DNA from: Anaerolineae bacterium | Lineage (GTDB): Bacteria; Chloroflexota; Anaerolineae; B4-G1; SLSP01 | Length of the DNA stretch: 64,000 nucleotides | NCBI GenBank assembly: GCA_034676805.1 | Contig: JAXDDO010000010.1 | Coordinates: 18,480-82,479, forward strand | Direction of reading: 5' to 3' | Shown here: piece after piece, positions 1 to 64,000 of the stretch | Layout: every line of letters begins with the position of its first letter | Numbering within the stretch: position 1 is the stretch's first letter | Position numbers and translations under genes: made by a program | Notes under the pieces: generated by a model | Database searches by the model: none | What the model saw: only the letters and a program-made list of their open reading frames with translations | Told to the model about the DNA's origin: nothing

Positions 1-555
1 CTCCCAGGCGACGACGACAATCGGGCTCACCGCGTAACGCACGGGGTCGCTCGTGCGCCGGTGAGCGATCGGAATGACCGAACTCTCATCTGCCTCCAGC
101 GTCGCCTGCCAGCGTTGCTCCAACTGGTGAAACCACAGGCTGCTATCTGGCGCCAGGGCCTGAAACGCGGGGTCCGCATCAAGGCTTTGTTCGACCATCT
201 TGTCCGGAGAGAGTTCGATGGTGCGGACCGAAAGAGGGCGTTCTTCAGGCGCCTCCGGCCCTTCGGTTCGGGCGCGGTCGTTGAACTGCTGCACGAGTTG
301 GTCGAAGGTCGGCTTCATCGCTGGGGAGACGGCGATGACGAGCTCTTGCGCATCGGATATCGTGCCGCCATCGAGGGGTCGATCGGGCACCCTCTGATCG
401 AGCCAGCGCAGGGCTGCCCGACCGCCGTAGATCAAGGCCCCCAGCAGGAGGCACGCCAGCCCCAGTCCCACCAGCATCATCGCCAGGCTCCGCTGCCGGC
501 GTTGCTGGCGCGGGTCCGGCGGCAGGTTCAGCGGCGATTGGGTTGTGTTGCTCAT
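1..555 (-). CDS. Membrane-anchored binding-protein-like protein, N-terminal part (gene runs off the left edge)
   Basis: Reverse-strand ATG (cat 553-555) opens MSNTTQSPLNLPPDPRQQRR...LAMMLVGLGLACLLLGALIYGG (TM anchor) followed by a soluble domain. I saw no stop before position 1, which explains its absence from the ORF track. It starts 2 nt after the stop of the similar upstream gene 557-1837. The listed + ORF 61-645 looks like an Arg/His/Gln-rich shadow. Confidence 0.5.
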   Translation of the reverse strand, partial: MSNTTQSPLNLPPDPRQQRRQRSLAMMLVGLGLACLLLGALIYGGRAALRWLDQRVPDRPLDGGTISDAQELVIAVSPAMKPTFDQLVQQFNDRARTEGPEAPEERPLSVRTIELSPDKMVEQSLDADPAFQALAPDSSLWFHQLEQRWQATLEADESSVIPIAHRRTSDPVRYAVSPIVVVAWE

Positions 556-556
556 A

Positions 557-1837
557 TTACTCCGCCACGTTTAGCTCAAACCAGCGCAACAGGGCCAGGA
601 GCACCTCACGGTCGGGGTTGCGCATCGCGTCAGCGCGGGGGATGACGGCCTCGACTCCCCGATTCTGCCACTTGACGAACAGGCTGTCGCCAATGGCATC
701 CAATGGGACACGGGGGTTGGCAGGGCGCAGGCCATAGGCCAGCCCGGCTTGCTGCTGCTCATCGCTCAACAGATAGCGCTGGAAATCGAGCGCTGCGTTC
801 TTCTCGAGCGCCGTGGTCTCGGGGCCGACCCACACCGAGAAGGGGAAATCGAACCATGTGACGTAGCGCGGGTAGTAAAGGTTGATCGGGTCTTCCCAGC
901 GGGTCAGGATGCCTTCCATGTTCAACAGCAGATCGGCCTCCAGGAGCTGGCCCCCATCGCCCACGCTGTAGCCGAAGAGCGCGAAGTCCTCCGCCGTGTA
1001 GGCGCTGGCACTGCTGAAATCGGTCACCGCGCCCATGAGCTCCTCGAGCCAGGCCTGGAACTCGAGGTTCGTTACGTCGGCGGTGCTGATGTCGGGACGC
1101 TCGTAGTATTCACCTGCCGCGGCGATCATAGCGTGCAGACCGGCGACGTTCTTGTTGGGGTTGGGTACGACGAGCTTGAAGTATCCCCAGCCGGCCTCAC
1201 CGCCGAGCTCGGGCCAACCGCCGCGCGCTATGGCGGCGTCGTGGATCGTGTTCCAACTGATCTGGCCAAACTCGGTCTGCAGGACACGCGCCCGGCTCTC
1301 GTAGAGCCCCCAGGTGAGCAGGCTGGTGGCGATCGGTCGGGCGCGATACTCTCCGTCGGTAAGGAAGACATCGCGACCCAGACGCTCCTTGTACGAGGCG
1401 TTGGCAAGCTCGACGAGATAGCGGCTCTCGGGGATCCAGGCCGTCGGGAACTCCGCCAATGCGGCTCGTCCTGCCGCGTCGAGGTCTTCTGGCGTGATGC
1501 CAACCTCCAACGCACCAAAGGTGTTGCGGTCGAAGCGTCCCAAAGCGGTCAGCCCGTCCATGGCCACGATCTCGACCGAAACCGGCACCCCCTCGATCGT
1601 GGGTGAGGTCGCGTTGTAGGCCGCGGCGGCGTTGGTGACCCATGCCTCTACCGGCAGGGCGGTGATGACCCTGACGGTGATGTCGTCAGGGCGATCGACG
1701 GTAATGGCACCACCCTCCGTCTGCGATGGGCCCTGCCCGCCATCATCGGGACGTAGGCCCTGCACTGCCAGAGACACGCCCACAATGATCAGCGCGACGA
1801 CGACAATGCCTACGAAAATCCAGCGTGTACGGTTCAT
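557..1837 (-). CDS. Membrane-anchored extracytoplasmic substrate-binding-like protein
   Basis: 426-aa ORF with an N-terminal TM anchor (WIFVGIVVVALIIVGVSLAV) and a Gly/Pro linker, then a large soluble domain of ordinary composition. The antisense ORF 749-1606 is a low-complexity shadow. Family assignment is from general resemblance only. Confidence 0.65.
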   Translation of the reverse strand: MNRTRWIFVGIVVVALIIVGVSLAVQGLRPDDGGQGPSQTEGGAITVDRPDDITVRVITALPVEAWVTNAAAAYNATSPTIEGVPVSVEIVAMDGLTALGRFDRNTFGALEVGITPEDLDAAGRAALAEFPTAWIPESRYLVELANASYKERLGRDVFLTDGEYRARPIATSLLTWGLYESRARVLQTEFGQISWNTIHDAAIARGGWPELGGEAGWGYFKLVVPNPNKNVAGLHAMIAAAGEYYERPDISTADVTNLEFQAWLEELMGAVTDFSSASAYTAEDFALFGYSVGDGGQLLEADLLLNMEGILTRWEDPINLYYPRYVTWFDFPFSVWVGPETTALEKNAALDFQRYLLSDEQQQAGLAYGLRPANPRVPLDAIGDSLFVKWQNRGVEAVIPRADAMRNPDREVLLALLRWFELNVAE

Positions 1838-2102
1838 GTTTTTTCCCCGGTCTAGCTGTCAGAACATATCCAAGCTGCCTGGCGTACGCTAGTTGTCGCC
1901 TGTGCGCCAGATGCCCCGTGGACTTGGGCCGGCGCGGGCTGCAGGCACTAGCTGTACCCGGCCTATGCGATCACGTGTCTCGCCGGTGACGCGAGGCACG
2001 GTCTTATCTTACTACGAAATCCCGTGCTGAACGTTGCGGTGCTTTCCCGGAGGCCCCGCGGGTAGATGTGGGATAGGTTCATCGACCCGATACCGAACAG
2101 GA

Positions 2103-3413
2103 TCACGGCGCCCCGCCGCCTGTCTGGCGCCACAGGCAAATGTAGCCCCGATCGTCTGCCGAGGTCAACCACCGTCCGTCGGGGCTGAAGGCGACACAGC
2201 GCACGCGTCCCGCATGCTCGACCAGCCGCCCGACTACGGTTTTGCGACGGACATCCCAGAGACGCACTTCGCCACTCCAGTCTCCCGTGGCGAGAAGATG
2301 GCCCCCCGGCGCGAAATCGATGCCGGCGACGAGGTGTAGGGCCTCACCGTCCTCTGTCAGGCGTGCCTGCTGCTTGCCGAACTTGGGGTCCCAGAGCCGT
2401 ACGCTTTCATCCCAGCCGCCCGAGGCCAGCAGCCGTCCTTGAGGATCGAATGCCACGCAGGTCACCTGGGCTGTGTGGCCGCTGAGTGTCCACAGTTCCT
2501 GGCCCTGTGCCATATCCCATAGCCGTACCGTGCGGTCCCAACCGCCCGCTGAGGCCAAGGTGCGACCATCAGGGCTGATGGCGATGCCAAGGACAGCCTG
2601 GCTATGGCTGCGTAGAGGGGTCTGGAGCGCACCTGTCTCCACGTCCCACAGGTTGATGACGCCATCCTGTGCACACGAGGCCAAAGTTGCACCGTCCGGC
2701 GTAAACGCGACGTCTGTGACTCCCCCAGCGTGGCCTCTCAGCCGCGGCACCTCACTGCCGGTCTCCGTCCACCGCCAGAGGTAGACGCCTGTGTCGCCGC
2801 CGCCCAGCGCGAGTGTCAGACCGTCGGGGGACCAGGCCGCCGCTGTCAGAACTCCTGCCTGACGGCTAAGGGCCAGCCGTTCCTCGCCGCTGGTATCCCA
2901 AATACGGGCAGCGGCATCCAACCCCACGCTGGCTAGCTGGCGTCCGTCGGGACTGAAGGCTATGTCGGTAACCTCGTTCTCGTGTGCCTGCCATGATCGC
3001 AGCAACTGGAATGCACCCGGTGTGCTCGCTCCGGCAGCACGTTGTGTCCTGGCGGATGCCGATGTTCCAGGAGGCGAGACATCCGCTGCGGCAAGATCCG
3101 CCTCCGACACCAGGCCGAGCGCATCGGCCCAAGCCGTCACGGCCCAGCGGGCGGCCTCTTCGGAGAGCGCGGTGGTGTCGTGCAGCTCTGCTGTCAGGCG
3201 CGGCAGGACTACGCTAAAAGGGAGCTGCGGGACCAGCCGTTCGAGATCCTCGACCACACCCTGCTCCAGGGCACTGATCAACACGAAGATCTCGCGGCGA
3301 TACTCACCACAAAAGTCGCGAAGCAACGCCTCGACGCGGCGCGGTTCGTCGGCCACCTGGCGACCGAACTGCCGGACGATCTCTTTCAGTGATTGGCGGG
3401 GGACGTCACTCAT
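2103..3413 (-). CDS. WD40 repeat protein (7 blades) with about 130-aa helical N-terminal domain
   Basis: Seven WD40 units, each ending xRxWD (ARIWD, VYLWR, INLWD, VRLWD x3, ICLWR), after MSDVPRQSLKEIVRQFGRQVADEPRRVEALLRDFCGEYRREI. Start trimmed to ATG 3413. The 36 upstream codons of the track ORF are Arg-rich and the start remains uncertain. Confidence 0.85.
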   Translation of the reverse strand: MSDVPRQSLKEIVRQFGRQVADEPRRVEALLRDFCGEYRREIFVLISALEQGVVEDLERLVPQLPFSVVLPRLTAELHDTTALSEEAARWAVTAWADALGLVSEADLAAADVSPPGTSASARTQRAAGASTPGAFQLLRSWQAHENEVTDIAFSPDGRQLASVGLDAAARIWDTSGEERLALSRQAGVLTAAAWSPDGLTLALGGGDTGVYLWRWTETGSEVPRLRGHAGGVTDVAFTPDGATLASCAQDGVINLWDVETGALQTPLRSHSQAVLGIAISPDGRTLASAGGWDRTVRLWDMAQGQELWTLSGHTAQVTCVAFDPQGRLLASGGWDESVRLWDPKFGKQQARLTEDGEALHLVAGIDFAPGGHLLATGDWSGEVRLWDVRRKTVVGRLVEHAGRVRCVAFSPDGRWLTSADDRGYICLWRQTGGGAP

Positions 3414-3622
3414 AGACTTTCGCAGGAGGATCCGCGCTCGCCGTCGCCTAAGCGCGATGACGCGGCCTGATGCCACTGAAGAGCGGCGTCGCGTATCCAA
3501 CCCTGACAAGTAGTATAGCATGGCGCCGGCTTTGCCAACAGTCCAGGACCAGGGCCAAGGGGCGCAGCGTTGGCCCTGTCAGGACATGTTACTCCGCGGG
3601 GCTATGGTGATCTCCCGGTTCG

Positions 3623-4870
3623 CTAGACCTCGCTGTTGCTGACCAGCCTCCCGGCCCCAGCCTGCACTTTCTGTACCGCCGCCACGATGTCGTCCATATC
3701 CGCCTCAGTTCCGAGGAGCATGGTCTGGAAGAACCAGATGCCCTCGGATGCACACGCACGTTCGGTCACGGGACAGTTGGGCAGGTCGCTCTCGCCCGCA
3801 TCGGCCCTGCCAAAGGCCGCACGCAGCCGGCGAATGCCGTTCTGGATGGCCGGCATGCGGTAGAGGGGCACGTATCCCTCGCTGCACGGGATGCCCTCAG
3901 CACGGAGCGCCTCCAGAAAGCGCGCCCGAGGAAGTCCCTCGAACGCCTCCGGATCGTAGCGGGTGATGAAGAGGTGATAGCCATGCTGCGTAACGCGAGG
4001 GTCGCGCACCAGCGGTCGCAACGCGGTCATCTGAGCCAGCCGGTCCGCCAGGTAACGTGCGTTGGCCTCCCGGCGCTGCGCCAGCTCCTCGAAGCGGGTA
4101 AGCTGGGCCAGCAGCAGGGCCGCCTGCCATTGGGTCATGCGGTAGTTGCCGCCCAGGACTTCGTGCTGGTACCAGCGCCCTTCACGCACGCGCCCACAGT
4201 TGTGCACCGACCAACAGCGCTCGGCAAGCGCCTCGTCGTCGGTCAGGATCGCGCCGCCCTCGCCTGCGTTGATGTTCTTCGACGACTGAAAGCTGAAGCA
4301 TCCTACATCGCCGATGGCCCCCACGCGTCGCCCTTTCCAGGCTGCGCCGTGGGCTTGGCAGGCGTCCTCGATGACGGCAATCCCGTGTTCGTGCGCGATC
4401 TGCAGTATGGCGTCCATATCTGCCGGCAGTCCCCCGATGTGCACGGGGATGATGGCTTGGGTACGCGGCGTGATGGCGGCGGCGATCGCCTGGGGATCGA
4501 TGTTGTAAGTGTCGGGGTCGATGTCCACGAATACCGGCATCGCTCCCGCCATGAGACACGCGGTCGCGGTGGCAAGGAACGTGTAGGCTGGCACGATCAC
4601 CTCGCCGCCATAGGCGACGTCGAGCGCGCGCAGCGCCACCTCCAGCGCGACGGAGCCGTTGAACACGGCTTGGGCGTGAGCCGCATGGTGCGCTTGGGCG
4701 AAGGCCTGCTCGAATGCCGCGATCTTTCCGCCATCGGCAGCGATCCCCCACGTCCCCGATCTGAGCACTTCGATCAGAGCGTCTTCCTCACGTGTGTCCC
4801 ACAGGGGCCACGCGGGGAACGGAGTCTTCCTTGTGGGCTCGCCGCCCAGGATAGCCAGTGATCCTGTCAT
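3623..4870 (-). CDS. DegT/DnrJ/EryC1/StrS-family PLP aminotransferase
   Basis: 415-aa ORF. Contains the typical family blocks (GGEPTR..FP.WP, VIVPAYTF.ATA, FSFQSSKNI with the PLP lysine). AAGGAG RBS lies before ATG 4870, which is 3 nt after the stop of the upstream gene. Confidence 0.9.
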   Translation of the reverse strand: MTGSLAILGGEPTRKTPFPAWPLWDTREEDALIEVLRSGTWGIAADGGKIAAFEQAFAQAHHAAHAQAVFNGSVALEVALRALDVAYGGEVIVPAYTFLATATACLMAGAMPVFVDIDPDTYNIDPQAIAAAITPRTQAIIPVHIGGLPADMDAILQIAHEHGIAVIEDACQAHGAAWKGRRVGAIGDVGCFSFQSSKNINAGEGGAILTDDEALAERCWSVHNCGRVREGRWYQHEVLGGNYRMTQWQAALLLAQLTRFEELAQRREANARYLADRLAQMTALRPLVRDPRVTQHGYHLFITRYDPEAFEGLPRARFLEALRAEGIPCSEGYVPLYRMPAIQNGIRRLRAAFGRADAGESDLPNCPVTERACASEGIWFFQTMLLGTEADMDDIVAAVQKVQAGAGRLVSNSEV

Positions 4871-4873
4871 TGT

Positions 4874-6160
4874 TCACTCCTTGCACTGTTGTATTAGGCT
4901 GGAGGCTAGCTCGACGACAGCCTCGCCCGCTTCAGGCGCCAGGGCTGCAGGATATCCGTAGTACTTGTACGCGTCATTGACCTCATAGCCGCCCGATCCA
5001 TACGCCAACCGGCTGGGAATGTACCCCACGTCGCCGTTGGCATAGCCGGCAATGAAGATATGTGAGCCGGGAGGGCCGGTCTTGATCTGTGTTCCCAGGG
5101 TGGAGAAGAGCTCGCCCGGGATGCCCGCGAGCGTCAACGGGCCGATCCGGAGCACTTGCACGTCAGCTTCCATCGTCGCGGCGGCTTCACCGGACTGCAC
5201 CGCCGCGAGCGTGCTCTTGCTCCATGCCACCATGGCACGCTCCACACGCGCCGCCAAGGAGTCACCGCTGGCTTCGGCTTGGGCTAATCGCGCGCTATGG
5301 TCAGCGACCGCCTGGGTTAGCGTCTCGGTTGTGGGTAGCTGCTGCAACGGCAGAGCGATGCGCTCCGCGGCGCTGCACAGAGTAGGCTCGGGCAGGAAGT
5401 CCATCCGCCGGATCGTGCGAATCGCCTCGTCCGCCAGCGCCTCGCCCAACCAGGCGGCTGCTTCGAAGCTGCTCCGGCGGACAGGATCGGCATTACCACA
5501 GGCGCCGGTGAGGAAGAACGCCATACCGCCAACCGTCCGCTGCAGCGCAGCAGCGAGATACCCGGGGTAGTCTGCGGAGACGTGGAGGTTAGTCGCGTCG
5601 AGAACGACCGGATGACACCCGTAGTTGACGAGCGTCGCCACCGTCGTGCCGTCCGGCGTGCGCAGGCAGGCGACACCCACCCCGGGGTCAACCGGCGCGC
5701 CGTCACGGCGCCGGTTGAAAAGGCCGTCCGGGAACGCGCCTTGCCCAGCGCCCACCTGCACGCGAGTCATATTGGCTGTTGCCTGGCGCGCTACCTCGAT
5801 CAGGCGCGGCGGCAGGCTTGCCAGATAGGCTGGATCGATTTCACCGCATCCGTGCAACGGGATTGTCGCCGGGCCAGAGTGGGTGTGGGTGCCGGTTAGC
5901 ATCACGGCGTGGACGGGGATGTCGATAGCGTCGCCGATGGTGGCCCGCACCGTGGCGGCAAGCGCTACCGTGAATCCCACGAGGTCGCAGGCCACAAGCG
6001 CCGCACGGGTGCGCCCGTCGTCCAGCACCAGCGCCCGCGCGAAGAGCCGGTCGTGGACGCCCACGGATGGTCCCTCGCGCGCGACGTAGCCCGTCAGGTC
6101 GACCCCAACCGGCGGGGTAATGTCGAGTTCGGCGGTTCCGGCAGATAGCGTCGTTGTCAT
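4874..6160 (-). CDS. Neutral/alkaline ceramidase-like hydrolase
   Basis: 428 aa. The N-terminal block AELDITPPVGVDLTGY...HDRLFARALVLDDG...ACDLVG and the THTHSGP motif are typical of the non-lysosomal ceramidase N-domain family. AGGAGG RBS is present. The gene is tightly packed in an operon. Confidence 0.7.
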   Translation of the reverse strand: MTTTLSAGTAELDITPPVGVDLTGYVAREGPSVGVHDRLFARALVLDDGRTRAALVACDLVGFTVALAATVRATIGDAIDIPVHAVMLTGTHTHSGPATIPLHGCGEIDPAYLASLPPRLIEVARQATANMTRVQVGAGQGAFPDGLFNRRRDGAPVDPGVGVACLRTPDGTTVATLVNYGCHPVVLDATNLHVSADYPGYLAAALQRTVGGMAFFLTGACGNADPVRRSSFEAAAWLGEALADEAIRTIRRMDFLPEPTLCSAAERIALPLQQLPTTETLTQAVADHSARLAQAEASGDSLAARVERAMVAWSKSTLAAVQSGEAAATMEADVQVLRIGPLTLAGIPGELFSTLGTQIKTGPPGSHIFIAGYANGDVGYIPSRLAYGSGGYEVNDAYKYYGYPAALAPEAGEAVVELASSLIQQCKE

Positions 6161-6161
6161 G

Positions 6162-7034
6162 TCATGGGGCCTCCTGATTCCCGGTGATACAGTCGGTTGT
6201 GCTTTTTGTCCAGCCTAGCTGATGGGCAAGCGCCGCCATGACCTGCTCGATCACGGCGCTGTCCCGGTCGGCGCGGCGGGGAGGGATTCTCGGTGCGAAT
6301 GGCTGGCCGAAGCTAAGCCGCAGCCGGCCATCCTGCTCTGTGACGCCTACGGGCAAGATGGGCATGGCCCCGTTGGCCAGCAGCGCGATAAACGCCCCGG
6401 CGCCCTTGGGCGGGCAGCCCAACGGGTCCGCCGTATCATATCCCTGCGGAGCCAGGCCCAACAGTCCTCCGCTCGCGGTGAGCTCTTGCGCCAGTCGCAC
6501 CGTCCGCAGTACTGTCGCGGCTCGGGCTTCCATCTCTTGCGGATGGGGCGGCATCGGTGGCATCGTTACGTGGCCATAGACGCGCGCCGCACGGGCGAAG
6601 GCCCAAGCTGTGACGGGGGTGATGACCCAACGCCGCCAGTCGCCCTCAGGATAGCGCCATGCGGCGGTCATCACCCAGTGCACGTCGGTAGGCGCACCCG
6701 GCCTGCGTTGGGCGGCGACGGCTGCGGAAATGCCCACCGCGATCCACCAGGCTCCGAAACCCGGACGGCTGTAGTGATTGCAGACAATCAGACACGGTCC
6801 TTCTGGTGGGATGTGCGCGGCGCCGAGGACCTCGAGCGGAGGATCCAGGCCCTGCAGCGCCCGGCGGGAGTCGTAGGCAAACGACCGTCTGTGGCCCCAG
6901 CCCGCGGCCCAGATCAGGTCTGCCGCCACCCGGCGCGGCAGATGGTAGGCTGGGCCGGAGCCCTGGGCGTAGGGCAATGCGTCATCCTGGGGGTTGGAAT
7001 TCGGTTGCGCACTTTCGCCAGTTGACGGTACCAT
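6162..7034 (-). CDS. PlsC-like (lysophospholipid) acyltransferase family protein
   Basis: Carries an NH-box-like motif (LIVCNHYSRPGFGAWW). It is the first gene of the minus-strand operon. The start is ambiguous (ATG 7043 or 7034) and the track start 7094 is probably too long. Confidence 0.55.
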   Translation of the reverse strand: MVPSTGESAQPNSNPQDDALPYAQGSGPAYHLPRRVAADLIWAAGWGHRRSFAYDSRRALQGLDPPLEVLGAAHIPPEGPCLIVCNHYSRPGFGAWWIAVGISAAVAAQRRPGAPTDVHWVMTAAWRYPEGDWRRWVITPVTAWAFARAARVYGHVTMPPMPPHPQEMEARAATVLRTVRLAQELTASGGLLGLAPQGYDTADPLGCPPKGAGAFIALLANGAMPILPVGVTEQDGRLRLSFGQPFAPRIPPRRADRDSAVIEQVMAALAHQLGWTKSTTDCITGNQEAP

Positions 7035-7074
7035 GGAGCGCATCCTACACCCTATGGCACGGAGTGAAAAGCCG

Positions 7075-8337
7075 ATGACGCTGCGAGCACACACTTATCT
7101 GACGATGAACGTCTACTGGTTTGGGTTGGCCTTCATGTGGAATGCCCTCCATCCCCTCGTGCTGCCGGCACTTCTGCTGCACTTTGTGCCTGACGCGCTA
7201 AAGAACACCTACCTGGGCGCGATGACGTTCGTGGGCCTGGTGTTGGCGATGATCGTCCAGCCGATCGCCGGGGCGTTGAGCGATCGCACGCGGACCCGTT
7301 GGGGACGCCGCCGCCCGTGGATGGTAGGCGGGACGCTGGCATCGCTGGCGATCCTGGCGTTGCTCGCCGGCGCGCAGCACCTGGTCGGGCTGGTGATCGG
7401 CTACATCTTGCTGCAGGTGGCGTCCAACACAGCACACGGTCCGGCGCAGGGCCTGATCCCGGACCTTGTGCCCGCGCATCATCGGGGTCTTGTTTCGGGG
7501 TTCAAGAACCTCTTCGATATGGGGGGGCTTGTAGTGACCTCGCTGGTGGCGGGGCGGCTGGTACACAATGGTGATGCCGCCCTCGCGTTTGCGGTCGTCG
7601 CAGCCGTGTTGTTGGTCAGCGCCACGACGACGATCGTAACGACGCGCGAGTCTCCGACGGGCGGCGAGCCGGTCGTGACGGAGCGTCTCTCTGACCTGCT
7701 GAACCCTGGTCTGGGTCGTTATCCCGCCTACGCCTGGCTGTTAGCCTCACGCTTCCTGATTCTGCTGGGTGTATATGTGGTGCAGAGCTTTGCCCAGTAT
7801 TACATCCGCGACTGGGTCGGCGCATCCGATCCCATCGTGGTCACCGGCAACCTGATGGCGACGATCGGCGTCGCACTGACGGCGCTGGTCTTCCCCGCGG
7901 GCTGGCTCTCAGACCGCATCGGGCGCTGGCCCCTGAACGCTGCGGCAGGGGCCCTGGCAACGTTGGGCATCGCCCTGCTCGTTCCGGTGCGATCCATCAC
8001 CGGCGTCTACGCGTTCGGCGGTGTGATCGGGATGGCGACAGGGATCTTTGTGAGCGTGAACTGGGCCCTGGCAACCGACTTGATTCCTTCGGCCGAAGGT
8101 GGCAAGTACCTCGGGCTCTCGAACATCGCAACGGCGGGGGCCGGTGCGGCGAGTCGCCTGGGCGGGCCCATTATCGATGGCGTCAACGCCCTCTTTCCCG
8201 GGACCTTCGTGGGCTATCCTGTTGCTTTCGCCCTCGCGGCCTGCGCCACGCTCGTAGGCACGCTCATGCTGTGGCGGGTCCGGCGGGCAGTTAGCGATCA
8301 ACCGTTAGCACAGATACCGTGTGAAGAATGCCTCTGA
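7075..8337 (+). CDS. MFS transporter
   Basis: About 12 hydrophobic segments and an MFS loop motif (LSDRTRTRWGRRRPW). Start trimmed to ATG 7075 (MTLRAHTYLTMNVYWFG) because the longer form overlaps the divergent acyltransferase start. ATG 7054 or 7033 remain possible. Confidence 0.8.
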   Translation: MTLRAHTYLTMNVYWFGLAFMWNALHPLVLPALLLHFVPDALKNTYLGAMTFVGLVLAMIVQPIAGALSDRTRTRWGRRRPWMVGGTLASLAILALLAGAQHLVGLVIGYILLQVASNTAHGPAQGLIPDLVPAHHRGLVSGFKNLFDMGGLVVTSLVAGRLVHNGDAALAFAVVAAVLLVSATTTIVTTRESPTGGEPVVTERLSDLLNPGLGRYPAYAWLLASRFLILLGVYVVQSFAQYYIRDWVGASDPIVVTGNLMATIGVALTALVFPAGWLSDRIGRWPLNAAAGALATLGIALLVPVRSITGVYAFGGVIGMATGIFVSVNWALATDLIPSAEGGKYLGLSNIATAGAGAASRLGGPIIDGVNALFPGTFVGYPVAFALAACATLVGTLMLWRVRRAVSDQPLAQIPCEECL

Positions 8338-9357
8338 CTTCGTCCCGGCCCAGCCGTGCTCGCCGGGGTGTAAGTCGAGCTCCAGCATAGTGCTAGCGTC
8401 CGCGGCGGCGTAGATGCGCTCTACCTGCCGATAACACTGCATAGCCGTGTCCACCTTGAAGCAGGTATCGTTGGCGCCGATGTCTACCAGCAGCGGGCGC
8501 GGGGCAAGCAGGCCCTGCAGGTCGGGCAGGTCGACGAGCTTGAAGAGACCCGGCGCCACCTGCATCCCGCAGTAGTTGATGTCGCGCATTCCAAACGCCC
8601 ACCAGAGGTCGCTGTAGCAGATGATCTCGCTGGCCTTGAAGCGGGTGTCGCACAGCGCCATCCACAGCGTCATCGTGCCACCGCCGCTCAGCCCCATCAC
8701 GCCCAGACGCTCCCCGTCGATATTGGGCAGCGTGGAGGCGAAGTCCGTCGCCGCCTTGCCGTGCGCCACGTTGATCGAGAGGGAGGTCATTCCAAACATC
8801 GTTGCGTGAAGGTAGTAGAGGTTGCACCAGTCGCGGGTGCGGGCCACCGCCGAGTGGTTGGGCTTCTGGGCGTCGTTGCGCTCGCCGAAGCCGATCCAGT
8901 CGATCGCGTAGGTGACGAAGCCTTTTTGCGCCATCACCTCGCCGTAGTTGTAGCCGTGGGCCTCGATCGTTTGGCGTAGCTCGGGACTGGCGTCGTTGCC
9001 CATCACCGGTTCCTTACCGAACTGCCCGTGACCGTGACAGCAGAGGATGGCAGGGCGCTTCTCGTCCGCACCAAGCCCCTCGGGGATGTTGACCAGGAGG
9101 GTGGCTGAGAGATAGGGCTGAACATCGATGATCCAACGCTGGCGCACGAGCCCCCTATGTCGCCACTCGGCGAGAAGCTGTGGGTTCAGTGGCACGGTGG
9201 GCGGAGAGTCTCCCAGCGTCGCCAGTACCTTGGGCAGGGCCTCCGCCTTCCAGGCCGCGAAGTCCTCCGGATTGGTTCCTGTGAAGTGGTATTGCGGCTG
9301 ATGGGCTTTCGCCATCTCGACAAACATCTGGTTGGGGCTCAGGTTGCGAACGGTCAT
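8305..9357 (-). CDS. Alpha/beta hydrolase (esterase-like)
   Basis: Nucleophile elbow GVMGLSGGGTMTLW and an HGHG oxyanion-type region. AGGAGG RBS lies 7 nt before ATG 9357, so the track start 9447 was trimmed. Confidence 0.75.
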   Translation of the reverse strand: MTVRNLSPNQMFVEMAKAHQPQYHFTGTNPEDFAAWKAEALPKVLATLGDSPPTVPLNPQLLAEWRHRGLVRQRWIIDVQPYLSATLLVNIPEGLGADEKRPAILCCHGHGQFGKEPVMGNDASPELRQTIEAHGYNYGEVMAQKGFVTYAIDWIGFGERNDAQKPNHSAVARTRDWCNLYYLHATMFGMTSLSINVAHGKAATDFASTLPNIDGERLGVMGLSGGGTMTLWMALCDTRFKASEIICYSDLWWAFGMRDINYCGMQVAPGLFKLVDLPDLQGLLAPRPLLVDIGANDTCFKVDTAMQCYRQVERIYAAADASTMLELDLHPGEHGWAGTKSEAFFTRYLC

Positions 9358-9400
9358 TGTCTGCCTCCTATCATTTTGATCGGGTTGCGTTGCTGTCAGG

Positions 9401-10087
9401 TCATGGGGCGTCACGTCCCCAGCTACGAGCATACACGATACGCTCATCCCATTCGGCTTTCCGGTCTCGAAGCCCTGGTGTGCTGCCGCTGCCGTAGGTG
9501 AGGGTGTCGAGGAAGTCGATGACGTCGGAGAGCCGGCCCTCGATCAGGTTGATCGCGACCGGGCGCGTCGGGGTACCGGTCTTGTAGTACCAGTGGAAGC
9601 CGTGGAGCAGTTCGTCAATCAGGAGCATCCGGGCGCGTGGCGTCGTGGCTTCCGGGAAGCGGTCGACGTAGGAGCCGAAGAGTGCCAACACAGGCTCTGC
9701 GCCGCTGAGCTGTTTGCGCTGGATCGTCTCGAAGTAGTCGCCCCAGCTAAGTGACCACCGGCAGCCGCAGACCATCACCTGGGTCTTGTCGTGACCCGCC
9801 CGATGGAGTATCGCGCCGCACGCCGGGCACACGACCTCGCCGCGAACGGCGGCGCAGGCGGTGATGAACGCTTTGCCGCGCGCCCATAGCCCGTAGCCGA
9901 CATCATCGATGAGGTCATCGTCGATGATGCCCTGTGCATCCAGCTCGTAAAGGCGTCGAATCTTGTGTTTGGGCACGCGCGGTGCCCAAGTGGGCAGCCG
10001 GTGGTCGCCGGTTGGGTTGCTCCCCTCTGCTGTGGGTGTGGGTTCGGTGGGCGGCACGTGTCCTCCGTCCGGTAAGTCGTTGTTCAT
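9401..10087 (-). CDS. Hypothetical protein with CxxC...CxC motif
   Basis: 228-aa ORF of ordinary composition with a GGAGAA RBS. Contains VVCPACGAILHRAGHDKTQVMVCGC. I recognise no family. Confidence 0.6.
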   Translation of the reverse strand: MNNDLPDGGHVPPTEPTPTAEGSNPTGDHRLPTWAPRVPKHKIRRLYELDAQGIIDDDLIDDVGYGLWARGKAFITACAAVRGEVVCPACGAILHRAGHDKTQVMVCGCRWSLSWGDYFETIQRKQLSGAEPVLALFGSYVDRFPEATTPRARMLLIDELLHGFHWYYKTGTPTRPVAINLIEGRLSDVIDFLDTLTYGSGSTPGLRDRKAEWDERIVYARSWGRDAP

Positions 10088-10250
10088 AGGGCTTTCTCCC
10101 TGGGCAATGGGAGTATAGAGCAGCGTCTCGATCTTGCACAGCAGGTGGCCCAGTCGGGCGGATTCCTGTGGCGCTTGACACGGCTCCCGGCTGCCCCATC
10201 ATGGGACACGAGCCGTGCGCTGTCCAACAAGATCAGGCGAGGAGCCGGGA

Positions 10251-11306
10251 ATGAACTCCAAAGAACGTGTTCGCACAGCGGTGTTGCGCCAGCAGCCCGA
10301 CAAGACGCCCTTTCTGGCCTTCCTCACCTCCGAGGTCCACGATAAGCTAAGCGCCCTCTATGGCGTGAGCGGTGACGAGCTCCACGCGCTCCTGGGACAC
10401 GACGTTCTGGTCTTGATTGCCGGAATGTGGCGCCGCGACTGGCGAGATCCCGAGCGGTTGGTGGACTCGTGGGGTATCCGTTGGCACAACGTCAACTACG
10501 GGCCTGGTGAGTACCTCGAGATCCTGGAGTACCCGCTCGCCCACGCTGACGACCTGGCTGCGGTCGACTTTCCCGATCCCGAGGATGAGTTTCGGCGCAT
10601 CGGCATCAACGGCCTGCTCGCGGAGTATGGCAAGACGCACTGGATCGTTGGTGGGCCGGTCGGCACGATGTTCGAGACGGCGTGGATGCTGCGCGGACTG
10701 GAGCAGTTCATGATCGACCTGGTGGAGGCACCGGCCTTCGCAGAGGCACTGATCGATGTGGGCATGCGCTATCATTTGGCGCTGGCGCGACTGTTTGTCG
10801 AGAGGGGCGTCGACATGATCTGGACGGGCGACGACTTCGGCGCGCAGCACAAGATGCTCCTCTCGCCTGCGATGTGGCGGCGCATCTTCAAGCCGCGCTA
10901 TGCTGCGTTTTATGCCGAACTCAAGCGACTTAACCCCGATATCCTGATTGCGCATCACAGCGATGGGAACATCGAGCCAATCATCCCCGACTTCATTGAG
11001 ATCGGGCTGGACGTGCTGCAGGCGGTCCAGCCGCAGTCGATGGACCCCGCCAAGTTGAAGCGTCAATATGGGGACCGGTTGGCCTTCTGGGGGACGATGG
11101 ATGTGCAGGGGACCTTTCCCCACGGCACGCCCGAGGATGTCGCAGCCGAGGCGCGGCAGCGGATCGAGGTGGTAGGGCGTGAGGGTGGCCTGATCCTTGC
11201 GCCGTCCCATGCCATTCAGCCCGACGTGCCCCTGCGCAATCTGCGTGCGTACTACGAGACGCTGCGGCCCGAAAATGCAGCGCTCTATGCCCGGATGGAG
11301 GACTGA
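10251..11306 (+). CDS. Uroporphyrinogen decarboxylase (URO-D)/MtaA-like family protein
   Basis: Family-like blocks: DKTPFL, TGDDFGAQ..MLLSP..WRR, HSDGNI..IIPD.IE.G.D.LQ..QP. GAGGAG RBS precedes ATG 10251. Confidence 0.75.
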   Translation: MNSKERVRTAVLRQQPDKTPFLAFLTSEVHDKLSALYGVSGDELHALLGHDVLVLIAGMWRRDWRDPERLVDSWGIRWHNVNYGPGEYLEILEYPLAHADDLAAVDFPDPEDEFRRIGINGLLAEYGKTHWIVGGPVGTMFETAWMLRGLEQFMIDLVEAPAFAEALIDVGMRYHLALARLFVERGVDMIWTGDDFGAQHKMLLSPAMWRRIFKPRYAAFYAELKRLNPDILIAHHSDGNIEPIIPDFIEIGLDVLQAVQPQSMDPAKLKRQYGDRLAFWGTMDVQGTFPHGTPEDVAAEARQRIEVVGREGGLILAPSHAIQPDVPLRNLRAYYETLRPENAALYARMED

Positions 11307-11428
11307 CGCCAGCGCTACGTGGGCGACCGCGTGCTGGGTCGACCTTGCCCGCGCCGCATCGCCCTGGTGTCGCCGACCAGTGCCCGGGAACCGGTGAGGG
11401 CATCTCGGATGATGCCGATGGAGGTCGT

Positions 11429-12478
11429 ATGAGCGAGGCTCCGGTCAGGGTAGCCATCATTGGGTGTGGCTGGGCGGGCGCCCGCCACGCGCGGGCCTTT
11501 GCGGAGGCCGGCGCGACGCTTCGTTGGGCCATTGACCTGGATGACGGACGGGCACAGGCGCTGCGCGCCGGGCTGCGGATGAGCCCGGATGAGCCGCGAA
11601 CAGCCGCTGACTATCGCCTGGCGTTGGCGGACCCTGACGTTGATGCCGTCGACGTCTGCCTGCCGCACAACCTGCATGCCCCTGTGACAATCGACGCGGC
11701 GCGAGCGGGGAAGCATATCCTGTGCGAGAAGCCCATCGCCGACACGCTTGCGGCGGCAGACGGCATGATCGCAGCAGCAGACGAGGCCGGCGTCGTGTTG
11801 ATGATCGCCGAGAACGAGCACTTCAACCCGCTCTATCGCAAGATCCGCGCGCTGCTGGACCGCGGTGTGATCGGCACGCCGGCGCTCGTCCAGCGAACGC
11901 GTGAGTGCTACCTGACCCGCTCGTTCGTCGAAGACCGGCCCTGGTTTCTCGATGCCCGGGCAGCCGCCGGCGGTATGATGATGGCGGGCGGGGTGCACGA
12001 CTATGAGACCACCCGGCTGTTGGTGGGCGAGGCAGAAAGCGTCTACGCGCTGCGCGCGCCGCAGCGGTTCCACGAGCTGGAGGGCGACGACACCAGCGTT
12101 GCGGTCGTGCGTTTTCAGAGCGGCGCGGTGGGGACCTTCGTGCTCAGCTTTGTGATGAAGAGCCTGACCACGGCCTCGGGCCCGGAGGTGCACACCTTGC
12201 GGATCGACGGGGAGCTGGGCAGCCTGGTGGTGACGGACGGCAAGACGATCCAGCTCTTCACCGAGGCCGAGACGCCTTTTCTGGGTGAACGGCTCGTTCA
12301 GCACGACATCGTCGTGCCGCCCCAGGACACCTTTCTGCTCGAGATCGAGCACTTCCTTGCCTGTGTGCGCACAGGGGAGGAGCCGCAGACCAGCGGGCGC
12401 CAGCAGCGCCGGCCGTTGGCCTTCGTGCTCGCGGCCTATGAGTCCATGGCGACGGGCCAGCCCGTGCGCCTGTGTTAG
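11429..12478 (+). CDS. Gfo/Idh/MocA family oxidoreductase
   Basis: N-terminal Rossmann motif VRVAIIGCGWAG and the EKP motif (ILCEKPIA). The track start is a TTG at 11345; trimmed to ATG 11429, which follows GGAGG. Confidence 0.85.
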   Translation: MSEAPVRVAIIGCGWAGARHARAFAEAGATLRWAIDLDDGRAQALRAGLRMSPDEPRTAADYRLALADPDVDAVDVCLPHNLHAPVTIDAARAGKHILCEKPIADTLAAADGMIAAADEAGVVLMIAENEHFNPLYRKIRALLDRGVIGTPALVQRTRECYLTRSFVEDRPWFLDARAAAGGMMMAGGVHDYETTRLLVGEAESVYALRAPQRFHELEGDDTSVAVVRFQSGAVGTFVLSFVMKSLTTASGPEVHTLRIDGELGSLVVTDGKTIQLFTEAETPFLGERLVQHDIVVPPQDTFLLEIEHFLACVRTGEEPQTSGRQQRRPLAFVLAAYESMATGQPVRLC

Positions 12479-12511
12479 CCTATCGCACGATTCAATAGAC
12501 TAGGAGGCAAC

Positions 12512-13492
12512 ATGATCAAGATCGCGGAAGTCTTTCATCCCAGGGACAGAGCCCTGTGGACCGTGGTAAAGCAGTGTGGCGTCGACTATGTCGTCGGCGG
12601 CTTTGGGCTCCACCCCATCGAGGGCGCTCCCGAGGAGCAGCAGCCATGGAGCTACATGTCTCTGATGCGTATGAAGACCGCCTATCGCGACGCCGGGTTC
12701 GATCTGGCCGTCATCGAGAGCCGCCCCCCTATGCACAAGACCAAGCTGGGCCTGCCGGGCCGCGATGAGGAGATCGAGGTCATCAAGGAGCTGATCCGTA
12801 ACATGGGACGGCTGGGGATTCGCGTCTGGTGCTACGAGTTCATGCCCTACGTCCATGTTGTCCGCACGTCGACGACGATCCCCGTCAGGGGGGGCGCGCT
12901 GGCCACGGGCTACGACCACGACCTGATGAAGAACGCGCCGTTGACCGAGCACGGCGAGGTCTCTGACGACCAGATCTGGGACAATCTCAAGTACTTCCTG
13001 GAGCAGGTGGTACCGGTCGCCGAGGAGTACAACGTTCAATTGGCTGCGCATCCAGACGACCCGCCTCTCTCGCCGATTCGGGGGTTCTCCCGTGTTCTAC
13101 GCAGCATCGAGAACTATCAAAAGCTGCTCGACCTGGTGCCGAGCCCCGTCAACGGCATCGCGCTGTGTCAGGGCAACTTCACGCTGATGACCGACGACTT
13201 GCCCGGTGCGATCCGGCATTTCGGCGCGCAGAAGAAGATCTTCTTTGTCCACTTCCGCGACGTACGCGGCACGCCGGAGAAGTTCGTGGAGACCTTCCAC
13301 GATGAGGGCAAGACCGACATGCTCGCCTGCATGAGGGCCTACAAGGAGGTGGGGTTTGAGGGCGTCTGTCGCCCCGATCATTACCCGATCATGGAAGGCG
13401 ACGACGAAAGCAAGACCGGGTATGCCAGGATCTCGCGCCTGTTCGCGATTGGGTATATCAAGGGCTTGCGCGAGGCAGTCTACGCGGAGTAA
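12512..13492 (+). CDS. Mannonate dehydratase (UxuA)-like TIM-barrel enzyme
   Basis: Blocks AAHPDDPP, FVHFRDV.G....F.E.FHDEG..DM and RPDH are typical of the UxuA family as I recall it. AGGAGG RBS precedes ATG 12512. Confidence 0.75.
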   Translation: MIKIAEVFHPRDRALWTVVKQCGVDYVVGGFGLHPIEGAPEEQQPWSYMSLMRMKTAYRDAGFDLAVIESRPPMHKTKLGLPGRDEEIEVIKELIRNMGRLGIRVWCYEFMPYVHVVRTSTTIPVRGGALATGYDHDLMKNAPLTEHGEVSDDQIWDNLKYFLEQVVPVAEEYNVQLAAHPDDPPLSPIRGFSRVLRSIENYQKLLDLVPSPVNGIALCQGNFTLMTDDLPGAIRHFGAQKKIFFVHFRDVRGTPEKFVETFHDEGKTDMLACMRAYKEVGFEGVCRPDHYPIMEGDDESKTGYARISRLFAIGYIKGLREAVYAE

Positions 13493-13588
13493 GACGTCCT
13501 GTTCGTGTAGCGGAACGGTGCGTAGCGACAGGCACAGGTAGGGTGCCCAGTTCCAAAAGATGGGGCACCCACAAGGAGGTGGCGTAGG

Positions 13589-14515
13589 ATGAGACCGTTG
13601 AGCAAAGTGGCTCCGGATTGGTGGGACTACACAACCCTTGATCGTGATATCCTGGACGATGCGGCCCGGCTGACGCCGGAGGATATGCTTGCGCTGACCC
13701 GTCCCGGCTTTCAGGTGGTTTTCTATGATACGTTGGAGGACTTCTACCTGGCGGAGGCCTTGGAGTACATCACGGCCTGGCAACAGGCGACCGAGACATC
13801 GCCTGCGGGGATCTGCGGCCCGATTGGGCCGACCGAGCAGCTCCCTCTGGTGGCGCGGCTGGTGAATGAGCTGGATATCGATCTGCGCTATGCGCACTTC
13901 TGGGGGATGGATGAGTGGGTCGTTGATGGCAAGGAGGTCTCCGTCGATCATCCGTTGAGTTTCAAGCGCGCGGACATGGCGCTCTGCTTCAACCGCATTC
14001 GCCCGGAGCTGCGGATGCCCGAGGCGAACCTGCACTTTCCGGCGGTGGACTTGAGCGAGTACAAGGCCAGTTGGGATCGGGCACGCTGTGTGGTCATGCA
14101 GGGCGGGCAGGGCGAGGTGAAACATTGGGCGTTCAACGATCCCCCGCGCCGGGAGGAGCCCTACAAGGAGACGCCGCCCAGCCCCGAGGCATACCGGCAA
14201 CTCGAGACACGGATCGTCGATCTGCATCCGATCACGCTGATCCAGAATGCCCGCACGTCGGGCGGCGGCGTGGTGCAGAACGTGCCGTCGCAGGCGCTGA
14301 CGGTCGGGCCTGTGGAGACCTGGAAGGTGGAGAAGGTCTCGATCTGGCAGGCCGGTACCCACGACAACCCGTTCGGGATGCGGCTGACCACGCTTATGAT
14401 CGGCAAGCGACTGCCCGATAGCGCTGTGCCGATGTCGCTGCTCGCCGACCACCCGAACGTGCAGTTCAACTTCTACCGGGGTGGGATCGGCACGTGCCAA
14501 GCCGAAATGCACTAG
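13589..14515 (+). CDS. Glucosamine-6-phosphate deaminase/6-phosphogluconolactonase-family protein
   Basis: 308 aa with NagB-superfamily-like blocks ([20 protein letters not shown]). AGGAGG RBS is present. Confidence 0.7.
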
Positions 14516-14549
14516 CTATGGGACGGTACGCCAACAGGACGCGAACACG

Positions 14550-15341
14550 ATGACGAAATGCGCACTTGCGGTAGGAGCACATCCCGACGATGTCGAGTTC
14601 CTGATGTCGGGCACGTTGATGTTGTTGGGACAGGCCGGCTATGAACTGCACATTATGACCGTCGCCAACGGCTCGGCTGGTTCCATGGAGCATGGGCCTG
14701 AGGCGATTGCGCGCATCCGGCGAGAAGAGGCACGCGCAGCAGCCGCGTCGATCGGGGCGACGTACCACCCGGGCCTGGTCGACGATCTGGCGATCTTCTA
14801 CGAGCCGGTGCTGGTGGCACGCGTCGCCGCGGTGATGCGCGAGGTCGCGCCGGAGATCTTGCTGGTGCATTCGCCCGTTGACTATATGGAAGACCATCAG
14901 AACGCCGGGCGACTGGCGGTGACGGGGGTCTTTGTTCGCAGCATCCCGAACTTCACCACCGAGCCGCCGCGCCCGCCGACAAGGCAGGATGTCACTGTCT
15001 ACCACGCTCAGCCGCACGGCAACCGCGACCCGTTGCGACGTCTGGTCGTCCCCGAGCTCTTCGTCGACATCACGGCGGTGATGGATCGCAAGCGAGCGAT
15101 GTTGGCGCACCACGCGAGCCAAAAGGCCTGGCTCGACGCGACCCAGGGGATGGACTCCTATCTGGACACGATGACCGAACTCAACTGCGAGGTCGGGGGG
15201 CTCTCAGGCCGGTTCACGTACGCCGAGGGGTGGCGCCGCCATTTGCACATCGGGTTCTGCGCCGAGGACGCCGATCCGCTCTCAGAAGCACTGGGCGGCC
15301 TTGCCCTGAAGCCGGACGTCGCGCCTGCCGAAAAGCGCTAA
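14550..15341 (+). CDS. PIG-L/LmbE family deacetylase
   Basis: Diagnostic motif AVGAHPDDVEF plus downstream HxDH-like (PVDYMEDHQN). Start trimmed to ATG 14550. Confidence 0.8.
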   Translation: MTKCALAVGAHPDDVEFLMSGTLMLLGQAGYELHIMTVANGSAGSMEHGPEAIARIRREEARAAAASIGATYHPGLVDDLAIFYEPVLVARVAAVMREVAPEILLVHSPVDYMEDHQNAGRLAVTGVFVRSIPNFTTEPPRPPTRQDVTVYHAQPHGNRDPLRRLVVPELFVDITAVMDRKRAMLAHHASQKAWLDATQGMDSYLDTMTELNCEVGGLSGRFTYAEGWRRHLHIGFCAEDADPLSEALGGLALKPDVAPAEKR

Positions 15342-15391
15342 CCTCCAGGTCGTGCGCTAGCGCTGGCGTCGCGGACCCCGGTGACCGGTCG

Positions 15392-16186
15392 TTACTCCTG
15401 CTCGGAGGGTATCTGGCTGACAAGATCGACGAGTAGCCCGGGTGGTACAGGAAGCTGGTCATCCTCAGGGAACGACGCGGCCATCTGCAGAACCTGCTCC
15501 CTGGGAATTCGGTCTGAGGGCCAGGCAAGGCTATAGTGGAGCCCGTTCTGTCGCCAATTCAGCGTAAGGACGGGTTCATCATAGGCGGCTCCCGCGTGGT
15601 GTTCGAAGATCACTGCCGTGTGACCGTCGACCGTGGTTTCCTCTAGTGTGCCGGGGATGGCCATAAGCGGTCCTTCATGGGTCCATACGCTGAAGCCGAT
15701 GTAGGGAATCCCGGTGTCAGGCCAGGTCGACGTTGCCCAGATGATTCCAGCGGTCACGTTTTCGCCAGTCCAGGAGATGTGGACCTGCCCATCGTAGGGT
15801 TGGAAGCCTTCCGGTATCCAGGTGGGCAGAAAGGCATCGATGGCGGGATAGGCTGCGCGAAGCTCGGCGAGGTCGAGCGATGCGCTAGACATCTCCTGTC
15901 CCTGCCCCTCCTGAGCTCTGAGGCTGGCGTCGATCTCCACGCATTCATCCCAGGCACACTCGATGAAACCCATACCGCCGACTTCCCGGATGAAGTGCAG
16001 GACGGCCGCCCTGGTCTGAGGCAAGGCGATCAGCGTGCTCAGTGTCAGTACCACGACTGCCAGTGCCGCGCCAATGCTGCGGCCCAGGGCTTGCCGGCGC
16101 ATCTGCTTGCGCAATCGGCTTGCCAAGGCTTTAGCAAACTCGGGACGCGGTGTGGGTTGATAGCGCATCAGGAAGTCATCGTTCAT
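15392..16186 (-). CDS. Membrane-spanning anti-sigma factor (putative)
   Basis: Immediately downstream of the ECF sigma gene and overlapping it by 11 nt. Has a short cytoplasmic N-terminus, one TM helix (IGAALAVVVLTLSTLIAL) and an extracytoplasmic domain. Confidence 0.65.
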   Translation of the reverse strand: MNDDFLMRYQPTPRPEFAKALASRLRKQMRRQALGRSIGAALAVVVLTLSTLIALPQTRAAVLHFIREVGGMGFIECAWDECVEIDASLRAQEGQGQEMSSASLDLAELRAAYPAIDAFLPTWIPEGFQPYDGQVHISWTGENVTAGIIWATSTWPDTGIPYIGFSVWTHEGPLMAIPGTLEETTVDGHTAVIFEHHAGAAYDEPVLTLNWRQNGLHYSLAWPSDRIPREQVLQMAASFPEDDQLPVPPGLLVDLVSQIPSEQE

Positions 16187-16721
16187 CAGTATCCTCCCAT
16201 ACCTCACGGAGATGCTTCACAGTCCGGTGCAGGATCACGCCGACGTTGGTGGGTGTGAGATCGGTCAGGTCGGCGATCTCCCGCTGGGTAAGCCCGCCCC
16301 CATATCTGAGCGCCAAGAGCTCCCGCTCGCGCTCGCCAAGCGTTCTCAGAAGCGCAGCGAGATGCTGGAAGTCGTCCTTCGCCGCGATCTGCGCCTCGGC
16401 CGACAGAGTTGCTTCGTCGGACAGTTGGGCCGTATCTGTAGGAGCGGTCTCCTTGGCGGTACGGAAGAAGTCGATACCGACGTTGCGGGCGATTGTGAAG
16501 ACCCAGGTCGAGAAGCCGCCCAGGTTGTGGCGATAGCGCCTTCGCCGGCCCCACGCTTTCTCGAAAGTGGTCGCCGTGAGATCTTCCGCCAACTGGCCCT
16601 CGCCGACCTTGTAGCAGAAATACCGGTACACCTTTGGAAGGAGCTCGCGGTAGGCAGCGTCCCAGTCCAGCGGTTCCGTGCGGCTGACCGTGCGGCTGGC
16701 GGCATCGAGTTTGGCGTCCAT
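16176..16721 (-). CDS. ECF-type RNA polymerase sigma-70 family factor
   Basis: Region 2 (LPKVYRYFCYKVGEGQLAEDLTATTFEKAW) and region 4 HTH (LTQREIADLTDLTPTNVGVILHR). Confidence 0.85.
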   Translation of the reverse strand: MDAKLDAASRTVSRTEPLDWDAAYRELLPKVYRYFCYKVGEGQLAEDLTATTFEKAWGRRRRYRHNLGGFSTWVFTIARNVGIDFFRTAKETAPTDTAQLSDEATLSAEAQIAAKDDFQHLAALLRTLGERERELLALRYGGGLTQREIADLTDLTPTNVGVILHRTVKHLREVWEDTDER

Positions 16722-16739
16722 TTCACCCTATTATACGAA

Positions 16740-16773
16740 GGGGGACGGGCTCTATTACAAGCGACCGTCCCCC
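16740..16773 (-). terminator. GC-rich hairpin downstream of the fucosidase gene
   Basis: GGGGGACGG (16740-16748) pairs with CCGTCCCCC (16765-16773). On the minus strand it follows the stop at 16801 and precedes the sigma-gene -10. There is no clear U-tract. Confidence 0.45.
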
Positions 16774-16800
16774 CTTCCGGCGAGAAGGTTGTGGGATTGT

Positions 16801-18252
16801 CTATGACCCGGCGAAGGTCACGCAGAAGCACTGCACGTAGTCGCAGGGCTTGACCTCGGGCAGGGTGATGGCGAGGCCGCGGCCTGTCTGCTCGAACGAG
16901 ATCGGCCCCTCGTGGCCCAATAGAGCGACCTGGGCGATCTTGGGCACGTTCTCGGTGGCCAAGCTGCGAATGACGGTCGTGCCGCCTTCGGCCCACCTCA
17001 TCGTGAAGGCGTAGACCTTGCCTGCTTTGGTCGTGAAGCGGAAGTCCTCTACGGTCCAGTCGACCGCGTCCTCGCGGAAGCCCTCGATGACTACGCGTGA
17101 GGGTCCCTCGCCAGAGATCTTCCACGGGCGGGTGCCGTAGATGCCGTCGCCGTTCACCTTGATCCAGCGCGCCATCTGCCGGACGATGTAGGCACACTCA
17201 TCGTCGAGGGTGCCGTCCGGGCGCTGAGGGATGTTGAGGAGGAGATTGCCGTTCTTGCTCACGATGTCTACCAGCGTCTCCGTTACGTGCTTCGGCGTCT
17301 TGTACACGTCGCGCACGTTGTAGAACCAGTCGCCCACGCTCGTGTCGGTCTGCCAGACGTAGGGGCGGATATCCGGCTGGTTGCTGCGCTCCAGATCGAG
17401 CACGCTCACGGCAAAGACGTCGGGATCGCGGTCTTTTTGGGTGTAGACGGCTTGGTTGGTACCGCCGTGACGGCTGGCGCTGGTGTTGTAGAGGTGGGCG
17501 ATGACCGCCAAACCGTAGTCGCCAAAGGGAACGCCGCCGTCGGTGTAGAGCAAATCAGGTTCGTAAAGATCGATGGTCTCCTTGACGTAAGTGTACCATC
17601 GCTCGTGCCACCAGGTGTTGTCGGTATACCAGCCACCACCGTCGTTCAGATCCTGGCTCATTTGGTTCGGCAGATAGAGATCTTCATAGTCGGGGTCTGC
17701 GCCGTCATAGAGAGCACCGGCATAGGGGCCTGCCCGGTCGGCGTTCTTGTTCGGGCGGCTCCAGGTGAAGCTAGCTCCTATATGCTCCGAAAGGCCGAAG
17801 CGCAAGCCACGGCGTAAGGCCGCATCTCGCCAGAGCCCGACGATGTCTTTCCGCGGGCCAACCTCGACGGCATTCCACCGGTGATGGCTGGAGGCCCAGT
17901 TGTGGAAGTTGTCGTGGTGCGCGGCTTGGGCGACAAAGTACCGCGCCCCGGCGTCGACGAAAAGGTCCATCAGCGCCTCGGGATCGAAAGCCTCGGCTTT
18001 CCATAGCTTCACGACATCCTTGTACCCAAACTTCGACGGATGGCCGTACGTGCGCCAATGGTAGCGGTACTGGTCCGATCCCTCCACATACATGTGACGG
18101 GCGTACCAATCCCCGTACATCGGAACCGCCTGCGGTCCCCAATGCGACCAGATGCCGAGCTTCGCATCCCGAAACCACTTGGGGCACTCGAACTGTCTCA
18201 GCGACTCCCAGTTGGGCTGGAAAGGTCCAGCGATGATGTCTCTCCGTGGCAT
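16801..18252 (-). CDS. Alpha-L-fucosidase (GH29)
   Basis: GH29 N-terminal signature PNWESL....PKWF.DAKLGIWSHWGPQ..P..GDWY...MY and HHDNFHNW. AGGAGGG RBS precedes ATG 18252, so the track start 18351 was trimmed. Confidence 0.85.
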   Translation of the reverse strand: MPRRDIIAGPFQPNWESLRQFECPKWFRDAKLGIWSHWGPQAVPMYGDWYARHMYVEGSDQYRYHWRTYGHPSKFGYKDVVKLWKAEAFDPEALMDLFVDAGARYFVAQAAHHDNFHNWASSHHRWNAVEVGPRKDIVGLWRDAALRRGLRFGLSEHIGASFTWSRPNKNADRAGPYAGALYDGADPDYEDLYLPNQMSQDLNDGGGWYTDNTWWHERWYTYVKETIDLYEPDLLYTDGGVPFGDYGLAVIAHLYNTSASRHGGTNQAVYTQKDRDPDVFAVSVLDLERSNQPDIRPYVWQTDTSVGDWFYNVRDVYKTPKHVTETLVDIVSKNGNLLLNIPQRPDGTLDDECAYIVRQMARWIKVNGDGIYGTRPWKISGEGPSRVVIEGFREDAVDWTVEDFRFTTKAGKVYAFTMRWAEGGTTVIRSLATENVPKIAQVALLGHEGPISFEQTGRGLAITLPEVKPCDYVQCFCVTFAGS

Positions 18253-18381
18253 ACGTCTATCCCTCCTCTGCGCTGCGTGGTCTGATCCTATCCTAGTCGA
18301 TTTGTGACAGGCGCAAGGTACAATGGGCACCAGCCGGATGGGGTGGCACACTTCTACCGGCGTGCGACAGGGAGGAGAGAT

Positions 18382-18891
18382 ATGGACATCGGGACCTTGC
18401 AGCAGATGCTAGCGGACCAGGTGGAGCAGCTGACCGCGCTAGTGGCGGGCGTCTCGCAGGAGCAGGCCCACTGGAAACCGGCGCCGGACCGCTGGTCGAT
18501 CCTGGAAGTCGTGAATCACCTATATGACGAGGAGCGGCAGGATTTCCGTGTATATCTTGACATCATCCTGAACCGTCCAGGGGATCCCTGGCCCTCGATT
18601 GACCCTATGGGATGGATCACTGAGCGCCACTACAACGAGCGTGAATTACAGACATCCTTCGAGGCCCTGCTCGCCGAGCGCGGCGCCTCGCTGGCTTGGC
18701 TCAACACCCTGGGCTCGCCGGACCTGGATGTGGAGGTCAGTAATGAGTATGGAACGTGGCGCGCAGGTGACATGGCGGCCTCTTGGGTCGTCCATGGTCA
18801 ATGGCATATGGAACAACTAATCCGCCTGCTGCGCGATTACACGATCCGGCAACTTCAACCCTACCGTGTGGCGTACGCGGGGCGGCTCTAG
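18382..18891 (+). CDS. DinB/YfiT-like metal-dependent family protein
   Basis: DinB_2-like N-terminus (W.P.PDRWSI.EV.NHL.DEE). GGGAGGAG RBS precedes ATG 18382. Confidence 0.75.
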   Translation: MDIGTLQQMLADQVEQLTALVAGVSQEQAHWKPAPDRWSILEVVNHLYDEERQDFRVYLDIILNRPGDPWPSIDPMGWITERHYNERELQTSFEALLAERGASLAWLNTLGSPDLDVEVSNEYGTWRAGDMAASWVVHGQWHMEQLIRLLRDYTIRQLQPYRVAYAGRL

Positions 18892-18930
18892 CTAGCTCAA
18901 GACGGCGCGCTGCCAGGCCCTCGTGTTGCC

Positions 18931-20373
18931 TCAGTTTGGAGCGCAGGGGAGGTATATCGCGAAGGCGCTACCCTGACCAGGCTGGCTCTCCAGTTCGATG
19001 GTCCCCTTCTGAGCCTGGACCAACGCACGGGCAATCGAGAGACCCAGGCCGAACCCCGGCGTCGACCGCGAGATGTCGCCGCGGTAGAAGCGATCGAACA
19101 CGCGCGCTTGAAGCTCCGCGCTCATACCGGGCCCGCTGTCCTGGACGCTGATGCGGATATACGGGTCGCCGTCCTGCACCGCGACGTAGACGGGGCCGTG
19201 CGCGTGGTTGATGGCATTGTCGAGGAGGATGAGCAGCACCTGTCGGAGCGCGTCGCTGTTGACCAGGCCGGTCACCGTGTCTGGCGTCTCGCAGTTGATC
19301 TCGCGGTCTGGGGCCAACAGGCGGGCCTGCCGGCACACGTCGGCGACAAGGCCCCTGACATCGACGGTGTCGAGTTCCAGTTCTCGCCCGGCATCGGCGC
19401 GGGCCAAGGTGAGCAGATCATTGACCAGTCGAGTCAGCCGCTCGCTCTCCTCGGTTAGGTCTCGCAGGATATCGGTTTGCTCGTCGGTCGGAACCGGTGG
19501 GTCGCGCTGCAGAAGCGCCAGGTTGCCACGGATCGTGGTGAGCGGGGTCCGCAGTTCGTGAGAGACATCGGCTACGAAGTCACGTTGCACCTGAAGCGCG
19601 TGCGTGATCTGCTCGTAGGCCGCCTGCAGGCGCGAGAGCATTGCATTGAAGGTTGTCGCCAGCCTGCCCAACTCGTCCTTGGGGCCTCTGTAGGCGACGC
19701 GGGACCCAAAGTCACGGGCGTCTCCGATGGCCTGGGCGGTCTGTGTGATGCGCTGGATGGGGCGCAACGTTGTTCCCGCGAGGATCCATCCGGCGCCAAA
19801 CGCGGCCAGGATGGTGAGGCCGCTGCCTGCCAAGAGCATAAGGCCCAATGATTGCAGGGACCGGTCACGATCTGCCAGTGGGCGGGCCAACTGGACGATG
19901 CCGATCACGTCGTCCTCCAGGATGACGGGCAGGTTGTAGACCAGCCACCGGGATTGCTCTCCTTGGGAGATCTCCATGCTTGCTGTGCCCTGCCGTAACT
20001 GGGCCATTCCTTCATCGCTGATAGGCAAGCTCTCGCTTTGCTCGTTCACCGGCAGTGCGAGCGGCATGCCGTCGCGGTCCAGGATGTGCACCGCATCGCG
20101 CAGAATCGTGCTTCGGATAAGTGGCTGCAGGACCTGTTGCGCTGCATCGAAATAGGCATCGTCGCGCGGTGCGTTTCGCGGCAACCTGACATACCAATCC
20201 CGGTGAAAGCGCACCCATGCCCCGACGAGCTTGGCGGCGTTCATCTCCAGATCGTTGCGCACAATCTCCAGCGTGTACTGGGCCTGGCTCACATAGAGCA
20301 CGCCGCTGAACAGGAACAGCGTCAGTGCCAGGATTGCGCTGTAGAGCAGGGTCATGCGCAGCCGGATCGACAC
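18931..20373 (-). CDS. Sensor histidine kinase (2 TM, HAMP, HisKA, HATPase_c)
   Basis: H-box FVADVSHELRTPLT, N-box LDNAINH, and G-boxes DSGPGM and GLGLSIA. The GTG start overlaps the TAG stop of the response-regulator gene by 1 nt (TAGTG). Confidence 0.9.
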   Translation of the reverse strand: MSIRLRMTLLYSAILALTLFLFSGVLYVSQAQYTLEIVRNDLEMNAAKLVGAWVRFHRDWYVRLPRNAPRDDAYFDAAQQVLQPLIRSTILRDAVHILDRDGMPLALPVNEQSESLPISDEGMAQLRQGTASMEISQGEQSRWLVYNLPVILEDDVIGIVQLARPLADRDRSLQSLGLMLLAGSGLTILAAFGAGWILAGTTLRPIQRITQTAQAIGDARDFGSRVAYRGPKDELGRLATTFNAMLSRLQAAYEQITHALQVQRDFVADVSHELRTPLTTIRGNLALLQRDPPVPTDEQTDILRDLTEESERLTRLVNDLLTLARADAGRELELDTVDVRGLVADVCRQARLLAPDREINCETPDTVTGLVNSDALRQVLLILLDNAINHAHGPVYVAVQDGDPYIRISVQDSGPGMSAELQARVFDRFYRGDISRSTPGFGLGLSIARALVQAQKGTIELESQPGQGSAFAIYLPCAPN

Positions 20374-21050
20374 TAGCTGTCCTCCCGCAATACGTAACCG
20401 ACGCCACGCACAGTCTGGATCAGGCGCGACTTGCCGCCGTTTTCTAGCTTCTTTCGCAGGTAGCCGACGTACACCTCGATGATGTTGTCATCCCCCGCAA
20501 AGCCAAAGCCCCAAACCCTGGAGAGAATCTGACCGCGCTCCAGCACCTGACGGGGATGCTGCATAAAGAACTGAAGGAGGCTGAACTCGGTGGGCGTCAG
20601 ATCGATCTTGCGGTCGCCACGCACGACTTGGCGCGTGGTCGGATCCAGCAATAGGTCTGCATAGGCCAGAGGCGCTTCGGGATCGGTGCCGGCGCGACGT
20701 AGGAGCGCCCGGACCCGGGCCACCAGCTCGATGGGTTCGAAAGGTTTGATCAGGTAGTCATCGGCGCCGCGCTCCAGGCCTTCGACGCGATACTGCACGG
20801 CGTCTCGCGCCGTCAGCATCAGGATGGGCGTGTCGTCGTGCTCGTCGCGCAATGCCTCCAGCACGCCAATCCCATCGAGCTTGGGCAGCATCCAGTCGAG
20901 GATGATGATGTCCGGCGGTGTACTGCCCATGCGGTTGAGCGCTTCCTGTCCATCCTCTGCCGTTATGACCTGGAATCCCTCGTAAGAGAGGGTTCGCTCC
21001 AGCATCTTCAACAGCCTGCGGTCATCGTCGACCACCAACACTCTCGCCAT
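20373..21050 (-). CDS. OmpR/PhoB-family response regulator
   Basis: Receiver domain (VLVVDDD, DIIILDWMLPKLDG, LMLTA) plus a winged-helix output domain (LTPTEFSLLQFFM...VRGVGY). Confidence 0.9.
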   Translation of the reverse strand: MARVLVVDDDRRLLKMLERTLSYEGFQVITAEDGQEALNRMGSTPPDIIILDWMLPKLDGIGVLEALRDEHDDTPILMLTARDAVQYRVEGLERGADDYLIKPFEPIELVARVRALLRRAGTDPEAPLAYADLLLDPTTRQVVRGDRKIDLTPTEFSLLQFFMQHPRQVLERGQILSRVWGFGFAGDDNIIEVYVGYLRKKLENGGKSRLIQTVRGVGYVLREDS

Positions 21051-21445
21051 AGCCTCTGTTCCTCTCCCGCCTCCGATGACTGCAGGATGGCCATTGCCGC
21101 ATGAGGCGGGAAACGTCGCATATACACGGCAGCCGAATTTCGCTGCTCCAAGAGCGGCGTGTTATGCTTTCCTGTTATTATACCGTGCTCCCTGAGAGGC
21201 CACTGGGAGTTTCCTGAGAATCGACTGAGGATATTCAGTGGGCACATTTCCGCGCGCATTGTGCCCCCCCATACAAGAGGCTTGGGTAGATTCCTAACGC
21301 TACGTCGGGCACCGTAGACACTCACGGGACTCTCAGGCTCTTCTTACCGTTTTCTCAGCCTGATCGATTATCGTATACCTGTCGCTCGGTCGGAACTGGG
21401 CGTCCTTTTGGATGGTAGACTCGTACAGTGGATAGGAGGTAAAAC

Positions 21446-22465
21446 ATGACTCGATCAAGGAAATGGGTCACGCTCTCGATTCTGGGGAGCCTGATGGTAG
21501 TGGGGACCATCGTGGCTGTGGCGGTGTTCGGCGCTACCGGCATGGTCAGCGCGGCTACGGCGACGGCCGAAGAACTACAGACCCGCGTGCAGGCCGCAAC
21601 CCCCCCGGGCTTGCTCAATGTCGGGTATCTCTCGAGCGGGCGCGGCTGGGATCCGGTGGGAAGCCTGGGAATTGGCGGTTCTATCGACTACGCCCAACTG
21701 CTGGCCGATGCGCTCGGCATCTCGGTCGACGAGCTGCAGTCGGCCTACGAGACGGCCCGCGAGGCTGCGATCGCTGAGGCGGTAGAGCAGGGGCTCATCA
21801 CGCAGGAACAAGCCGATGAGATGTTGGTCTGGGACGGTGTGGGGCGGCACGGATTCGGTCTTCTCGGCCGGCTGGGGCGTGGCCCGAAGGGCGTCTCGGG
21901 CGCTACCATCGATGAGGAGGCACTGCTTGCGGATGCCCTGGGGATCAGCGTAGCGGACCTCCAGGCCGCACGCGAAGCGGCCAACGAAGCCGCGGTCGCG
22001 CAGGCGGTCGAGGAAGGCATCCTCACTCAGGAGCAGGCCGATGAGATGCTGGCGCGCAGAGCGCTCAGGGACTACCTGGAGCGCGATGTCCTGCTGGCGA
22101 AGGCCCTGGGGATGTCCGTGGAAGAGCTGCGGGCCGCGTACGCCGATGGCCAGAGCCTCTCTGATCTTATGGCTGAGAGAGGGTTGGACGCCGCGGCTGT
22201 TCGGGAAGGGCTGCAACAGGCGTATGCAGACGCCCTCGCCCAAGCTGTGTCCGACGGCGTCATCACCCAAGAGCAGGCTGACGCGATGCAAGCTGCACCT
22301 GGGTGTGGTGGTATGCTGATGGGTCCTGGCCGGGGTGGCCTGCGGGGACGTGGGCGCGGTGGGTTCCGGGGCACCATCCCGGGCGGAGAGAACACGGACG
22401 ATACTTCGGACACGTGGTTCCGTTCTCCCGGTCGCAGTCGGTTCCGGTCCGGCAGCGACCTGTAG
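21446..22465 (+). CDS. Secreted/membrane-anchored tandem-repeat protein with RGG-rich tail
   Basis: AGGAGG RBS and an N-terminal TM/signal segment (WVTLSILGSLMVVGTIVAVAVF). Three repeats of LLA.ALG.SV.EL..A...A...A.AQAV..G.ITQEQAD.M are followed by the tail GRGGLRGRGRGGFRG. Confidence 0.7.
   Translation: MTRSRKWVTLSILGSLMVVGTIVAVAVFGATGMVSAATATAEELQTRVQAATPPGLLNVGYLSSGRGWDPVGSLGIGGSIDYAQLLADALGISVDELQSAYETAREAAIAEAVEQGLITQEQADEMLVWDGVGRHGFGLLGRLGRGPKGVSGATIDEEALLADALGISVADLQAAREAANEAAVAQAVEEGILTQEQADEMLARRALRDYLERDVLLAKALGMSVEELRAAYADGQSLSDLMAERGLDAAAVREGLQQAYADALAQAVSDGVITQEQADAMQAAPGCGGMLMGPGRGGLRGRGRGGFRGTIPGGENTDDTSDTWFRSPGRSRFRSGSDL
21692..22291 (+). repeat. Three intragenic about 46-70-aa repeat modules (coding)
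   Basis: Modules at about aa 83-128, 158-203 and 213-282 of the 339-aa protein share LADALGISV.ELQ and G(L/I/V)(I/L)TQEQAD(E/A)M. The third carries an insertion. Confidence 0.7.
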
Positions 22466-22525
22466 CCAAAGGCGATGAGGGTCGGCGACCCGCAATCACG
22501 GGCGCCGACAGGCCTCCCGCTGCAA

Positions 22526-22559
22526 GTTGGTCCCGGCGACCGCCATCGCCGGGACCAAC
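22526..22559 (+). terminator. 14-bp-stem hairpin after the repeat-protein gene
   Basis: GTTGGTCCCGGCGA (22526-22539) pairs with TCGCCGGGACCAAC (22546-22559). There is no U-tract. Confidence 0.5.
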
Positions 22560-22746
22560 GCTGCTATAGGTGAGGGGCGATCGACACATTCTCAGCGATC
22601 ATTAAGCGGGTCTTCAGGGTCTTCTAAGCAGCGGTGGGTATAATAGGATAGAGTATTTGAAAACGGCGGTCTCAGAAGTGGCTGGGGGGTTGGCGATCGG
22701 CGCCGGGCTCTTCGTCCACTTGGGACTTCATTGGAGGGAAAATGCA

Positions 22747-23952
22747 ATGAAGGGCAAACACGTCTATCGTTGGCTAATATCGCTGGTGGTACTGCTCTTT
22801 CTGTCGACCACGGCCTGTGTTTCGATTGGCTCGCTGGCGGGGCAGACGCAAGAGGATACCGGATCGGAGAACCTCGTGCCGGTCGCTGCGACGATCGAGG
22901 ATGAGGTGGCGGTCGAGACAACGGCGCCGACTGTGACAATCAGTCCGCAACTGCCGGGCCCGGACACTGACGCCGAGGGGCTGCAAGAGGCACTGATGCG
23001 GCTCTATCGCACCGTCAACCCATCCGTCGTCTACATCCGGGTCACCTCAACAGGCGGCGGGTTGCCGTTCTCCGGTAGCAGTGGCAGCGGCTTCGTCTAC
23101 AGCAGTGACGGCACGATCGTCACGAATGACCACGTCGTCGAAGCGGGCAGCAGTTACGAGATCGTTTTCGCAGGCGGCGAGCGCCGGCGCGCCGAACTCA
23201 TCGGTGCCGACCCCGATGCCGACCTGGCCGTGCTGAAGGTCGACAGCCTGCCTGACGGGGTGACACCGTTGCCCTTGGCGGATATGGAGAGCGTCGCTGT
23301 CGGGCAGTTCGTCATAGCGATTGGTAGTCCCTTTGGAGAGCAAGGGTCGATGTCGCTGGGCATCATCAGTGGGCTGGGACGCAGCCTTCCCTCGCAGCGG
23401 GCAACCGCAACCGGCACGACGTACTCCCTGCCGCAGGTGATCCAAACCGATGCGCCGATTAACCCGGGGAACTCTGGAGGGCCGCTGCTCAACCTGGCGG
23501 GCGAGGTGATTGGGGTCAATGCAGCCATTGCCAGTGCGTCCGGCACCAACTCCGGCGTGGGGTTCGCCATCCCCGTTGATGTGGTCAAACGCGTGGTTCC
23601 AAGCCTCATCGAGGACGGCGAGGTCGCCTATCCGTACATTGGCGTCACCTTCGACGGTGAGATAACCCTGGACGACCAGGAAACCTATGGACTCTCACAA
23701 ATTCACGGGGCGTACGTGCTCCTGGTCTCACCAGGTAGCCCGGCGGCTGACGCCGGGCTGGTGGCGGCCAACGCCGAGACGGGCAGGGGAGGTGATCTTG
23801 TGATTGCCATCGACGACCGGCCCATCCGCGACTTTTCGGATCTCAACACCTATCTGGTGCTGGAGGCCGAGGTGGGGCAGACGGTTCAGCTCACGGTGGT
23901 GCGAGGCGGCGAAACGGTCACGGTGCCGCTTACACTGGGGGCGCGCCCGTGA
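22747..23952 (+). CDS. htrA: HtrA/DegP-family trypsin-like serine protease with PDZ domain
   Basis: Catalytic triad context (TNDHVV, DLAVLKV, GNSGGPL) and a C-terminal PDZ domain. Has an N-terminal TM/signal segment. GGAGGG RBS precedes ATG 22747, so the track start was trimmed. Confidence 0.9.
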   Translation: MKGKHVYRWLISLVVLLFLSTTACVSIGSLAGQTQEDTGSENLVPVAATIEDEVAVETTAPTVTISPQLPGPDTDAEGLQEALMRLYRTVNPSVVYIRVTSTGGGLPFSGSSGSGFVYSSDGTIVTNDHVVEAGSSYEIVFAGGERRRAELIGADPDADLAVLKVDSLPDGVTPLPLADMESVAVGQFVIAIGSPFGEQGSMSLGIISGLGRSLPSQRATATGTTYSLPQVIQTDAPINPGNSGGPLLNLAGEVIGVNAAIASASGTNSGVGFAIPVDVVKRVVPSLIEDGEVAYPYIGVTFDGEITLDDQETYGLSQIHGAYVLLVSPGSPAADAGLVAANAETGRGGDLVIAIDDRPIRDFSDLNTYLVLEAEVGQTVQLTVVRGGETVTVPLTLGARP

Positions 23953-23998
23953 TATGACGTGCGTGCTTTCGGAAAGGCCCCAGGGCCTCCCTTCAACA

Positions 23999-24028
23999 GA
24001 CCGGCAGGAGCCTGGGCTCCTGCCGGTC
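23999..24028 (+). terminator. Hairpin after htrA
   Basis: GACCGGCAGGAG pairs with CTCCTGCCGGTC, followed by GTTCGTGG. Confidence 0.5.
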
Positions 24029-24100
24029 GTTCGTGGAAGACTCTGTGAGGCTGGCGGTGCGGCGCCCCAATGAAGCTGTCCGACGCAGCTGCTTCTACGA

Positions 24101-24484
24101 CTAGTGATGGTGTTCTGCCGCGTCCGCCTCGGCCTTGGTCTTGTGTATGGTGCCGTCGGGATGCTCGGGCGGTGTATAGACCGTGTAAAGCTTCATCGCC
24201 TCCGTGTCAGAGTTGTTGATGACGTTGTGCCAGGTGCCCGCCGGCACGACGACGGCGTCGCCGTCATGGACGATGTGCTCTTCAGCGTTGTTCAGGACGA
24301 ACTTGGCCTCGCCTTGCTCGATCCGGAAGAACTGGTCCACGTCTGAATGCATCTCGTTGCCGATTTCCTCGCCTGGCTGCAGGCACATCACTACCAACTG
24401 GCTGAAGGGGCCCGTGAACAACACCTTGCGGAAGTAATCGTTCTCGAGGGTTTCCTTTTCGATCGGCCCAACATATCCTGTCAT
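24101..24484 (-). CDS. Cupin domain protein
   Basis: Cupin motifs (G.E.GNEMH...DQFF.I..G, GDAVVVPAGTWHN). AGGAGG RBS precedes ATG 24484. Confidence 0.8.
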   Translation of the reverse strand: MTGYVGPIEKETLENDYFRKVLFTGPFSQLVVMCLQPGEEIGNEMHSDVDQFFRIEQGEAKFVLNNAEEHIVHDGDAVVVPAGTWHNVINNSDTEAMKLYTVYTPPEHPDGTIHKTKAEADAAEHHH

Positions 24485-24601
24485 GGTCAAACCTCCTTGA
24501 TCGTGGCATTCTCTTGACGTCTGCAAATCAGCGTAGACGAGAAGCCGTCAAAGTCAATTCCTGGGGAGGGTGTTCTATCCCAATGAAGAGCGGCTTGGTG
24601 C

Positions 24602-25831
24602 CTAGACCTCGACCGTGGTCGTCATGTCGTACCGCTGGCCCGTACGAGACGACTCCAGTGCTCCAGCCATCATCTCGGTGATGTGGAGCCCCCAGTCGAC
24701 GTTGACAATGGGTTTGCGATCCTCAAGGATGCAGTCGATGAGGTGCTGGGTCGACTGGTGATAGTAGTTGAAGGCGCCGGGCACGGGCTGAGGCCATTTG
24801 GCCTTGGTAGGGTCACCGCGCGCGGGGATGTGGAACCATCCATCGGCATCCACACGGGGCAGCAGGTGGGTGTGTCTGGAAATGATCGACGCCGTGTAGC
24901 CCGCGCCAAACAACAGATTGCCATCGGTGCCGAAGATCTGCAACGCGCCGCCGCCGGTACCCGGTAGAACCGGGTGGTAGATCCTTCCGACGTGGCACGT
25001 ACCAACGCTGCCGTCGACCATCTCGTAGAGCGAGTAGGCCTGGTCCACAGCCTCCATTTGCACATGCTGGGTACGGGGCAGGTCGACCACGACATCCCAG
25101 TAATTGGCAGCATCGGGATCCGTGACGCCCTGGAGGAACTCGTCGTATTGCTCCTCGGGCACGATGAAGGCATCCTTGACAGCGATGGTGGCCTTGGCAT
25201 AGACGCTCTTGCAGGGGCCCAGGACGGTCACGATCTGCGTTGGGGCATAGGGAAGATCAAAGAGGAAGCCGCCGCTGTTCTTGGTGTAGAAGGCGTCCTG
25301 ACCGTAGGGATTGCTGCCCAAGGCCGGCCCGTAGGTTGTGGGGCCGGTCCAGCCGAGCGAGAACCACAGAGTGTCGCCCAGGACGCCCCGCTTGACCAGG
25401 TCGCGGAGCAGAGCGTAGTCGGGGTCGAGCAGGGTGCTGGAGCTGGGTTCGACGATGGCCTTCACGCCTGCCCAGCGAATGGCTGCGGCGATGGCACGCG
25501 CGTCACCCATATTAGTGGCCAGAGGCTTCTGGATGAGGACGTGTTTGCCGGCCTCGACGGCCTTCATTGTGAAGGGGACGTGCGTACCCGGCGCGGTCAG
25601 AATGAAGACCGCGTCGATGTCGGCCCGATCGATCATCTCGTCATAGTCGAGGTACTGCTCGCGGGCGCCGAAGAGCCGGCTGCACGCTGCGGTCCGCGTC
25701 TCAAAGCGGTCGCAGACGGCGACCAGGTCGACGGTGTCCATCCGCATCAGGTAGGGCAGGTAGTAGGCCGTGGCCACCACGCCGCATCCCACGACGCCGA
25801 CTCTGACCTTACGTTCAGATAAGCTGGGCAT
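24602..25831 (-). CDS. Gfo/Idh/MocA family oxidoreductase
   Basis: VRVGVVGCGVVA Rossmann motif. GGAGGA RBS precedes ATG 25831, so the track start 25855 was trimmed. Confidence 0.85.
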   Translation of the reverse strand: MPSLSERKVRVGVVGCGVVATAYYLPYLMRMDTVDLVAVCDRFETRTAACSRLFGAREQYLDYDEMIDRADIDAVFILTAPGTHVPFTMKAVEAGKHVLIQKPLATNMGDARAIAAAIRWAGVKAIVEPSSSTLLDPDYALLRDLVKRGVLGDTLWFSLGWTGPTTYGPALGSNPYGQDAFYTKNSGGFLFDLPYAPTQIVTVLGPCKSVYAKATIAVKDAFIVPEEQYDEFLQGVTDPDAANYWDVVVDLPRTQHVQMEAVDQAYSLYEMVDGSVGTCHVGRIYHPVLPGTGGGALQIFGTDGNLLFGAGYTASIISRHTHLLPRVDADGWFHIPARGDPTKAKWPQPVPGAFNYYHQSTQHLIDCILEDRKPIVNVDWGLHITEMMAGALESSRTGQRYDMTTTVEV

Positions 25832-26005
25832 GGCGCTCTCTCCTCCGGGTTGCATCTCTCACTTCAGCCTTCGGGCCAGGATGGAAGCCGCGTTTGCACT
25901 TGACCGCCTGGCGCGCCTCATCTATGGGCTAGGCTACAGCGCATCGGGGTCGATGTCAACCACGGCAACCATGGACAGAGCCACGCTGTCTGAAGTCGCG
26001 GGCCC

Positions 26006-26905
26006 TTACAGGAACCGCATCCAGCAGTTGCTGCTGTAGAGGGTCGTGAAGCCGATGGCCTTGTAGAACTCCTGATCGGATCCCACGTAGGCGACGGTGG
26101 CCCCCTCCGCACCGCAGCGACGGATGCCTTCCCACACCGCCGCCTTGCCGAGTCCCATGCGGCGGTAATCGGGATCCGTGGCGACCGGCTCCACATAGGC
26201 GATGTGGTTGGTCCTGTCGTGCCACATACCGCAGAACGAGGCGAAGTTGCCGTCCGGCGCTTCCACCACGATGGTAAGGTCGTGCCGGAAGTTGGGGCCC
26301 GACTGCATCTTGCGTCGTTCCGCGATCCCGTCCTCGGGTGGCTCGCCGTCGTGGTCGAAGCCTCGCCAGAGGACGCGGTGGATCTTGCGCAGGTCGTTGT
26401 CATCCGCCAGGCTCTTCAGCCGATATCCCTCGGGGAGGGGGATCGGCGGAAACGGGTTAGGGATGATGAACCGCGAGGTTGGCCGCGACCAACCGGGCTT
26501 TTGCGCATAGCCCCTGGCCCGCACGTGGGCTTCGAACTCCGTGTCGAAATCGTTGACGTACACCTGGAGGTAGGCTTGCCCCTCGGCTGTTGTGCCACAG
26601 AGCTCGGCTTCGGCATAGATCAGCATCTCGGGCTTCAAGTACGCGTAGTCGGGATGAACCTCGAAGAAGGCTTCGCCCAGGCTGCTCTCGTAGTGCGCGA
26701 CGGCGACGATACGCCCGCCATCCTCCCAAATGCGGATCTTGCCGAGGCTGGACTCATCCAACGACGGGTGGCTGTGCATATACTCCCAAGTCGGCTGGAA
26801 CCAGTTCCCGTCGCGGTTGTCGGGCTGGTAGTGAGCGATCAGGAACGCGCCCGCGGCGTGAAAATCTGCAGAACGCTGGTATTGCCGGTGTTTGACAGTC
26901 ATCAT
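26006..26905 (-). CDS. GNAT family N-acetyltransferase
   Basis: Acetyl-CoA motif YVEPVATDPDYRRMGLGKAAVWEGIRR. The track's TTG start at 26914 is actually part of the GGAGG RBS for ATG 26905. Confidence 0.8.
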   Translation of the reverse strand: MMTVKHRQYQRSADFHAAGAFLIAHYQPDNRDGNWFQPTWEYMHSHPSLDESSLGKIRIWEDGGRIVAVAHYESSLGEAFFEVHPDYAYLKPEMLIYAEAELCGTTAEGQAYLQVYVNDFDTEFEAHVRARGYAQKPGWSRPTSRFIIPNPFPPIPLPEGYRLKSLADDNDLRKIHRVLWRGFDHDGEPPEDGIAERRKMQSGPNFRHDLTIVVEAPDGNFASFCGMWHDRTNHIAYVEPVATDPDYRRMGLGKAAVWEGIRRCGAEGATVAYVGSDQEFYKAIGFTTLYSSNCWMRFL

Positions 26906-26935
26906 GACCTCCAATGGATTCGTGTGTGAAATGGC

Positions 26936-28795
26936 TTACCCCCAGATCTGGCGCATCTCCTCGCAGCCTGCCAGTAGGTCATCGAGTGCCCCTTGCGCTT
27001 CGACATGACCGTCTCTCAGCACGATGATGTGGTCGGCGCGGCGCAGTGCGGGGCGCCGGTGCGAGACGACCAGGCACGTCGTCCCCAGCGCTTTCCCACT
27101 CCGCCCGAAGATGTTCTCCCATAGCGCCTGTTCGGTCTCGACATCAAGCGCACTGGAGAGGTCATCGAAGACCAGGAGTTCGGGCTCGCGCACGAACATG
27201 CGCGCCGCTGCTGTGCGCTGGCGTTGGCCTCCCGAGAGCTTGACGCCTCTGGGGCCGATGATGGTGTCGAGCCCGTCAGGCATGCGGGTCAGGTCGAACT
27301 CCAACGCAGCGAGGCGGATTGCGCCCCGAAGATCGACGCGATCTTCGGGCAGGCCCATCAGGATGTTGTCGCGGAGCGACTCGCTGAAGAGTTGGGGGAC
27401 TTGGGCGGTGTAGGCGCTGCGCGGCGGCACGAAGAAGGACGCCGGATCCGCTACTGATAGGCCGTTCCACAAGACGGCGCCGCACTCGACGGGCAACAGA
27501 CCCAGCAACGCGCGCAGCAGCGTCGTCTTGCCAGATCCGACCCGCCCCGTGACGACAACGAAGTCGCCGCGGCGCAGGGAGAAACTGACCCCCTCGATGC
27601 CGCGCAAGCCATTTGCGCCTGTGCTTCCGTACCGGTACGTCAGATCGCGGACTTCCAGGCTCTTCAGCGTGTCTTCCGGAGCGTGTTCCGGTAAGGCTAT
27701 CACCGGCAGTGCACCCCGTAGATAGATGGGCTTGTGCGCCAGGAGCGTGGTGCTGGCTGCCGGTGCGGGCATGGCGGGCGGATCGCCCTGGATCAGCTCG
27801 ATGACCCGCCGGAAAGCGACACCGGACTGTTTGAAGCGCGTCGTGAAGCCGCCGGCTTCCACGATCAGCATCGTAAAGCTGTCGAGGCAGGTGAGAAAGA
27901 GCGCGAAGTCGCCGATGGTGAAGGCGTCGTTCCGGATCGCACTGGCGACGAGCAGGAGGATGACCCCGTGGCTCAGTGCGCCCGCCTCGTCGCACATCGC
28001 ATAGAGCATCTGGTTAAGCGTGCGGTCACGGACCATCGCGCGCTGCCGGTGCCGGCCTAGCGCGTAGACGTGGTTGGCGGCATGGGGCTCGGCGCCGGCA
28101 ACCTTGAGCGCCTGTACCGCGCTCAGGATCTCGTTGAGCGCGCCACTGACGCGGGAGGTGGCTTCGCGGCTGATCTGCCGGTAGCGTTCAGCGTGCGTTG
28201 AGGCAACCCGAGAGATCAGGATCACAGCCACGAGCGGCAGCAACGAGAAGAGCGCGATGCGAGCCTCGATGGTCAGCATGATGCCCAGGGCGACGGCGGT
28301 ATAACTGAACACCGCAACTTGGTCGACCAGCCACCCAATCAGGCCCTCGACCTCGCCGACGTCATCGCGAACGGTGTTGAGCGCTTCTCCCGGCGACCCG
28401 GGCACCGACCGCGCGCCGGGCTGGTTCAGGATGTGTGCCAGGAGGTTGCGGCGCAGCAGCCCAGCGATCGTAAAGCGGTGACGCGCGCTCACCACTGCAC
28501 CGGTGCCGATCGTCACGATGTGGAAGCCGCGCGAGAGCAAGACCACGATAAGGATTCCCAGGATGCCAAAGCGGAAAGGCCGGTCTCCACTCAGTGTGTC
28601 GAAGAAGGCCTTGAGGATCAGGCGCGGGGCCAGCTCCATGATGTGGATAATCAGCCAGATACCGGCGTAGCCCAGTGAAAGCCACGGCCGGTAGGATAGC
28701 AGGCGCCAGACCATCCATAGGATGCTGGTCCGGCCTTGGGCGTCTTCTGCTCGCTGCACTGCGGTAAGTGCTGGTTCTTGCGTTGTGGCAGTCAT
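26936..28795 (-). CDS. ABC exporter, fused permease/ATPase (second half of a heterodimer)
   Basis: Six-TM exporter domain, Walker [10 protein letters not shown], signature LSGGQRQR and Walker B LLVFDD. AAGGGGGA RBS is present. The gene starts 17 nt after the upstream ABC gene. Confidence 0.9.
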
Positions 28796-28812
28796 TGTGT
28801 GTCCCCCTTACG

Positions 28813-30639
28813 TCAGGCCAAGACCTCTGCCATCCCCGTCTCCAGCAGATGGCGGAAGTGCGAGTCAGGATCCTCAGCCAATCGAACTCGGTCGCCCATC
28901 TCGCGAATGCGCCCGTCTTCGAGGATGAGAATCTCGTCGGCCCGGTGGACGGTGTTCAACCGGTGCGCGATGACGATGCCGGTCCGGTTGGCCAGGAGCC
29001 GATCGACGGCCTGCTCGATCAGTTGCTCCGTCGCCGGATCGAGACGTGACGAGGCCTCATCGAGGATGACCAAGTCCGGATCTGTCAGGAATGCGCGGGC
29101 AAAGGCCAACAACTGGGCCTGGCCTGCTGATAAGCCGCCTCCTCCAGCGCCGAGCTCGGTGTCCAGGGCCTGCGGGAGGCTCTCCAGCCAAGGCCCTAGA
29201 CCCAAGCCATCGAGCACAGCACAGATCCTGGCATCGGGGATCCCCGGTTGAAAGAGCGTGAGGTTGTCGCGAACCGTGGCCTGGAAGAGCTGGACCTCCT
29301 GGGTTACCAGCGCCACCCGCCTGCGGACCTCTCCGATAGTGATGTCGGTCACGGCAACGTCTCCGAGGCAGACTTGGCCCGCCGTGGGGTCATAGAGCCG
29401 CAAGAGCAGACGGGCCAGCGTTGTCTTGCCGCTGCCCGTGCGGCCCAGAAGCCCCAGAACTCGCCCTGGCGCCAGGGTAAAGTCGAGATCCCGCAGGACC
29501 CGATCGTCCTGACCTCCGGCGGATGTGAGGGTCTCTATCGCGGACTGCCCGTTGCTGGACCCGTTTCCTCCGCTGGCCTGTGGCATGGCATCAGCGTAGG
29601 TGAACGATACGCCCTTGAACGCGACTGCGAGGGCGCCGGCCGGCAGCGGCCCTTCACTTCCGTCGACCAGACTGGAATGGGTGTCGAAGAGCTCCTGGAT
29701 GCGCGCGATTCCGGCATCGGCCTGCTGGAGCTCCGTGAGCTGCCAGCGCAGCTCGGCGATCTGCCCGAACAACAGCCCCATGTAGTCGCTGATGAGGTAG
29801 GCTGAACCGAGGGTGGTCTCGCCGCGGAGCCATAGATACCCGGCGACACCGTAAGCAACGACCTCGCCAACCGCCACCAGAGCGGCGTTGGTCATCCAGC
29901 CAGAATAGGCCGCGACGCTCGCGTTGCGGTCTATGGGCAACCAGCGGCGCAGGAACTCGAAAAGGCGGTGCATCACGTAGGGCTGAGCACCGTTGGCCCG
30001 GATGTCCTCAGTGCCCGTGAACTGCTCGCCGAGAAAGCCGTAGAACTGGGCACGGACCTCGCGCAACCTGGCATAGTAGGGAATCGCGATGTGACGCAAG
30101 CGCATCAGCACGAGCAGCCCGACGATCGCGTACACCGTGAAGCTCGCGCCTACCAGCCATCCCTCCCGGAATATCATGACGAGCACGCCGGTTGCCAGTA
30201 CGCCGTTCCCGATGACGCTCAGGACGAACTGCGAGAAAAAGCTCGACAGAGCATCGACATCGCTGTCGATGCGTTCGGTGAGCTCTCCAGGGGTGTGGGC
30301 TTTGTGAAAGGTCATGTCCAACCCCAGAAGATGCCGCAGCAGGTCCAGCCGCAGGGCGTTAGTGGCGGTCCAGGCTACGGTCTCACCCACGTAGACGTTG
30401 GCGACTGTCAGGACCTGCGTGGCGGCAGCGATTGCCAAGAACGCGCTGCCCTGACGCAGCAGACTCCCTACCTGGGCACCGGCGAAGGCTTGATCCAGGA
30501 ACGAACGCATGATCTGCGGGTTGACCAGGCGCAGCGCGATCTTGGCGATCAGCAGTGCGGACAGGATGATGATTCGGCGCCACTGGGGGCGAAGGTAAGT
30601 GCGCAACAGGGTCCAATAGCGCTTGATGGGTACCTTCAT
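28813..30639 (-). CDS. ABC exporter, fused permease/ATPase (first half of a heterodimer)
   Basis: Walker A GRTGSGKTT, signature LSAGQAQL (degenerate, as is common in heterodimeric exporters) and Walker B LVILDE. Start set at ATG 30639 (MKVPIKRYWTLL) because the track's GTG 30687 lies inside the upstream terminator hairpin. Confidence 0.9.
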   Translation of the reverse strand: MKVPIKRYWTLLRTYLRPQWRRIIILSALLIAKIALRLVNPQIMRSFLDQAFAGAQVGSLLRQGSAFLAIAAATQVLTVANVYVGETVAWTATNALRLDLLRHLLGLDMTFHKAHTPGELTERIDSDVDALSSFFSQFVLSVIGNGVLATGVLVMIFREGWLVGASFTVYAIVGLLVLMRLRHIAIPYYARLREVRAQFYGFLGEQFTGTEDIRANGAQPYVMHRLFEFLRRWLPIDRNASVAAYSGWMTNAALVAVGEVVAYGVAGYLWLRGETTLGSAYLISDYMGLLFGQIAELRWQLTELQQADAGIARIQELFDTHSSLVDGSEGPLPAGALAVAFKGVSFTYADAMPQASGGNGSSNGQSAIETLTSAGGQDDRVLRDLDFTLAPGRVLGLLGRTGSGKTTLARLLLRLYDPTAGQVCLGDVAVTDITIGEVRRRVALVTQEVQLFQATVRDNLTLFQPGIPDARICAVLDGLGLGPWLESLPQALDTELGAGGGGLSAGQAQLLAFARAFLTDPDLVILDEASSRLDPATEQLIEQAVDRLLANRTGIVIAHRLNTVHRADEILILEDGRIREMGDRVRLAEDPDSHFRHLLETGMAEVLA

Positions 30640-30667
30640 GGTCTGATCCTTATGCTTCCATGCACGC

Positions 30668-30701
30668 AAAAAGGCCACGGACGTCACAGACGTCCGTGGC
30701 C
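30668..30701 (-). terminator. Intrinsic terminator inside the leader (attenuator)
   Basis: On the minus strand: GGCCACGGACGTC-tgt-GACGTCCGTGGCC (30701-30673) followed by TTTTTG (30672-30667). The stem is a perfect 13 bp. Confidence 0.75.
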
Positions 30702-30881
30702 CGATGGGTTGCTTAGGCGATAGCGGTGATGCTCAATCGACGCACTGTAACGGGAATAGCGGTACGTTCCCCCAGCATCTACCGGAGATCAGCCCAGGGT
30801 GGCCTGGTGTTCGAAGCGGGCGGGTACCCGAACAGGCACCCGCCGGAGACCTGTCCGGTGGGACAGACTTCCCGATAGAGG

Positions 30882-30911
30882 CTAGTGAACGATGTAGAGA
30901 TCCCGGCTCAT
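30882..30911 (-). CDS. Possible leader peptide uORF (MSRDLYIVH)
   Basis: ATG 30911 to TAG 30882. An AGGAGA lies 11 nt upstream. That SD and the start sit in or next to the helix GAGACGATC/GATCTCT. This is purely a sequence-based suggestion. Confidence 0.25.
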   Translation of the reverse strand: MSRDLYIVH

Positions 30912-30941
30912 TGCGTCGATCGTCTCCTGAGGATGTTTTAG

Positions 30942-30969
30942 ATTATAGCGCCAACCTACGGAATGTCAA
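30942..30969 (-). promoter_or_regulatory. Sigma-70 consensus promoter (TTGACA-16-TATAAT) for the leader/ABC operon
   Basis: Minus strand reads TTGACA (30969-30964), a 16-nt spacer, then TATAAT (30947-30942). Both hexamers match consensus exactly. Confidence 0.7.
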
Positions 30970-31001
30970 ATCAGTAGTGAACAGATAATGACTAGAATAT
31001 A

Positions 31002-31030
31002 TTGACATTTATTGTTCATCGTGCTATAAT
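31002..31030 (+). promoter_or_regulatory. Sigma-70 consensus promoter with extended -10 (TTGACA-17-TGcTATAAT) for heliorhodopsin
   Basis: TTGACA at 31002-31007, a 17-nt spacer ending in TGC, then TATAAT at 31025-31030. It lies 31 nt upstream of ATG 31062, which has an AAAGGAAA RBS. Confidence 0.75.
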
Positions 31031-31061
31031 CAAGCTAGTTCTAACGTGAAAGGAAACCGAG

Positions 31062-31841
31062 ATGAAAAGGGAAAGCGACGAGAAGGTATACAGCGGCTTG
31101 CGTCGGTTCAACCTGATTATGGGGGGGCTGCACCTGATCCAGGGCATTCTGATGATCGTGCTCAGCAATGACACGACCTATCCGATCTTTACCAACTTCC
31201 TGAAGTTCGACCGGGCGACCTTCAGCCTGGTCCCAGACCCGCAGTTGGCTTATGAGCTCCGCTTTGGGCCGGCAGTGGCCTTGTTTCTGCTGATCTCGGC
31301 GGTAGCGCACTTCTACCTCTCAACCCTGGGATATCGGCGCTACGTGACCAACCTCAAGCAGGGGATGAATCCTGTGCGGTTCTACGAGTACGCGCTGAGC
31401 TCCTCGTTGATGATCGTCCTGATCGGGATGCTGGTGGGCATCTGGGATCTGGGCAGCATGATTCTGATGTTCGGCATCAACGCGATGATGAACCTGTTCG
31501 GCATCATGATGGAGTATCACAACCAGTATACCAAGAAGACGAACTGGACTTCATTCATCTATGGGAGCATCGCTGGGATCATCCCGTGGATCGTGATCCT
31601 GTTGTACTTCTTTAGTGCGCTGAACTCCTCTGATGCGGAGCCGCCGGCCTTCGTCTACGCGATCATCCCCACGATCTTCGTCTTCTTCAACTCCTTCGCG
31701 ATCAATATGGTGCTGCAGTACAAGAAGGTGGGGCGCTGGAAGGACTATCTCTTCGGCGAGCGGGTCTACATCATCCTGAGCCTGTTGGCGAAGACGGCGC
31801 TGGCGTGGCAGATCTTTGCGGGGACCCTGGCACCGGTGTAG
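31062..31841 (+). CDS. Heliorhodopsin (7-TM retinal protein, inverted topology family)
   Basis: Full-length similarity, from memory, to heliorhodopsin 48C12. Shared blocks are FN.I.G..HL.Q (His24), AHF (His83), R..EY.LSSS.MIVLI (counterion Glu109), AGI.PW and FFNSFA...LQYK..G.W..YL.GER.YI.LSL.AK.ALAWQIF.GTL (Schiff-base Lys244, aag 31791-31793). Confidence 0.9.
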   Translation: MKRESDEKVYSGLRRFNLIMGGLHLIQGILMIVLSNDTTYPIFTNFLKFDRATFSLVPDPQLAYELRFGPAVALFLLISAVAHFYLSTLGYRRYVTNLKQGMNPVRFYEYALSSSLMIVLIGMLVGIWDLGSMILMFGINAMMNLFGIMMEYHNQYTKKTNWTSFIYGSIAGIIPWIVILLYFFSALNSSDAEPPAFVYAIIPTIFVFFNSFAINMVLQYKKVGRWKDYLFGERVYIILSLLAKTALAWQIFAGTLAPV

Positions 31842-31878
31842 ACCGCAGGCGTCCGTGTTCGCTCTTGGGCTAGCATAC

Positions 31879-31908
31879 AAGCCCGGCACAGTCGTGCGTG
31901 CCGGGCTT
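31879..31908 (+). terminator. Intrinsic terminator after heliorhodopsin
   Basis: AAGCCCGGCAC (31879-31889) pairs with GTGCCGGGCTT (31898-31908), followed by TGTCATT. Confidence 0.65.
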
Positions 31909-32193
31909 TGTCATTGGCCCAGGACCATCTTCGGCCACGACCGTCCAGGACTTCGACGTGCGTGCGCGTCGCCCGGAGGTTTTCGGTCCGGGCCTATAGC
32001 CCTTTTCGCCGTGCAAGGTAGAATGAAGCGCACGCGTCATCGGCCCCAGTCTGGGCCCGGGTGACGGGGCTGAGTGCCCCGACGGGGGCAATTAGAGCGC
32101 AAGAAACGGAGTTTACCGCGGATCGCCTTCGCTATCATGGAGGATAGACAAGTTGGTCACCTATCACAGGTGACGCGATAGCGGAGGTGTGTC

Positions 32194-33267
32194 ATGGTTC
32201 TAATGGAGATGAAAGAGCTCGCTGTGTTCTCAACAACATCAAGCCGCTGGGAGGCAATCGTTCGACGGGACACCGAGGCGGCCAAGGCCTTTGTCTACGG
32301 CGTAGTGACGACGGGAATTTACTGCCGGCCCGGGTGCCCCTCGCGGCTGCCGAACCGGGAGAACGTGCGGTTCTTTGATACGTGGGAGATGGCCGAGGCT
32401 GCCGGGTTCCGCCCGTGCAAGCGCTGCACGCCGCAATCGCCCGACGAGCCGGATGCGGCGACGCGGGCGGTGGTCGAGGCGTGTCGGATCATCGAGACGT
32501 CGGAGCAGGCGCCTACGCTGCAGGCGCTGGCCGATGCGGTAGGGTTCAGTCCCTATCACTTCCAGCGGCTGTTCAAGCGTATCGTGGGCGTCTCGCCCAA
32601 GCAGTATGCCGTGGAGACACGGCTCGACCGGGTACGGAATGGCCTGCACGAAGAGGCCTCTGTGACGGACGCGATCTACGGTGCCGGCTTCGAGTCCAGC
32701 AGCCGTTTCTACGAATCGGCCACGGCCTCGCTGGGGATGAAGCCGTCGGAATTCCGACAGGGAGGTGTGGGCATGGCGATCCGCTACGCGGTGACGCGGT
32801 GCTATCTGGGTTGGGTGTTGGTGGCGGCCACGGACAAGGGGATCTGCAGGATCGATCTGGACGCGACGCCGGAGGCGTTGGAGGCCCGCCTGAGGGCCGA
32901 CTTCCCCCAAGCGGACCTACAGGCCGACGGCACGGGCTTCGACCAGGTCCTCGCGGAGGTTGTCGCGCTCCTGGAAGCGCCCGAGCGCGGCCTTTCACTG
33001 CCGCTGGACATCCAGGGGACGGCGTTTCAACGACGCGTCTGGACCGCGCTGCAGGAGATTCCCGCAGGATCCACCGCGAGCTACAGCGAGATCGCCGCGC
33101 GGATTGGCGCGCCCAAGGCGGCGCGGGCTGTGGCGCGGGCGTGTGCTTCGAACAGGCTAGCCGTTGCCATCCCGTGTCATCGTGCGGTCCGCAGCGACGG
33201 CGGCTTGGGTGGATACCGGTGGGGGCTCGACCGCAAGGAGGCGATCCTGGAGCGGGAGTCGGCGTAG
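32194..33267 (+). CDS. ada: Bifunctional Ada: methylphosphotriester-DNA methyltransferase/AraC-type activator fused to O6-methylguanine-DNA methyltransferase
   Basis: Ada Zn-finger YCRPGCPSR...FRPCKRC, AraC HTH (GFSPYHFQRLFKR..G.SP..Y) and the C-terminal active site IPCHRAV. GGAGG RBS is present. Confidence 0.9.
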   Translation: MVLMEMKELAVFSTTSSRWEAIVRRDTEAAKAFVYGVVTTGIYCRPGCPSRLPNRENVRFFDTWEMAEAAGFRPCKRCTPQSPDEPDAATRAVVEACRIIETSEQAPTLQALADAVGFSPYHFQRLFKRIVGVSPKQYAVETRLDRVRNGLHEEASVTDAIYGAGFESSSRFYESATASLGMKPSEFRQGGVGMAIRYAVTRCYLGWVLVAATDKGICRIDLDATPEALEARLRADFPQADLQADGTGFDQVLAEVVALLEAPERGLSLPLDIQGTAFQRRVWTALQEIPAGSTASYSEIAARIGAPKAARAVARACASNRLAVAIPCHRAVRSDGGLGGYRWGLDRKEAILERESA

Positions 33268-33353
33268 CAGACGATCGTTGAGCGCTCCGGCTGGAGAAGG
33301 TAGCTGGTCCGCCGGAAGCGCCCCAAGTTCTACAGAGTTGTCGGTCAGCGCCC

Positions 33354-35303
33354 TCACACCGAGGGCGCTGACCAGTGTAATAGGGCCTCCAGCGAGATGG
33401 CGCTCTCCCAGGGGCGGCAGCGGGTGCCCGCGGGGCGCCCATTGATGTAGTACTCGGCCCAGGCGCCAACCGGGTCGGCGAGCGTCAGCGTGGTCTCGTA
33501 GAACGCGGCGGCGAATGGATGGCGCAGCTCTGTCAGGGCGTAGAGAAGCAGGCCGTAGTCATAGCCGACGGCGGAGTCGGTCCTGCCCACCTTTGTCCCA
33601 TCCGCGTCCTGGTCTTGCCGTGAGGGCAGTTGCCCCGTTTTCTGGTAGCGAGCGACGAGCGCGTTGATCTGGGGTCGCAGATCCTCCGGCGGAAGCAGCC
33701 CGGTGTGGAAATAGAGCGGCGTCAGGCTCACCGACTGCAGCGCGTAGACCGTAGGTGGCGCGGCGGGAAAGGAACCAAGCGCCAGGCACGTGGGGCAGAC
33801 ATAGCGCCCTGTCTCGGTGTGCTCAGTCCACTCGATGCCGCGGAAGCGGCCCTCGGCGATGCAGCGCTCGCAGACGCCGTGGCGGAATCGCGGCAGCGCA
33901 GCGGACGCGGCCCGCTGAGGGTTGTTGGTGATCAATTGCCCGTCGCGCCAGAAGTTGCGGCGATAGCTGTCCTGGACGTGGTGCAGGGTTCGGTACGCGT
34001 CGGCCAGTCGCTCGTCGGGCCAGCGGCGGTGCTGCGCGATCCAGTCCAGCAACCGAGCGCCGCCATCGCAGAAGAGCAACGTCGCCTCCGCCGAGCCGTC
34101 GTTGAGCGTCGTGCGGGGCAGGATGCCACCGGCGACATAGGTCTCGTCGCCGTTGAAGGGCAGCATATCGTCGACCAGGTGCGGCACTTGCGCGTCCCAG
34201 GCCCACTCCAGCATCGGGAACACCGTGTCGAGGATCTCCTCGTCACCCCCGACCGCTGCCAAGTCGAAAGCTTGCCGGATCAGATAGCCCGTGATCTCGA
34301 CGGCGTCGTTCTCGTGGACGTGGAATGCGCCGTCCACCCCGAAGGCCTGGGCATTGTGGATGCGCCCGTGGCGCTGCCAGACGCCCCAGTAGAATTGGAG
34401 GATCTCGCGGGCCTGCGCAATCTGGCCCAGCGCCAGCAGACCGCGCGAGGTACCATACTGGTCGCGCACATACCCCATATGATAGGGATAGCCCGCCAGC
34501 ACACCGCCCTCGCGTGCCTGCTGCGCGCGGATGAGGACGGCGACGTCATCGCAGGTGCGCAGCAGGCGCGCTCGTTGGGGCAGGCCCTCTGGGAGGATGT
34601 CTTCCCAGTCCCTGCGGCTGCAAGCGAAGGCCTGCCACCAGGCTTGCGTGCGGGCGAGCAGGGCATCGGGAGGCGTATGGAGCGCGATCTCTGCGCCGGT
34701 AATGGCTTCCGGGTAGGCAGGTCCGCCCACCAGGAAGAGCCAGCTTTCGCCAGGTTCGCAGATCAGGTCGATCGTGTGCCCGGCTTGATCCACGACGGCC
34801 CGTGTCGGCCCGCGCCAGGCGATCTGATGGAAGATCGGGCCGGGAAACGGATAGGTGTGGTAGAACGGGAGCCCCGCGGGCGCCTGGAGCAGCAGGCCTC
34901 CGTCCGCCCCTGTCAATCGGGCACCGTTGTCGACAACCTGTGCGGGGACCGTAAGCGTCAGGCGGAAGCGCAGGGGGTCGGTTAGGCGCAGATGGCGTAC
35001 CAGGCAGGGCAGGTCCGCGTCGACGAAGTCGGTGATCTCGCCGGCCGGCGTTCCCGCTATGCGCAGCTGGTGAGTCCAGATCGCCGTGCCCGGCGTCCGG
35101 TGGCCGGACGCTGTGATGCGTTCAGGCATGGCGAGGGTAAGCTGGTAGAGCGAGGGCGCGCTGTAGGGAGGGCCAAAGACCTGGGCGAGGTTGGGGCCCT
35201 GGGCGTAGGCACACAATTGCCCGTTGCCCAGTGCGTGGATCGTGCCGTCATCGGTGTCTTCGCTGCTCCAGAGGCGCGCGGTGGCGTGTGGGTCTGTCTG
35301 CAT
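33354..35303 (-). CDS. Large conserved protein, possibly a six-hairpin (GH15-like) glycosidase fold, with a CxxC...CxxC insert
   Basis: 649-aa ORF of ordinary composition, last in the MFS operon. Has glucoamylase-like blocks (GYPYHMGYVRDQYGTSRGLLALG, FYWGVWQ). Function is uncertain. Confidence 0.55.
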   Translation of the reverse strand: MQTDPHATARLWSSEDTDDGTIHALGNGQLCAYAQGPNLAQVFGPPYSAPSLYQLTLAMPERITASGHRTPGTAIWTHQLRIAGTPAGEITDFVDADLPCLVRHLRLTDPLRFRLTLTVPAQVVDNGARLTGADGGLLLQAPAGLPFYHTYPFPGPIFHQIAWRGPTRAVVDQAGHTIDLICEPGESWLFLVGGPAYPEAITGAEIALHTPPDALLARTQAWWQAFACSRRDWEDILPEGLPQRARLLRTCDDVAVLIRAQQAREGGVLAGYPYHMGYVRDQYGTSRGLLALGQIAQAREILQFYWGVWQRHGRIHNAQAFGVDGAFHVHENDAVEITGYLIRQAFDLAAVGGDEEILDTVFPMLEWAWDAQVPHLVDDMLPFNGDETYVAGGILPRTTLNDGSAEATLLFCDGGARLLDWIAQHRRWPDERLADAYRTLHHVQDSYRRNFWRDGQLITNNPQRAASAALPRFRHGVCERCIAEGRFRGIEWTEHTETGRYVCPTCLALGSFPAAPPTVYALQSVSLTPLYFHTGLLPPEDLRPQINALVARYQKTGQLPSRQDQDADGTKVGRTDSAVGYDYGLLLYALTELRHPFAAAFYETTLTLADPVGAWAEYYINGRPAGTRCRPWESAISLEALLHWSAPSV

Positions 35304-35333
35304 GGGTGTAGTCCCCGGTTCTCTCTGCTTGTC

Positions 35334-37457
35334 TCAGTCGATCAGCACGGCGGCAGAGCAGGGCGGCAGTTCAATCCCTTGCTCCGCGCTATGCCATGCA
35401 CCATCGTCAACGAGTCGATAGCGATTCAGGCGTACACCGTCATCGAGCACAGCCTGGACCGTGATGGTCTGGTGTTCGTCGAAGTTGGCGATAACAACGC
35501 CCGGCTTGCCGGTGATGCGATTGATGAAGACGGCGTAGGGGTGATGCGGCTTGCCGTCGCAGGTGACAGCCGCGCCCACTTCGTGGCGGAACTCGCCGTC
35601 CCAGAAGTAGTCGCGCAGCTCGGTGCGCAGCGCATCCATCTGCTTCCCGTAGGCCATAGTCATCGGATAGTCGTCCAGGTGCCCCTTGAAGTTGTAGGGC
35701 TCGTAGCTGATCGAATAGCGGTAGAGCAGGCACTGGTTGACCATGTTGCGGTCGTCGAAGCCGGTCACGGCGGTAATGAGCGGGACATCGGGCAGCATGT
35801 AGCGGCTGAGGGGGATGTGGTGTTTGCTCTCGCTGCGGTGGTACGATACGTGGTAGGCCTCGAACTCCCAATCGTACGCCGCTTCAGCGGCGAAGAGGAA
35901 GTCCGGGTTGCGCTCGCGGGCGATGGCGGCGAAGCGCTGGATGAGCAGGCGGTCGTTGGCGTAGACCGGCGCGCCCGGGCGGTGCCCGTGGCTCTCGTCG
36001 AAGCAGAGCAGGGCCGGGGTGTGGTGCAGGCATTCATCGAAGAGAATGCCGTCGGCGCCGAGGTCGAGTGTCTTGCGGAACTCCGCCTCACAGATGCGCA
36101 GGTATTCCTCGCTCAAGAAGCACATCGGCACGAGGCGCTTGGTGTTGATGTCGAGCAACTGCGTCAGTGTCTGGTACTGGTAACCGGGGTGCACCTGATA
36201 GTCGCCGTGGGGATCCTTGATGGCGTACTTCACCAGCTCGTTGCGGAACCACTCGGTCGCCCGGTCGGCCCAGGTAAACTTCGAGAAGAGGATGAGCTTG
36301 ACGCCCATAGCTTGGATCTGGGCGATGGCTTCTTTGAGCTCTTCGAATGTGCCCAGCCGTGGGTCGGGGTCGTGCGAGGGATTTCCCTGATCCTGACCGC
36401 CGAAGTTCCAGCCGGTCAGTTGGATGGCCTTGACGCCATGCCGGGCGCATTCCTCTCCCACCTTGGCCAGCTCCCGGAAGGGAATGCGGAGCTCGTCCTC
36501 CGGAGAGTTGAGGTGGATCTGCTGCCACGCGTGGGGCCCGCGCACCCAGGCGGGCAGCTCCGGCGTCTCCATCCACGTGTTGCGCCAGGCCTTATAGATG
36601 TCCACACCATGCTGCCAGCCGCCCCGGAAGGCCTCGATTGCTACCGGAGTCAGCGCGCGAGCCTCGCCGGGCAGGATATAGGGGACGTGCACCGCGGCGA
36701 AGCGTGTCGCGACGTCGTGTCCGGCAATGGTGGGCGTCTCGGGCACGCGCGCATCGATCGAGCTCCCGTAGCCGGGACGTAACTCGGCGTGCCATGCGAC
36801 AAGTTCGGCGCTGGGCTCTGTCACGCCGACGTAGAGTCCCTGGTCGGCGCTGCGCAGCAGGATGTAGGGCGACATGGGCGTACCAACCCCCGCGCTCCAC
36901 TGGGCGACCTGGGTCGGATAGTCGATGCCGTAGTAGCCGCGCATGTTCTGGAAGGTGGGCCACATCGGCCACTCGCTTGCTGTGGCGTACTGATAGAGGA
37001 ACCCGTTGAACCACTCGGCGCCTTGGGGATGCGCCACATCGCCCAGGTAAGGGCAGTAGACGACCTCGACGGTGTAGGGGGAGCCGTTGTCGACCGTCAG
37101 CGCAAAGACGGCCTGCCGTGCACTTAGCCCAACACGCAGTGTGAGGGCGATATCGAGCGGACCGCCGATCTCTGACGTCACCCCATCCCATACAAAAGTG
37201 GCATTGCGGCCGTCAGCGGTGGCCTCCAGGGCGGTCAGCCGCTGTTTCTCGCCCAGGACGGCGTTGTTCCGTCGGCCGCTGAGCCAGTTGTCCTCCGATC
37301 GGCGCAGCGGCACCAGCAACCGGAATGAAAGCCCCAGGTGCGGGCGGTTGAGCACGGCCCAGCCGGTCTCCACGCTCGACAGGCCCACCAACGCGCCGGT
37401 CGCCCGATCAAAGGTCAGGCGCAGTGATTGATTCTCCAGGGTCAGCGTATCCATCAT
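35334..37457 (-). CDS. Glycoside-hydrolase-like TIM-barrel protein (uncharacterised family)
   Basis: 708 aa from ATG 37457, which follows a GGGAGGG RBS. The N-terminal beta domain opens LTLENQSLRLTFDRATGALVGL, and the central block is IQLTGWNFGGQDQGNPSHDPDPRLGTFEELK..I..IQAMGVKLILF. Family call is tentative. Confidence 0.55.
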   Translation of the reverse strand: MMDTLTLENQSLRLTFDRATGALVGLSSVETGWAVLNRPHLGLSFRLLVPLRRSEDNWLSGRRNNAVLGEKQRLTALEATADGRNATFVWDGVTSEIGGPLDIALTLRVGLSARQAVFALTVDNGSPYTVEVVYCPYLGDVAHPQGAEWFNGFLYQYATASEWPMWPTFQNMRGYYGIDYPTQVAQWSAGVGTPMSPYILLRSADQGLYVGVTEPSAELVAWHAELRPGYGSSIDARVPETPTIAGHDVATRFAAVHVPYILPGEARALTPVAIEAFRGGWQHGVDIYKAWRNTWMETPELPAWVRGPHAWQQIHLNSPEDELRIPFRELAKVGEECARHGVKAIQLTGWNFGGQDQGNPSHDPDPRLGTFEELKEAIAQIQAMGVKLILFSKFTWADRATEWFRNELVKYAIKDPHGDYQVHPGYQYQTLTQLLDINTKRLVPMCFLSEEYLRICEAEFRKTLDLGADGILFDECLHHTPALLCFDESHGHRPGAPVYANDRLLIQRFAAIARERNPDFLFAAEAAYDWEFEAYHVSYHRSESKHHIPLSRYMLPDVPLITAVTGFDDRNMVNQCLLYRYSISYEPYNFKGHLDDYPMTMAYGKQMDALRTELRDYFWDGEFRHEVGAAVTCDGKPHHPYAVFINRITGKPGVVIANFDEHQTITVQAVLDDGVRLNRYRLVDDGAWHSAEQGIELPPCSAAVLID

Positions 37458-37540
37458 CCCTCCCTCGTCTCCATTCACTCGTACGCATCTTTCATTCACA
37501 ATGAGGCGCTCCTCGGCCGCCGCGAGCCCCCTTCAGGCAA

Positions 37541-38821
37541 TCAGCCTGTTTCCTCGGCGACCCGGAAGATGCTGAACAGCGCCGCTGCCACAAGATGGAT
37601 GCCGCCGGCGACAAAGAAGACACCACGGATCCCGATCCAGCTCGAAAGCAGTGTGCCCAGCATCGGTGCGGCGAAGATCATAAGGCTGGCCAGCATCGTG
37701 TTGACGGCGATGAAGCTGGGCCGGCGGTCCGCCGGGCAGACTGCCAGTAACGTGTCGAAAAAGGAGAGGTTGACGCCGGTGACGAAGAATCCCTGAACGA
37801 GGGCGACCAGCGGCAGCCACACTTGACCTGGCACCAGCGCGGTAATCACCGGGTAAAACCCCACGCCAACGGTGCAGATGATGAGGGGGCGGAAATGGCC
37901 TTTGCGGCTTACGATCCGTCCCCACAACGCATAACCCGCGATGAGGGCGACCTGGTTCGTCGTCGTTTGCCAGCCGATCCACAGGTCTGAGGCACCCAGA
38001 TGCCGGATCCAATAGACGCTGTAGAGCGCTGTGGCCAGGTTCAGGCCCAGACGCAGCACCGTCGTTGTCAGCTCGTAGCGCACGAAGGCCGGCACCTGCA
38101 GGCTCCGCCAGTACGCACGGATCTGGCGCCCGATGGGCTGCGGTTCCACAGCCTGTGCCTGCGCTTGAACGTTCTCCGGGATGCGCATCAGGCCCCAGAC
38201 GATCATGCCCAACGAGCCCCCCACGAACGAGATGAGGAAGACGATCTGGTAGTTAAGCGGGAAGGGCAGCCGATCGAGCATGAACCCGAATGCGGCGACT
38301 GACACTGCCGTCACGATGCTCATCAGGGTCCAGCGCATTCCGTTGACGGCGGCGCGGCGATGGGGTGGAATGATCTCGGCAATGACCGCCATCCAGGATG
38401 ACTCGAGCAGCGCGTTGGCGATGCCCTTGACTGTCCAGAGGCCGATGATGAGCCCCACGAGCGCGTCATGGGCCAGAAAGGGCAGCAGCGCCGTGACGAG
38501 AATTGAGCCTCGGTGGAAGGCGCGGACGATGTTAGTGAACTTCACCAGGTCGCGCTGTCGTTGCACGATCTGGCCGGAGGGAATCGAGGAGAGCGCCAAG
38601 ACAATGGCGGGCAGTGAGGTCAGCAGGCTGACCTGCAACTCCGAAGCGCCCAGCCGCACGAGAAAAACCGAGATGAAGCTGAAAACGCCGCCGGTCATCA
38701 CGCCCTGGAGGGCAGTATCGACCGTGAAGTACAGGATGTTGCGGTTTTCGAGCGAGAGCTGCCCGGGTTGAAGCCACCGCACGTTTGCGCGCACGCCGCG
38801 CAGCACAGCTGAGAGCTGCAT
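37541..38821 (-). CDS. MFS transporter
   Basis: About 12 hydrophobic segments. Start trimmed to ATG 38821 (GAGG RBS). The track start 38938 would abut the tRNA. Confidence 0.8.
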   Translation of the reverse strand: MQLSAVLRGVRANVRWLQPGQLSLENRNILYFTVDTALQGVMTGGVFSFISVFLVRLGASELQVSLLTSLPAIVLALSSIPSGQIVQRQRDLVKFTNIVRAFHRGSILVTALLPFLAHDALVGLIIGLWTVKGIANALLESSWMAVIAEIIPPHRRAAVNGMRWTLMSIVTAVSVAAFGFMLDRLPFPLNYQIVFLISFVGGSLGMIVWGLMRIPENVQAQAQAVEPQPIGRQIRAYWRSLQVPAFVRYELTTTVLRLGLNLATALYSVYWIRHLGASDLWIGWQTTTNQVALIAGYALWGRIVSRKGHFRPLIICTVGVGFYPVITALVPGQVWLPLVALVQGFFVTGVNLSFFDTLLAVCPADRRPSFIAVNTMLASLMIFAAPMLGTLLSSWIGIRGVFFVAGGIHLVAAALFSIFRVAEETG

Positions 38822-38964
38822 GGTTGTAGGACCTCGGTGATAGTATTTGGTGTGATGGTAGCACAGGCGGGGGGATCTGGCTAGCCGGTGGCCGCTCTGG
38901 GATCCGCCGGTCTGATCGGCAAAAAAAGAGCCCGGCACATCAACGTGCCAGGCCGCCCAATCAA

Positions 38965-39038
38965 TGGGTCGTGCAGGATTCGAACCTGCGGCCCTGGGCT
39001 TAAAAGGCCCCTGCTCTGCCGGACTGAGCTAACGACCC
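38965..39038 (-). tRNA. tRNA-Lys (anticodon UUU)
   Basis: The minus strand reads GGGTCGTTAGCTCAGTCCGGCAGAGCAGGGGCCTTTTAAGCCCAGGGCCGCAGGTTCGAATCCTGCACGACCCA. It folds as a cloverleaf with a 7-bp acceptor stem, GCTC/GAGC D stem, anticodon loop CTTTTAA and GCAGG/CCTGC T stem with TTCGAAT loop. The 5' and 3' thirds are near-identical to E. coli tRNA-Lys. CCA is not encoded. Confidence 0.92.
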
Positions 39039-39049
39039 AAGTGGGCAGG

Positions 39050-39077
39050 AGTATAGCATGCGGGGATGGGAAGTCAA
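39050..39077 (-). promoter_or_regulatory. Promoter for tRNA-Lys (TTGACT-16-TATACT)
   Basis: Minus strand reads TTGACT (39077-39072), a 16-nt spacer, then TATACT (39055-39050). The -10 ends 11 nt before the mature tRNA 5' end. Confidence 0.6.
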
Positions 39078-39132
39078 ACTTACGGTTGTCGTTGTTGGAG
39101 GCCTGTCGCCAGGCCAACTTCATCCCAATCCT

Positions 39133-39167
39133 CGCCCCGAGTCTGTCCCTTCGACGGGCTCGGGGCG
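39133..39167 (-). terminator. Hairpin after repeat-protein gene A
   Basis: CGCCCCGAG (39133-39141) pairs with CTCGGGGCG (39159-39167), about 20 nt beyond the stop at 39187. Confidence 0.45.
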
Positions 39168-39186
39168 ATCCATCTGAAGCCACCTA

Positions 39187-39687
39187 TCAGTGGTAAGCTC
39201 CCGAAATGGCGGTCAGGCGCGCGACGTCCTCTCTGTGGGCGCGCATGCCCTCTGCGCGGGCCCTCGCATAGAACTCGGCGAGTGTGACAAACTGAGATCG
39301 TACGGGCGCCCGGCGATTGGCGTGGGGCCCGGCTATGGACGAAAGCCGTGCCACATTCTCCCTGTAAGCCTGTAGACCCTCCTCGCGTGCCCTTGCGTTG
39401 AGCTCGGCTAAGGTTGCCAGCCGGGGCTGCCTCGCCGCGAGCGCTCTCGCTTGGGCCCCGGATATGGCGGACAGTCTCACGAACTCAGAGCAGTAATCGA
39501 GTGCACTGGTCCTTGAGACCCCAGCGCAATGGTCGGCGGGCATCACCGAAAGGGGGGTCGACTCCGGGGCTCCCTGTGTTTGGAGGCGTATCAACAGCCC
39601 TCCGGTGAGCGCGATTGTCGTGATGCCCACAAGCAAAGCCCACCACCGTAGTGATCGTCTAGCTATCGGTCGTGTTTGGCGCGTCAA
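39187..39687 (-). CDS. Exported/membrane-anchored Ala/Arg-rich repeat protein, paralog A
   Basis: TTG start at 39687 lies 7 nt after AGGAGG. The N-terminus RRSLRWWALLVGITTIALTGGLLIRLQTQGA is a TM/signal anchor homologous to paralog B. Internal repeats include ARLSAISG, VARLSSIAG, VARLTAISG and LAE(L/F)(N/Y)ARAR(E/A)EG(L/M)(Q/R)A(Y/H)RE(N/D)VARL. Confidence 0.65.
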   Translation of the reverse strand: MTRQTRPIARRSLRWWALLVGITTIALTGGLLIRLQTQGAPESTPLSVMPADHCAGVSRTSALDYCSEFVRLSAISGAQARALAARQPRLATLAELNARAREEGLQAYRENVARLSSIAGPHANRRAPVRSQFVTLAEFYARARAEGMRAHREDVARLTAISGAYH

Positions 39688-39746
39688 TGCATGACCTCCT
39701 GTTGAACCTTCTCTGTCGCAGACCTCTGGTGTGGCCTACATCCTGC

Positions 39747-39803
39747 ATACATGATAAGGCTAGGTCGTTCTAGGGCGTCTGTTGGGGCGTTTTCTAGCGT
39801 GAT
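39747..39803 (-). promoter_or_regulatory. Conserved upstream block A: four phased ACGC boxes plus a -10-like TATCAT
   Basis: Minus strand reads ATCACGCTAGAAAACGCCCCAACAGACGCCCTAGAACGACCTAGCCTTATCAT. About 40 of 57 positions are identical, without gaps, to block B at 40555-40611. The ACG cores are spaced 10, 12 and 10 nt apart. The -10-like hexamer is at 39756-39751. Confidence 0.5.
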
Positions 39804-39860
39804 GCACGATGGTGAGTTTGGCGTGGGCCCAGATCTCGGCCGGCTGCGGCACGCAACTGA

Positions 39861-39890
39861 CCCCGGACGCGATGCCCATCGCGTCCGGGG
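39861..39890 (-). terminator. 14-bp hairpin after repeat-protein gene B
   Basis: CCCCGGACGCGATG pairs with CATCGCGTCCGGGG, about 28 nt beyond the stop at 39918. Confidence 0.5.
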
Positions 39891-39917
39891 CGGTGGCTTC
39901 AATGAGTGTGCGGTGTG

Positions 39918-40496
39918 TTAGCGGGCGAGGAAGGTCACCATCTCCGGTGACATACTGTCAGGGCTCGCGCCCAGCTCCCTAGCCAGGCCGGTCCAGCGCG
40001 CCGCGTCAGCCATCTGAGTGCGCGTAAGCCCATTGTAGCTGCCAATTCCGGTGTAGTGTTCCGCCAAAGCTGTAAGCCGCGCGGCATCGGCGTGGTGCGC
40101 GCGGGCCAGCCGGGCTGCTCGCGCAGCAGCGTAGGACTCAGCCAGAGCCGTGAGGCGTGCAGTCTCCGCTGCTCGTGCTCGAAGAAGATGTGACTCTGGC
40201 GGCAACGCCGGTCGACTCCCAAAGTAGAGCGCGATTCCCGTCAGCCGCGCGGCCTCTGCCGCCTGGGCGCGAGTAAGGTGGCTTGGGTTGACGGAAGCCT
40301 CATAGTAGGCCGCCAACCCGGTCAGCCGGGCGGCAGCGGCGATCTGAGCACGATCTGCGGTCTCAGGGCTGTTGCGGGCGCCTTGTGTCTGTGCCCGAAC
40401 CAACAGGCCTGCTAAGGCCAAGACCACGAGAAGTAGACCCAGTAACCCCCACCATCGCCATGATCGTCTGGTCGTAAACTGTGCGTGCTGTGTCAT
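39918..40496 (-). CDS. Exported/membrane-anchored Ala/Arg-rich repeat protein, paralog B
   Basis: The N-terminus RRSWRWWGLLGLLLVVLALAGLLVRAQTQGA is followed by five copies of an approximately 25-30-aa unit ending AARLTGLA..Y (AARLTGLAAYYEA, AARLTGIALYFG, TARLTALAESYAA, AARLTALAEHYTG, AARWTGLARELGA). Confidence 0.7.
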   Translation of the reverse strand: MTQHAQFTTRRSWRWWGLLGLLLVVLALAGLLVRAQTQGARNSPETADRAQIAAAARLTGLAAYYEASVNPSHLTRAQAAEAARLTGIALYFGSRPALPPESHLLRARAAETARLTALAESYAAARAARLARAHHADAARLTALAEHYTGIGSYNGLTRTQMADAARWTGLARELGASPDSMSPEMVTFLAR

Positions 40497-40554
40497 GGAA
40501 GCACCCCCCTGCTTGTCACCCTGTATTCTGGATGTCTCTCGGTGACTTACTAAG

Positions 40555-40611
40555 ATGCAGCATACGGCACGGGCGTCCTGCAGCGTATTGTGAGGCGTTC
40601 TCCAGCGTGAT
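40555..40611 (-). promoter_or_regulatory. Conserved upstream block B: four phased ACGC boxes plus a -10-like TATGCT
   Basis: Minus strand reads ATCACGCTGGAGAACGCCTCACAATACGCTGCAGGACGCCCGTGCCGTATGCT. The -10-like hexamer is at 40564-40559. The distal box abuts the divergent + strand TATAAT at 40631-40636, upstream of the SARP gene. Confidence 0.5.
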
Positions 40612-40740
40612 TTCCTGCTTCCATAAGTGCTATAATGACAAAAGGGTATATTGGTTGCGGATGTACTTGGGGGCTGACGACGGACTGGGCGACCTGTTCG
40701 TGCGATCGCGCCGGTGGTGTTCGTAGGCGGGAGGCGGTCG

Positions 40741-43700
40741 ATGATGATCCGGAAGGTGCTCCAGATCCGTGTGCTGGGGCAGTTTGACGTTCGCTGCGAT
40801 GATCGCGCGATCGGTATTTCCTCTCGGCCGGCGCAATCCCTCTTTGCCTACCTCGCGATGAACGCGGGGCTCACCCATCGCCGCGAGAAGCTGGCGGGCC
40901 TACTCTGGCCCGATTCGACGGAGAGCAACGCCCGGACATATCTCCGCCAGGCGCTTTGGCGGGTGCGGAAGGCGATGGAAACCGCTGGGATCAGCTGTGA
41001 GACTTACCTGGAGGTCGATGACCTGGCGCTGCGTTTCCCCGCTGAGGCCCCGTACTCGCTCGATGCTGCGGTGCTTCTCGAGTTGTCTCCTTCCGGGGGT
41101 TGGTCTGTGGAAGAACTCCAAGCCGCGGTGTCCGCCTACCGGGGAGAGTTTCTCCCAGGGTTCTACGACGAGTGGACGGTGGTCGAGCGTGAGCGGCTCC
41201 TGGCCGCCTTTGATCGCAAGATGCGGCTGCTGACCGACCATCTCCAGGCGCAGCAGCGCTGGAATGATGTCCTTGTGTGGGCTGAGCGTTGGGTCAGCCT
41301 GAGCCGGGTTCCGGAGCCGGCCTATGTCGCGATGATGACCGCCCATGCCGGGTTGGACGACATTCCCGCGATGCACATGACGTACGAGCGTCTTGCGGAG
41401 GCGTTGGATCGTGAGCTGGGGATGGCGCCGTCGGACGAGGTTTGCAGCTTGCGGGAACGCCTTGGGCATGGAACACCCCCTCTGCTTGTGCCGACCGTGC
41501 CCCTGGTCGAGACCGAGGCGTGGAGCTGTGCCCCTTCAGGGCTCGCCCCGACAACGGGTTTGCCTCCTTACAAGGGCCTAGCTTTCTACAATGTCGAGGA
41601 CACGGATCTCTACTTCGGGCGCGAGCGGCTGGTCGGCGACCTTGTCGATCGGCTGCATACCTATCCACCGCTGCTGATCATCGTGGGGGCGTCGGGCTCT
41701 GGCAAGTCCTCGCTCCTGCGGGCCGGTCTCGTGCCAGCCATCATGCGCGGCCCAGAGGGTCAACGCTGGGCCGTTAGGATTCTAGACCCTACGGCGCATC
41801 CGCTGCAGGCATTGGCGATTGCTCTCGTTGGTCAAGATGGCGCCAACGAAACCCTAGCTATGGAAAAACCGCTGGAAGAGGATCTCGGTATCCGACGCGC
41901 AGTTGAAGCGCTTCTGGAGCGGGAAGGTGCAAGCCGGATGCTCTTGGTCGTTGACCAGTTCGAGGAGTTGTTCACGCTTTGCCGGGATGAGCAGGAGCGC
42001 AGCGCCTTTGTCGATGCGCTTGTGCAGGGGATTGATCCGTCGATAGATGGTGTCCTGAGCGTCGTAATAGCTTTGCGAGCTGACTTCTACGACCGTTGTG
42101 CTGACTTCCCGGCTTTGCGCGATGCACTCAGTGACCATCAGGTCTACGTGGGGGCGATGACACCTCAGGAGTTGCGCCGGGCGATCGAGGAGCCAGCCGC
42201 GCGCGGAGGATGGACCTTCGAGCCGGGACTCGTTGACTTGATCCTGCACGACGTTCGGAACGAACCGGGCGCATTGTCGCTGCTATCGCATGCGCTCCTG
42301 GAGACCTGGCAGCGTCGCACGGGATGCATGCTGACGCTTGCGGGTTATGCCGAAGCTGGCGGAGTACGCGGTGCGGTTACCCGGACAGCGGAGGCGTTCT
42401 ACAACCGCCGGTTGTCGCCGCTACAGCAAGGGATTGCGCGCGCCATCTTCCTCCGGCTGACTGAACCAGGTGAAGACGGGCCGCCCACACGTCGGCGGGT
42501 GGCGCGCCACGAACTAGCGCTATCCGGGGTTGCGCCTGCGGAGGTCACGCACGTGCTTGATCTCCTGTCTGACGCCCGCCTGGTTACGCTTGGGATCGAG
42601 ACGGTCGAGGTGACCCACGAGGCCCTGATTCGTGAATGGCCCACCTTGCGGCGTTGGCTCGCCGAGGATCGTGAAGGGCTCAGAATTCACCATCACCTCA
42701 CCGAGGCTGCACAGGCTTGGGAAGCTTTAGATCGTGACCCGGGCGCGCTCTATCGCGGGACACGGCTTGTCCAGGCCGAGTTCTGGGCACAATCGCATGC
42801 GATGACACTCAATCCTTTGGAATACGAGTTCCTCGAGGCCGCTGTGGCCCAGCGAACGGGCGAGGTCGCCGAACATCAGGCGCAACAAGAACGCGATATC
42901 GAGGCGGCACGGCGGGCGGCGGAGGCCGAACGGGCTCGGGCCGAGGCTCACGCGCAATACGGGCACCGTCTCCGCTGGTTGGTCTTGGGGCTCAGTTGCG
43001 CGCTCTTGATGGCTGTGCTCGCGGTAGGTCTGGCGATTGAGCAACGGAGTCGTGCTGAGAGGCAGGCGCACCTCGCCCGGGCCCGTGAGTTAGCGGCGGC
43101 CTCAGTCAGTGCTCTCACCGTTGACCCGGAGTTGAGCATTCTCCTGGCCTTGCGTGCCGTATCCGAGACGACGGCAAGTGACCTACCCGCCGTACCGGAG
43201 GCGGTGGAATCCTTGCACAAAGCTGTGATAACGTCGCGGCTGCGCGCTGTGTTCACGGGGCAGGGACAGGAGGTCACCGATCTGGCTTTGAGCCCAGACG
43301 GGAAGTGGCTGGGTGTAGCGGGCCGCGGCGGGGCGGTGTACGTTTGGGACGTGAAGACCGGCCAAGCGTTGCGCGTCTTGTCAAGTGGCGCATTCCATGC
43401 GATCACTGCCGTCGCCTTCGATCCCCAAGGCACGATGGTGGCCTCGGTCGATGATCGAGGAACCATCACGATCTGGGACTGGGCCGAGGGGCACCCACTG
43501 GAGACGATGCAGGGCAGTTCGTCCGTCAGGGCCTTGGTCTTCAGCCCTTCAGGAACCCTTGTCGCTTTCTTGCGGTATGGTGAGAGTGTTCATATCTGGG
43601 ACGTTGTCACCGGCCAGATCGTCGCTGAAGTTGGCGACAGCGCGCAGCAGCTTGTGGATCTAGCTTTCTCGCCAGACGGAACCATGCTGGCCGTGGCAAG

Positions 43701-45210
43701 TCTCCGCGATGGCGTATCGCTGTGGGATATGGCTACACGTGCACGGCTGGCCACCATTGCAGGCGCCGCGGGTGACATAACACGGATCGCTCTCAGTCCG
43801 GATGGCGATCGTATGGTGACGGCAGGCCTGGATGGCACGGCGCGCATATGGCGGCTCGATAGGCCCGGCAGCGCCGGTGAACAGCTGGCGTTGCATGGGC
43901 ATCAAGGCGCTATTCTGAGCATCGCGTTCAGCAGCGATGGTCAGTGTATCGCGACAGGTGGGATCGACCGCAAGGCAAGAGTCTGGGATGCGCAGACCGG
44001 ACAGGGGTTGCTAACGCTGGCGGGACATAGGAGCGATGTGGCGAGGGTAGCCTTCGCACCGGACGGCGATCTTTTGTACACCGCAAGCGGGGATGGCACG
44101 GTGCGCGCATGGAACCTCGGTCTCAACGCGGAGTATGCCACGCTCGCCGTGCCGGATGGTGTCTTCCGCTTCGCGTTCAGCCCCTCAGGAGACGTCATAG
44201 CGGCTGGCGTCGGGGAAACTGGCACGGTGTGGGTCTGGGACGTCCGTACGAAGGGGCAGAGTCGCGTCTTGGCGACCGGCCATCGTGCGCGTGTGAGCAG
44301 CCTCGCTTTCAGTGCGGATGGACGGTGGGTGGCGACGGCGAGTGATGATGCAACCGCTCGCGTTCTGCGTGCCGATACGGGGGAGACCTCGATCGTCCTG
44401 GAGGGGCACAGCGACTGGGTCAACGACATTGCCTTCAGTGCCGACAGCCTGCTTGTCGTGACGGCCAGCCGTGACCAGACTGCCAGTCTCTGGAGCGTTC
44501 CCACAGGGCCGCGAGTGCGTACTCTCGTGCCGCGGAATGCTGATGTGGTTGCGGTTGCGTTCCCCCTACTGGCAGATCCCACTACCTACAGCACCGTGAC
44601 CGCCACGACCAATGGAATAGCCGCCGACCTGCTGGTCATTGGGAGCACTGCGGGTGTCGACATCTGGCGCGCAGACGGTTCCCGACAGTTGCTTGCTCTC
44701 AGGGTGGGCCCTGGCGTTGTGAACGACGTTGCCATTAACCCGGACGGGACGGCGATCGCGGCTGCCCTGGGAGACGGGACAGTCCAAGTTTGGTCGCTTG
44801 ACCGGGAAGCAGGGGGGGAACTCCGCGTGGCGAGCGAGCGTTTCCTCACCGGTCACGCAGCCCAAGTTGTGGGCATTGCGTTCAGCCCCGATGGAGCACA
44901 GCTGGCTACAGCTAGCATGGACGGCACCGCCCGCATCTGGGAGGTCGCGACGGGTAGCTCGCTTCTATCACTGCATGTAGCCGACGATACGTGGTTGAGC
45001 AGTGTTGCATTCAGTCCCGACGGTCGTCTTCTGGCCGTCAGCAGCGGCCACGGGATTCATCTCTACCTGACGCACCTCGACGACCTTGCGAGCCTGGCTC
45101 GTAGCCGGCTAACGCGTGGGTTCGCGGTAGAGGAGTGCGCGCGTTATCTGCGCGAGGAGGCCTGTCCCGTCCTCGAAGAAGGCGTGACTGTGCCGGCCTC
45201 GGCTCCCTGA
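40741..45210 (+). CDS. SARP(OmpR-type wHTH + BTAD)-STAND NTPase-TM helix-14xWD40 regulator
   Basis: N-terminal SARP signature (IRVLGQFDVRCDDRAIG...RPAQSLFAYLA...REKLAGLLWPD....AR..LRQALWRVRK) and a BTAD domain. P-loop IIVGASGSGKSSLLRAGL with Walker B LLVVDQFEE, a coiled/charged linker, and one TM helix (LRWLVLGLSCALLMAVLAVGLAI, about nt 42970-43038). These are followed by 14 WD40 units. GGGAGG RBS precedes ATG 40741; the track GTG 40714 is 9 codons longer. Confidence 0.9.
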   Translation: MMIRKVLQIRVLGQFDVRCDDRAIGISSRPAQSLFAYLAMNAGLTHRREKLAGLLWPDSTESNARTYLRQALWRVRKAMETAGISCETYLEVDDLALRFPAEAPYSLDAAVLLELSPSGGWSVEELQAAVSAYRGEFLPGFYDEWTVVERERLLAAFDRKMRLLTDHLQAQQRWNDVLVWAERWVSLSRVPEPAYVAMMTAHAGLDDIPAMHMTYERLAEALDRELGMAPSDEVCSLRERLGHGTPPLLVPTVPLVETEAWSCAPSGLAPTTGLPPYKGLAFYNVEDTDLYFGRERLVGDLVDRLHTYPPLLIIVGASGSGKSSLLRAGLVPAIMRGPEGQRWAVRILDPTAHPLQALAIALVGQDGANETLAMEKPLEEDLGIRRAVEALLEREGASRMLLVVDQFEELFTLCRDEQERSAFVDALVQGIDPSIDGVLSVVIALRADFYDRCADFPALRDALSDHQVYVGAMTPQELRRAIEEPAARGGWTFEPGLVDLILHDVRNEPGALSLLSHALLETWQRRTGCMLTLAGYAEAGGVRGAVTRTAEAFYNRRLSPLQQGIARAIFLRLTEPGEDGPPTRRRVARHELALSGVAPAEVTHVLDLLSDARLVTLGIETVEVTHEALIREWPTLRRWLAEDREGLRIHHHLTEAAQAWEALDRDPGALYRGTRLVQAEFWAQSHAMTLNPLEYEFLEAAVAQRTGEVAEHQAQQERDIEAARRAAEAERARAEAHAQYGHRLRWLVLGLSCALLMAVLAVGLAIEQRSRAERQAHLARARELAAASVSALTVDPELSILLALRAVSETTASDLPAVPEAVESLHKAVITSRLRAVFTGQGQEVTDLALSPDGKWLGVAGRGGAVYVWDVKTGQALRVLSSGAFHAITAVAFDPQGTMVASVDDRGTITIWDWAEGHPLETMQGSSSVRALVFSPSGTLVAFLRYGESVHIWDVVTGQIVAEVGDSAQQLVDLAFSPDGTMLAVASLRDGVSLWDMATRARLATIAGAAGDITRIALSPDGDRMVTAGLDGTARIWRLDRPGSAGEQLALHGHQGAILSIAFSSDGQCIATGGIDRKARVWDAQTGQGLLTLAGHRSDVARVAFAPDGDLLYTASGDGTVRAWNLGLNAEYATLAVPDGVFRFAFSPSGDVIAAGVGETGTVWVWDVRTKGQSRVLATGHRARVSSLAFSADGRWVATASDDATARVLRADTGETSIVLEGHSDWVNDIAFSADSLLVVTASRDQTASLWSVPTGPRVRTLVPRNADVVAVAFPLLADPTTYSTVTATTNGIAADLLVIGSTAGVDIWRADGSRQLLALRVGPGVVNDVAINPDGTAIAAALGDGTVQVWSLDREAGGELRVASERFLTGHAAQVVGIAFSPDGAQLATASMDGTARIWEVATGSSLLSLHVADDTWLSSVAFSPDGRLLAVSSGHGIHLYLTHLDDLASLARSRLTRGFAVEECARYLREEACPVLEEGVTVPASAP
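43261..45080 (+). repeat. 14 WD40 repeats (two predicted 7-bladed propellers), coding
   Basis: Repeat ends: VYVWD, ITIWD, VHIWD, VSLWD, ARIWR, ARVWD, VRAWN, VWVWD, ARVLR, ASLWS, VDIWR, VQVWS, ARIWE, IHLYL. Confidence 0.85.
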
Positions 45211-45223
45211 GTTGGCCTCTGTC

Positions 45224-45715
45224 TCAGACTGTAAGCGCCAGGAACTCCGGGTTACCTGACAGATGCACCGTGTCGAGGCGGTGTTTGCCCAGGTAGAAGA
45301 GATGGGCCGGGCAGCGGCAGTCGGAGGCGCCGAAGCGGGGGATGATGACCCGGAAGTCCGGGCATTCGGAGAGGGCTTGCGCCCACACACACTCAAGGTG
45401 CGCGCCCGGAGCCAGCCATAGGGCGACGGGGCACGCATGAGATCGCAGGTAATCGATGTGCCAGCGGGGACGGGGGCTGCCCATCACGTGGCGCCCCACC
45501 CTGGCTCGCAACCCCCCGGGACCCCACGCGCTGCCCACATAGAGGTAGACACCGTGCGGGAACGCCCACGTTCCCAACGCCCCGACGGGGATGCGTAGCA
45601 GGGCCTGCGCCTGCGCAGCGGGCACTTCCAGGGCGAGCCCATAGGTGCCCGGTGCAGGTGGCAGGGATCGCGTCAGGCCAACAAGAGGCGGTTCCAGAGC
45701 TTGCCCCCAAGCCAC
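45224..45715 (-). CDS. DUF123/GIY-YIG-like nuclease family protein
   Basis: Motif string G.Y.Y.GSA......R..RH......RWHIDYL is typical of DUF123. The start is uncertain: GTG 45715 overlaps the upstream small gene by 43 nt. Confidence 0.65.
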   Translation of the reverse strand: MAWGQALEPPLVGLTRSLPPAPGTYGLALEVPAAQAQALLRIPVGALGTWAFPHGVYLYVGSAWGPGGLRARVGRHVMGSPRPRWHIDYLRSHACPVALWLAPGAHLECVWAQALSECPDFRVIIPRFGASDCRCPAHLFYLGKHRLDTVHLSGNPEFLALTV

Positions 45716-45912
45716 GTGAGGGCAATCCCCAGGCCCAGGACAAAGCTACCGGCGACGTCCATCAAGTTGATCGAGTGCTGAGGATCGAGTTGCCAGACCT
45801 GCGCGCCCTCCTGTGAGGGCGGCAGCGCGAGCGTGATGAGTCCCAGCAGGATGAAGAGGACCCCGGCGGCGCTGGTTGCGACCACCAGCCAATTTCCCCG
45901 CTGTAAGGCCAC
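45673..45912 (-). CDS. Small two-TM membrane protein (79 aa)
   Basis: The GTG start overlaps the Trm112 TAG stop by 1 nt (TAGTG). It has two hydrophobic helices (WLVVATSAAGVLFILLGLITLAL and VAGSFVLGLGIALTWLG). The longer track ORF (to 46119) overlaps Trm112 out of frame. Confidence 0.5.
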   Translation of the reverse strand: MALQRGNWLVVATSAAGVLFILLGLITLALPPSQEGAQVWQLDPQHSINLMDVAGSFVLGLGIALTWLGGKLWNRLLLA

Positions 45913-46160
45913 TAGTCCTCCTCGGGTGGCGGGACGGGTAGGTCCTCGACCGCGGTGGCCATCCACTTCTCGCCAGTCTCGATCAGCATAACGGGGATGT
46001 CCTCCCGAATCGGATACTTCCGCCCGCAGTCCTGGCAGACCAGCCAGGAGTCGTTCCGCACGAGATCGAGTATGCCAGGATCTTCCTTGTCCGTGCGGCG
46101 GGTTTCCCCACTGACGCAATAAGGGCAGCGCAGAATCTCCAGCAGATCGGCGTCAACCAT
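45912..46160 (-). CDS. Trm112/UPF0434 family zinc-ribbon protein
   Basis: LLEILRCPYC...LVCQDCGRKYPIREDIPVML is the family signature. AGGAGGAAGC RBS precedes the ATG. Confidence 0.8.
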   Translation of the reverse strand: MVDADLLEILRCPYCVSGETRRTDKEDPGILDLVRNDSWLVCQDCGRKYPIREDIPVMLIETGEKWMATAVEDLPVPPPEED

Positions 46161-46210
46161 GCTTCCTCCTAATCAGGATCGCTCCGTGTGTCGTCGCGAT
46201 AGGCGGCGAA

Positions 46211-46238
46211 AGTATACCACGTCGACAGGGGCGTGCAA
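46211..46238 (-). promoter_or_regulatory. Putative promoter (TTGCAC-16-TATACT) for the Trm112 operon
   Basis: Minus strand reads TTGCAC (46238-46233), a 16-nt spacer, then TATACT (46216-46211), about 50 nt upstream of ATG 46160. Confidence 0.4.
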
Positions 46239-46454
46239 TCGTTGTAGCTGGATTGGCTACGTCGGGGCTCGAGCGGTATGGGCGATGTTTTCGGACATGC
46301 GGGCGCCCTTGTGTGAGCCATCGCTGGACATACGGCAGCGTTGCCCTGTCTGGACCTTGGGGCGGAGGACCGACAGGACAATCCAACACGGTGTGGGATT
46401 CATTGTACACCCGGTTGGGAGGTTGCCGAACCGGACGGGGGCCGGCAGAGAGCG

Positions 46455-46483
46455 AAGCCGGCGTTGGGTCTGAACGCCGGCTT
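46455..46483 (-). terminator. Hairpin after the 139-aa membrane protein gene
   Basis: AAGCCGGCGTT pairs with AACGCCGGCTT across a 7-nt loop, 30 nt beyond the stop at 46514. There is no U-tract. Confidence 0.45.
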
Positions 46484-46513
46484 GACAAGAGCAGCCGCGG
46501 ACCCGGGACTATG

Positions 46514-46933
46514 TCAGTCTTCGCCGCCGACGATGGTGAAGCTGCGCTCGCCGGAGGCGGGGAGCCATGGATTTGGTGGTGCTGTGCCGTAAGGGTTCTG
46601 CTGCCCATACCCAGGGAGCGCCTGGGGGGTGACGACGATGACGGGGGGCTGGGAGGGGTAGGGCGCCGGCTGGCGTTGGGCGAGCTCGGCACGGCGGGCA
46701 TCCTCACGGCGCCAGATGAGAAGACCGAGGGCGAGGGTGGGGAGCATCGCCATCACGCCGCAGGAGAGGCCGATGAGGAGCGCGAGGGAATCGCGGCTGA
46801 GGCGCTGGGTGACGATGATGGCGGCGGTGATGGCGAAGAGCGCGGCCAGCAGGGCGCAGAAGCGGGCCAGGCGGCGTCCCAGGGGGAGCGCGGGCTCCTG
46901 CGGGGACGGGTAGTCATATCGATCGCGTCGCAT
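46514..46933 (-). CDS. Small membrane protein (2 TM) with Pro/Gln-rich C-terminal tail
   Basis: AGGAGG RBS precedes ATG 46933. Has two TM helices (FCALLAALFAITAAIIV and LALLIGLSCGVMAMLPTLALGLLIW) and the tail QRQPAPYPSQPPVIVVTPQALPGYGQQNPYGTAPPNPW. It lies 62 nt downstream of the FtsK-like gene. Confidence 0.6.
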   Translation of the reverse strand: MRRDRYDYPSPQEPALPLGRRLARFCALLAALFAITAAIIVTQRLSRDSLALLIGLSCGVMAMLPTLALGLLIWRREDARRAELAQRQPAPYPSQPPVIVVTPQALPGYGQQNPYGTAPPNPWLPASGERSFTIVGGED

Positions 46934-46995
46934 AGGTGAACCTCCTGTTCGGTTGACATCTGACGCGTAGCGGGAGCCGGGGCGCTCGCCACGCG

Positions 46996-48069
46996 TCAGA
47001 GGTCACGGGGAGGGGGAAGGGCCAGGGAAGCGGGGCGACTGTCGAGGTCGCGGAGCTGGGCGCGCAGGTCGGGGTCAGAGATGGTAGCGACCTGGAAGCG
47101 GATGGGGGCGTCGCCGCCGGAGACAGCGATGAAGTCGCCGCGACCGTGGAGGAGGTGGGCGTCGGTGGCGGCGCGCCCGGAGGCGATGCGGGCGTCCTGG
47201 GCGGAGGTGACGTGGCCGATGAGGCGGAGGGGGAAGTTGGCGCGGATGACGGCGCCGAGGATGGCGGCGGCGGGGTGTTGGGTAGCGGCAACGAGATGAA
47301 TGCCGGCCTCGCGGCCGCGTTGGGCGATGCGGGTGAGGGCGTCGGAGACGGGGGCGCCGCCGACCATGAGGAGATCGGCGAGCTCGTCGATGAAGACGAC
47401 GATGCGAGGGGTAGCGGGGGAGTCGTCGGGACGTTCGCCGCGGCGGTCGCGGGTGAGCAAGGTGCGGAGGAGCGAGTGGAGGGCCTCGGCGGCCTCGTTG
47501 GGGTCGGCGATGGGGGGACGGGCGAGGTGGGGAGCGGGAGCGAGAGGGGCGAAGGTGCGGGCCTTGGGGTCGATGCAGACGAGGCGGAGGGCGAGGGGGG
47601 AGTTGGTGAGGATGAGGGAGGCGGCCATGGAGCGGAGGAGGACGGACTTGCCGGAGCCGGTGGTGCCGGCGACGAGGACGTGAGCGACGTCGGGGGCGGA
47701 GAGGCGTGCGAGGAGGGGGAGACCGGCGTCGGTGAGGCCGAGGGTGGCAGTGGCGCGCGGGAGGGGTAGGACGGCCTGGAGGAGCGAGAGGAGGTCGACG
47801 GGGTTGGGGTGGGGATTGGGGAAGGAGAGGACGACGCCGTTGGGGTCGCGGTCGATGTGGAGGTTGGGGACGCGCATGGCGAGGGCAAGGTCATCAGCGA
47901 GGCGCTTGATGGTGGCAAAGCGGGTGTGTGGGGCGGGGTTGAGGAAGAAGCGGATGAGGCGTGGGCCGACGGTGCCGCCGGTGACACGACCGGGGGCGCG
48001 GTGAGCGGCGAGGATGGCCTCGACGCGGTCGGCCTGGTACTCCAGATAGGGCCTGATTTTCCTTGGCAT
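46996..48069 (-). CDS. Short FtsK/SpoIIIE-family ATPase (motor domain only; no TM region or gamma domain)
   Basis: Walker A VAGTTGSGKSVLLRSM, Walker B IVVFIDELADL, and FtsK-like blocks (GLT..G.P...L...PH.L.AG, HLVAATQ.P). AAGGA RBS is present. Length is 357 aa. Confidence 0.85.
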   Translation of the reverse strand: MPRKIRPYLEYQADRVEAILAAHRAPGRVTGGTVGPRLIRFFLNPAPHTRFATIKRLADDLALAMRVPNLHIDRDPNGVVLSFPNPHPNPVDLLSLLQAVLPLPRATATLGLTDAGLPLLARLSAPDVAHVLVAGTTGSGKSVLLRSMAASLILTNSPLALRLVCIDPKARTFAPLAPAPHLARPPIADPNEAAEALHSLLRTLLTRDRRGERPDDSPATPRIVVFIDELADLLMVGGAPVSDALTRIAQRGREAGIHLVAATQHPAAAILGAVIRANFPLRLIGHVTSAQDARIASGRAATDAHLLHGRGDFIAVSGGDAPIRFQVATISDPDLRAQLRDLDSRPASLALPPPRDL

Positions 48070-48083
48070 AGGTCGTCCTTCTT

Positions 48084-48101
48084 ATAGAACATACGTTCTA
48101 T
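48084..48101 (-). promoter_or_regulatory. Cheo-type LexA (SOS) box ATAGAAC-N4-GTTCTAT
   Basis: Palindrome arms at 48084-48090 and 48095-48101; the GAAC-N4-GTTC core is at 48087-48098. It lies 6 nt downstream of the -10 (over the expected +1) and 14 nt upstream of ATG 48069. Confidence 0.6.
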
Positions 48102-48106
48102 CTCTG

Positions 48107-48135
48107 ATTATAGCGATGTCCTTTCCGTCTGTCAA
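48107..48135 (-). promoter_or_regulatory. Sigma-70 consensus promoter (TTGACA-17-TATAAT) of the FtsK-like gene
   Basis: Minus strand reads TTGACA (48135-48130), a 17-nt spacer, then TATAAT (48112-48107). Confidence 0.7.
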
Positions 48136-48267
48136 GACCAACATCCCAGTCGCACGCTCTGAGCGAAGTGCCATGTTAGGCTCAATGACAATCCGGGTAC
48201 GTGTGCCTCCTTGGCGGCAACAGCAAACCTGTTACAATAACCGTGTTTAAGTGATGGCTTAAAGTCG

Positions 48268-48555
48268 ATGCCCAATCTGGCAGAACTGGCGCCCTTCCTA
48301 AGAGCACTCGCGGATGACACCCGGCTGCGGCTTGTTATGTTGCTGGCACAGCAGGAGCCGGGTGTAGCGATGTGCGTGAACCGTCTGGCGCGCGAGTTGG
48401 GGACGAGTGCACCCAATGTCTCACAGCACCTCCGTGTTCTCAAGGATCTCGGGCTGGTCTATGGAGAGCGGCGCCGCTATCGGATTCACTACTTTCTTGC
48501 GAGGGACCGGTTCCGATACTACGCCGAGTTGGTGCCAGCATTACTCGGCGACTAA
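48268..48555 (+). CDS. ArsR/SmtB-family transcriptional regulator
   Basis: LRALADDTRLRLVMLL....MCVNRLA..LG.S.PNVSQHLRVLKD.GLV is the canonical ArsR wHTH. Only one Cys sits in the alpha-3 region. Confidence 0.9.
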   Translation: MPNLAELAPFLRALADDTRLRLVMLLAQQEPGVAMCVNRLARELGTSAPNVSQHLRVLKDLGLVYGERRRYRIHYFLARDRFRYYAELVPALLGD

Positions 48556-48593
48556 CCTCCAGAAACATAGGTTGCCCACAGGAGGCGCTGAAG

Positions 48594-50540
48594 ATGGCTA
48601 TTCACTCACCGGAAAAGCGTAAAGGTGCTGCGCAGAATCAGAAGCCATCGAGTGATGGGAAGGGCGCGAACCCAGGTGGTCGCGGTCGTTCCGGACAGAG
48701 TCCCGGACAGGGCTCAAAACCTGGGCCGAAAGGGCCGGTAGGTCCGACGCTACGACGATTGCTGACTCATATCAAGCCCCACGCGGGGATCTTTACTGCG
48801 GTCGTTTTGGCCGCTCTGCTGACGACGGCTGCCGAGCTTGCCCCGCCAGCCATCATCCGCCGGTCCATCGATCAGTTCATCCTAGGTGGACAGTCCAACA
48901 TGATCTGGTGGGCCGCAGGCGGCCTCCTGCTGTTGGCGATCGTGCAAGGCGCCATCGATTTCCTGCGGCTCTACCTCACCGCCTATATGGGTCAGCAGAT
49001 CGTCTTCGGGATCCGCAACGCCGTCTTTGAGCACCTCAGCCGGCTTTCCTTCTCCTTTTACGACCGGGCGCGCACCGGCGATCTGATGTCGCGCGTGACG
49101 GCCGACGTGGACGCGCTGAGTAACTTCTTTGGGCGTGCGTCCGTCATCGTGCTCACCAATGTCCTTACGCTCATCGGCATCCTCGTGGTGCTCCTCATCT
49201 GGGATTGGCGCCTGGCCCTTATCTATCTGGCCTGTGTGCCTCTGATTGCCCACGGCATTTCAGTCTACGCCAGGCGTGTGCGCCCGGCGATGGGGCGTGT
49301 GCGCCGGAAGCTCGCCGACCTGACCGCAGCGCTTCAGGAGAGCCTCGCCGGCTCGCTCGTGGTCAAACTCTTCGGCCGCGAGGCGTTTGAGCGACAGCGC
49401 ATCGACCGGCAGAGCAAGGGAGTGTTGCAGGCCAACCTGGAGACTGCGCGGATCACGTCGCTCTGGATGCCCTATGCCAGTGTCGTGATGGGCGTTGCAA
49501 CGGCGCTCGTGCTATGGTTCGGGGGGCGCAGTGTGATCGCGCAGGTGGTCACGCTGGGCACGCTAATCGGATTCACAACTTATATTCAGCTGTTGTTGCG
49601 GCCAATCCGCTCCACGGGCATGATGCTGAGCATGACGCTGCAGGCGTTGGCCGCTGCGGAGCGCATCTTCGAAGTGCTTGATACGCAACCCGAGATCCGG
49701 GACGCCCCCGATGCTCATCGGCTTCCGATGGTGGAGGGCCGCGTGCGCTTTGATGATGTCAGCTTCGCCTATGGCGCGGACGGTGAGAGTGTTGAGGCGC
49801 TGCGGGACGTGAGCCTCGAGGCCGAGCCGGGCGAAATGGTGGCGCTTGTGGGGCCATCGGGTGCCGGAAAGACGACGCTGGTGCATCTTCTGCCCCGCTT
49901 CTATGAGGCACAGTCGGGCACGATCACGATCGATGGGCACGACATTCGCAAGGTCACAGTACAGAGCCTGCGTGACGCTATTGGTATTGCCCTCCAGTCG
50001 GTCTTCCTCTTCGACGCCTCCATCGGCGAGAACATCGCCTATGGCAACCCCCGCGCTACTCAAGAACAGATCGAATGGGCCGCGGGCGTGGTGCAGATGC
50101 ACGACTTCATCAAGCGCTTACCTCTCGGCTACGGCACGCCCGTGGGCGAGCGCGGGGTCCGGCTTTCCGGAGGTCAGAAACAGCGCATCGCTCTGGCCCG
50201 TGTGCTGCTCACCGATCCGCGCATCCTGATTCTCGATGAGCCCACTTCCAGCGTCGATGCGGCTACCGAGCGGCAGATGCAAGAGGCGCTCGATCGCGTG
50301 CGTTCTGGGCGGACCACGTTTGTGATCGCACACCGGTTGTGGACGGTGCTGCAAGCCGACCAGATCCTCGTCCTTCAGGACGGACGTATTGTTGAGCAGG
50401 CCCGCAGTAGCGAGGGTCGTTCGGCCCACGAGGCACTCCTCGCCGCGAATGGGCTTTATCATCAGCTCTTCGAGTTGCAGCGGGTGGGCGAGAAGCTTGC
50501 TGCCCTGGAAGTCGAGCCGGTGCCAGGAGGTGCGGCATGA
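48594..50540 (+). CDS. ABC exporter, fused permease/ATPase
   Basis: GGAGG RBS precedes ATG 48594, so the track start 48372 was trimmed. Six-TM domain, Walker A GPSGAGKTT, signature LSGGQKQR and Walker B ILILDE. Confidence 0.9.
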   Translation: MAIHSPEKRKGAAQNQKPSSDGKGANPGGRGRSGQSPGQGSKPGPKGPVGPTLRRLLTHIKPHAGIFTAVVLAALLTTAAELAPPAIIRRSIDQFILGGQSNMIWWAAGGLLLLAIVQGAIDFLRLYLTAYMGQQIVFGIRNAVFEHLSRLSFSFYDRARTGDLMSRVTADVDALSNFFGRASVIVLTNVLTLIGILVVLLIWDWRLALIYLACVPLIAHGISVYARRVRPAMGRVRRKLADLTAALQESLAGSLVVKLFGREAFERQRIDRQSKGVLQANLETARITSLWMPYASVVMGVATALVLWFGGRSVIAQVVTLGTLIGFTTYIQLLLRPIRSTGMMLSMTLQALAAAERIFEVLDTQPEIRDAPDAHRLPMVEGRVRFDDVSFAYGADGESVEALRDVSLEAEPGEMVALVGPSGAGKTTLVHLLPRFYEAQSGTITIDGHDIRKVTVQSLRDAIGIALQSVFLFDASIGENIAYGNPRATQEQIEWAAGVVQMHDFIKRLPLGYGTPVGERGVRLSGGQKQRIALARVLLTDPRILILDEPTSSVDAATERQMQEALDRVRSGRTTFVIAHRLWTVLQADQILVLQDGRIVEQARSSEGRSAHEALLAANGLYHQLFELQRVGEKLAALEVEPVPGGAA

Positions 50541-52339
50541 CGATTCGTGGGGGCTTCATGATGCGTTTGCAGGGTCAGGATGAGGGAGCGCGCGTGCGGC
50601 TCTCCGACCTGAATCGGGAGGCCCTGGGGATACTGGGGCGCTACATGCGCCGATACACAGGACGCTTGGGACTTGCCCTGCTCTCTACGCTGACCGTCAG
50701 CGCGACCACGTTGGCTATGCCTTACCTGATGAAGATCGCGGTCGATAGTCACATTGCGGAGCGCAACCTGCCGGGCCTTGCCTGGATCTCACTGCTCTAT
50801 TTGGCGCTCAACGGCCTCTACTGGCTGGCCATCTATTGGCAGGGATATCTATCGGCCTGGGTAGGCCAACACGTTGTCTACGATCTGCGACGCGATCTCT
50901 TTGACCACGTGCTGCGGCAGTCAATTCGCTTCCACGAGCAGGAACGCGTCGGCGGCATTATGTCGCGCATCACCAACGACGTGAACGCTGTCTCCGAGGT
51001 CGCTTCTAGCGGCGCCCTCAACCTGCTCAGCGACCTAGTGTCGTTGGTCGGCATCATCGTTATCATGGCCACGTTGAGCGTCCGGCTGACCCTTGTCACG
51101 CTGATCGCCGTGCCTGTGGTGCTGTTGAGCATCGGTTACCTAGGCAAGCAGATGCGCCGTGCCTATCGCGATGTCCAGCAGGCGCTGGCCGACGTCAACA
51201 CCGGCGTAGAGCAGGGCGTCGTAGGCATGCGTGTGGCACAGTCTCTCTCCCGTGAGTCATTCACCGTCGAGCAGTTCGAGAGCCTGAGCTTGCAGAACAT
51301 GAAGGCGAATCTGCGCGCCGGGTTGCTTTTCGCGGCCGTTTTCCCGACCATGACCGTGACTAATATGCTCGGGATCGTCCTGGTCCTGGGCTACGGCGGG
51401 ATCCTCGTCAGCAGCGGCGCGCTCACCATTGGCGGCCTGCTGGCCTTCCTCGGCTACGTCTACCGCTTCTTCGGCCCGCTGCGTGAGCTGGGCCTGGTCT
51501 ATAATAGCTTCGAGGCGGCAGCGGCCTCGTTGGACCGGATCTCCGATTACATGGCCCGCCAGCCAGAAATCGTCGACCCGCCCCAGCCATTGCGACCCAC
51601 CGGTGGCTTCCGTGGTGAGTTGGCGTTCGACCACGTGACCTTCGCGTATGAAGACACACCGGTCTTGCACGACCTACATTTACACATCCGTGCTGGCGAG
51701 ACCATCGCTCTCGTCGGCGCCACAGGCGCTGGCAAAAGCACCATCGCCAAGCTGCTCGCCCGCCTCTACGACCCACAGACAGGCACTGTGACCATTGACG
51801 GCATCGACCTACGCCAGATCGCGCTGGCCGATCTGCGCCGCCTCGCCACGTTGGTTCAGCAGGACGTCTACCTCTTTGCCGACTCGATCCGCGAGAACAT
51901 CCGTTATGGCGCTCCGCAGGCCACTGATACTGAGGTTGAGGATGCGGCTCGTCGTGCACAGGCGCATGCCTTCATCGCGCAACTTCCGCGCGGCTACGAC
52001 ACCCAAATCGGTGAGCTCGGTGCAATGCTGTCCGGCGGACAGCGCCAGTTGGTGGCCTTCGCCCGGGCGCTGCTCGCCGATCCCAAGGTTCTGGTGCTCG
52101 ATGAGGCCACTGCCAATGTGGACCCCTACACCGAAGAATTGATCCAGAAGGCTATGGACGAGATCCGGAAGGACCGCACGACCGTCATCATCGCTCACCG
52201 CTTCTCTACCCTGCGCAAGGCCGATCGGATCATAGTCGTGGAAGATGGACGGGTCGTGGGCGAAGGAACGCACGAAACGCTCTTTGCCGACAACGCCGTC
52301 TACCGGCGCCTCTACCAGCGAGAGTGGGCCGATCGGTAA
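50537..52339 (+). CDS. ABC exporter, fused permease/ATPase
   Basis: ATGA overlap with the upstream gene. Walker A GATGAGKST, signature LSGGQRQL and Walker B VLVLDE. Confidence 0.9.
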   Translation: MTIRGGFMMRLQGQDEGARVRLSDLNREALGILGRYMRRYTGRLGLALLSTLTVSATTLAMPYLMKIAVDSHIAERNLPGLAWISLLYLALNGLYWLAIYWQGYLSAWVGQHVVYDLRRDLFDHVLRQSIRFHEQERVGGIMSRITNDVNAVSEVASSGALNLLSDLVSLVGIIVIMATLSVRLTLVTLIAVPVVLLSIGYLGKQMRRAYRDVQQALADVNTGVEQGVVGMRVAQSLSRESFTVEQFESLSLQNMKANLRAGLLFAAVFPTMTVTNMLGIVLVLGYGGILVSSGALTIGGLLAFLGYVYRFFGPLRELGLVYNSFEAAAASLDRISDYMARQPEIVDPPQPLRPTGGFRGELAFDHVTFAYEDTPVLHDLHLHIRAGETIALVGATGAGKSTIAKLLARLYDPQTGTVTIDGIDLRQIALADLRRLATLVQQDVYLFADSIRENIRYGAPQATDTEVEDAARRAQAHAFIAQLPRGYDTQIGELGAMLSGGQRQLVAFARALLADPKVLVLDEATANVDPYTEELIQKAMDEIRKDRTTVIIAHRFSTLRKADRIIVVEDGRVVGEGTHETLFADNAVYRRLYQREWADR

Positions 52340-52341
52340 CG

Positions 52342-53601
52342 ATGGGCGAGCAGCCAGCGCCGCCATCCAATGAGCCTTCTGGCCCAGGGCCGTTCGGCGC
52401 ACATCGCGACTTCGAGTTCAACCTGCGTGAGCTGGCCGGTTCGCTCGGCGACTTCGGCACGCTATTTCCCCTGGCGATCGGCTACATCGCCATCAATGGT
52501 CTGAATCCTGCGGGGCTCTTCGTCATGCTGGGGCTGACCAACATTGCCCTCGGCCTGGTCTATCGTCTGCCGATGCCCCTCCAGCCTAAGAAAGTCATCG
52601 CTGCTGTGGCGATCAGCGAAGGGTGGGCACCGTCGATGGTCTATGCCTCGGGGCTGGGGCTGGGGTTAACGTGGTTTTTGCTCACCCTGACCGGGCTGCT
52701 CGAGAAGCTGGTCGACTGGACACCAACATTCCTGGTGCGCGGCATCCAGCTTGCGCTGGGCTTGACGTTGGGCTGGCAGGCACTCAAAATGATGGCGCCT
52801 TCGCCACTGTTGGGACTGCTGGCAATCGCCATCGTCATCCTGCTGCGGCAGAACCGCTACGCCCCCGCCTCTATCGTGCTGATGGCGCTCGGGGTCGGCC
52901 TTGCCGCGTGGCGTGGCGACTTGCGCGGGCTAAGACTTGCGGTCACTCTTCCTCCCATCACTCTGCCTCGGTTCGCCGATGTGTGGCAGGCGATGCTCCT
53001 GGCGGGCTTCGCCCAGATTCCGCTTACCGTGACCAATGCGGTCATGGCAACGGCGGCAACCATACGGGACTACTTCCCCGACAGAGCGATCAGCGAGCGC
53101 AAACTGATGATCAATATGGGCTTTATGAACATCGCGGCGTCCTTCTTCGGCGGGATGCCGATGTGCCATGGCGCCGGTGGGTTGGCAGCACAGGTCTACT
53201 TCGGTGCCCGCACGGGCGGCACGCCCATTCTCGAGGGCTTGATCGAGGTCGCCATTGGTATCTTTCTGAGCCGCTCCATCGCCGACGTGATGGTGGCCTT
53301 TCCGATGGCCCTGGTGGGGGGAATGCTGTTTCTGGTGAGCCTGCAACTCGGCGCGCCCATGCTGCGGCTACGGGGGGAGGCGCTGGCGATGGCCCTCCTC
53401 ACGGCTGTGGTTTCGACGGTCACAAACATTGGTATTGGGTTTGTGGTTGGGCTTGGGTTGGCCCATCTGGTTCGAGCGTTGCGCGATCGCGGCTTGCTGC
53501 CCTGCTTCTGGACGCGTACCAAGGGAGAGCCATCTCGCGACACGTGTTGGCCAGATGATGGCGGTATGGAGAACGACAACGGGGATATGCCTAATGGATG
53601 A
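52342..53601 (+). CDS. MOT1-type (sulfate/molybdate transporter-like) membrane protein
   Basis: ELAGSLGDFGTLFPL and LPMPLQPKKVIAA resemble the MOT1-family signatures (GDLGT.IPI and PMPVQPMK.IAA), and there are multiple TM segments. Start taken as ATG 52342, 2 nt after the upstream stop. Confidence 0.7.
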   Translation: MGEQPAPPSNEPSGPGPFGAHRDFEFNLRELAGSLGDFGTLFPLAIGYIAINGLNPAGLFVMLGLTNIALGLVYRLPMPLQPKKVIAAVAISEGWAPSMVYASGLGLGLTWFLLTLTGLLEKLVDWTPTFLVRGIQLALGLTLGWQALKMMAPSPLLGLLAIAIVILLRQNRYAPASIVLMALGVGLAAWRGDLRGLRLAVTLPPITLPRFADVWQAMLLAGFAQIPLTVTNAVMATAATIRDYFPDRAISERKLMINMGFMNIAASFFGGMPMCHGAGGLAAQVYFGARTGGTPILEGLIEVAIGIFLSRSIADVMVAFPMALVGGMLFLVSLQLGAPMLRLRGEALAMALLTAVVSTVTNIGIGFVVGLGLAHLVRALRDRGLLPCFWTRTKGEPSRDTCWPDDGGMENDNGDMPNG

Positions 53602-54538
53602 TGCGCCCTTTGCACTCAGAGCTGTGGGTTTGACAAAGCGCTATGGCTCGGGTGAGACCGGCCTGCTTGCGGTTGACCACATTGATTTTGAAGTAGGCCA
53701 TGGGGAGGTGTTTGGCTTCCTCGGTCCCAACGGCGCCGGCAAGACGACTACGATCAGGATGCTTACCGGGCTGGCCCGCCCCACGGGTGGATCTGTCTCG
53801 ATACTCGGTCTGGACCTCGCGCGTGATCTGCCTCGAATCAAGAAGCAGATTGGCGTTGTGCCCGAGAACTCGAATCTCTATGATGAGTTGACGGCATTCG
53901 ACAATCTGGTGTTCTCAATGCAGCTTTATGGTGTGCCACGGCGGGCGCGCGCTGGCCGTGCGGAGGATCTGTTGGCCCGGTTCCGACTCAGAGAGAAGCG
54001 TGACGTGCGCTTTGGCCGTCTTTCGCGAGGCATGCGACGTGCGCTAACTATCGCGACCGCGTTGGCCCACCACCCGTCCTTGGTCTTTCTGGATGAGCCG
54101 ACAACCGGCCTGGACGTGGTCAGTGCCCGCAGTCTGCGCCAGATGGTTGCCGCGCTGCGGGATCAAGGGGTGACCGTTTTCCTCACGACGCATTATCTCG
54201 AAGAAGCAGAACGCCTGTGTGACCGTATTGCGCTGATGGTGGGAGGCCGAATTGTTGCTCTGGACACGGTTGACGGCCTGAAGGCCCGGTCCCAAGGTGC
54301 GGCAGCGATCGAGATCACGCTGGAGAGCAAGGACCGTCGAGGCGTGCCGGAGGTTCGGCGTCTGGTGGGGGCGGACCTCGAGTCCTTGATCGCGCAGGCA
54401 ATGTCCGACGCGCGCACCGAGGGGCGCCGTGTGCTGGCACTGGATACCATCCGGCCTAACCTAGAGGACGTCTTTGTCCAGCTCACCGGCCTTAACGCGG
54501 ATGTGATGCGCAGCGAGAAAAGCGGACAGGCGAAGTGA
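53594..54538 (+). CDS. ABC-2-type transporter ATP-binding protein
   Basis: Start at ATG 53594 (MDDAPFALRAVGLTKRYG), an 8-nt overlap with the upstream gene. Walker A GPNGAGKTT, signature LSRGMRR and Walker B LVFLDEPT. Confidence 0.9.
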   Translation: MDDAPFALRAVGLTKRYGSGETGLLAVDHIDFEVGHGEVFGFLGPNGAGKTTTIRMLTGLARPTGGSVSILGLDLARDLPRIKKQIGVVPENSNLYDELTAFDNLVFSMQLYGVPRRARAGRAEDLLARFRLREKRDVRFGRLSRGMRRALTIATALAHHPSLVFLDEPTTGLDVVSARSLRQMVAALRDQGVTVFLTTHYLEEAERLCDRIALMVGGRIVALDTVDGLKARSQGAAAIEITLESKDRRGVPEVRRLVGADLESLIAQAMSDARTEGRRVLALDTIRPNLEDVFVQLTGLNADVMRSEKSGQAK

Positions 54539-54539
54539 T

Positions 54540-55271
54540 ATGCTGAGTGACGACCTCCGATGTGCCTACGCCGTTCTCATCAAGGACCTACGCGCCTACT
54601 ACCTCAAGCCCCCTAACATAAGTTGGGGTATTCTGTTCCCACTGGCTTTCCTGTTAGCCTTCACATTGCGTACTCCCACTAACCCCGACCAGTTGGTGCC
54701 AGGCTTGCTGGCTCTCGCCCTGCTCTTCGGCACGACGAGCATGGAGGCGATTGTGATCACCTTTGAACGGCGGATTGGAGCTCTCGAACGGCTGCTCTTG
54801 GCGCCGATGCGTCTCACCGCGCTCCTGGTTGGTAAACTCCTAGGCGGGATGGTCTTCGGCCTGATCGTTACGGTGGTCACGCTTGGTATCGCTGCCGTGG
54901 CTTTCGGCCTGGGAGCCGTGCGGGTGGGGCTGCTGGTAGCTACGCTAGTGCTCTCCGCTTCAGCGTTTGCAGCCTTGGGGGTGCTGGTTTCGGTTGCGGT
55001 GAAGGAGGTCTTCGAAGCGCAAACGCTGGCAAATGCCTTCCGATTCCCGATGATGTTCCTAGGTGGTGCTTTTGTGCCTGTGGCCGCGCTTCCAACGGGA
55101 CTGAGAATCGTCGCACGTCTTATGCCATTGACGTACAGCGTGGAAGCATTGAGCGTGGCCCTGAACAACGGGCCACTAGATCGTGCGCTACTGGACTTGG
55201 CCGTGTTGGCAGCGTTCACGATCGTGTTTTTTGTGTTCTCTGTTCGGGCATTGGCTCGCCAGACCGCGTGA
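54540..55271 (+). CDS. ABC-2 family transporter permease
   Basis: 243 aa with six hydrophobic segments. It starts 1 nt after the ATPase stop. Confidence 0.85.
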   Translation: MLSDDLRCAYAVLIKDLRAYYLKPPNISWGILFPLAFLLAFTLRTPTNPDQLVPGLLALALLFGTTSMEAIVITFERRIGALERLLLAPMRLTALLVGKLLGGMVFGLIVTVVTLGIAAVAFGLGAVRVGLLVATLVLSASAFAALGVLVSVAVKEVFEAQTLANAFRFPMMFLGGAFVPVAALPTGLRIVARLMPLTYSVEALSVALNNGPLDRALLDLAVLAAFTIVFFVFSVRALARQTA

Positions 55272-55322
55272 TAGTTGTGCCAATGGGGGCGTCTGCCCGC
55301 ATGGATCCTGCCTGAGCCGCAC

Positions 55323-55370
55323 CTGCGAGGGCCGCTGGAAGCCCACAAGCGTTCCAGCCTGAGCTCGCAG
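55323..55370 (+). terminator. Compound hairpin ending the six-gene operon
   Basis: Outer stem CTGCGAG/CTCGCAG and inner stem GCTGGAA/TTCCAGC, followed by a GT-rich stretch. Confidence 0.5.
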
Positions 55371-55421
55371 GTGTGGCGCGTGTTCTTCTCTGATGGCTGT
55401 ACTGACGAGTGGCCCCAGCCG

Positions 55422-55450
55422 TTGTTTTCTCATGTCCGTTGTGCTATACT
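55422..55450 (+). promoter_or_regulatory. Putative promoter (TTGTTT-17-TATACT) for the HEAT-repeat gene
   Basis: Hexamers at 55422-55427 and 55445-55450, about 50 nt upstream of GTG 55502. Confidence 0.4.
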
Positions 55451-55501
55451 AGGCACGCCTGACTAAGGGTCGGGCATCACAAAGAGAAAAAGGCGGATCA
55501 C

Positions 55502-56779
55502 GTGGGCTTTACCGACACTTCACCGGATAGAAGCGCCGTTGTCGAGCAGCATGTGGAGAACCTTGAGAGCCCTAACCCGAGGATGCGCTCCCAGGCAGTG
55601 GAGGACCTCGGCAAGTTGGCTGCGCACGAAGCAGTTCCGGCACTCATCGAACGCCTCCAGGAAGATGTGAACACCTACGTTCGCAGTGCGTCCGCGGAGG
55701 CTCTGGGGCGCATCGGCGATGTTCGCGGGATATTCCCGCTAATGGACGCGCTGCGCGACTCTTGCTCCTTTGTCCGCCGAGCTGCAGCTATCGCTCTGGG
55801 ACAGATGCAGGCCAAGGAGGCGCAGGGCGCACTCCTCAGAGCGCTCGAGGATCCCAATTTCTACGTGCGGCGGGCCGCGATCAACGCTGTCGGCAAGCTA
55901 GGGGTTGCCGATCATGCGGCAATGCTCCTGCCCTCGCTCGACACTCCCGATCCCAGGATCCGGCGCACGGCGATCATCGCGCTGCGCCGCCTGGAGAGCC
56001 ATGACGGAATCCCGAGGATGGTCGAGATCCTCGAGTCCTACCTGCTGAATCCAAATCAGCGTGATCTCCCGGTGGTGAAGACACTCGTCGTCACTCTTGG
56101 CGAACTCAGAGCTGGCGAAGCCGTGCCCACCCTGGTTCGCGTTATGCGAGGTTACGTGGGCGTGCGCTCGCTGGCAGCCAAGTCACTGGGCAGAATCGGC
56201 GACGCCCAAGCTGCCGGCGCCCTGATGGAGGCGCTGAAAGACGACAAGAGCAAGAGTCTCCAGTTGTCGGCTCTGAAAAGCCTGGGGCAGTTGCGCTATC
56301 ATAAAGCGGTACCAGCGATCCGCCCTTTCCTCGATGCGCCAGATCCCCGTATGAGACGGACTGCTGCGATGACGCTCGGGAATCTCCGAGATAGGGATTC
56401 CGTTGCGAGGCTTCTGAGAATGGCTCGCGACGATGACAGTCCCCTGGTTAGGCCTGCGGCGGTGGAGGCCTTGGGCCTGATCGGAGATCGACGAACAATC
56501 GAGAAGCTGCTGCCCTTCGTTGATGACAGTAACGCCTATCTCCGTGCCGCACTCGCCCACGCATTGAGTACGCTCGACGGTCAGACGCCTGCTGTCATCG
56601 ATGCGTTGCGGCGGCTTCAGGATGACAAGGTGCGCCACGTGGCCATCGCGGCCGAGCGCGCCCTGGCTAACTGTCAGCCTCTGATGGGCGAACAGGACGT
56701 AGCCCAAGAACCCGATCAGTGTCCTGCGCCGGAGCGCCAGCATGTGTCTTGGCTGCGCCGGTTTCTGGGACGGAACTAG
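55502..56779 (+). CDS. HEAT (PBS-lyase-type) repeat protein
   Basis: At least 10 repeats of the VR..A..ALG.(I/L)GD..A...L...L.D type. Confidence 0.85.
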   Translation: MGFTDTSPDRSAVVEQHVENLESPNPRMRSQAVEDLGKLAAHEAVPALIERLQEDVNTYVRSASAEALGRIGDVRGIFPLMDALRDSCSFVRRAAAIALGQMQAKEAQGALLRALEDPNFYVRRAAINAVGKLGVADHAAMLLPSLDTPDPRIRRTAIIALRRLESHDGIPRMVEILESYLLNPNQRDLPVVKTLVVTLGELRAGEAVPTLVRVMRGYVGVRSLAAKSLGRIGDAQAAGALMEALKDDKSKSLQLSALKSLGQLRYHKAVPAIRPFLDAPDPRMRRTAAMTLGNLRDRDSVARLLRMARDDDSPLVRPAAVEALGLIGDRRTIEKLLPFVDDSNAYLRAALAHALSTLDGQTPAVIDALRRLQDDKVRHVAIAAERALANCQPLMGEQDVAQEPDQCPAPERQHVSWLRRFLGRN

Positions 56780-57059
56780 ATGCCGTGAACCCCGACTAGC
56801 CGCCAGCTTCATCTCCGGTGCGCGATGTCCTCGTTCGTGGCCCGGCGGTTTCTGCAATGCCGGTGCATACCCGTGTTGTGACTGCTTGTGGCACGCACCT
56901 CCCGTTCTGCCGGAACAGGAAGGCTCTCCCGAGGCGGCGAACTGCTGTTTCCGGCCTCACCGCGATTCAGCTTCGTCTGTTATCGGCTATAATGGGCTCC
57001 CGGGGATGTTCATTACCGCGCGCAGCTCGTAGGTTTTCCGTGCATGGAGGAGGATTGGG

Positions 57060-58328
57060 ATGCCAGTAACGGCGGTTGTGGGAGCGCAGTGGGGGGATGA
57101 AGGAAAGGGCCGTATCGTTGACTATATGGCACAGCGTGCCGATCTGGTCATCCGCTTTCAGGGGGGCGATAACGCCGGTCACACAGTCGTCAACGAGCGA
57201 GGTAAGTTCGCGCTGCATCTTGTTCCGTCGGGGATCTTCAGCCCCGTCACGCAGTGCTTGATTGGGGCGGGGACCGTTGTAAACCTGGACACCTTGGCTG
57301 ACGAGCTTGGCACCCTGACCAAGGCTGGGGTGGATGTCAGCAGACTGGTGGTCGATTGTCGTGCGCATCTGATTCTCCCGTTTCACAGACAGCTAGATGG
57401 TGCCGAGGAGGCCGCGCGGATCGAAGGTTGGGAGGTGGGCACGACAAAGCGTGGGATCGGCCCCGTCTACGCCGATAAGGCTGCACGGCAGGGAATCCGC
57501 ATCGGTGACATCCTCGACATCGATCGGTTGCGGGTTCGTCTGACGATGCTGGTGCCCCGCAAGAACCGCGAACTGGCGTACTTCGGCCTTCAGGAGGTGT
57601 CGGTTGATGAACTCGTGGCGCTTTGCGAGGGCTGGCGGGACCAGTTTGGAGAGCGCATCGTCGATGGGTTACCCCTGGTCCGCGATGCTGTGCGTTCAGG
57701 TAAGCGTGTTCTGTTGGAGGGACAACTGGGCGTCATGCGGGACTTGGACTGGGGCATCTACCCTTATACAACCTCGTCGTCGCCAACCGCTGGCGGGGGC
57801 TGTGTCGGTGCGGGCGTTCCCCCGCGAGCTATCGACGAGGTCCTGGGCATTGTCAAAGCCTACTCGACTTCCGTAGGGGGCGGACCGTTCCCGACCGAAT
57901 TGACCGACGCCGTGGGTGATAGACTTCGAGCTATCGGTGAGGAATACGGCGCCACCACGGGCCGTCCGCGCCGCTGTGGCTGGTTCGACGGTGTCGCCAT
58001 CGGGTATGCCAGTTGGCTCAACGGTTTCACCGGCGTCGCTGTTACGAAACTGGATGTCTTGGACGAGCTGGAGGTCCTCAAGATCTGTGTGGGCTATCGC
58101 CTGGGGGACCGGCTTCTCGACCACGTGCCGGACACGGTGGTGCAGGAGCAGGTGGAGCCGGTCTATGAGACCTGGCCGGGCTGGCTTTCGGACACGAGCG
58201 GCGTGCGCGAGTGGGATGCGCTGCCCCGAAATGCCCAAGCCTACGTCAGGCGCATTGGCGAACTGGCGGGGGCCCCGGTGCGCTTCATCTCGGTGGGCCC
58301 GGAACGCGACCAGATCATCGTTATGTGA
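57060..58328 (+). CDS. purA: Adenylosuccinate synthetase
   Basis: N-terminal [14 protein letters not shown] and [25 protein letters not shown] is present. Confidence 0.95.
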
Positions 58329-58345
58329 GGGCGAGGGGGCACGTG

Positions 58346-59782
58346 ATGGCAAAGCTGGTGTTTACGCACGAGGACTATCTCTCGCCATTTACCTGGCGTT
58401 ACGGCAGCGAGGCGATGCAGGTGATATGGTCGGAAGTCTACAAGCGTCACTTGCTCAGGCGCGTGTGGGTGGCATTGGCTGGCGCGCAGCACGAGGCCGG
58501 ACTGGTGACCGCGGCACAGCTTGCGGATCTCAGCGCTCATGTCGACGACGTGGACATCGCGCGAGCGGCGGAGATCGAAGAGGAGATCCACCACGACTTG
58601 ATGGCAGAGGTAAAGACCTTCGCCGAGCAGTGCCCTGTGGGCGGGGGCATCATCCATCTTGGTGCCACGAGTATGGACATCTCCGATAATGTCGAAGTGC
58701 TGAGGCTGGCTGAGTCACTGGACTTGCTTATCACCGGGTTGCAGACGCTGTTGGATACTCTGACCACCATGATGGAAATGCGTGCGGATCAGGTCTGTAT
58801 GGCCTTCACGCATATCCAGCCTGCCGAGCCAACGACGGTTGGCTATCGGCTGGCGCAGTATGCCCAGGATCTGCTCATCGACTACCGTGAGTTGGTCGAC
58901 GTGCGACGGAACCTGCGAGGAAAGGGAATCAAGGGTGCTGTCGGTACGTCGGCTTCTTACGCGGCCCTGTTGGAGGGCACTAGCATGACGCCGGCGCAAC
59001 TGGAGCACCAGGTCATGACCGCGCTTGGCCTTGAGGCCTTCCCGGTAGCGACCCAAACGTATCCCCGCAAACAGGACTGGCTCGTGCTCAACGCTCTTGC
59101 GGGCCTGTCCGGGTCGCTGTACAAGTTCGCGTTCGACCTGAGGCTGCTGCAATCGCCGCCCATTGGGGAGTGGAGCGAGCCGTTCGGGAAGCGCCAGGTT
59201 GGTTCGTCGGCCATGCCCTTCAAGCGCAACCCGGTGCGCTCGGAGAACATCGACTCACTCGCCCGATATGTGGCCGCCCTGCCCCGGGTTGCCTGGGACA
59301 ACGCCGCTCACTCGCTCCTTGAGCGAACGCTGGATGACTCCGGTAACCGCCGCGAGGTCCTGCCTTCAGCGTTCCTTGCGGTCGACGAACTGCTGGCAAC
59401 TGCTCTGCGCATTATGAGGGATCTGCGCATTCACGACGAGGCGATCGAGCGCAACCTGACGAAGTACGGCGTATTTGCGGCGACCGAGCGGCTGTTGATG
59501 GTGCTGGTCGCCGCGGGAGCGGATCGCCAGGAGATGCACGAGGTGATTCGGGAGCACGCGATGGCTGCCTGGCAGGCAGTGCACGCCGGGGATCTTGAGA
59601 ACCCTCTGCCCGAACGTCTGGCCAGCGACCCGCGGGTGCGGGCGCACCTCTCCGAAGACCGTGTGTTGGCTCTCTTCGACGCTCGCGGACACATCGGAGA
59701 TGCACCCAAACGGGCGCGTGAGATGGCACACATGGTGATGCGTGAACTTGCCCTTGCCGGCTTCCATTCGGGGGAGCGCTGA
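58346..59782 (+). CDS. purB: Adenylosuccinate lyase
   Basis: Fumarate-lyase signature GSSAMPFKRNP. Start trimmed to ATG 58346 (MAKLVFTHEDYLSPF), 17 nt after the purA stop. Confidence 0.95.
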   Translation: MAKLVFTHEDYLSPFTWRYGSEAMQVIWSEVYKRHLLRRVWVALAGAQHEAGLVTAAQLADLSAHVDDVDIARAAEIEEEIHHDLMAEVKTFAEQCPVGGGIIHLGATSMDISDNVEVLRLAESLDLLITGLQTLLDTLTTMMEMRADQVCMAFTHIQPAEPTTVGYRLAQYAQDLLIDYRELVDVRRNLRGKGIKGAVGTSASYAALLEGTSMTPAQLEHQVMTALGLEAFPVATQTYPRKQDWLVLNALAGLSGSLYKFAFDLRLLQSPPIGEWSEPFGKRQVGSSAMPFKRNPVRSENIDSLARYVAALPRVAWDNAAHSLLERTLDDSGNRREVLPSAFLAVDELLATALRIMRDLRIHDEAIERNLTKYGVFAATERLLMVLVAAGADRQEMHEVIREHAMAAWQAVHAGDLENPLPERLASDPRVRAHLSEDRVLALFDARGHIGDAPKRAREMAHMVMRELALAGFHSGER

Positions 59783-59793
59783 AGCTGCAGACC

Positions 59794-60522
59794 ATGGTCC
59801 AGGATCGACTAACGGTCGCATATCGGCTCATCTTGGGTCTGTCGGCGGACCCCATCCACATGGGACACATCGAGATGCTGTCTCAGGCCTATCAGTGCCT
59901 CCGCGACCGAGGATATCGAATCGCGGGGGCGCTTCTGATACCCGTCTACCGGCGTAACCCCGTTGGGGCCTCCAAAGAGCGACTGCCCGAGACTTTCCAC
60001 CACAGGTGCATTATGTGCCAGTTGGCTGCTCGCTACATCAACCGCAGGCTTGCGCTTCCGAAGGGGAGTTTCGCTGTTTCCAGCATTGAAGCTGAACTGG
60101 CCCGGGGTCGCGAGGCCCCCAACTACACGGCGGAGACACTGTCGCTGCTAAAGGCGCGTTCCGAGCCAGGTGCCGAACTCGTCTTCCTGATCAGCAGCGA
60201 GCTTGTATCGGGCGTCGATCCACAGTTTGGCCATTGGTATCAGGTGGACACGATACTGAACGTAGCAGCCTTGGCAATCTGTCCCAGGCCCGGTTATGCC
60301 CTCAACAACGACTTCGTAGGCAGTCTCGTCGAGCGCGGGGCCCACGTGATCGTGTTGCCGGAGGTCGAGACTCCTGATATCTCGGCGACGGATCTGCGCA
60401 ACCAGATGCGCGAAGGTGTGTCGCCGCAGACCCTGGAACAGCAGGGCCTGCTCATCCCATCGGTCGCCCGCTATCTGGCGCGACATTCGCTTTACGGGCC
60501 CGGCGGGACGGTAGCTTGCTGA
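59794..60522 (+). CDS. nadD: Nicotinate-nucleotide adenylyltransferase
   Basis: HxGH motif in GLSADPIHMGHIEM, plus YTAETLSLL and the ISATDLR (ISST-like) motif. Confidence 0.85.
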   Translation: MVQDRLTVAYRLILGLSADPIHMGHIEMLSQAYQCLRDRGYRIAGALLIPVYRRNPVGASKERLPETFHHRCIMCQLAARYINRRLALPKGSFAVSSIEAELARGREAPNYTAETLSLLKARSEPGAELVFLISSELVSGVDPQFGHWYQVDTILNVAALAICPRPGYALNNDFVGSLVERGAHVIVLPEVETPDISATDLRNQMREGVSPQTLEQQGLLIPSVARYLARHSLYGPGGTVAC

Positions 60523-60529
60523 GCGCAGG

Positions 60530-62167
60530 TCAGCTCTCTGAAACGCCGCTCAGGAATGGTCCTTCTGCATCGTGCCGGCTGACAAAGTGAGCTGATTCGG
60601 CATCCTCGCGATAGTGTGCGCCCCGTGAGTGGCGATTGTGCCAAGCCGCCCGCGTGACGATCCAGGCGGCTTGCGCCGTGTTGCGCAGACCAATCAGTTG
60701 GTCATTCAGGCGCGTCGACCGGTAGAAGTCGTCGATCACTTCCCAAATGTGGTTCAGATCCCTCAGCGCTCGGGCGAGCCGGTGCGTATTGCGAGCCAAC
60801 CCCACGTACAGCCACATGATGTTCTGGATCGTCCGCAAGTCCCGGTAGGCCAGAACCGGGTCAGCGCCGTCCCCCTCGCTCACATCGCGCCATTGTGGGA
60901 TGCTGCCTTGGTCGACCAGGTGGAGGTCGGCTCGCTGTGCCAGGTCGTTTCCCGCGGCGTGGCCCCAGACCAGTCCCTCAAGCAGGGATGTACTGGCCAG
61001 GCGGTTGGCGCCGTGGACGCCTGTGCAGCTCACTTCGCCCACCGCGTAGAGGCCCTTGATCGTGCTGCGTCCTCTGCGGTCTACATGCACGCCGCCGCAG
61101 AAGTAGTGGGCTGCCGGCACGACCGGTATGGGCTCACTCGTGATGTCAACCCCGACTCGCTGGCACGTCTCATAGATCGTAGGAAAGCGCTCCGGGATTC
61201 TCGATCGATCCATAGCGCTCGCCAGGTCGAGCAGCACGTAAGGGTAGCTGTGAAGCAGCATCTCCTGGTGAATGGCGCGCGCTACCACATCGCGTGGCGC
61301 AAGGTCGCCCCATTTGGGCGCATAGGTGTCCATGAAGTGCCGGCCATCCGGCGTGTAGAGGCGGGCCCCTTCACCACGCACGGCTTCGGAGATCAGGAAG
61401 TTGTCCGCACCGGGAACCGCCAGGGTTGTGGGGTGGAACTGGATGAACTCGGCGTTGATCACCCGCGCGCCGGCGCGGTAAGCCATTGCTAACCCGTCGC
61501 CCCGCGCGCTGGGCGGGTTCGTGGTGTGCCGGTAGATGCGGCCAACGCCGCCGGTGGCGAGCACTGTGGCCTTGGCCAACACTCGATCGACCTTGTTCGC
61601 CGCGCGGTCGAGGATGTAGGCGCCGTGGCACGTGATCGGATCATACACAGCCAGAGGATCATTGCTGTGGTGCGATGAGGTGATAAGGTCTACTGCAGTT
61701 AGGCCCGCGCGTAACTGCACGTTGGGGAGAGCGTTGAGCCGCTCGATGAAGGCCCTCTCAATCGCGTGCCCGGTTGCATCCTCCACATGGAGGATGCGCG
61801 AGACCGAATGTCCACCCTCACGGGTATAGGCCAACCGGCCTTCTGCGTCTCTGTTGAACGGCACGCCGAGTTGCTCCACAAGCACTTGCTCAACGAGTGG
61901 AGGGCCTTGCTCGGCCAGCATCCGCGATGCCTCGGGGAGGCTGAGGCCAGCACCGGCGCGGAGGATGTCCTCGGTGAGGAGGTCAGGGGTATCTTGGTGG
62001 CCGCGTGCCACGATACCGCCCTGGGCGTAGCGGGTGTTGCATTCCTCCGGTTCGTAGGTGCGCGTGACGATCAGGATCTGGCGCTGCGAGTCCTGTGCGA
62101 GCCGCAGGGCCGCCGTTGCACCCGCGATCCCGCAGCCGATGATCAGTACGTCGGTCTCAATTGGCAT
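60530..62167 (-). CDS. nadB: L-aspartate oxidase
   Basis: FAD motif DVLIIGCGIAGATAAL, plus NadB blocks (YAQGGI, HGANRLASTSLLEGLVWG). Confidence 0.95.
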   Translation of the reverse strand: MPIETDVLIIGCGIAGATAALRLAQDSQRQILIVTRTYEPEECNTRYAQGGIVARGHQDTPDLLTEDILRAGAGLSLPEASRMLAEQGPPLVEQVLVEQLGVPFNRDAEGRLAYTREGGHSVSRILHVEDATGHAIERAFIERLNALPNVQLRAGLTAVDLITSSHHSNDPLAVYDPITCHGAYILDRAANKVDRVLAKATVLATGGVGRIYRHTTNPPSARGDGLAMAYRAGARVINAEFIQFHPTTLAVPGADNFLISEAVRGEGARLYTPDGRHFMDTYAPKWGDLAPRDVVARAIHQEMLLHSYPYVLLDLASAMDRSRIPERFPTIYETCQRVGVDITSEPIPVVPAAHYFCGGVHVDRRGRSTIKGLYAVGEVSCTGVHGANRLASTSLLEGLVWGHAAGNDLAQRADLHLVDQGSIPQWRDVSEGDGADPVLAYRDLRTIQNIMWLYVGLARNTHRLARALRDLNHIWEVIDDFYRSTRLNDQLIGLRNTAQAAWIVTRAAWHNRHSRGAHYREDAESAHFVSRHDAEGPFLSGVSES

Positions 62168-62193
62168 AGATGTCCCTTTGCTGTAGTTTCATG

Positions 62194-64000
62194 CTAGAGC
62201 GCCAGCATGCGCTCCAGTGCCACGCGCGCCCAGTGGGCTGTGTCGGGCGCAACCGTGACCTCGTTCTCGAGGCGTCCCGCTTGCAGGGCCTCCAGAACGC
62301 CGACCAGATTGCTCAGTGTAATCTGGCTCATAGAGGCGCAGAAGGGTGGCACATCGGCCAGGGATAGGATGAGTTGCTCTGGGTGCTCGTGCTGTAGTCG
62401 ATTCACAAGCCGGCTTTCGGTTCCGATGGCCCACCGTGCGCCAGGTCCGGATGCCTCAACTACGCGGATGATCTTGGAGGTGGAGCCGCTGTCGTCCGCT
62501 AGGGCCACCACTTCGGCCTTTGACTCCGGGTGCACGATCACGCGTATACCAGGATACTGGTTGCGTATCCTGTGGACGTGCTCGGGTCGGAAACGCTGGT
62601 GTACATTGCAGACCCCCGGCCACAGAATCACCTTGCACGATCTGAGCGTCGGAGGAGCAGGCGGCGTGCGAGGGCTCCAAACAACCATGTCGGCTGGCGC
62701 AAGCCCAAGTTCGAGCGCCGTGTTGCGGCCAAGGTGCTGGTCTGGGAAGAAGAAGACACGGGGACGCTGGCCCAAGGCCCAACGGACGACACGTTCAGCG
62801 TTGCCCGATGTGCATACGATGCCGCCGTGGCGACCGCAGAAGGCTTTGAGCTCGGCCGACGAGTTCACGTAGGTAATGGGCGTGACCTCGGCCTCGACGT
62901 CATCCAAGGCTGCGTCGAGCGCTGCCCAGGCAGTCGAGACGCTGTCGGCATCGGCAGTATCGGCCAGGTAGCAGCCAGCGGTCATATCCGGAATGAGGAC
63001 GTGCTGTCCCGGCCGTGCCAGGATTGCCGCGACTTCGGCCATGAAGTGCACGCCGCAGAAGACGATGGTCTCGGCATCTGTCTGAGAGGCCTTGCGCGAG
63101 AGTTCGAGGGAATCCCCGCGGAAGTCGGCGAATTCGATGATCTCGTCGCGCTGGTAGTGATGTCCCAAGATGAGCAGTCGCTCGCCGAAGGCTGCCTTCA
63201 TGTGGCGGATTCTCGCTGCCTGGTCAGCATCGCTGTGTACGGCCCTAGAGCCGATCTTCATACTCAGGTCAAGCGCCGTTACCGAGTGCGTCAGGCCCCC
63301 GACCGAGATGAAATCCACGCCAGTCCCTGCGATGTCGAGAACGCGCTCATATGTCACATTCCCCGATGCCTCCAAGGGCACGCGACCGCCGGCCAGAGCG
63401 ACGGCCTCGCGCATCTGATCGGGGGTCATGTTGTCCAGCAAGATGCGGTCGAGCGGAGGCTCGCAGTCGATTGCTTCGCGAAGTTCGTGGAGGTCGCGCA
63501 CCTCTACTTCGATAGCCAGATCAGGATACCGCTCTCGTGCCCGGTGCACGGCCTGAGCGATGCCGCCCGATCCATCGATGTGATTGTCCTTTATCAGGAC
63601 CATGTCAGCTAGTGACATGCGGTGGTTGCTCCCGCCGCCCATCCTCACGGCATACTTGTCGAGCACCCGATAGCCTGGGAGCGTCTTGCGCGTGTCCAGG
63701 ATCGTGGCCTGCGTTGTCGCCGCGGCTGCTACGAACTTGCGCGTCTGTGTGGCTATTCCCGATAGCCGCTGCAAGAAGTTCAGTGCGGTACGCTCAGCCG
63801 CCAGGAGGCTGCGGCCGGGGCCGGTGACTACGGCCACGACCTCTCCAGCTTCCACAGCCTGGCCTTCGCTGACGTGCGTGACGAACTGCAGCTCGGGATC
63901 CACACGACAGAACACCGCCTCGGCCACCGGTAGGCCAGCGATGACACCCCGTGCCTTGGCGATGATTCGACCTTGAAGGATGACATCGGGTTCCAGGGTG
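62194..64000 (-). CDS. nadC/nadA: Fused quinolinate phosphoribosyltransferase (NadC)-quinolinate synthase (NadA); the 5' end lies beyond the right edge
   Basis: A single frame with no stop. The N-terminal half carries NadC blocks (AERTALNFLQRLSGIAT, LDTRKT.PG.R.L.KYAVR.GGG.NHR..L.D.VLIKDNH, ISVGGLTHSV.ALDLS.K). The C-terminal roughly 345 aa carry NadA blocks (ILGHHYQ, CGVHFMAE, CNVHQRF, VHPES, FCASMSQIT). The frame stays open upstream of the track ATG (63927) to position 64000. Confidence 0.85.
   Translation of the reverse strand, partial: TLEPDVILQGRIIAKARGVIAGLPVAEAVFCRVDPELQFVTHVSEGQAVEAGEVVAVVTGPGRSLLAAERTALNFLQRLSGIATQTRKFVAAAATTQATILDTRKTLPGYRVLDKYAVRMGGGSNHRMSLADMVLIKDNHIDGSGGIAQAVHRARERYPDLAIEVEVRDLHELREAIDCEPPLDRILLDNMTPDQMREAVALAGGRVPLEASGNVTYERVLDIAGTGVDFISVGGLTHSVTALDLSMKIGSRAVHSDADQAARIRHMKAAFGERLLILGHHYQRDEIIEFADFRGDSLELSRKASQTDAETIVFCGVHFMAEVAAILARPGQHVLIPDMTAGCYLADTADADSVSTAWAALDAALDDVEAEVTPITYVNSSAELKAFCGRHGGIVCTSGNAERVVRWALGQRPRVFFFPDQHLGRNTALELGLAPADMVVWSPRTPPAPPTLRSCKVILWPGVCNVHQRFRPEHVHRIRNQYPGIRVIVHPESKAEVVALADDSGSTSKIIRVVEASGPGARWAIGTESRLVNRLQHEHPEQLILSLADVPPFCASMSQITLSNLVGVLEALQAGRLENEVTVAPDTAHWARVALERMLAL

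Follow-up and report, generated by a model that had tools for sequence, protein, structure and literature searches.

Transcription attenuators of the trp, his and pheST type are built from four RNA segments that can pair as 1:2, 2:3 or 3:4; segment 2 is masked when the ribosome gets as far as the leader's end and stays available when it stalls. In the bmrBCD operon of Bacillus subtilis, protein-synthesis inhibitors are reported to trigger read-through, for which translation of the bmrB leader is required (Reilman et al. 2014, PMC4191407). Leaders of this general kind also precede the ABC-F (ARE) genes vmlR of B. subtilis (PMC9226507), msrD (PMC10314930) and lmrC (PMC8546547). The SecM and ApdA-type peptides carry RAPP-like C-terminal motifs, described as RAGP, RAPP, RAPG, RGSP and RASP (PMC10987492, PMC10951233), and OcHeR-OmrDE is a case of a heliorhodopsin that acts on a multidrug ABC exporter of the heterodimeric type (Cho et al. 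2024, PMC11109279).

We describe here a leader from a 64,000-nucleotide stretch of Anaerolineae DNA (the window; assembly GCA_034676805.1), the organism being known only as a MAG. The leader is like that of bmrB in placing a leader ORF, alternative stem-loops and an intrinsic terminator before a heterodimeric ABC exporter (a multidrug exporter in bmrBCD), but it belongs to another phylum. In bmrB the small ORF's own coding region is reported to contain the terminator (PMC4191407); the window's uORF has only nine codons and would act via a long-range helix. Very short uORFs, an anti-antiterminator/antiterminator/terminator logic and ABC-F targets are shared with the ABC-F leaders, although we found no counterpart of the box, peptide motif and matched tandem terminators of the Anaerolineae family. 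Unlike the trp, his and pheST leaders, the uORF of the window contains no series of regulatory codons, ends short of segment 2 and precedes an exporter that it would control. The first-pass annotation of this DNA had proposed an attenuator of the bmrB-bmrCD type governed by a uORF. Comparison with more than 60 related leaders supports this on three counts: conservation, covariation and gene context. We consider it probable that the window's leader is a ribosome-dependent transcription attenuator of four segments, and that it represents the short form of a family of such leaders in the Anaerolineae.

Organization of the leader and its operon

The features of the leader and the genes behind it are listed in Table 1. 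The consensus promoter and the uORF noted previously are both confirmed, the latter read directly from the sequence. A second promoter with a 12/12 score is present at 31002-31030 in the opposite direction, facing the heliorhodopsin gene. The uORF stops at codon 10, approximately 130 nt before the box, and its end precedes the terminator by about 180 nt; the spacing between its Shine-Dalgarno-like sequence and the ATG is long. No RAPP-like arrest motif (R/Q/H-A/G-P/G-P) is present in MSRDLYIVH.

Table 1. Coordinates of the leader elements and downstream genes in the window
Feature	Coordinates	Strand	Basis or remark
Sigma-70-type promoter TTGACA-N16-TATAAT	30942..30969	(-)	12/12 consensus score
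Predicted transcription start	near 30935	(-)	
AGGAG, Shine-Dalgarno-like, of the uORF	30924..30928	(-)	read from sequence; 12 nt before ATG
Region 1, 5' strand of long-range helix P1 (anti-antiterminator), GACGAUCGACGCA	30912..30924	(-)	abuts uORF start codon
9-codon uORF MSRDLYIVH + TAG	30882..30911	(-)	ATG 30911, TAG 30884-30882
Variable multi-hairpin insert	30756..30881	(-)	hairpins in MFE
Conserved box, UUACAGUGCGUCGAUUG	30734..30750	(-)	partner of both region 1 and terminator 5' arm + loop
Upper 5' arm + loop of terminator, GACGUCUGUGA	30684..30694	(-)	3' partner in antiterminator helix
Intrinsic terminator, 14-bp stem, loop UGU, U5 tract	30667..30702	(-)	terminator scan
AAGGA, Shine-Dalgarno of first ABC gene	30647..30651	(-)	read from sequence
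ABC exporter subunit 1, 608 aa, TMD + NBD	28813..30639	(-)	Pfam ABC_membrane + ABC_tran
ABC exporter subunit 2, 619 aa	26936..28795	(-)	Pfam ABC_membrane + ABC_tran
GNAT acetyltransferase, 302 aa	26006..26914	(-)	Pfam Acetyltransf_1

The leader has a minimum free energy (MFE) of -135.6 kcal/mol, compared with -107.4 +/- 5.3 kcal/mol for dinucleotide shuffles (z = -5.3), and none of 100 shuffles matches it. In the MFE structure 30924-30912 pairs with 30744-30734, as part of the decisive long-range helix P1, in which codons 3-4 of the uORF (CGGGA, 30905-30901) also pair with UCCCG at 30755-30751. The insert of about 125 nt forms the hairpins CTGTCC..GGACAG, GGCGGG..CCCGCC and CCAGG..CCTGG, all of them present in the MFE; these had been put forward as competing helices, and although the hairpins are real, they belong to a lineage-specific, non-conserved insert that differs in every relative. 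The pairing of GGCCAC with GTGGCC that had been suggested as the antiterminator is rejected because GGCCAC falls in this same non-conserved insert, and the antiterminator instead joins the box at 30750-30739 with 30694-30684. The terminator is present with its U5 tract (T5 at 30671-30667) as first annotated, but its stem-loop, at 30702-30672, has 14 pairs rather than 13, ten of which are G-C, and lies 27 nt from the ABC start codon at 30639.

The nearest solved bacterial relatives of exporter subunit 1 include the heterodimeric exporters TM287/288 and 7ocy. The GNAT gene starts 22 nt past subunit 2 and is probably part of the same operon. The heliorhodopsin gene and the exporter genes are divergent and have a common 100-bp promoter region, and this pairing occurs at five of 12 related loci. 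The adjacency of the two genes resembles that of OcHeR-OmrDE, but the published work deals with protein-protein control of pump activity and is silent on an RNA leader (PMC11109279); the leader described here would place RNA-level control of the window's exporter on top of that pairing.

Conservation of the leader among genus orthologues

When the whole leader was used in a DNA search of 60 relatives only the terminator core matched, and this match provided the route to the orthologues. Thirteen leaders come from MAGs of the same genus and family and have in common the promoter, a Shine-Dalgarno sequence with a uORF of 7-9 codons, the box and the terminator core. The promoter is found at the equivalent place as TTGACA-N17-TATACT/TATAAT, GGAGG is kept at the same spacing before the uORF within the genus, and AAGGA or GAGGA is conserved before the ABC ATG. 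The middle of the leader is unalignable among these 13, and neither the sequence, the length nor the hairpin number of the insert is conserved, even within the genus.

All 13 genus leaders retain the uORF start codon and a frame of 7-9 codons with the pattern M-x-x-D-x-x-x-x-H. The stop codon varies among TAA, TAG and TGA, and in some leaders it is shifted to codon 8, the former TAA now reading GAA. Homology also links the uORF with the N-terminal part of the longer leader ORFs in other relatives (for example MHSDKFIAM...), and these comparisons together suggest that it is translated.

The box has the genus consensus GUUGUCGCAGUGCGUCU. In 11 genus leaders, 87.2% of the P1 cells are paired compared with 29-49% in slid controls; changes on both sides are seen in 11 cells (reached by none of 500 shuffles) and compensated pairs number seven (reached by one of 500), although many of the family sequences are related and the shuffle controls here and below thus overstate independence. 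Pairing of region 1 with the box is individually significant in 21 of 35 family members overall, and in only about half of the distant ones. Because P1 overlaps the start region of the uORF, a ribosome there could presumably disrupt it.

An alternative helix between the box and the terminator

The box also pairs with the terminator, in the upper part of its 5' arm and the loop. In the window this duplex has an energy of -13.1 kcal/mol (z = -2.3), and in 31 of 35 family members it is significant against shuffled arms (p <= 0.05; median z = -2.9). In an unfitted MAFFT alignment 81% of the antiterminator cells pair, compared with 35-51% in slid controls, and the 18 double-change cells (6.6 expected) are reached by none of 500 shuffles. 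Covarying examples include CCGCAG:CUGCGG, CGUAG:CUACG and CGCAUUG:CAAUGCG, and the two box substitutions of the window (GUCGCAG to GUUACAG) retain all six pairs with the arm. The antiterminator and the terminator are mutually exclusive, and both P1 and the antiterminator show covariation among the relatives' leaders. Pairing of the box with the 3' arm, or mimicry of the 5' arm by the box, was considered and dropped when duplex folding showed the helix with the 5' arm and loop. RNAalifold on shortened leaders recovered just four antiterminator pairs since insertions and deletions in the arm put the MAFFT columns out of register; the stated structure was therefore counted directly and duplex energies were used instead.

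The terminator core, GGACGTCTGTGACGTCC, is identical in the 13 leaders, whose ABC proteins are just 64-72% identical. Such identity, extending to the loop, would be expected of a protein site more than of a plain terminator, and it could be imagined that the invariant palindrome GGACGTC-TGT-GACGTCC is a recognition sequence for a protein, be it a repressor's DNA operator or an RNA hairpin bound by an antiterminator protein, the uORF then being irrelevant. We regard this as very improbable: the core and loop never vary because the box pairs with them, and elsewhere in the family the arm and loop change together with the box. Moreover, a U-tract follows the terminator in every relative, and no regulator gene is conserved beside the leaders, the neighbours of which differ.

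The energetics of the alternative helix are less favourable in the window than in its relatives. The antiterminator reaches only the upper 5' arm, leaving the lower 6-8 bp of the terminator formally free, and the window's duplex is weaker than those of the relatives. Forcing the antiterminator costs +11.8 kcal/mol in the window when no ribosome is present and +1.9 kcal/mol once a ribosome footprint covers the start and the early codons. Equilibrium folding with a masked uORF gives mixed results: the antiterminator becomes more probable in five relatives, whereas for the window's own transcript the same procedure gives a probability of 0. As forming the antiterminator still costs 1.9 kcal/mol at best, one has to assume that the choice is kinetic and made co-transcriptionally.

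A family of leaders in the Anaerolineae

The wider family was collected with two covariance models, R1 and R2. Of 216 Anaerolineae genera, 36 have the element, as do a few other Chloroflexota, and complete single-contig genomes of the class are among those with hits. The window, which is itself in the seed alignment of both models, reaches 73.1 bits (R1) and 56.5 bits (R2). The hallmark of the family is a box of the form ..GUCGNAGUGCGYC.. followed by a terminator with a complementary arm and loop, and the window has both. Six loci recovered by R2 (L082, L085, L086 and L088-L090) are false positives outside the class and proved to be plain terminators, as did L049, L050, L055, L058, L096 and L097, which are likewise not members.

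Most relatives have a leader ORF of 20-35 codons, such as MRTAMFIATALRLRDNSGDLLLPCRSAPFE, that extends across the box, the codons of which spell Φ-P-[C/S]-R-S-A-P; their coding box, CCU UGU CGN AGU GCG CCU, is homologous to the box of the window. The Shine-Dalgarno spacing of these long forms is 6-11 nt. The box is read in one frame by 44 of 50 relatives' leader ORFs with a proper Shine-Dalgarno sequence, despite differences in ORF length, and three further leader ORFs stop at UAG or UAA within it. The arginine is found in 38 of 41 members and is encoded by four different codons among them, and the hydrophobic residue at -3 persists with 12. The R-S-A-P is followed by 0-7 codons to the end of the ORF. 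A macrolide-type +X+ motif (Arg-x-Arg/Lys) occurs in just 11 of 38 long leaders and is therefore not a family trait. A look-alike second terminator (T2), the 5' arm of which matches the 3' arm of the first (T1), is present in 28 of 50 long-form leaders and is absent from the window and its genus.

The window and its whole genus lack a 20-35-codon ORF reading the box as R-S-A-P. Since the whole genus stops its ORF before the box, the window's leader is a derived short form; comparison with the long forms suggests that the ORF was shortened in this genus while the box survived purely as an RNA element.

Scans with Rfam 15, which includes riboswitch, T-box and known leader families, matched no family at the gathering score in the whole window or in 20 related loci, and the best match to the leader region (with E up to 10) scored 18.6 bits against a cut-off of 50; this agrees with the earlier impression that the leader fits no known riboswitch class. 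A ligand-binding riboswitch, whose middle domain would bind a metabolite or an exported substrate and set the choice at the terminator with the uORF merely incidental, would account for the unusual stability and for a multi-branched domain closed by a long helix, as in many aptamers. It is nonetheless highly unlikely, given that this middle domain is the very part that varies within the genus and that in most of the family one small hairpin within the ORF stands in its stead. P1, the antiterminator, the terminator and coding between them account for all the conserved nucleotide blocks, and the conserved ORF frame and peptide motif, like the empty Rfam scans, also speak against a riboswitch.

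The element precedes genes for ABC exporters, GNATs, ABC-F proteins, HAD hydrolases, a SpoU methyltransferase, RsgA and AspRS, any resistance-like roles of which are family-level annotations. GNAT genes are frequent direct targets, one of them Eis-like, and the scaffold stands before two ABC-F genes of the genome to which the window belongs. The same genome also has a copy with an Asn/Gln-rich leader (MAMRNQQNQNNNPGVRLWKGQA) before aspS (aspartyl-tRNA synthetase), which is of the classical amino-acid attenuator kind; the RsgA copy comes from a genome of another taxonomic class. This variety of targets bears on whether the long-form ORF could encode a functional micropeptide, or the precursor of an exported or modified peptide, with the window's leader a decayed, non-regulatory remnant. 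Conservation of the peptide motif and the frequent adjacency of the ORF to ABC exporters would be in keeping with such a product, but the same leader stands before genes as different as those for GNAT, HAD, ABC-F, SpoU, RsgA and AspRS, the coding box covaries with the terminator loop, and the window's genus holds an untranslated box, P1 and terminator under strong constraint, so that we find the micropeptide scarcely credible.

Literature searches found no description of the family for Chloroflexi or Anaerolinea, nor did the Rfam scans yield one; the leader family thus appears to be undescribed so far.

A model for ribosome-dependent attenuation

In the attenuator that we favour, region 1 would be the spacer, start region and first codons of the nine-codon uORF, and region 2 the conserved box some 170 nt further downstream. 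The terminator would supply region 3 (its upper 5' arm and loop) and region 4 (its 3' arm). If no ribosome occupies the uORF start when the box is transcribed, region 1 would pair with the box to form P1, the terminator would fold and transcription would end before the ABC genes. A ribosome held on the uORF would block P1, and the free box could then capture the terminator's 5' arm and loop ahead of synthesis of the 3' arm, with RNA polymerase reading into the heterodimeric ABC exporter (and GNAT) operon. The elements are present and conserved, and the covariation extends to both alternative helices; that held ribosomes are the trigger we infer.

The natural signal is most likely a translation-stalling compound or condition, such as exposure to ribosome-targeting antibiotics, judging from the family's targets, which include efflux ABC proteins, GNATs (one of them Eis-like), ABC-F proteins and a SpoU-type RNA methyltransferase. 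Leaders that sense translation inhibitors control such a gene set in Bacillota and Actinomycetota (PMC4191407, PMC9226507, PMC8546547). The same RNA switch might instead answer to physiological translation status, for example amino-acid supply, charged-tRNA levels, growth-rate or stringent-response effects on ribosome speed, or RNA polymerase coupling. This is suggested by the aspS and RsgA copies of the scaffold, by the HAD hydrolases and many GNATs, which need not be resistance genes, and by the nine-codon uORF, to which no codon bias or drug-specific motif can be attributed. However, the PCRSAP-type and short leaders contain no run of any amino acid and the dominant targets are export ABC, ABC-F, Eis-like GNAT and SpoU methyltransferase genes, and we think a physiological signal unlikely.

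A broader reading may be entertained tentatively, and we hold it to be possible but somewhat doubtful: the leaders would form a modular, phylum-specific 'translation-stress regulon in cis', in which one scaffold (start region, box, and one or two matched terminators) was copied before many unrelated genes of one genome, the antiterminator strand encodes a SecM-like arrest motif, and one genus rebuilt the sensor. A Φ-P-[C/S]-R-S-A-P nascent chain would park the ribosome on the antiterminator, and the window's genus would have cut the arrest ORF down to the nine-codon uORF, the long-range helix replacing the parked ribosome. The R-S-A-P of the long forms is like the SecM/ApdA motifs in that a short uORF contains an Arg, a pair of small residues and a Pro, with stalling only putative; but RSAP lies outside the published RAPP-like motifs (PMC10987492), the targets are not sec or yidC, and the output is transcription termination.

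Implications

R1 and R2 together would provide a computable marker for candidate genes switched on under disturbed translation, and the family points to candidate intrinsic resistance determinants among ABC pumps, GNATs, ABC-F proteins and the SpoU methyltransferase. Three oddities are open to test, of which two are the following: the antiterminator strand also encodes the conserved Arg-x-x-Pro, and the tandem terminator stems covary, as though the first passes its 3' arm to the second. The third is a natural series that runs from the long leader ORF, through forms with a stop in the box, to the nine-codon uORF with a long-range helix found in the window. To our knowledge very little is known of gene regulation in the Chloroflexota, an abundant and poorly cultured phylum in which almost no cis-regulatory RNAs have been described, and the leaders reported here may represent one such regulatory RNA family.

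The exporter leader and its surroundings

The first-pass annotation had placed a consensus promoter, a nine-codon uORF (MSRDLYIVH) and an intrinsic terminator with a U5 tract ahead of the first ABC exporter gene on the minus strand; all three were recovered, the terminator with a stem of 14 bp rather than 13. The 301-nt leader has a minimum free energy (MFE) of -135.6 kcal/mol, compared with -107.4 +/- 5.3 in dinucleotide shuffles (z = -5.3). In the MFE fold the spacer directly 5' of the uORF ATG (30924-30912) forms a 13-bp helix with 30744-30734, which closes the whole middle domain and leaves the terminator separate. The earlier failure to match a known riboswitch class was borne out, as no Rfam 15 family comes near threshold for the leader (best 18.6 bits, cut-off 50), and Rfam 15 is without a model for the element.

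Features of the leader, neighboring genes and related leaders elsewhere (window positions unless a contig is named)
Feature	Coordinates	Strand	Details
Sigma-70-type promoter	30969-30942	minus	TTGACA-N16-TATAAT, scores 12/12
AGGAG ahead of uORF	30928-30924	minus	sequence reading
uORF	ATG 30911 to TAG 30882	minus	9 codons; sequence reading
Stable hairpins, mid-leader	between uORF and box	minus	~125 nt
Box (conserved stretch)	30750-30734	minus	UUACAGUGCGUCGAUUG
Terminator	30702-30672	minus	14-bp stem-loop, loop UGU
U5	30671-30667	minus	
First ABC gene start	ATG 30639	minus	preceded by AAGGA
ABC half-transporter 1	30639-28813	minus	TMD-NBD; Pfam
ABC half-transporter 2	28795-26936	minus	TMD-NBD; Pfam
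GNAT gene	26914-26006	minus	22 nt past second ABC gene
Heliorhodopsin gene	31062-31841	plus	259 aa; Pfam E = 1.9e-102
Ada-type fusion	32194-33267	plus	Ada Zn-binding + AraC HTH + O6-methylguanine-DNA methyltransferase; Pfam
649-aa ORF	33354-35303	minus	no Pfam family at E <= 0.001
L025, second short-form leader fused to SpoU/L30e-type methyltransferase, sister species	JALOOJ010000022.1, 6450-7474	minus	
L092, ABC-F leader, own genome	C69:23671-23760	minus	
L093, ABC-F leader, own genome	C2:16387-16469	minus	
L094, aspS leader, own genome	G000:C20:35467-35580	minus	

The heliorhodopsin gene diverges from the leader and has its own consensus promoter (12/12, extended by TG; from 31002), 32 nt from the leader promoter. 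The gene is paired with the exporter again in five of 12 related loci, an arrangement that agrees with the published OcHeR-OmrDE heliorhodopsin/heterodimeric-exporter pairing (PMC11109279).

Short-form leaders of the genus

Searched at the DNA level, 60 related genomes matched the leader in the terminator hairpin alone (~90% identity), always 30-60 nt 5' of an orthologue of the ABC gene (64-72% amino-acid identity). When GTDB species genomes were scanned for exact copies of the 21-mer, 12 contigs carried it, each from an Anaerolineae or Anaerolineales MAG; the genomes near the window are MAGs throughout. Thirteen such short-form leaders share the promoter, a GGAGG with an ATG 11-12 nt beyond it, an ORF of 7-9 codons (e.g. 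MVSDNHSRH, MVTDSNSRH, MLNDSTSRH, MGKDANFVL, MDCDANIVH and MLSDGFSRA), the box GUUGUCGCAGUGCGUCU, and an identical terminator core, GGACGUC-UGU-GACGUCC. The segment between uORF and box is unalignable, with length differences exceeding 100 nt. The mid-leader helices noted previously are present as stable hairpins and all fall within this insert, as does the GGCCAC proposed as antiterminator partner, which we therefore no longer regard as such.

The uORF stop may be TAA, TAG or TGA, and in two leaders it has moved to codon 8, the earlier TAA now being GAA, a pattern resembling that of a translated frame. At L025 a second copy of the whole short-form leader, together with the first five codons of the ABC gene (MKIPI), is fused to a SpoU/L30e-type RNA 2'-O-methyltransferase that has an L30e-like substrate-binding domain and matches thiostrepton/nosiheptide-resistance methyltransferases weakly.

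Two alternative helices at the box

Covariation among relatives, suggested in the first-pass annotation as a check on the leader helices, was found for two helices that both involve the box. The first, P1 (an anti-antiterminator), pairs uORF codons 3-7 (GCGACAAC..CUCCC) and the start codon (GAUG) with the box region (GGGAG..GUUGUCGC..CGUC) in the genus; in the window the register is shifted to the spacer ahead of the ATG, plus CGGGA:UCCCG. In a gap-free composite alignment of 11 leaders, assembled from windows of fixed extent around the ATG and around the box, 87.2% of P1 cells are paired, compared with 29-49% when the partner is slid. Both sides have changed in 11 cells (reached by 0/500 shuffles) and seven of 17 pairs contain a compensatory change (1/500), for example GACAAC:GUUGUC versus GACAGC:GCUGUC, and GACGCGAA:UUCGCGUC; these and the following shuffle statistics overstate significance because the sequences are phylogenetically related.

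The second helix, the antiterminator, joins the 3' half of the box to the terminator's loop and upper 5' arm (in the genus, UCGCAG-U-GCGUCU with GGACGU-CUGUGA), which accounts for a loop no less invariant than the stem. The window forms 11 pairs (UUACAG-U-GCGUC with GACGU-CUGUGA; -13.1 kcal/mol), and its box substitutions (GUCGCAG to GUUACAG) convert C:G to U·G and G·U to A:U, both of which keep pairing. In 31 of 35 family members the duplex outperforms 95% of shuffled arms; the median z is -2.9. In a MAFFT alignment fitted to no structure 81% of antiterminator cells pair versus 35-51% in slid controls, and 18 cells show double changes versus 6.6 expected, a number reached in 0/500 shuffles.

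Long-form relatives and a coding box

A covariance model of the box and terminator (R1) detected the element in 40 of 401 sampled genomes of the class, representing 36 of 216 genera, and a second model (R2), built on near and distant members, added further true members, mostly from complete Anaerolineae genomes with a few in other Chloroflexota classes; the seeds of both included the window's own sequence. Ten model matches proved to be plain terminators and were set aside.

In these relatives a canonical AAGGAGG, spaced by 6-11 nt, opens an ORF of 20-35 codons that passes through the box and ends 0-7 codons after it (e.g. MRTAMFIATALRLRDNSGDLLLPCRSAPFE and MNIIIFTPFISPVVAGTLPSRSAPIDR); start codons were assigned from the Shine-Dalgarno sequence, a few being adjusted by hand. 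The box is read in one frame by 44 of 50 leaders, at 13 to 27 codons from the start, and three others end at UAG or UAA within it. From this frame and the codon usage we conclude that the box is an RNA element and also the coding sequence of Φ-P-[C/S]-R-S-A-P-[V/I].

Residues and codons across the box in 41 distinct members
Position	Residue (of 41)	Codons
-3	hydrophobic 37	12 different
-2	Pro 32	mostly CCT (30)
-1	Cys 21, Ser 10	mostly TGT, TCT
0	Arg 38	CGC 15, CGT 11, CGG 10, CGA 2
+1	Ser 35	AGT only
+2	Ala 37	GCG only
+3	Pro 40	CCT 31, CCC 8, CCA 1
+4	Val or Ile 23	several

Synonymous changes in the Arg codon are mirrored in the terminator loop (CGC-AG/CUGCG, CGU-AG/CUACG, CCGCAG/CUGCGG, CGCAUUG/CAAUGCG). 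Region 1, the 5' strand of P1, is again the start region, e.g. AUG CGC ACU GCA or GGAGCGCACUnnAUG, complementary to AGUGCGCC, and it changes along with the box (GCGCACUAC with GUAGUGCGC; GCGCACUUC with GAAGUGCGC); taken one by one, only 21 of 35 members have a significant region 1:box duplex. Small hairpins, one of varying sequence within the ORF directly 5' of the box and another between box and terminator, are also present. A second terminator (T2) occurs in 28 of 50 long-form leaders (e.g. L034, L035 and L091). The 5' arm of T2 and the 3' arm of the first terminator (T1) are complementary, and the two stems change in step between lineages. This suggests a relay: once released, the 3' arm of T1 would block and neutralize T2.

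Genes downstream of the leaders

The first genes downstream, with functions predicted at family level, encode 17 fused TMD-NBD ABC exporters plus 12 of the window's own type, 11 ABC-2 ATPases, three ABC-2 permeases, ten GNAT acetyltransferases (one Eis-like, of Acetyltransf_9 type), three ABC-F proteins, two HAD hydrolases, and one each of SpoU methyltransferase, RsgA and aspartyl-tRNA synthetase. RsgA is a ribosome small-subunit GTPase; its leader (L083, from another Chloroflexota class) is divergent, ...DGSSAPISC, and stands ahead of a gene encoding an RsgA N-terminal domain (E = 5e-11).

At least four further copies of the scaffold occur in the window's own genome. One, ahead of a GNAT gene, has both T1 and T2 and a canonical LPCRSAP leader. 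The two ABC-F leader ORFs (L092, L093) end at UAA or UAG within the box (...UCG UAA/UAG). On contig C69 the ABC-F frame is just 155 aa long, pointing to a frameshift, an assembly error or a pseudogene. The aspS leader (L094) shares the scaffold of region 1, the box GUGCGCC and both terminators, and encodes MAMRNQQNQNNNPGVRLWKGQA, in which codons 5-12 are all eight Asn or Gln.

A model for ribosome-dependent attenuation

In the long form, a normally translating ribosome would reach the box and the nearby stop, cover the box and so let the terminator form, whereas one held earlier in the ORF would occlude region 1 and leave the box free for the antiterminator, giving read-through; with no ribosome, region 1 would pair with the box and termination would follow. 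By analogy, the R-S-A-P motif may lengthen the ribosome's stay on the box; it resembles RAGP, RGSP and RASP of SecM-like arrest peptides (PMC10987492, PMC10951233).

In the window's short form the ORF ends at codon 10 and a large insert precedes the box, which is now untranslated, and P1 has become a long-range helix of 13-17 bp. A ribosome that completes the nine codons would depart well before the box, ~170 nt downstream, is made, permitting P1 and then the terminator; one held at the start or early codons would block P1. Forcing the window antiterminator costs +11.8 kcal/mol without a ribosome versus +1.9 with a footprint of -14 to +18. It is not the preferred fold at equilibrium, and the choice must therefore be kinetic.

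Leaders that sense translation inhibitors control vmlR (PMC9226507), lmrC (PMC8546547) and bmrCD (PMC4191407), and a multi-drug-sensing uORF is described in E. coli (PMC12121999). The gene set of our family matches the genes controlled in these systems, and amino-acid over-representation was found in neither the short uORFs nor the PCRSAP leaders. For these two reasons we favor ribosome-targeting compounds as the natural trigger and give this about an even chance, general translation stress being the main alternative. No leader-peptide attenuator from Chloroflexi or Anaerolinea turned up in full-text literature searches. The cat86 and cmlA leaders have nine codons and stall at Asp; the M-V-[S/T]-D... 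uORFs of the genus are reminiscent of them, which is a lead and not evidence. The aspS leader, by its codons, looks like a classical attenuator of the type that senses charged tRNA, and may have a link to indirect Asn-tRNA synthesis. No other internal evidence speaks as strongly for a family scaffold that reads ribosome position.

Follow-up and report, generated by a model that had tools for sequence, protein, structure and literature searches.

The window, that is, the whole 64-kb stretch of DNA analysed here, carries on its plus strand a heliorhodopsin gene preceded by a sigma-70-type promoter and followed by a hairpin, with two ABC exporter genes diverging from it upstream and ada on the same strand downstream (Table 1). 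The first-pass annotation did not contain the minus-strand promoter of the ABC exporter operon, which lies back to back with that of the heliorhodopsin gene; the AT-rich pocket at this locus consists of these two promoters.

Table 1. Features of the heliorhodopsin locus (positions in the window)
Feature	Position	Strand	Description
Heterodimeric ABC exporter genes	28813-30639, 26936-28795	-	Two fused TMD-NBD half-transporters; directly upstream, divergent
Second perfect promoter	30942-30969	-	TTGACA, 16 nt, TATAAT; 12/12 match; points at the ABC exporter operon
Sigma-70-type promoter, extended -10	31002-31030	+	TTGACA-17-TGcTATAAT; 12/12 match; TTGACA 31002-31007, 17-nt spacer, TG 31022-31023, TATAAT 31025-31030
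Shine-Dalgarno AGGA	31051-31054	+	7 nt ahead of the ATG; AAGGAG at the equivalent place in L002
Heliorhodopsin CDS	31062-31841	+	259 aa, ATG start; matches in Pfam, NCBIfam and solved structures
His24 codon CAC	31131-31133	+	Aligns to the conserved TM1 histidine of solved heliorhodopsins; invariant in 121 clade members
His83 codon CAC	31308-31310	+	TM2 histidine; aligned to solved structures, invariant in the clade
Glu109 codon GAG	31386-31388	+	Schiff-base counterion position (Glu107 of 48C12); invariant in the clade
Lys244 codon AAG	31791-31793	+	TM7 retinal Schiff-base lysine (48C12 position 241, TaHeR chain position 244); invariant
Terminator-like hairpin	31879-31908	+	11-bp GC-rich stem 31879-31889 / 31898-31908, 8-nt loop, then UUUGUCAUU
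ada	32194-33267	+	Same strand, 353 nt downstream of the heliorhodopsin gene

Family membership, hallmark residues and relatives

Two curated profiles match the product of the ORF from end to end, the Pfam heliorhodopsin model PF18761 (342.2 bits for a cut-off of 26.7, profile positions 1-242 of 242) and the NCBIfam heliorhodopsin equivalog NF038020 (376.8 bits for a cut-off of 100, positions 1-244 of 244). These scores, far above the cut-offs, bear out the family assignment of the first-pass annotation through the very profile search that it had proposed. On 20 public contigs, genes called independently yield the same heliorhodopsin product of 259 aa, and nothing was found that contradicts the identification. 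Judged by its sequence, this ORF is a genuine and typical full-length heliorhodopsin of an Anaerolineae clade.

The best match among solved structures is TaHeR, from a Thermoplasmatales archaeon (PDB 6is6, 7clj and 7u55; with 6is6, E = 2e-79, 270 bits and 52.5% identity over residues 4-258), a protein of equal length in which His24, His83, Glu109 and Lys244 align without shift, although it is archaeal and its TM5-TM6 loop is five residues shorter than that of the window protein. The founding heliorhodopsin HeR-48C12 (PDB 6su3, 6su4 and 6uh3), of actinobacterial origin, also aligns over its full length (with 6su3, E = 7e-60, 206 bits and 45.8% identity, residues 10-258 against 9-255), with indels in the first extracellular loop, and the four functional residues fall on its positions 23, 80, 107 and 241. 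The full-length match to 48C12 stated in the first-pass annotation therefore holds, but 48C12 is less similar than TaHeR, which is the nearest solved relative.

The residues singled out earlier (His24, His83, Glu109 within an EY.LSSS motif, and Lys244) all align to functional residues of the solved structures, the lysine being placed in TM7 by the alignment to both proteins, and the translation contains the motifs EYALSSS and LSLLAKTALAWQIFAGTL. Glu107 of 48C12 is described as the counterion in a passage of PMC10434121, and the role of the histidines of helices 1 and 2 is described in the preprint of Chazan et al. Across 121 clade members, 115 of the 259 residues are invariant, including H24, H83, E109, S113-115 and K244, and the window protein shows no departure from the consensus shared by at least 90% of the clade. 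It has seven hydrophobic segments, with 16 lysines and arginines on the N-terminus and loops 2-3, 4-5 and 6-7 versus two on the opposite side, and is predicted to be a seven-helix membrane protein with a cytoplasmic N-terminus, inverted relative to type-1 rhodopsins.

The clade is large and tightly conserved (75-86% identity in hundreds of MAGs), and the nearest genome to the window organism is MAG AnMBR.bin427, the locus of which (L002) is syntenic. BcHeR, from Bellilinea caldifistulae, comes from the same class, Anaerolineae, as the window organism, itself of a different, uncultured lineage, and its photochemical characterisation (Shibukawa et al. 2019) is cited in a passage of PMC9769723. 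It is probably the closest experimentally characterised relative, because of the shared class and because the heliorhodopsin of a Bellilinea sp. (L018) is 79% identical to the window protein, a comparison made via L018 and not with BcHeR's own sequence.

Transcription signals and base composition

The 64 kb contain three sites of the form TTGACA-N16-18-TATAAT, where 100 shuffles predict 0.00, and the block AATATATTGACA..TATTG.TCAT.GTGCTA.AAT around the heliorhodopsin promoter is conserved in the syntenic L002, where the flanks have diverged. The closest relatives have a comparable near-consensus promoter 80-125 nt ahead of the conserved domain, and in same-species contigs the heliorhodopsin gene, its promoter and its terminator are without differences. 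The very strong promoter proposed at first pass is thus a perfect consensus retained in L002; transcription would start near 31037, giving a leader of about 25 nt.

In a sub-clade of the relatives, a gene for a CarH-like B12 photoreceptor-regulator is found 3' of the heliorhodopsin gene, and CarH-type phased operators lie on the heliorhodopsin promoters. ACA repeats in 11-nt phase over the promoter number at least three in seven of eight CarH-linked loci, versus one at the window promoter, and the window contains no gene for a MerR and B12-binding regulator beside helR. A CarH operator on the window promoter was rejected, as the phased-ACA test was negative for the window, L002 and L008. The spacer of the window promoter (TTGACA-N5-TGTTCA) resembles that of L048 (TTGACA-N5-TGTACA).

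Past the stop codon, the region 31842-31925 folds with -43.1 kcal/mol (z = -4.0; none of 200 shuffles is as stable), the stem being part of a larger structure, and stable structure at this place is common in the clade (z <= -2 at 47 of 79 loci). The hairpin terminator described earlier stands as far as the hairpin is concerned and is less certain as a terminator: its tail is a weak U-tract, with fewer than 5 T in 8 bases, and for this reason it is absent from the consensus terminator scan. The heliorhodopsin gene most likely forms its own transcription unit, with transcript ends that we infer, and read-through into ada is possible because of the weak U-tract and the lack of a consensus terminator call.

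Over the whole window, the GC content is 0.634; it falls to 0.556 in the heliorhodopsin ORF and to 0.366 in the upstream stretch 30950-31061; this windowed calculation, suggested at first pass, agrees with the AT-rich pocket seen there, especially in the roughly 110 bp upstream. The deficit of the ORF lies at codon positions 1 and 2 (0.47 and 0.35), its GC3 is 0.86 versus 0.79-0.83 in the neighbouring genes, and the offset between gene and genome is the same in every high-GC relative, so that the lower GC of the gene is due to amino-acid composition. The low GC of the ORF and of the 110 bp ahead of it could be read as the mark of a recently acquired foreign island, the more so as heliorhodopsins 79-83% identical are found in MAGs labelled Caldisericota and the clade may therefore move between phyla. 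Such an origin is nevertheless extremely unlikely: beyond the GC3, at or above that of the neighbours, and the equal offset across the high-GC relatives, synteny with L002 extends on both sides of the gene, the flanks are without mobile-element genes, and the AT-rich stretch is wholly explained by the two promoters. We rejected it on GC3, synteny and the clade-wide offset; at the level of sequence, the gene is shown to be native and vertically inherited, with native codon usage.

Neighbouring genes and candidate partners

No crt, blh, RPE65-type or second rhodopsin gene was found by Pfam among the selected ORFs of the 64-kb window, and six-frame tblastn over the same 64 kb found no CrtI, CarH, photolyase or other partner protein; both searches agree with the earlier statement that the window holds no retinal-synthesis or other photoreceptor gene. 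Among related heliorhodopsin loci, 42 of 66 have no same-strand neighbour within 100 nt, and stand-alone genes make up about 61% in the literature (PMC11109279). Large neighbour surveys including Chloroflexi are already published, and blh is rare near heliorhodopsin genes according to published surveys. The stand-alone layout is the commonest for the family and nearby retinal genes are normally lacking, both of which are already known.

The ORFs around 79 related heliorhodopsin genes were clustered to find a conserved partner in cis, and no ORF family occurred in more than 10 of the 79 loci. Recurrent neighbours in the relatives are the crtI family, CarH-like proteins, photolyase (near the heliorhodopsin gene at six related loci), alpha/beta hydrolase, DegV, DUF2177 and DUF1295, all of which are absent from the six frames of the window. 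With at most 10 loci per family and none of the recurrent families in the window, a conserved partner in cis was rejected. Rfam families at gathering score were limited, over the whole window, to tRNA-Lys, and at E <= 1 the region 30600-32200 gave two chance-level matches only. The pairs AbHeR-glutamine synthetase and TfHeR-photolyase (PMC9529153, PMC9769723) belong to the same family, with the same action proposed, in which a partner is bound light-dependently through the cytoplasmic loops; the 64-kb window has neither a glutamine synthetase nor a photolyase gene.

Orthologues of the ABC exporter have in common a conserved, attenuator-like leader with a terminator, for which Rfam has no matching family; in the window, its hairpin lies at 30668-30701, within 30941-30600 of the minus strand. 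As a candidate leader peptide, a frame with EH(V/I/A)VA(V/A)RL at its end recurs in five of eight of these leaders; its starts and ribosome sites are inconsistent, and conservation extends to the third codon positions.

As in the window, the heliorhodopsin gene of the OcHeR-OmrDE system lies beside two genes for fused TMD-NBD half-transporters, and OmrDE is a binding partner of OcHeR, by which it is up-regulated in light (PMC11109279). The window protein might likewise bind the membrane domains of the divergent exporter and raise efflux in light, the genes forming a divergon with a shared AT-rich control region. This is consistent with the two half-transporter genes directly upstream, with perfect promoters set back to back and only 32 nt apart, with a layout kept in same-species contigs and in L002 (ABC orthologues 70% and 67% identical), and with the loops of the protein, of which ICL1 and ICL3 are basic and ICL2 and ICL3 contain the Trp. 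We regard such a partnership as unlikely. In the published ABCT group, the ABC genes precede the heliorhodopsin gene in a shared operon, on the same strand, and OcHeR-OmrDE is co-transcribed, whereas the ABC genes of the window are read from the other strand and have a promoter and a leader to themselves. Within the 79 loci with an identified heliorhodopsin ORF, window included, an exporter pair lies within 6 kb at only four others (L002, L009, L010 and L050), and the pair is orthologous only in L002, so that the adjacency, same-species contigs apart, is found in one lineage only. In the reverse search, which assessed ABC orthologues with enough upstream flank, those at 63-73% identity (L087, L089, L090, L091, L093 and L113) have an upstream heliorhodopsin gene in none of six cases. 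The window has two such ABC pairs in its 64 kb, and chance adjacency is therefore likely; the charged loops are generic across the heliorhodopsin family; and one ABC gene carries the nonsense allele E203* in the same-species L082-L084, where the heliorhodopsin gene is nucleotide-identical. It is the reverse search and this allele that weaken the partnership. An elaborated form, in which the heliorhodopsin and the attenuator-controlled exporter would be one unit, a photoreceptor made constitutively from its consensus promoter modulating the exporter post-translationally while a previously undescribed leader RNA gates the synthesis of the exporter, is in our view improbable; if true, the principle known from OcHeR-OmrDE in Actinobacteria would also apply in Chloroflexota and to genes laid out as a divergon.

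On the other side of the gene, a leaky terminator could allow co-transcription with ada and so link light sensing to a regulator of adaptive DNA repair. The two genes share a strand, the U-tract after the hairpin is weak, promoter-like sites are lacking between 31908 and 32194, and the coupling of heliorhodopsin with photolyase gives a precedent for a DNA-repair partner (PMC9769723). This link seems to us quite improbable, however, as the 353-nt gap holds a very stable hairpin, as L002 has an 846-aa gene and about 4 kb between the heliorhodopsin gene and ada, and as ada is near the heliorhodopsin gene in no other related locus.

Probable role and significance

The locus very probably encodes a canonical Anaerolineae heliorhodopsin, in a transcription unit of its own, acting as a retinal-binding light sensor with a partner outside the operon. 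A housekeeping sigma factor would read the consensus promoter into a leader of about 25 nt with the AGGA site, and the GC-rich hairpin would stop most transcripts. All-trans retinal, supplied by genes outside the window or by the environment, would be bound at Lys244; Glu109 would serve as the counterion, and His24 and His83 would belong to the proton-accepting network. Going by the heliorhodopsins already characterised, the pigment may be expected to absorb in the green near 550 nm, to have a slow photocycle and to pump no ions; as a light sensor, it might alter the activity of its partner protein, encoded outside its own operon, through its positively charged cytoplasmic loops. A regulatory, non-pumping role of heliorhodopsins is supported by three studies (PMC9529153, PMC9769723, PMC11109279), but the viral heliorhodopsin V2HeR3 transports protons (PMC9448325) and non-pumping is thus not universal in the family.

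The contigs of the organism come from bioreactor metagenomes, mostly dark habitats, and the light-sensing role is an assumption of ours. A role that is independent of light or not sensory, such as proton conduction of the V2HeR3 kind or the lipid-related activity suggested by the DegV and DUF2177 neighbours, would account for strong expression in a dark-bioreactor organism with no visible retinal pathway. The bioreactor origin, the lack of retinal genes in the 64-kb window, the proton transport by the viral protein, the lipid remodelling speculated on by Chazan et al. and the recurrence of DegV, DUF2177 and DUF1295 beside the heliorhodopsin gene in relatives would all fit such a role. We nevertheless hold it to be very improbable, given that the clade shows no variation in the retinal lysine, the counterion or the pocket, which argues for a chromophore-dependent function, that the gene of the relatives has photolyase, CarH-like and crtI genes around it, which together form a light-response set, and that the bacterial heliorhodopsins tested so far are non-pumping.

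For the unsettled function of heliorhodopsins, a retinal-binding light sensor at this locus is of little consequence, because its clade comprises hundreds of close relatives, among which it is typical and one of which has been characterised before, and because its stand-alone layout and the missing nearby retinal genes are the published norm. As an instance of a heliorhodopsin gene beside a heterodimeric ABC exporter it is one more, and a weak one. The locus does provide a clear-cut case of a consensus promoter with its leader from an uncultured Anaerolineae genome, and it illustrates that a membrane-protein gene may look poor in GC without being foreign DNA. The leads worth more than the heliorhodopsin finding itself are the conserved leader of the ABC exporter and the CarH-linked operators of the relatives, by which the expression of heliorhodopsin itself would be light-inducible.

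Family assignment and key residues

We confirmed the position and length of the heliorhodopsin (HeR) gene, helR, proposed in the first-pass annotation, and the profile search suggested there matched the ORF product to the whole of Pfam Heliorhodopsin PF18761 (342 bits, cut-off 26.7 bits) and to the NCBIfam equivalog NF038020 (377 bits, cut-off 100 bits); 'heliorhodopsin HeR' is the name that the NCBI annotation pipeline would assign. The likeness to 48C12 stands as a family match (6su3, E = 7e-60, 45.8% identity), but the closest solved structure is TaHeR (6is6, E = 2e-79, 52.5% identity). The EY.LSSS motif and the C-terminal block were both found in the translation (as EYALSSS and LSLLAKTALAWQIFAGTL), and the codons of His24, His83, Glu109 and Lys244 were checked and align to functional positions of 48C12, of which we take 23 and 80 to be the proton-network histidines, 107 the counterion and 241 the Schiff-base lysine. 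Abstracts call Glu107 the counterion (PMC10434121). When aligned with its 120 best database relatives, the protein has at least 99% conservation at 115 of 259 positions, these four residues included, and nowhere departs from a consensus of at least 90%. It has seven hydrophobic segments, with 16 Lys and Arg on the N-terminus and the 2-3, 4-5 and 6-7 loops versus 2 on the opposite side, a count that predicts the N-in topology; this topology is the defining trait of the family.

At E <= 1e-20 the database contains over 7,500 matching proteins. Of the 120 best listed, the top match shares 95% identity with the window protein and the others 79-86%, and those with a named source come from Anaerolineae MAGs. 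Among species-representative genomes, the HeRs of the 80 top-scoring loci have 75-84% identity; almost all of these loci belong to Anaerolineae or to other members of the Chloroflexota, and many come from anaerobic reactors. HeRs 79-83% identical to the window protein are also found in MAGs labelled Caldisericota (loci L007, L016 and L024; locus GC 0.25-0.38), where helR GC matches the low-GC host; either old inter-phylum transfer or strong conservation would account for them, and mis-binning is possible.

Coordinates of features in the window
Feature	Position	Strand	Remarks
Heliorhodopsin ORF	31062-31841	+	ATG start, 259 aa
His24 codon	31131-31133	+	48C12 position 23
His83 codon	31308-31310	+	48C12 position 80
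Glu109 codon	31386-31388	+	48C12 position 107
Lys244 codon	31791-31793	+	AAG; 48C12 position 241
helR promoter	TTGACA 31002-31007; TG 31022-31023; TATAAT 31025-31030	+	17-nt spacer
Terminator-like hairpin	31879-31889 / 31898-31908	+	11-bp GC-rich stem, nested in larger structure
Second perfect promoter	30969-30942	minus	TTGACA-16-TATAAT; back to back with helR promoter, 32 nt apart
ABC operon leader	30640-30969	minus	~300 nt, attenuator-like
Leader mini-ORF	30911-30882	minus	9 codons (MSRDLYIVH)
Leader box GUUACAGUGCGUCG	30751-30738	minus	
Leader hairpin	30701-30668	minus	13-14 bp + U5
True start of first ABC gene	30639	minus	ATG; independent gene calls give 608 aa
Fused TMD-NBD ABC half-transporters	28813-30639 (first); 26936-28795 (second)	minus	upstream of helR, divergent
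Ada-type methyltransferase/AraC regulator	32194-33267	+	353 nt downstream of helR
tRNA-Lys(UUU)	38964-39039	minus	
BTAD + nSTAND1 + WD40 protein gene	~40741-45210	+	1489 aa
FtsK-like gene	46996-48069	minus	
Third perfect promoter	48107-48135	minus	TTGACA-N17-TATAAT
Small ORF	48268-48555	+	N-terminus ArsR-like in appearance
Second ABC exporter gene pair	48372-52339	+	after small ORF

Transcription signals, base composition and inheritance

The TTGACA-17-TGcTATAAT promoter reported earlier indeed matches the consensus at 12/12 positions and has an extended -10, and AGGA lies 7 nt upstream of the ATG. In the window TTGACA-N16-18-TATAAT is found three times, where 100 shuffles give an expectation of 0.00; the third occurrence lies between the FtsK-like gene and the small ORF. 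The hairpin terminator held only in part: the post-stop region is very stable (-43.1 kcal/mol, z = -4.0; 0/200 shuffles fold as stably), but the tail UUUGUCAUU makes a poor U-tract, and the site at 31879-31908 is not among the hits of a consensus terminator scan. The end of the transcript at 31908 is, with this weak U-tract, putative. We regard the layout as typical, because the closest relatives repeatedly show a near-consensus promoter with a spacer of 17 nt, post-stop structure reaches z <= -2 in 47/79 related loci (median -2.7), and helR stands alone in 42/66 loci by the crude criterion that neither flank has a same-strand gene within 100 nt, a proportion near the 61% of 'helR alone' in PMC11109279.

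The lower GC noted for the gene and the ~110 bp upstream was borne out by measurement (window 0.634, ORF 0.556, 30950-31061 0.366). As a sign of foreign origin it was ruled out, by a helR GC3 of 0.86 (0.47 and 0.35 at codon positions 1 and 2; GC3 of the four adjoining genes 0.79-0.83) and by the same offset between locus and gene in every high-GC relative, such as L002 (MAG AnMBR.bin427; 0.63 vs 0.56), L013 (0.65 vs 0.58) and L061 (0.67 vs 0.58). The 110 bp are AT-rich because two promoters lie there. Elsewhere, a stretch of lower GC3 begins just past tRNA-Lys(UUU) and may be a different compositional domain; it includes the 1489-aa gene, called on same-species contigs and left out by the GC3 filter on window ORFs.

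The exact HeR protein is present on 20 public same-species contigs (99.5-99.9% DNA identity) with identical gene order and zero differences in helR, promoter and terminator. The Anaerolineae MAG locus L002 is syntenic on both sides, with the ABC pair, helR and, farther on, ada and the MFS gene, and in its intergenic alignment with the window a conserved block, AATATATTGACA..TATTG.TCAT.GTGCTA.AAT, stands out. helR is thus native to this lineage and has passed down it vertically. On the same-species contig L085 (560-931), from a bioreactor metagenome, the N-terminal 124 residues of the HeR are only 92% identical, with an ABC gene 100% identical to that of the window, which may point to recombination or to a mosaic of strains in the intergenic region.

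Gene neighbourhoods and the divergent ABC exporter

Beyond ada come genes for a 649-aa protein that has no Pfam match, a DUF6259 protein, an MFS transporter and tRNA-Lys. The scanned ORFs of the 64 kb include no phytoene synthase, phytoene desaturase, lycopene cyclase, blh or RPE65, and no type-1 rhodopsin, photolyase or B12-binding MerR family; six-frame tblastn of the window with the partner proteins of relatives gave no match. The first-pass annotation, which saw no retinal-synthesis or other photoreceptor gene here, was therefore right, and the lack of retinal genes agrees with the Chazan et al. preprint, in which blh is rare both near heliorhodopsin genes and in heliorhodopsin-only genomes.

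Clustering of all ORFs around 79 related helR genes gave no neighbour family in more than 10 loci. The recurrent neighbours are a light-response set: crtI-family desaturases (10 loci), a MerR + B12-binding CarH-like regulator 21-79 nt downstream of helR (7) and DNA photolyase (6), besides alpha/beta hydrolase (7), DegV (8), DUF2177 (5) and DUF1295 (6). This set overlaps with the ten groups of neighbours in Cho et al. 2024 and with the signal from DegV and DUF2177 in Chazan et al.

The CarH-like gene follows helR in L019, L032, L048, L057, L060, L072 and L079 (about 10000-12200 each) and also in L080, the top NCBIfam match being CarH with a score under the curated cut-off. The helR promoter carries three or more ACA elements with 11-nt phasing, spanning -35 to past -10, in 7/8 of these loci vs 1/69 others (shuffle p <= 0.003 each), a layout that we take to be CarH-type, as in the Thermus CarH operator, and that suggests B12- and light-dependent control of helR expression in these relatives. 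Among the papers searched, none connected heliorhodopsin with CarH or LitR. Light-response islands surround helR in L060 (8227-9717), L066 (6311-9723), L048 (12337-15545) and others: in L060 a crtI-family phytoene desaturase (459 bits, over the cut-off) is directly upstream, L051, L062, L066 and L067 have two crtI/crtISO-like genes upstream, and L048 has photolyase, an unknown 263-aa protein and an alpha/beta hydrolase downstream.

As PMC11109279 shows, OcHeR binds to OmrDE, a heterodimeric multidrug exporter, and makes it more active in light; the genes belong to a single operon, in which those for the ABC proteins are upstream. An exporter of the same kind directly adjoins helR in the window, but here it is divergent, with its own promoter and leader, and a functional link between the two seems very unlikely. 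Of 79 loci in which the HeR ORF was identified (window included), only four others have such a pair within 6 kb, and among those four only L002 has the orthologous pair. A reverse search with the ABC protein (80 loci returned) found helR upstream only in L085, and orthologues at 63-73% identity with enough flank have no helR upstream. Two such pairs occur within the 64-kb window, so chance adjacency is plausible, and in the same-species contigs L082-L084 the second ABC gene carries E203* while helR is unchanged.

The ABC leader has a GC-rich structured stretch, with the box, downstream of its mini-ORF. Its hairpin and box are kept upstream of all ABC orthologues at 63-73% identity (L002, L086-L093, L113) and are not conserved upstream of more distant relatives. 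RNAalifold on 8 leader sequences gave 0 broken pairs and two pairs with double compensatory changes; an Rfam search matched no family. By inspection, the box GUYRCAG could pair with CUGUGAC (loop and start of the 3' arm) as a candidate antiterminator, and a leader-peptide frame ending EH(V/I/A)VA(V/A)RL occurs in 5/8 leaders, with inconsistent start codons. L082-L085 (99.7-99.9% identical to the window overall) differ from it at 11-12 positions concentrated in the leader (30686-30848), among them an inversion of the hairpin loop (ACA to TGT on the + strand), and by 0.1-0.3% in the region outside it. The first ABC gene is unchanged in the sister-strain contigs. The leader changes and the nonsense mutation in the second ABC gene may mean that the exporter operon is diverging in its regulation, or decaying, in those strains.

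Proposed role

The best-supported reading, by analogy, is that the window HeR would be a canonical retinal-binding, non-pumping light sensor, its gene probably transcribed from its own strong housekeeping-type promoter and its product acting on a partner presumably encoded elsewhere. The sequence features are established, and its photochemistry and mode of action would follow those of characterised relatives: BcHeR, from the same class as the window organism, AbHeR with glutamine synthetase, TfHeR with photolyase and OcHeR with OmrDE. No feature of the locus would surprise a specialist or gives a new handle on heliorhodopsin function; the window HeR belongs to a well-populated, already characterised kind.

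Follow-up and report, generated by a model that had tools for sequence, protein, structure and literature searches.

Nearly all work on SARP regulators and their operators comes from actinomycetes, where they have been treated as switches for antibiotic synthesis. The small SARPs ActII-ORF4, DnrI, and RedD have no domain besides the SARP domain, and the repeats at their promoters are TCGAGxx-like. EmbR of Mycobacterium tuberculosis, which serves as the structural prototype for SARP domains, has a C-terminal FHA domain and is under Ser/Thr kinase control; EmbR is not known for an operator comparable to the four-box operators described below. In the OmpR/PhoB response regulators, whose DNA-binding domain belongs to the same fold class as that of SARPs, winged helices bind head-to-tail on ~11-bp direct repeats that replace the -35 element. 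At SARP promoters, the direct repeats have a periodicity of 11 or 22 bp, and the 3' repeat lies 8 bp from the -10 element (PMC10936776). A 2026 survey of AfsR-like proteins covers actinomycetes only, and our literature search found no paper that ties SARPs to regulons in Chloroflexota or Anaerolineae.

In AfsR, a large regulator of Streptomyces coelicolor, the SARP domain is combined with a STAND/NOD NTPase (NB-ARC) and a repeat sensor (TPR). The NOD and TPR domains of AfsR keep its SARP domain inhibited (PMC10936776), and an activation motif in the NOD has been described (bioRxiv 10.64898/2026.09.02.748808). The target gene lies next to that of the regulator and encodes AfsS, a protein of 63 amino acids (PMC6988585). 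The afs box is a single 22-bp unit of two direct repeats, which covers the spacer and the poorly matching -35 region of its promoter. For PimR, a SARP-LAL regulator of Streptomyces natalensis, PMC5930380 describes heptameric direct repeats at pimM that number more than two and recur every 11 bp, boxes of two repeats (22 nt) as the binding unit, a single adjacent target, and cooperative binding by a minimum of two monomers.

The stretch of DNA that we analyzed (the window, 64 kb) contains a locus with a similar genetic logic, in a phylum that appears to be Chloroflexota rather than Actinomycetota. Among known systems, AfsR with the afs box at afsS comes closest to it. A gene for a large regulator (40741..45210, + strand) is divergent from two tandem genes for small proteins, B (39918..40496) and A (39187..39687), both on the minus strand. 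Each small gene is preceded by a block of four phased repeats and a -10 hexamer. We think it likely that each block is an activator-dependent promoter in which an operator, bound by the SARP domain of the divergent STAND regulator, takes the place of the -35 element.

A sequence-only reading had described the two blocks (minus strand, 39803-39747 for copy A and 40611-40555 for copy B) as a gapless match at about 40 of 57 positions. The count is exactly 40/57, as compared to 9/57 for the 57 nt upstream of the blocks and 16/57 for the 57 nt downstream. When the upstream regions were shuffled (30 shuffles), the best gapless 57-nt matches had 25-30 identities. The small genes were also correctly recognized as paralogs (BLASTP E = 2e-12, 30% identity), so the promoter block is conserved better than the coding sequence.

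In both copies, ACG[C/A] cores begin at block positions 4, 14, 26, and 36, which bears out the spacings of 10, 12, and 10 nt that had been reported. Box 1 to box 3 and box 2 to box 4 are each 22 bp in both copies, and the repeats are direct, not inverted. The cores of copy A, all on the minus strand, are at 39797..39800 (box 1, TCACGCT, core ACGC), 39787..39790 (box 2, AAACGCC, starting 10 nt past box 1), 39775..39778 (box 3, AGACGCC, 12 nt past box 2), and 39765..39768 (box 4, GAACGAC, 10 nt past box 3). Boxes 1 and 2 are of the odd type ([T/C]ACGcT) and the even type ([A/G]ACG[c/g]c) of the family matrices. The cores of copy B, also on the minus strand, are at 40605..40608 (box 1, TCACGCT), 40595..40598 (box 2, GAACGCC), 40583..40586 (box 3, ATACGCT), and 40573..40576 (box 4, GGACGCC). 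The description of these boxes as four (A)ACGC(C) sequences is right as to four phased cores per copy and wrong for the fourth core of copy A, which is a degenerate ACGA.

The -10 hexamers are TATCAT (39756-39751) in copy A and TATGCT (40564-40559) in copy B, both on the minus strand. In each copy, the hexamer begins 8 nt past the 4-nt core of box 4; the distance of 7 bp given earlier is correct if counted from ACGNC. The predicted transcription starts are ~39744 for copy A (the A of GCAGG, 7 nt downstream of the hexamer) and ~40552 (± 2 nt) for copy B, which lacks the CA that family arrays have at +6/+7. Box 3 had been placed where a -35 element would be, and given a 17-bp spacer it occupies exactly this slot in both blocks. 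The slot matches TTGACA at just 1/6 positions in copy A (GACGCC) and 2/6 in copy B (TACGCT), and both promoters lack a -35 hexamer. Elsewhere in the window, tRNA-Lys is preceded by a promoter of TTGACT-16-TATACT. Because this host has a promoter with an ordinary -35 and -10, the absence of a -35 element at the small genes is meaningful. The TG extension that is frequent in family arrays is absent from both promoters in the window.

A search of both strands of the window for the four-box pattern, allowing two mismatches, found the two blocks only, and so did a simple detector (at least three ACG cores 10-12 nt apart, followed by TAnnnT). Rfam models matched only tRNA in the window, and no RNA element accounts for the blocks. 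A terminator scan reported a + strand "terminator" at 39766-39789; this call is an artefact, caused by a T run and the recurring GCGT within array A.

The regulator had been predicted to be of the SARP type, and both the domain search and the fold of its N-terminal part agree. The likely start codon is the ATG at 40741, which has GGGAGG ahead of it (the list of open reading frames has a GTG at 40714). The protein has a SARP domain (wHTH and BTAD, roughly residues 1-250), then an nSTAND1 NTPase (E = 2.8e-130), and then ~14 WD40 repeats, with matches to multiple WD40 or beta-propeller models at residues ~840-1460. BTAD (PF03704) was found at residues 132-249 of the reading frame from 40714, where it scores 44.6 bits (cut-off 22.1, E = 2.4e-11). 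Trans_reg_C from Pfam matches weakly, at 16.5 bits and thus below its cut-off of 26.2 (E = 0.009), so the wHTH is assigned solely from the fold. An AlphaFold model of the N-terminal domain (pLDDT 88) has EmbR (2ff4 and 2fez) and AfsR (8k60 and 8hvr) as its top matches in PDB, with TM scores of 0.72-0.81. EmbR is the best match (2ff4_B, E = 3e-9, TMq 0.73, 258 columns), and the superpositions on EmbR and AfsR cover the whole SARP domain, including the wHTH (254-258 columns). Comparing the SARP domain to PDB sequences with phmmer gave no match; the family profile and the fold search were required. The family profile matches AfsR with E = 1.6e-10 and EmbR with E = 3e-7.

This regulator is an architectural variant of the large, NLR-type AfsR-like SARPs and not an ortholog of AfsR, because its NTPase belongs to the nSTAND1 clade rather than NB-ARC and its repeats are WD40 propellers rather than TPR. 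The AfsR chains 8k60 and 8hvr have the fold of the regulator's N-terminal 255 residues, with only ~20% identity in the SARP domain. The operators differ as well: there are four boxes here, in two 22-bp units spaced 10-12-10, and two in the afs box, and the core is ACGC here and an AfsR/PHO-type repeat there. The tandem order of afsR and afsS also occurs in some related Chloroflexota loci, with arrays ~100 nt past the regulator's stop codon.

Small protein A (166 amino acids) starts at a TTG that is 7 nt past AGGAGG, and it has an N-terminal membrane helix followed by helical repeats of the AARLxxLAxxY type. Small protein B (192 amino acids) has an N-terminal membrane helix (residues 9-38 of the model) and all-helical repeats of the RAQAAEAARLTGLAxYY type; the model has a pTM of 0.34. 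Neither protein matches any model in Pfam or NCBIfam. The family of protein B includes 763 clusters at E ≤ 1e-3. A pattern from the small-protein alignment had 599 matches among those listed from the GTDB representative genomes, of which 0 were confirmed. The targets' likeness to AfsS is one of genetic logic only, since they are much longer, membrane-anchored helical-repeat proteins.

The earlier suggestion that the geometry fits SARP promoters agrees with the direct repeats, the 11- or 22-bp period, and the 8 bp to the -10 element (PMC10936776). The small SARPs share this geometry, with direct heptamers one turn apart and the proximal heptamer ~8 bp from the -10 (PMC10936776). Their genes belong to clusters whose antibiotic pathways they control. 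Near our locus there is no antibiotic gene cluster: we looked for a biosynthetic cluster around the genes of the window and found none, and the neighbors are an MFS transporter, DUF6259, DUF123, and unannotated ORFs. The pimM operator is also similar in its repeats, its 22-nt units, and its single adjacent target; it differs in having three repeats plus a secondary operator of two repeats, another consensus, a C-terminal LuxR-type module in its regulator, and an actinomycete secondary-metabolite setting. Cooperativity, which that source describes for PimR, is at our locus a proposal. The boxes [T/C]ACGCT and [A/G]ACGCC are unlike the known actinomycete SARP consensuses (TCGAGxx and the AfsR/PHO type). 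This mismatch counts against a shared specificity, not against a shared mechanism.

We compared the locus to other loci in two ways. First, the same four-box array is found ahead of homologous small genes that lie beside SARP genes on four independent metagenome contigs (L006, L008, L010, and L013), and variants of the array are found ahead of homologous small genes on three others (L002, L011, and L012). Where homologs of the small genes are paired with STAND regulators that have an XRE-type HTH instead (L001 and L015), we found GTGNCAC palindromes and no ACG array. A model built from four small-gene loci, with the window left out, ranks the two sites of the window first and second among ~128,000 positions. 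(A weak match at +55019, with a score of 0.1 from this first PWM, did not recur with an independent model.) Another metagenome locus, L007, is from the same organism (99.9% identity, with 5 mismatches, none of them in the promoters) and gives no comparative information.

Second, we collected 78 Chloroflexota loci that were chosen by homology of the SARP domain alone. In these, the simple detector found 30 arrays, as compared to 0.35 expected from a Markov null; with four cores, there were 20 arrays versus 0 in the null. Most of the 30 arrays (20/30) point away from the regulator gene and are 95-350 nt upstream of it. With a leave-one-out model, 55/78 loci have an array that scores above the null maximum, and 23/78 have none. 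When the model was built from the SARP-anchored loci with the window held out, the sites in the window scored 30.3 and 24.9, while the next best real site scored 4.7 and the null maxima were 4.6-13.4. The regulators with arrays have diverse sensors (NB-ARC and TPR, AAA_16 and TPR, kinase and TPR, or nSTAND1 and WD40), so the arrays go with the SARP domain, not with the sensor.

The family arrays also have a common layout. Among 24 of them, 10-12-10 is the commonest spacing, and the distance from the last core to the -10 is 8 nt in 17 arrays, 9 nt in 6, and 7 nt in 1. Odd boxes are [T/C]ACGCT and even boxes are [A/G]ACGCC. The hexamer is followed by a G at +1 and by CA at +6/+7 (18 and 21 of the 24), and an ORF led by a Shine-Dalgarno sequence mostly begins 55-80 nt downstream. 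These conserved features around the family hexamers back the assignment of the -10 elements. Overall, the comparison strongly supports reading the blocks as SARP operators, and the boxes are very probably the site at which the adjacent regulator switches the small genes on.

We propose that the operator consists of four direct repeats that all lie on the same side of the helix and form two 22-bp units in tandem. Within a unit, an odd box would be combined with an even box, 10 bp apart, with the last core ending 8 bp before the -10. The regulator gene would be transcribed from the extended -10 promoter, and its product would be auto-inhibited in the resting state. A signal read by the WD40 propellers would lead to nucleotide exchange and oligomerization of the nSTAND1 module, and the SARP domains would then bind head-to-tail as two side-by-side dimers. 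The promoter-proximal dimer (boxes 3 and 4, at about -36 to -20) would replace the -35 contact and recruit RNA polymerase, as AfsR does at afsS, and the distal dimer (boxes 1 and 2) would contribute cooperativity. The output would be transcription of the genes for the two small membrane-anchored proteins.

We also considered that the operator might be real and be read by another protein, either a paralogous SARP-STAND regulator from elsewhere in the genome or a response regulator of the OmpR/PhoB type. The recognition helix of the SARP domain is nearly invariant across a very large family with hundreds of paralogs (with more than 573 relatives), many of which could read ACGC cores; the cognate regulator could therefore be encoded elsewhere, and there could be cross-talk. 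Winged helices of the OmpR family have the same fold and the same class of promoter architecture, and PhoP and AfsR of Streptomyces compete at afsS (PMC6988585). However, the regulator here has no receiver domain, and it has BTAD, STAND, and WD40 modules in place of control by phosphorylation. Furthermore, the arrays co-localize with SARP genes, adjoining them at a preferred distance and orientation in most of the loci that were selected by SARP homology, and the array is lost where homologs of the small genes are paired with XRE-type regulators. Cognate pairing also fits the differences between two regulators of one MAG (L024 and L086), whose array-flanking bases differ, and a tendency for the flanking bases to follow the variant of the recognition helix. 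For instance, where the residue equivalent to T88 of AfsR is H, the base 5' of ACG is C in 5/5 distal boxes. This covariation (p = 0.035, not corrected for phylogeny, from a regular expression that missed some loci) suggests a link between helix and box, as a weak lead. Together, these observations make another protein an unlikely reader of the arrays.

Another explanation is that the SARP regulator binds the array as a repressor, which blocks polymerase at the -35 region and spacer until a signal releases the protein. The boxes span -57 to -20, overlapping the place of polymerase, and on the + strand, box 1 of copy B (the distal box) abuts the -35 position of the regulator's promoter. However, there is no -35 element at the small genes to occlude, yet the tRNA promoter of the same host has a good one; the fixed register of 8 bp to the -10 is a hallmark of SARP activation complexes (PMC10936776). 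Also, the characterized SARPs with such geometry are activators. We consider repression to be quite improbable.

Residual similarity from the tandem duplication of genes A and B, with coincidental phasing of the ACGC cores, is very improbable and is effectively refuted: although the genes are tandem paralogs and the positions conserved between A and B outside of the cores and -10 elements are not significantly enriched for family-informative positions (p = 0.19), so that part of the 40/57 identity may be paralog-specific or residual, the blocks stay similar where the proteins have diverged and the flanks match at the level of random sequence, and the sequence-only reading's own check, applied to orthologous and paralogous loci, found the ACG cores, their phasing, and the 8 nt to TAnnnT kept in many genomes whose intergenic regions cannot be aligned.

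Returning to our proposal of SARP-dependent activation, it gives a concrete and testable model of the operator, with its sequence, its spacing, and its register to the -10. It also predicts a class of targets for NLR-like transcription factors, which form a very large family in a poorly cultured phylum, links an unannotated family of small membrane proteins to a regulator, and could allow regulons to be predicted in Chloroflexota MAGs. The mechanism of activation by AfsR could be carried over to the Chloroflexota regulators, and the arrays open a way to study how cross-talk is avoided among nearly identical DNA-binding domains. By itself, the window amounts to a well-supported and ordinary cis-regulatory annotation, and its moderate interest comes from the wider pattern. 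More tentatively, and with slightly more doubt than confidence, we suggest that the window might be one case of an undescribed signaling module that is found across the Chloroflexota. In such a module, hundreds of NLR-like regulators with one SARP output and varied sensors would each control an adjacent gene for a small single-pass membrane protein with short repeats, via a four-box (two-dimer) operator, and the pairs would be insulated from each other by slight variation in the recognition helix and in the bases next to ACG. If so, then the logic of AfsR and AfsS is an ancient and widely used design and not a specialty of actinomycetes, and effectors or signaling partners of a new class are to be seen in the small repeat proteins.

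The regulator's own promoter was correctly identified from a divergent TATAAT at 40631-40636 on the + strand. With the TGC ahead of it, this forms an extended -10 element, TGCTATAAT (40628..40636, + strand), so a -35 element is perhaps dispensable. Most related loci have the pattern TG[C/T]TATA[A/C]T ahead of the regulator gene. It had been suggested that the distal box of copy B lies where the -35 element of this promoter would be, which would allow autoregulation. This arrangement is not conserved: the distance from box 1 to the extended -10 is 22 nt in the window and 9, 29, or 45-100 nt in other loci, and this variation speaks against autoregulation by a fixed overlap as a conserved feature.

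Between gene B and the promoter of gene A, there is a perfect GC-rich hairpin, CCCCGGACGCGAT-GGGC-ATCGCGTCCGGGG (39861..39890, minus strand). The hairpin has no T-run, and the terminator scan made no call there. Judging from its sequence and position, it is probably the end of the B transcript, in which case gene A would have its own promoter.

The 57-nt blocks on the minus strand upstream of the two small genes (39803–39747 before gene A and 40611–40555 before gene B) match without gaps at 40 of 57 positions, as the sequence-only reading had it. This similarity is sharply bounded: the adjacent 57 nt match at 9 positions upstream and at 16 positions downstream, and shuffled versions of both regions gave best 57-nt matches of 25–30. 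Four phased ACGC boxes had been described in each block. In each copy, the cores do start at positions 4, 14, 26, and 36 of the block, but box 4 of copy A (the box nearest the -10) is ACGA. (Boxes 1–4 of copy B are TCACGCT, GAACGCC, ATACGCT, and GGACGCC.) The -10-like hexamers, TATCAT in copy A and TATGCT in copy B, start 8 nt past the fourth core. Box 3 lies exactly where a -35 element would be, and the match to TTGACA there is 1/6 (copy A) or 2/6 (copy B). In contrast, the tRNA-Lys(UUU) gene downstream of gene A (38964–39039, minus strand; terminator hairpin and T-run at 38954–38929) has a canonical promoter, TTGACT-16-TATACT with a TG extension (39077–39050). So this organism uses ordinary sigma-70-type -35/-10 promoters, which makes the missing -35 at the small genes informative. 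The four-box pattern, with up to two mismatches, was not found anywhere else on either strand of the 64 kb. A generic detector (at least three ACG cores spaced 10–12 nt apart, the last starting 11–13 nt before TAnnnT) also found sites A and B only. We consider it quite likely that the blocks are operators of activator-dependent promoters, bound by the SARP domain (wHTH plus BTAD, as in AfsR, EmbR, and PimR).

The gene divergent from gene B (40741–45210, plus strand) had been recognized as a SARP gene, and protein comparisons agree. The N-terminus of this regulator matches BTAD (E = 2.4e-11) and, weakly, Trans_reg_C (below the Pfam threshold); nSTAND1 (E = 2.8e-130) and about 14 WD40 repeats follow. 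The ATG at 40741 is likely the real start because GGGAGG precedes ATGATG and the protein start (MMIRKVLQIRVLGQFDV) aligns with the starts of homologues (MLxVRLLGQF...); a mechanical ORF list has the GTG at 40714 instead. Searching the PDB with the sequence of the N-terminal 281 residues found nothing, and a profile of 32 homologues matches AfsR (E = 1.6e-10) and EmbR (E = 3e-7). An AlphaFold model of the SARP domain (29 homologues; mean pLDDT 88, pTM 0.81) has significant matches in the PDB only to EmbR (2ff4, 2fez) and to the SARP domain of AfsR in transcription-initiation complexes (8k60, 8hvr), across 254–258 columns with TM 0.72–0.81 and about 20% identity. The fold and profile matches therefore identify the regulator as a large SARP with an NLR-like layout; its predicted wHTH rests on the fold match.

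Genes B (39918–40496; 192 aa, ATG start) and A (39187–39687; 166 aa, TTG start 7 nt after AGGAGG) are arranged in tandem on the minus strand, with a perfect GC-rich hairpin (39890–39861, minus strand) between gene B and the upstream region of gene A. Each encodes a small protein, and the two are paralogues (BLASTP E = 2e-12, 30% identity, long gaps). At the N-terminus of both proteins, a basic stretch leads into a hydrophobic helix, and Ala/Arg-rich helical repeats (RAQAAEAARLTGLAxYY type) come next; neither protein has a match in Pfam or NCBIfam. The model of protein B, whose overall confidence is low (pTM 0.34), has a membrane helix and then long helices. The neighbors include an MFS transporter (37541–38938), a DUF6259 protein (35334–37499), and a DUF123 protein (45224–45715). 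Several further ORFs in 33354–38938 and 45224–48092 have no Pfam match, and we saw no sign of a biosynthetic gene cluster among these neighbors of the SARP gene.

Close relatives of the small protein are few: a word-indexed search found 13, all from metagenomes or Anaerolineae MAGs, and we fetched their contigs. (Positions 36359–40973 are 99.9% identical to L007, a 4.6-kb contig from JGI metagenome Ga0123330; this strain-level match adds nothing to the comparison. The small gene was not found in any GTDB representative genome, and the best regulator there was at most 53% identical among the matches listed, so the source organism seems to be represented in these collections by metagenome data only.) At four loci (L006, L008, L010, and L013), the divergent neighbor of the small gene encodes a protein with an N-terminal start similar to that of the window's regulator; for L006, this protein was confirmed to be BTAD plus nSTAND1. 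Comparing orthologous loci had been suggested as a check, and the array is kept at all four, in intergenic DNA that is otherwise unalignable with the window. The arrays are ATAACGCTGAAAAACGCCATCGGAGACGGTGAGCATACGCGGGTTTGGTAAGAT in L006, ATCACGCTAAGGGACGCTGCCAGAGACGCTAAGAGTACATCAATCTGCTAGTAT in L013, and, in L008 and L010, AATACGCTGAATAACGCT, a degenerate box 3, and then AAACGC, 8 nt, and TACAGT or TATATT. (In L008, 879–960, the database start of protein P0005, a TTG at 879, falls inside the array. Alignment and the Shine-Dalgarno sequence favor a start 78 nt further downstream, at an ATG, so the N-terminus of the deposited protein is probably too long.) Near more distant SARP-like genes, L002 has five ACG cores at exact 11-bp steps, 8 nt, and TATCCT, and in L012, three ACGT cores and one ACTC follow one another every 11 bp, before 8 nt and TACCCT. 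L011 has three AACGx boxes, and L004 is ambiguous. When a two-block weight matrix was trained only on L006, L008, L010, and L013, the highest scores among about 128,000 positions were those of site B (23.4) and then site A (5.2), against a mean of -66.

L001 and L015 serve as a natural control: in these, the divergent neighbor of the homologous small gene encodes a regulator of the XRE-HTH type (XRE-HTH, NB-ARC, and TPR in L001, where the gene is complete). The ACG array is absent upstream of these small genes (L001, 7834–8001; L015, 361–528). These regions have GTGNCAC repeats or palindromes instead (GTGACA/GTGGCAC repeats), with a perfect palindrome, GGTGGCACTTAGTGCCACC, then TACAGT in L015. 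The type of operator follows the DNA-binding domain of the neighboring regulator and not the target gene, and the small-protein family appears to be wired to two unrelated classes of STAND regulators.

The association also holds for loci that were found through the regulator alone. One search with the SARP domain gave 239 matches at E ≤ 1e-5, mostly 45–55% identical and mostly named as Anaerolineae, Anaerolineales, or Promineifilaceae; the GTDB representative genomes contain at least 573 confirmed relatives. In the best 78 of these at least 573 loci (571 kb in total), the generic detector found 30 arrays, of which 20 have four cores. The mean was 0.35 arrays in order-2 Markov resamples, and reversed, uncomplemented sequences gave 5, with no four-core arrays in either. 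Of the 30 arrays, 20 are 95–350 nt upstream of the regulator and divergently oriented; about 10 of these cluster at 165–185 nt (177 nt in the window). Several others are found about 100 nt beyond the stop codon of the regulator, in its own orientation, matching the afsR–afsS gene order. With a composite model and leaving out one locus at a time, 55 of 78 loci scored above the Markov maximum for all loci (16.0). Trained only on regulator-anchored loci, the composite model gave 30.3 for site A and 24.9 for site B, versus 4.7 for the next-best real position in the window and maxima of 4.6–13.4 in ten Markov windows. L006, L008, L010, and L013, which were held out, scored 29.5–56.8, and the XRE-type loci scored 0.0 and -5.1. 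The sensors of array-bearing regulators vary (NB-ARC+TPR, AAA_16+TPR, or Ser/Thr kinase+AAA_16+TPR, versus nSTAND1+WD40 in the window), so the array goes with the SARP domain.

The window contains just one SARP gene. Family members hardly differ in their recognition helix (ARxxLRxALWRxRK), so a paralogue encoded elsewhere could bind these boxes. The residue equivalent to T88 of AfsR shows a trend with the base 5' of ACG (H with C in 5/5 distal boxes, N with G, and Q mixed; p = 0.035, uncorrected for shared ancestry). If real, this would favor cognate pairing of regulator and array.

Across 24 four-core arrays, the commonest core spacing is 10-12-10 (11/24), and the remainder differ by one base. 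The last core is 8 nt from the -10 in 17/24, 9 nt in 6/24, and 7 nt in 1/24. Odd boxes (1 and 3) favor [T/C]ACGcT and even boxes (2 and 4) favor [A/G]ACG[c/g]c, as copy B illustrates perfectly; thus, the array is two tandem 22-bp units, each pairing two different half-sites at a 10-bp spacing. Apart from the cores and the -10, the positions that A and B share show no enrichment for family-informative ones (p = 0.19). A tGc usually stands in front of the hexamer, like an extended -10, and after the hexamer come G at +1 and CA at +6/+7 (18/24 and 21/24). CA is a typical start-site dinucleotide. We predict starts near 39744 (copy A, with GCAGG there) and 40552 (copy B, without CA), with leaders of about 56 nt; ORFs with a Shine-Dalgarno sequence start 55–80 nt downstream at most loci. 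Past the -10, family arrays have a [G/C]CAGGAT-like sequence (GTATGCAGGATG in copy A), which near 39744 is probably the initiation site. The additional bases AGGAT are conserved as well. The L043 array (about 3894–3950, minus strand) consists of an 11-bp unit, CATACGCGGCG, repeated exactly and in tandem to give three or more copies, and then CATACGCT; this operator looks to have grown by tandem duplication.

In Streptomyces, SARP operators with such a geometry are textbook knowledge. The rule given earlier, of direct repeats with a period of about 11 bp that end about 8 bp from the -10, agrees with the published one: direct repeats at intervals of 11 or 22 bp, the 3' one being 8 bp away from the -10 (PMC10936776). 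The afs box spans 22 bp (-40 to -19) and has two 11-bp repeats; AfsR occupies it as a side-by-side dimer, which substitutes for the -35 contact and touches sigma region 4, the beta flap, and the alpha-CTD (PMC10936776). Boxes 3–4 are in the same place, at about -36 to -20 if the -10 is -12 to -7. Unlike the afs box, the window's arrays add a second unit (boxes 1–2) one 22-bp step upstream, and AfsR has NB-ARC and TPR instead of nSTAND1 and WD40. PimR binds three heptamers with 4-nt spacers cooperatively, with a 22-nt two-repeat box as the unit (PMC5930380). AfsR, a large SARP-NLR, switches on the adjacent small-protein gene afsS (PMC6988585), which resembles the window's module in genetic logic, not by homology. 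The fold, the geometry, and the comparative association are shown here; as the most likely mechanism, we infer that activation and oligomerization of the STAND regulator would line up four SARP domains along a single face of the DNA, and that the proximal pair would recruit RNA polymerase.

The regulator's own promoter has an extended -10, TGCTATAAT (40628–40636, plus strand), and TG[C/T]TATA[A/C]T is found upstream of the regulator at most related loci. An extended -10 promoter may do without a -35. Nearly all regulators of the family, in the window and in L017–L091, combine a strong extended -10, TGCTATACT or TGTTATAAT, with TTTTC, a T-rich run that comes immediately past box 1 on the regulator's strand. 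This suggests that the regulators are expressed constitutively, independent of a -35. We also considered the earlier idea of autoregulation. Box 1 of copy B (40605–40608) does end at the point where a -35 would start if the spacer were 17 bp. Between loci, though, box 1 and the regulator's -10 are separated by different distances: 9 nt (L026, L043), 22 nt (the window), 29 nt (L035, L038, L048, L060, L091), and 45–100 nt (the remaining loci). We reject autoregulation as a conserved design feature; at the window locus, it is possible.

A full-text literature search found no paper that links SARPs to regulation in Chloroflexi or Anaerolineae, and a recent survey of AfsR-like proteins covered actinomycetes only. 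New here are the phylum, the box sequence (ACGC), the layout of four boxes in two units, the combination of nSTAND1 and WD40 as sensor, the target class, and the generality of the arrangement across a very large and unstudied regulator family. The ORFs downstream of the arrays are mostly small (60–200 aa), with one membrane helix and short tandem repeats. At 12 of 78 loci they belong to the family of proteins A and B, which has 763 clusters (50% identity) at E ≤ 1e-3 and 301 at E ≤ 1e-10. Other targets have the repeats RGEWTTG (L027, L033), DYxxRHP (L069, L081), or DTRYEAIQEW, and those in L026, L043, L063, L082, and L086 are about 65 aa with a C-terminal membrane helix. The genes downstream of arrays in L016–L093 include further unannotated small membrane proteins.
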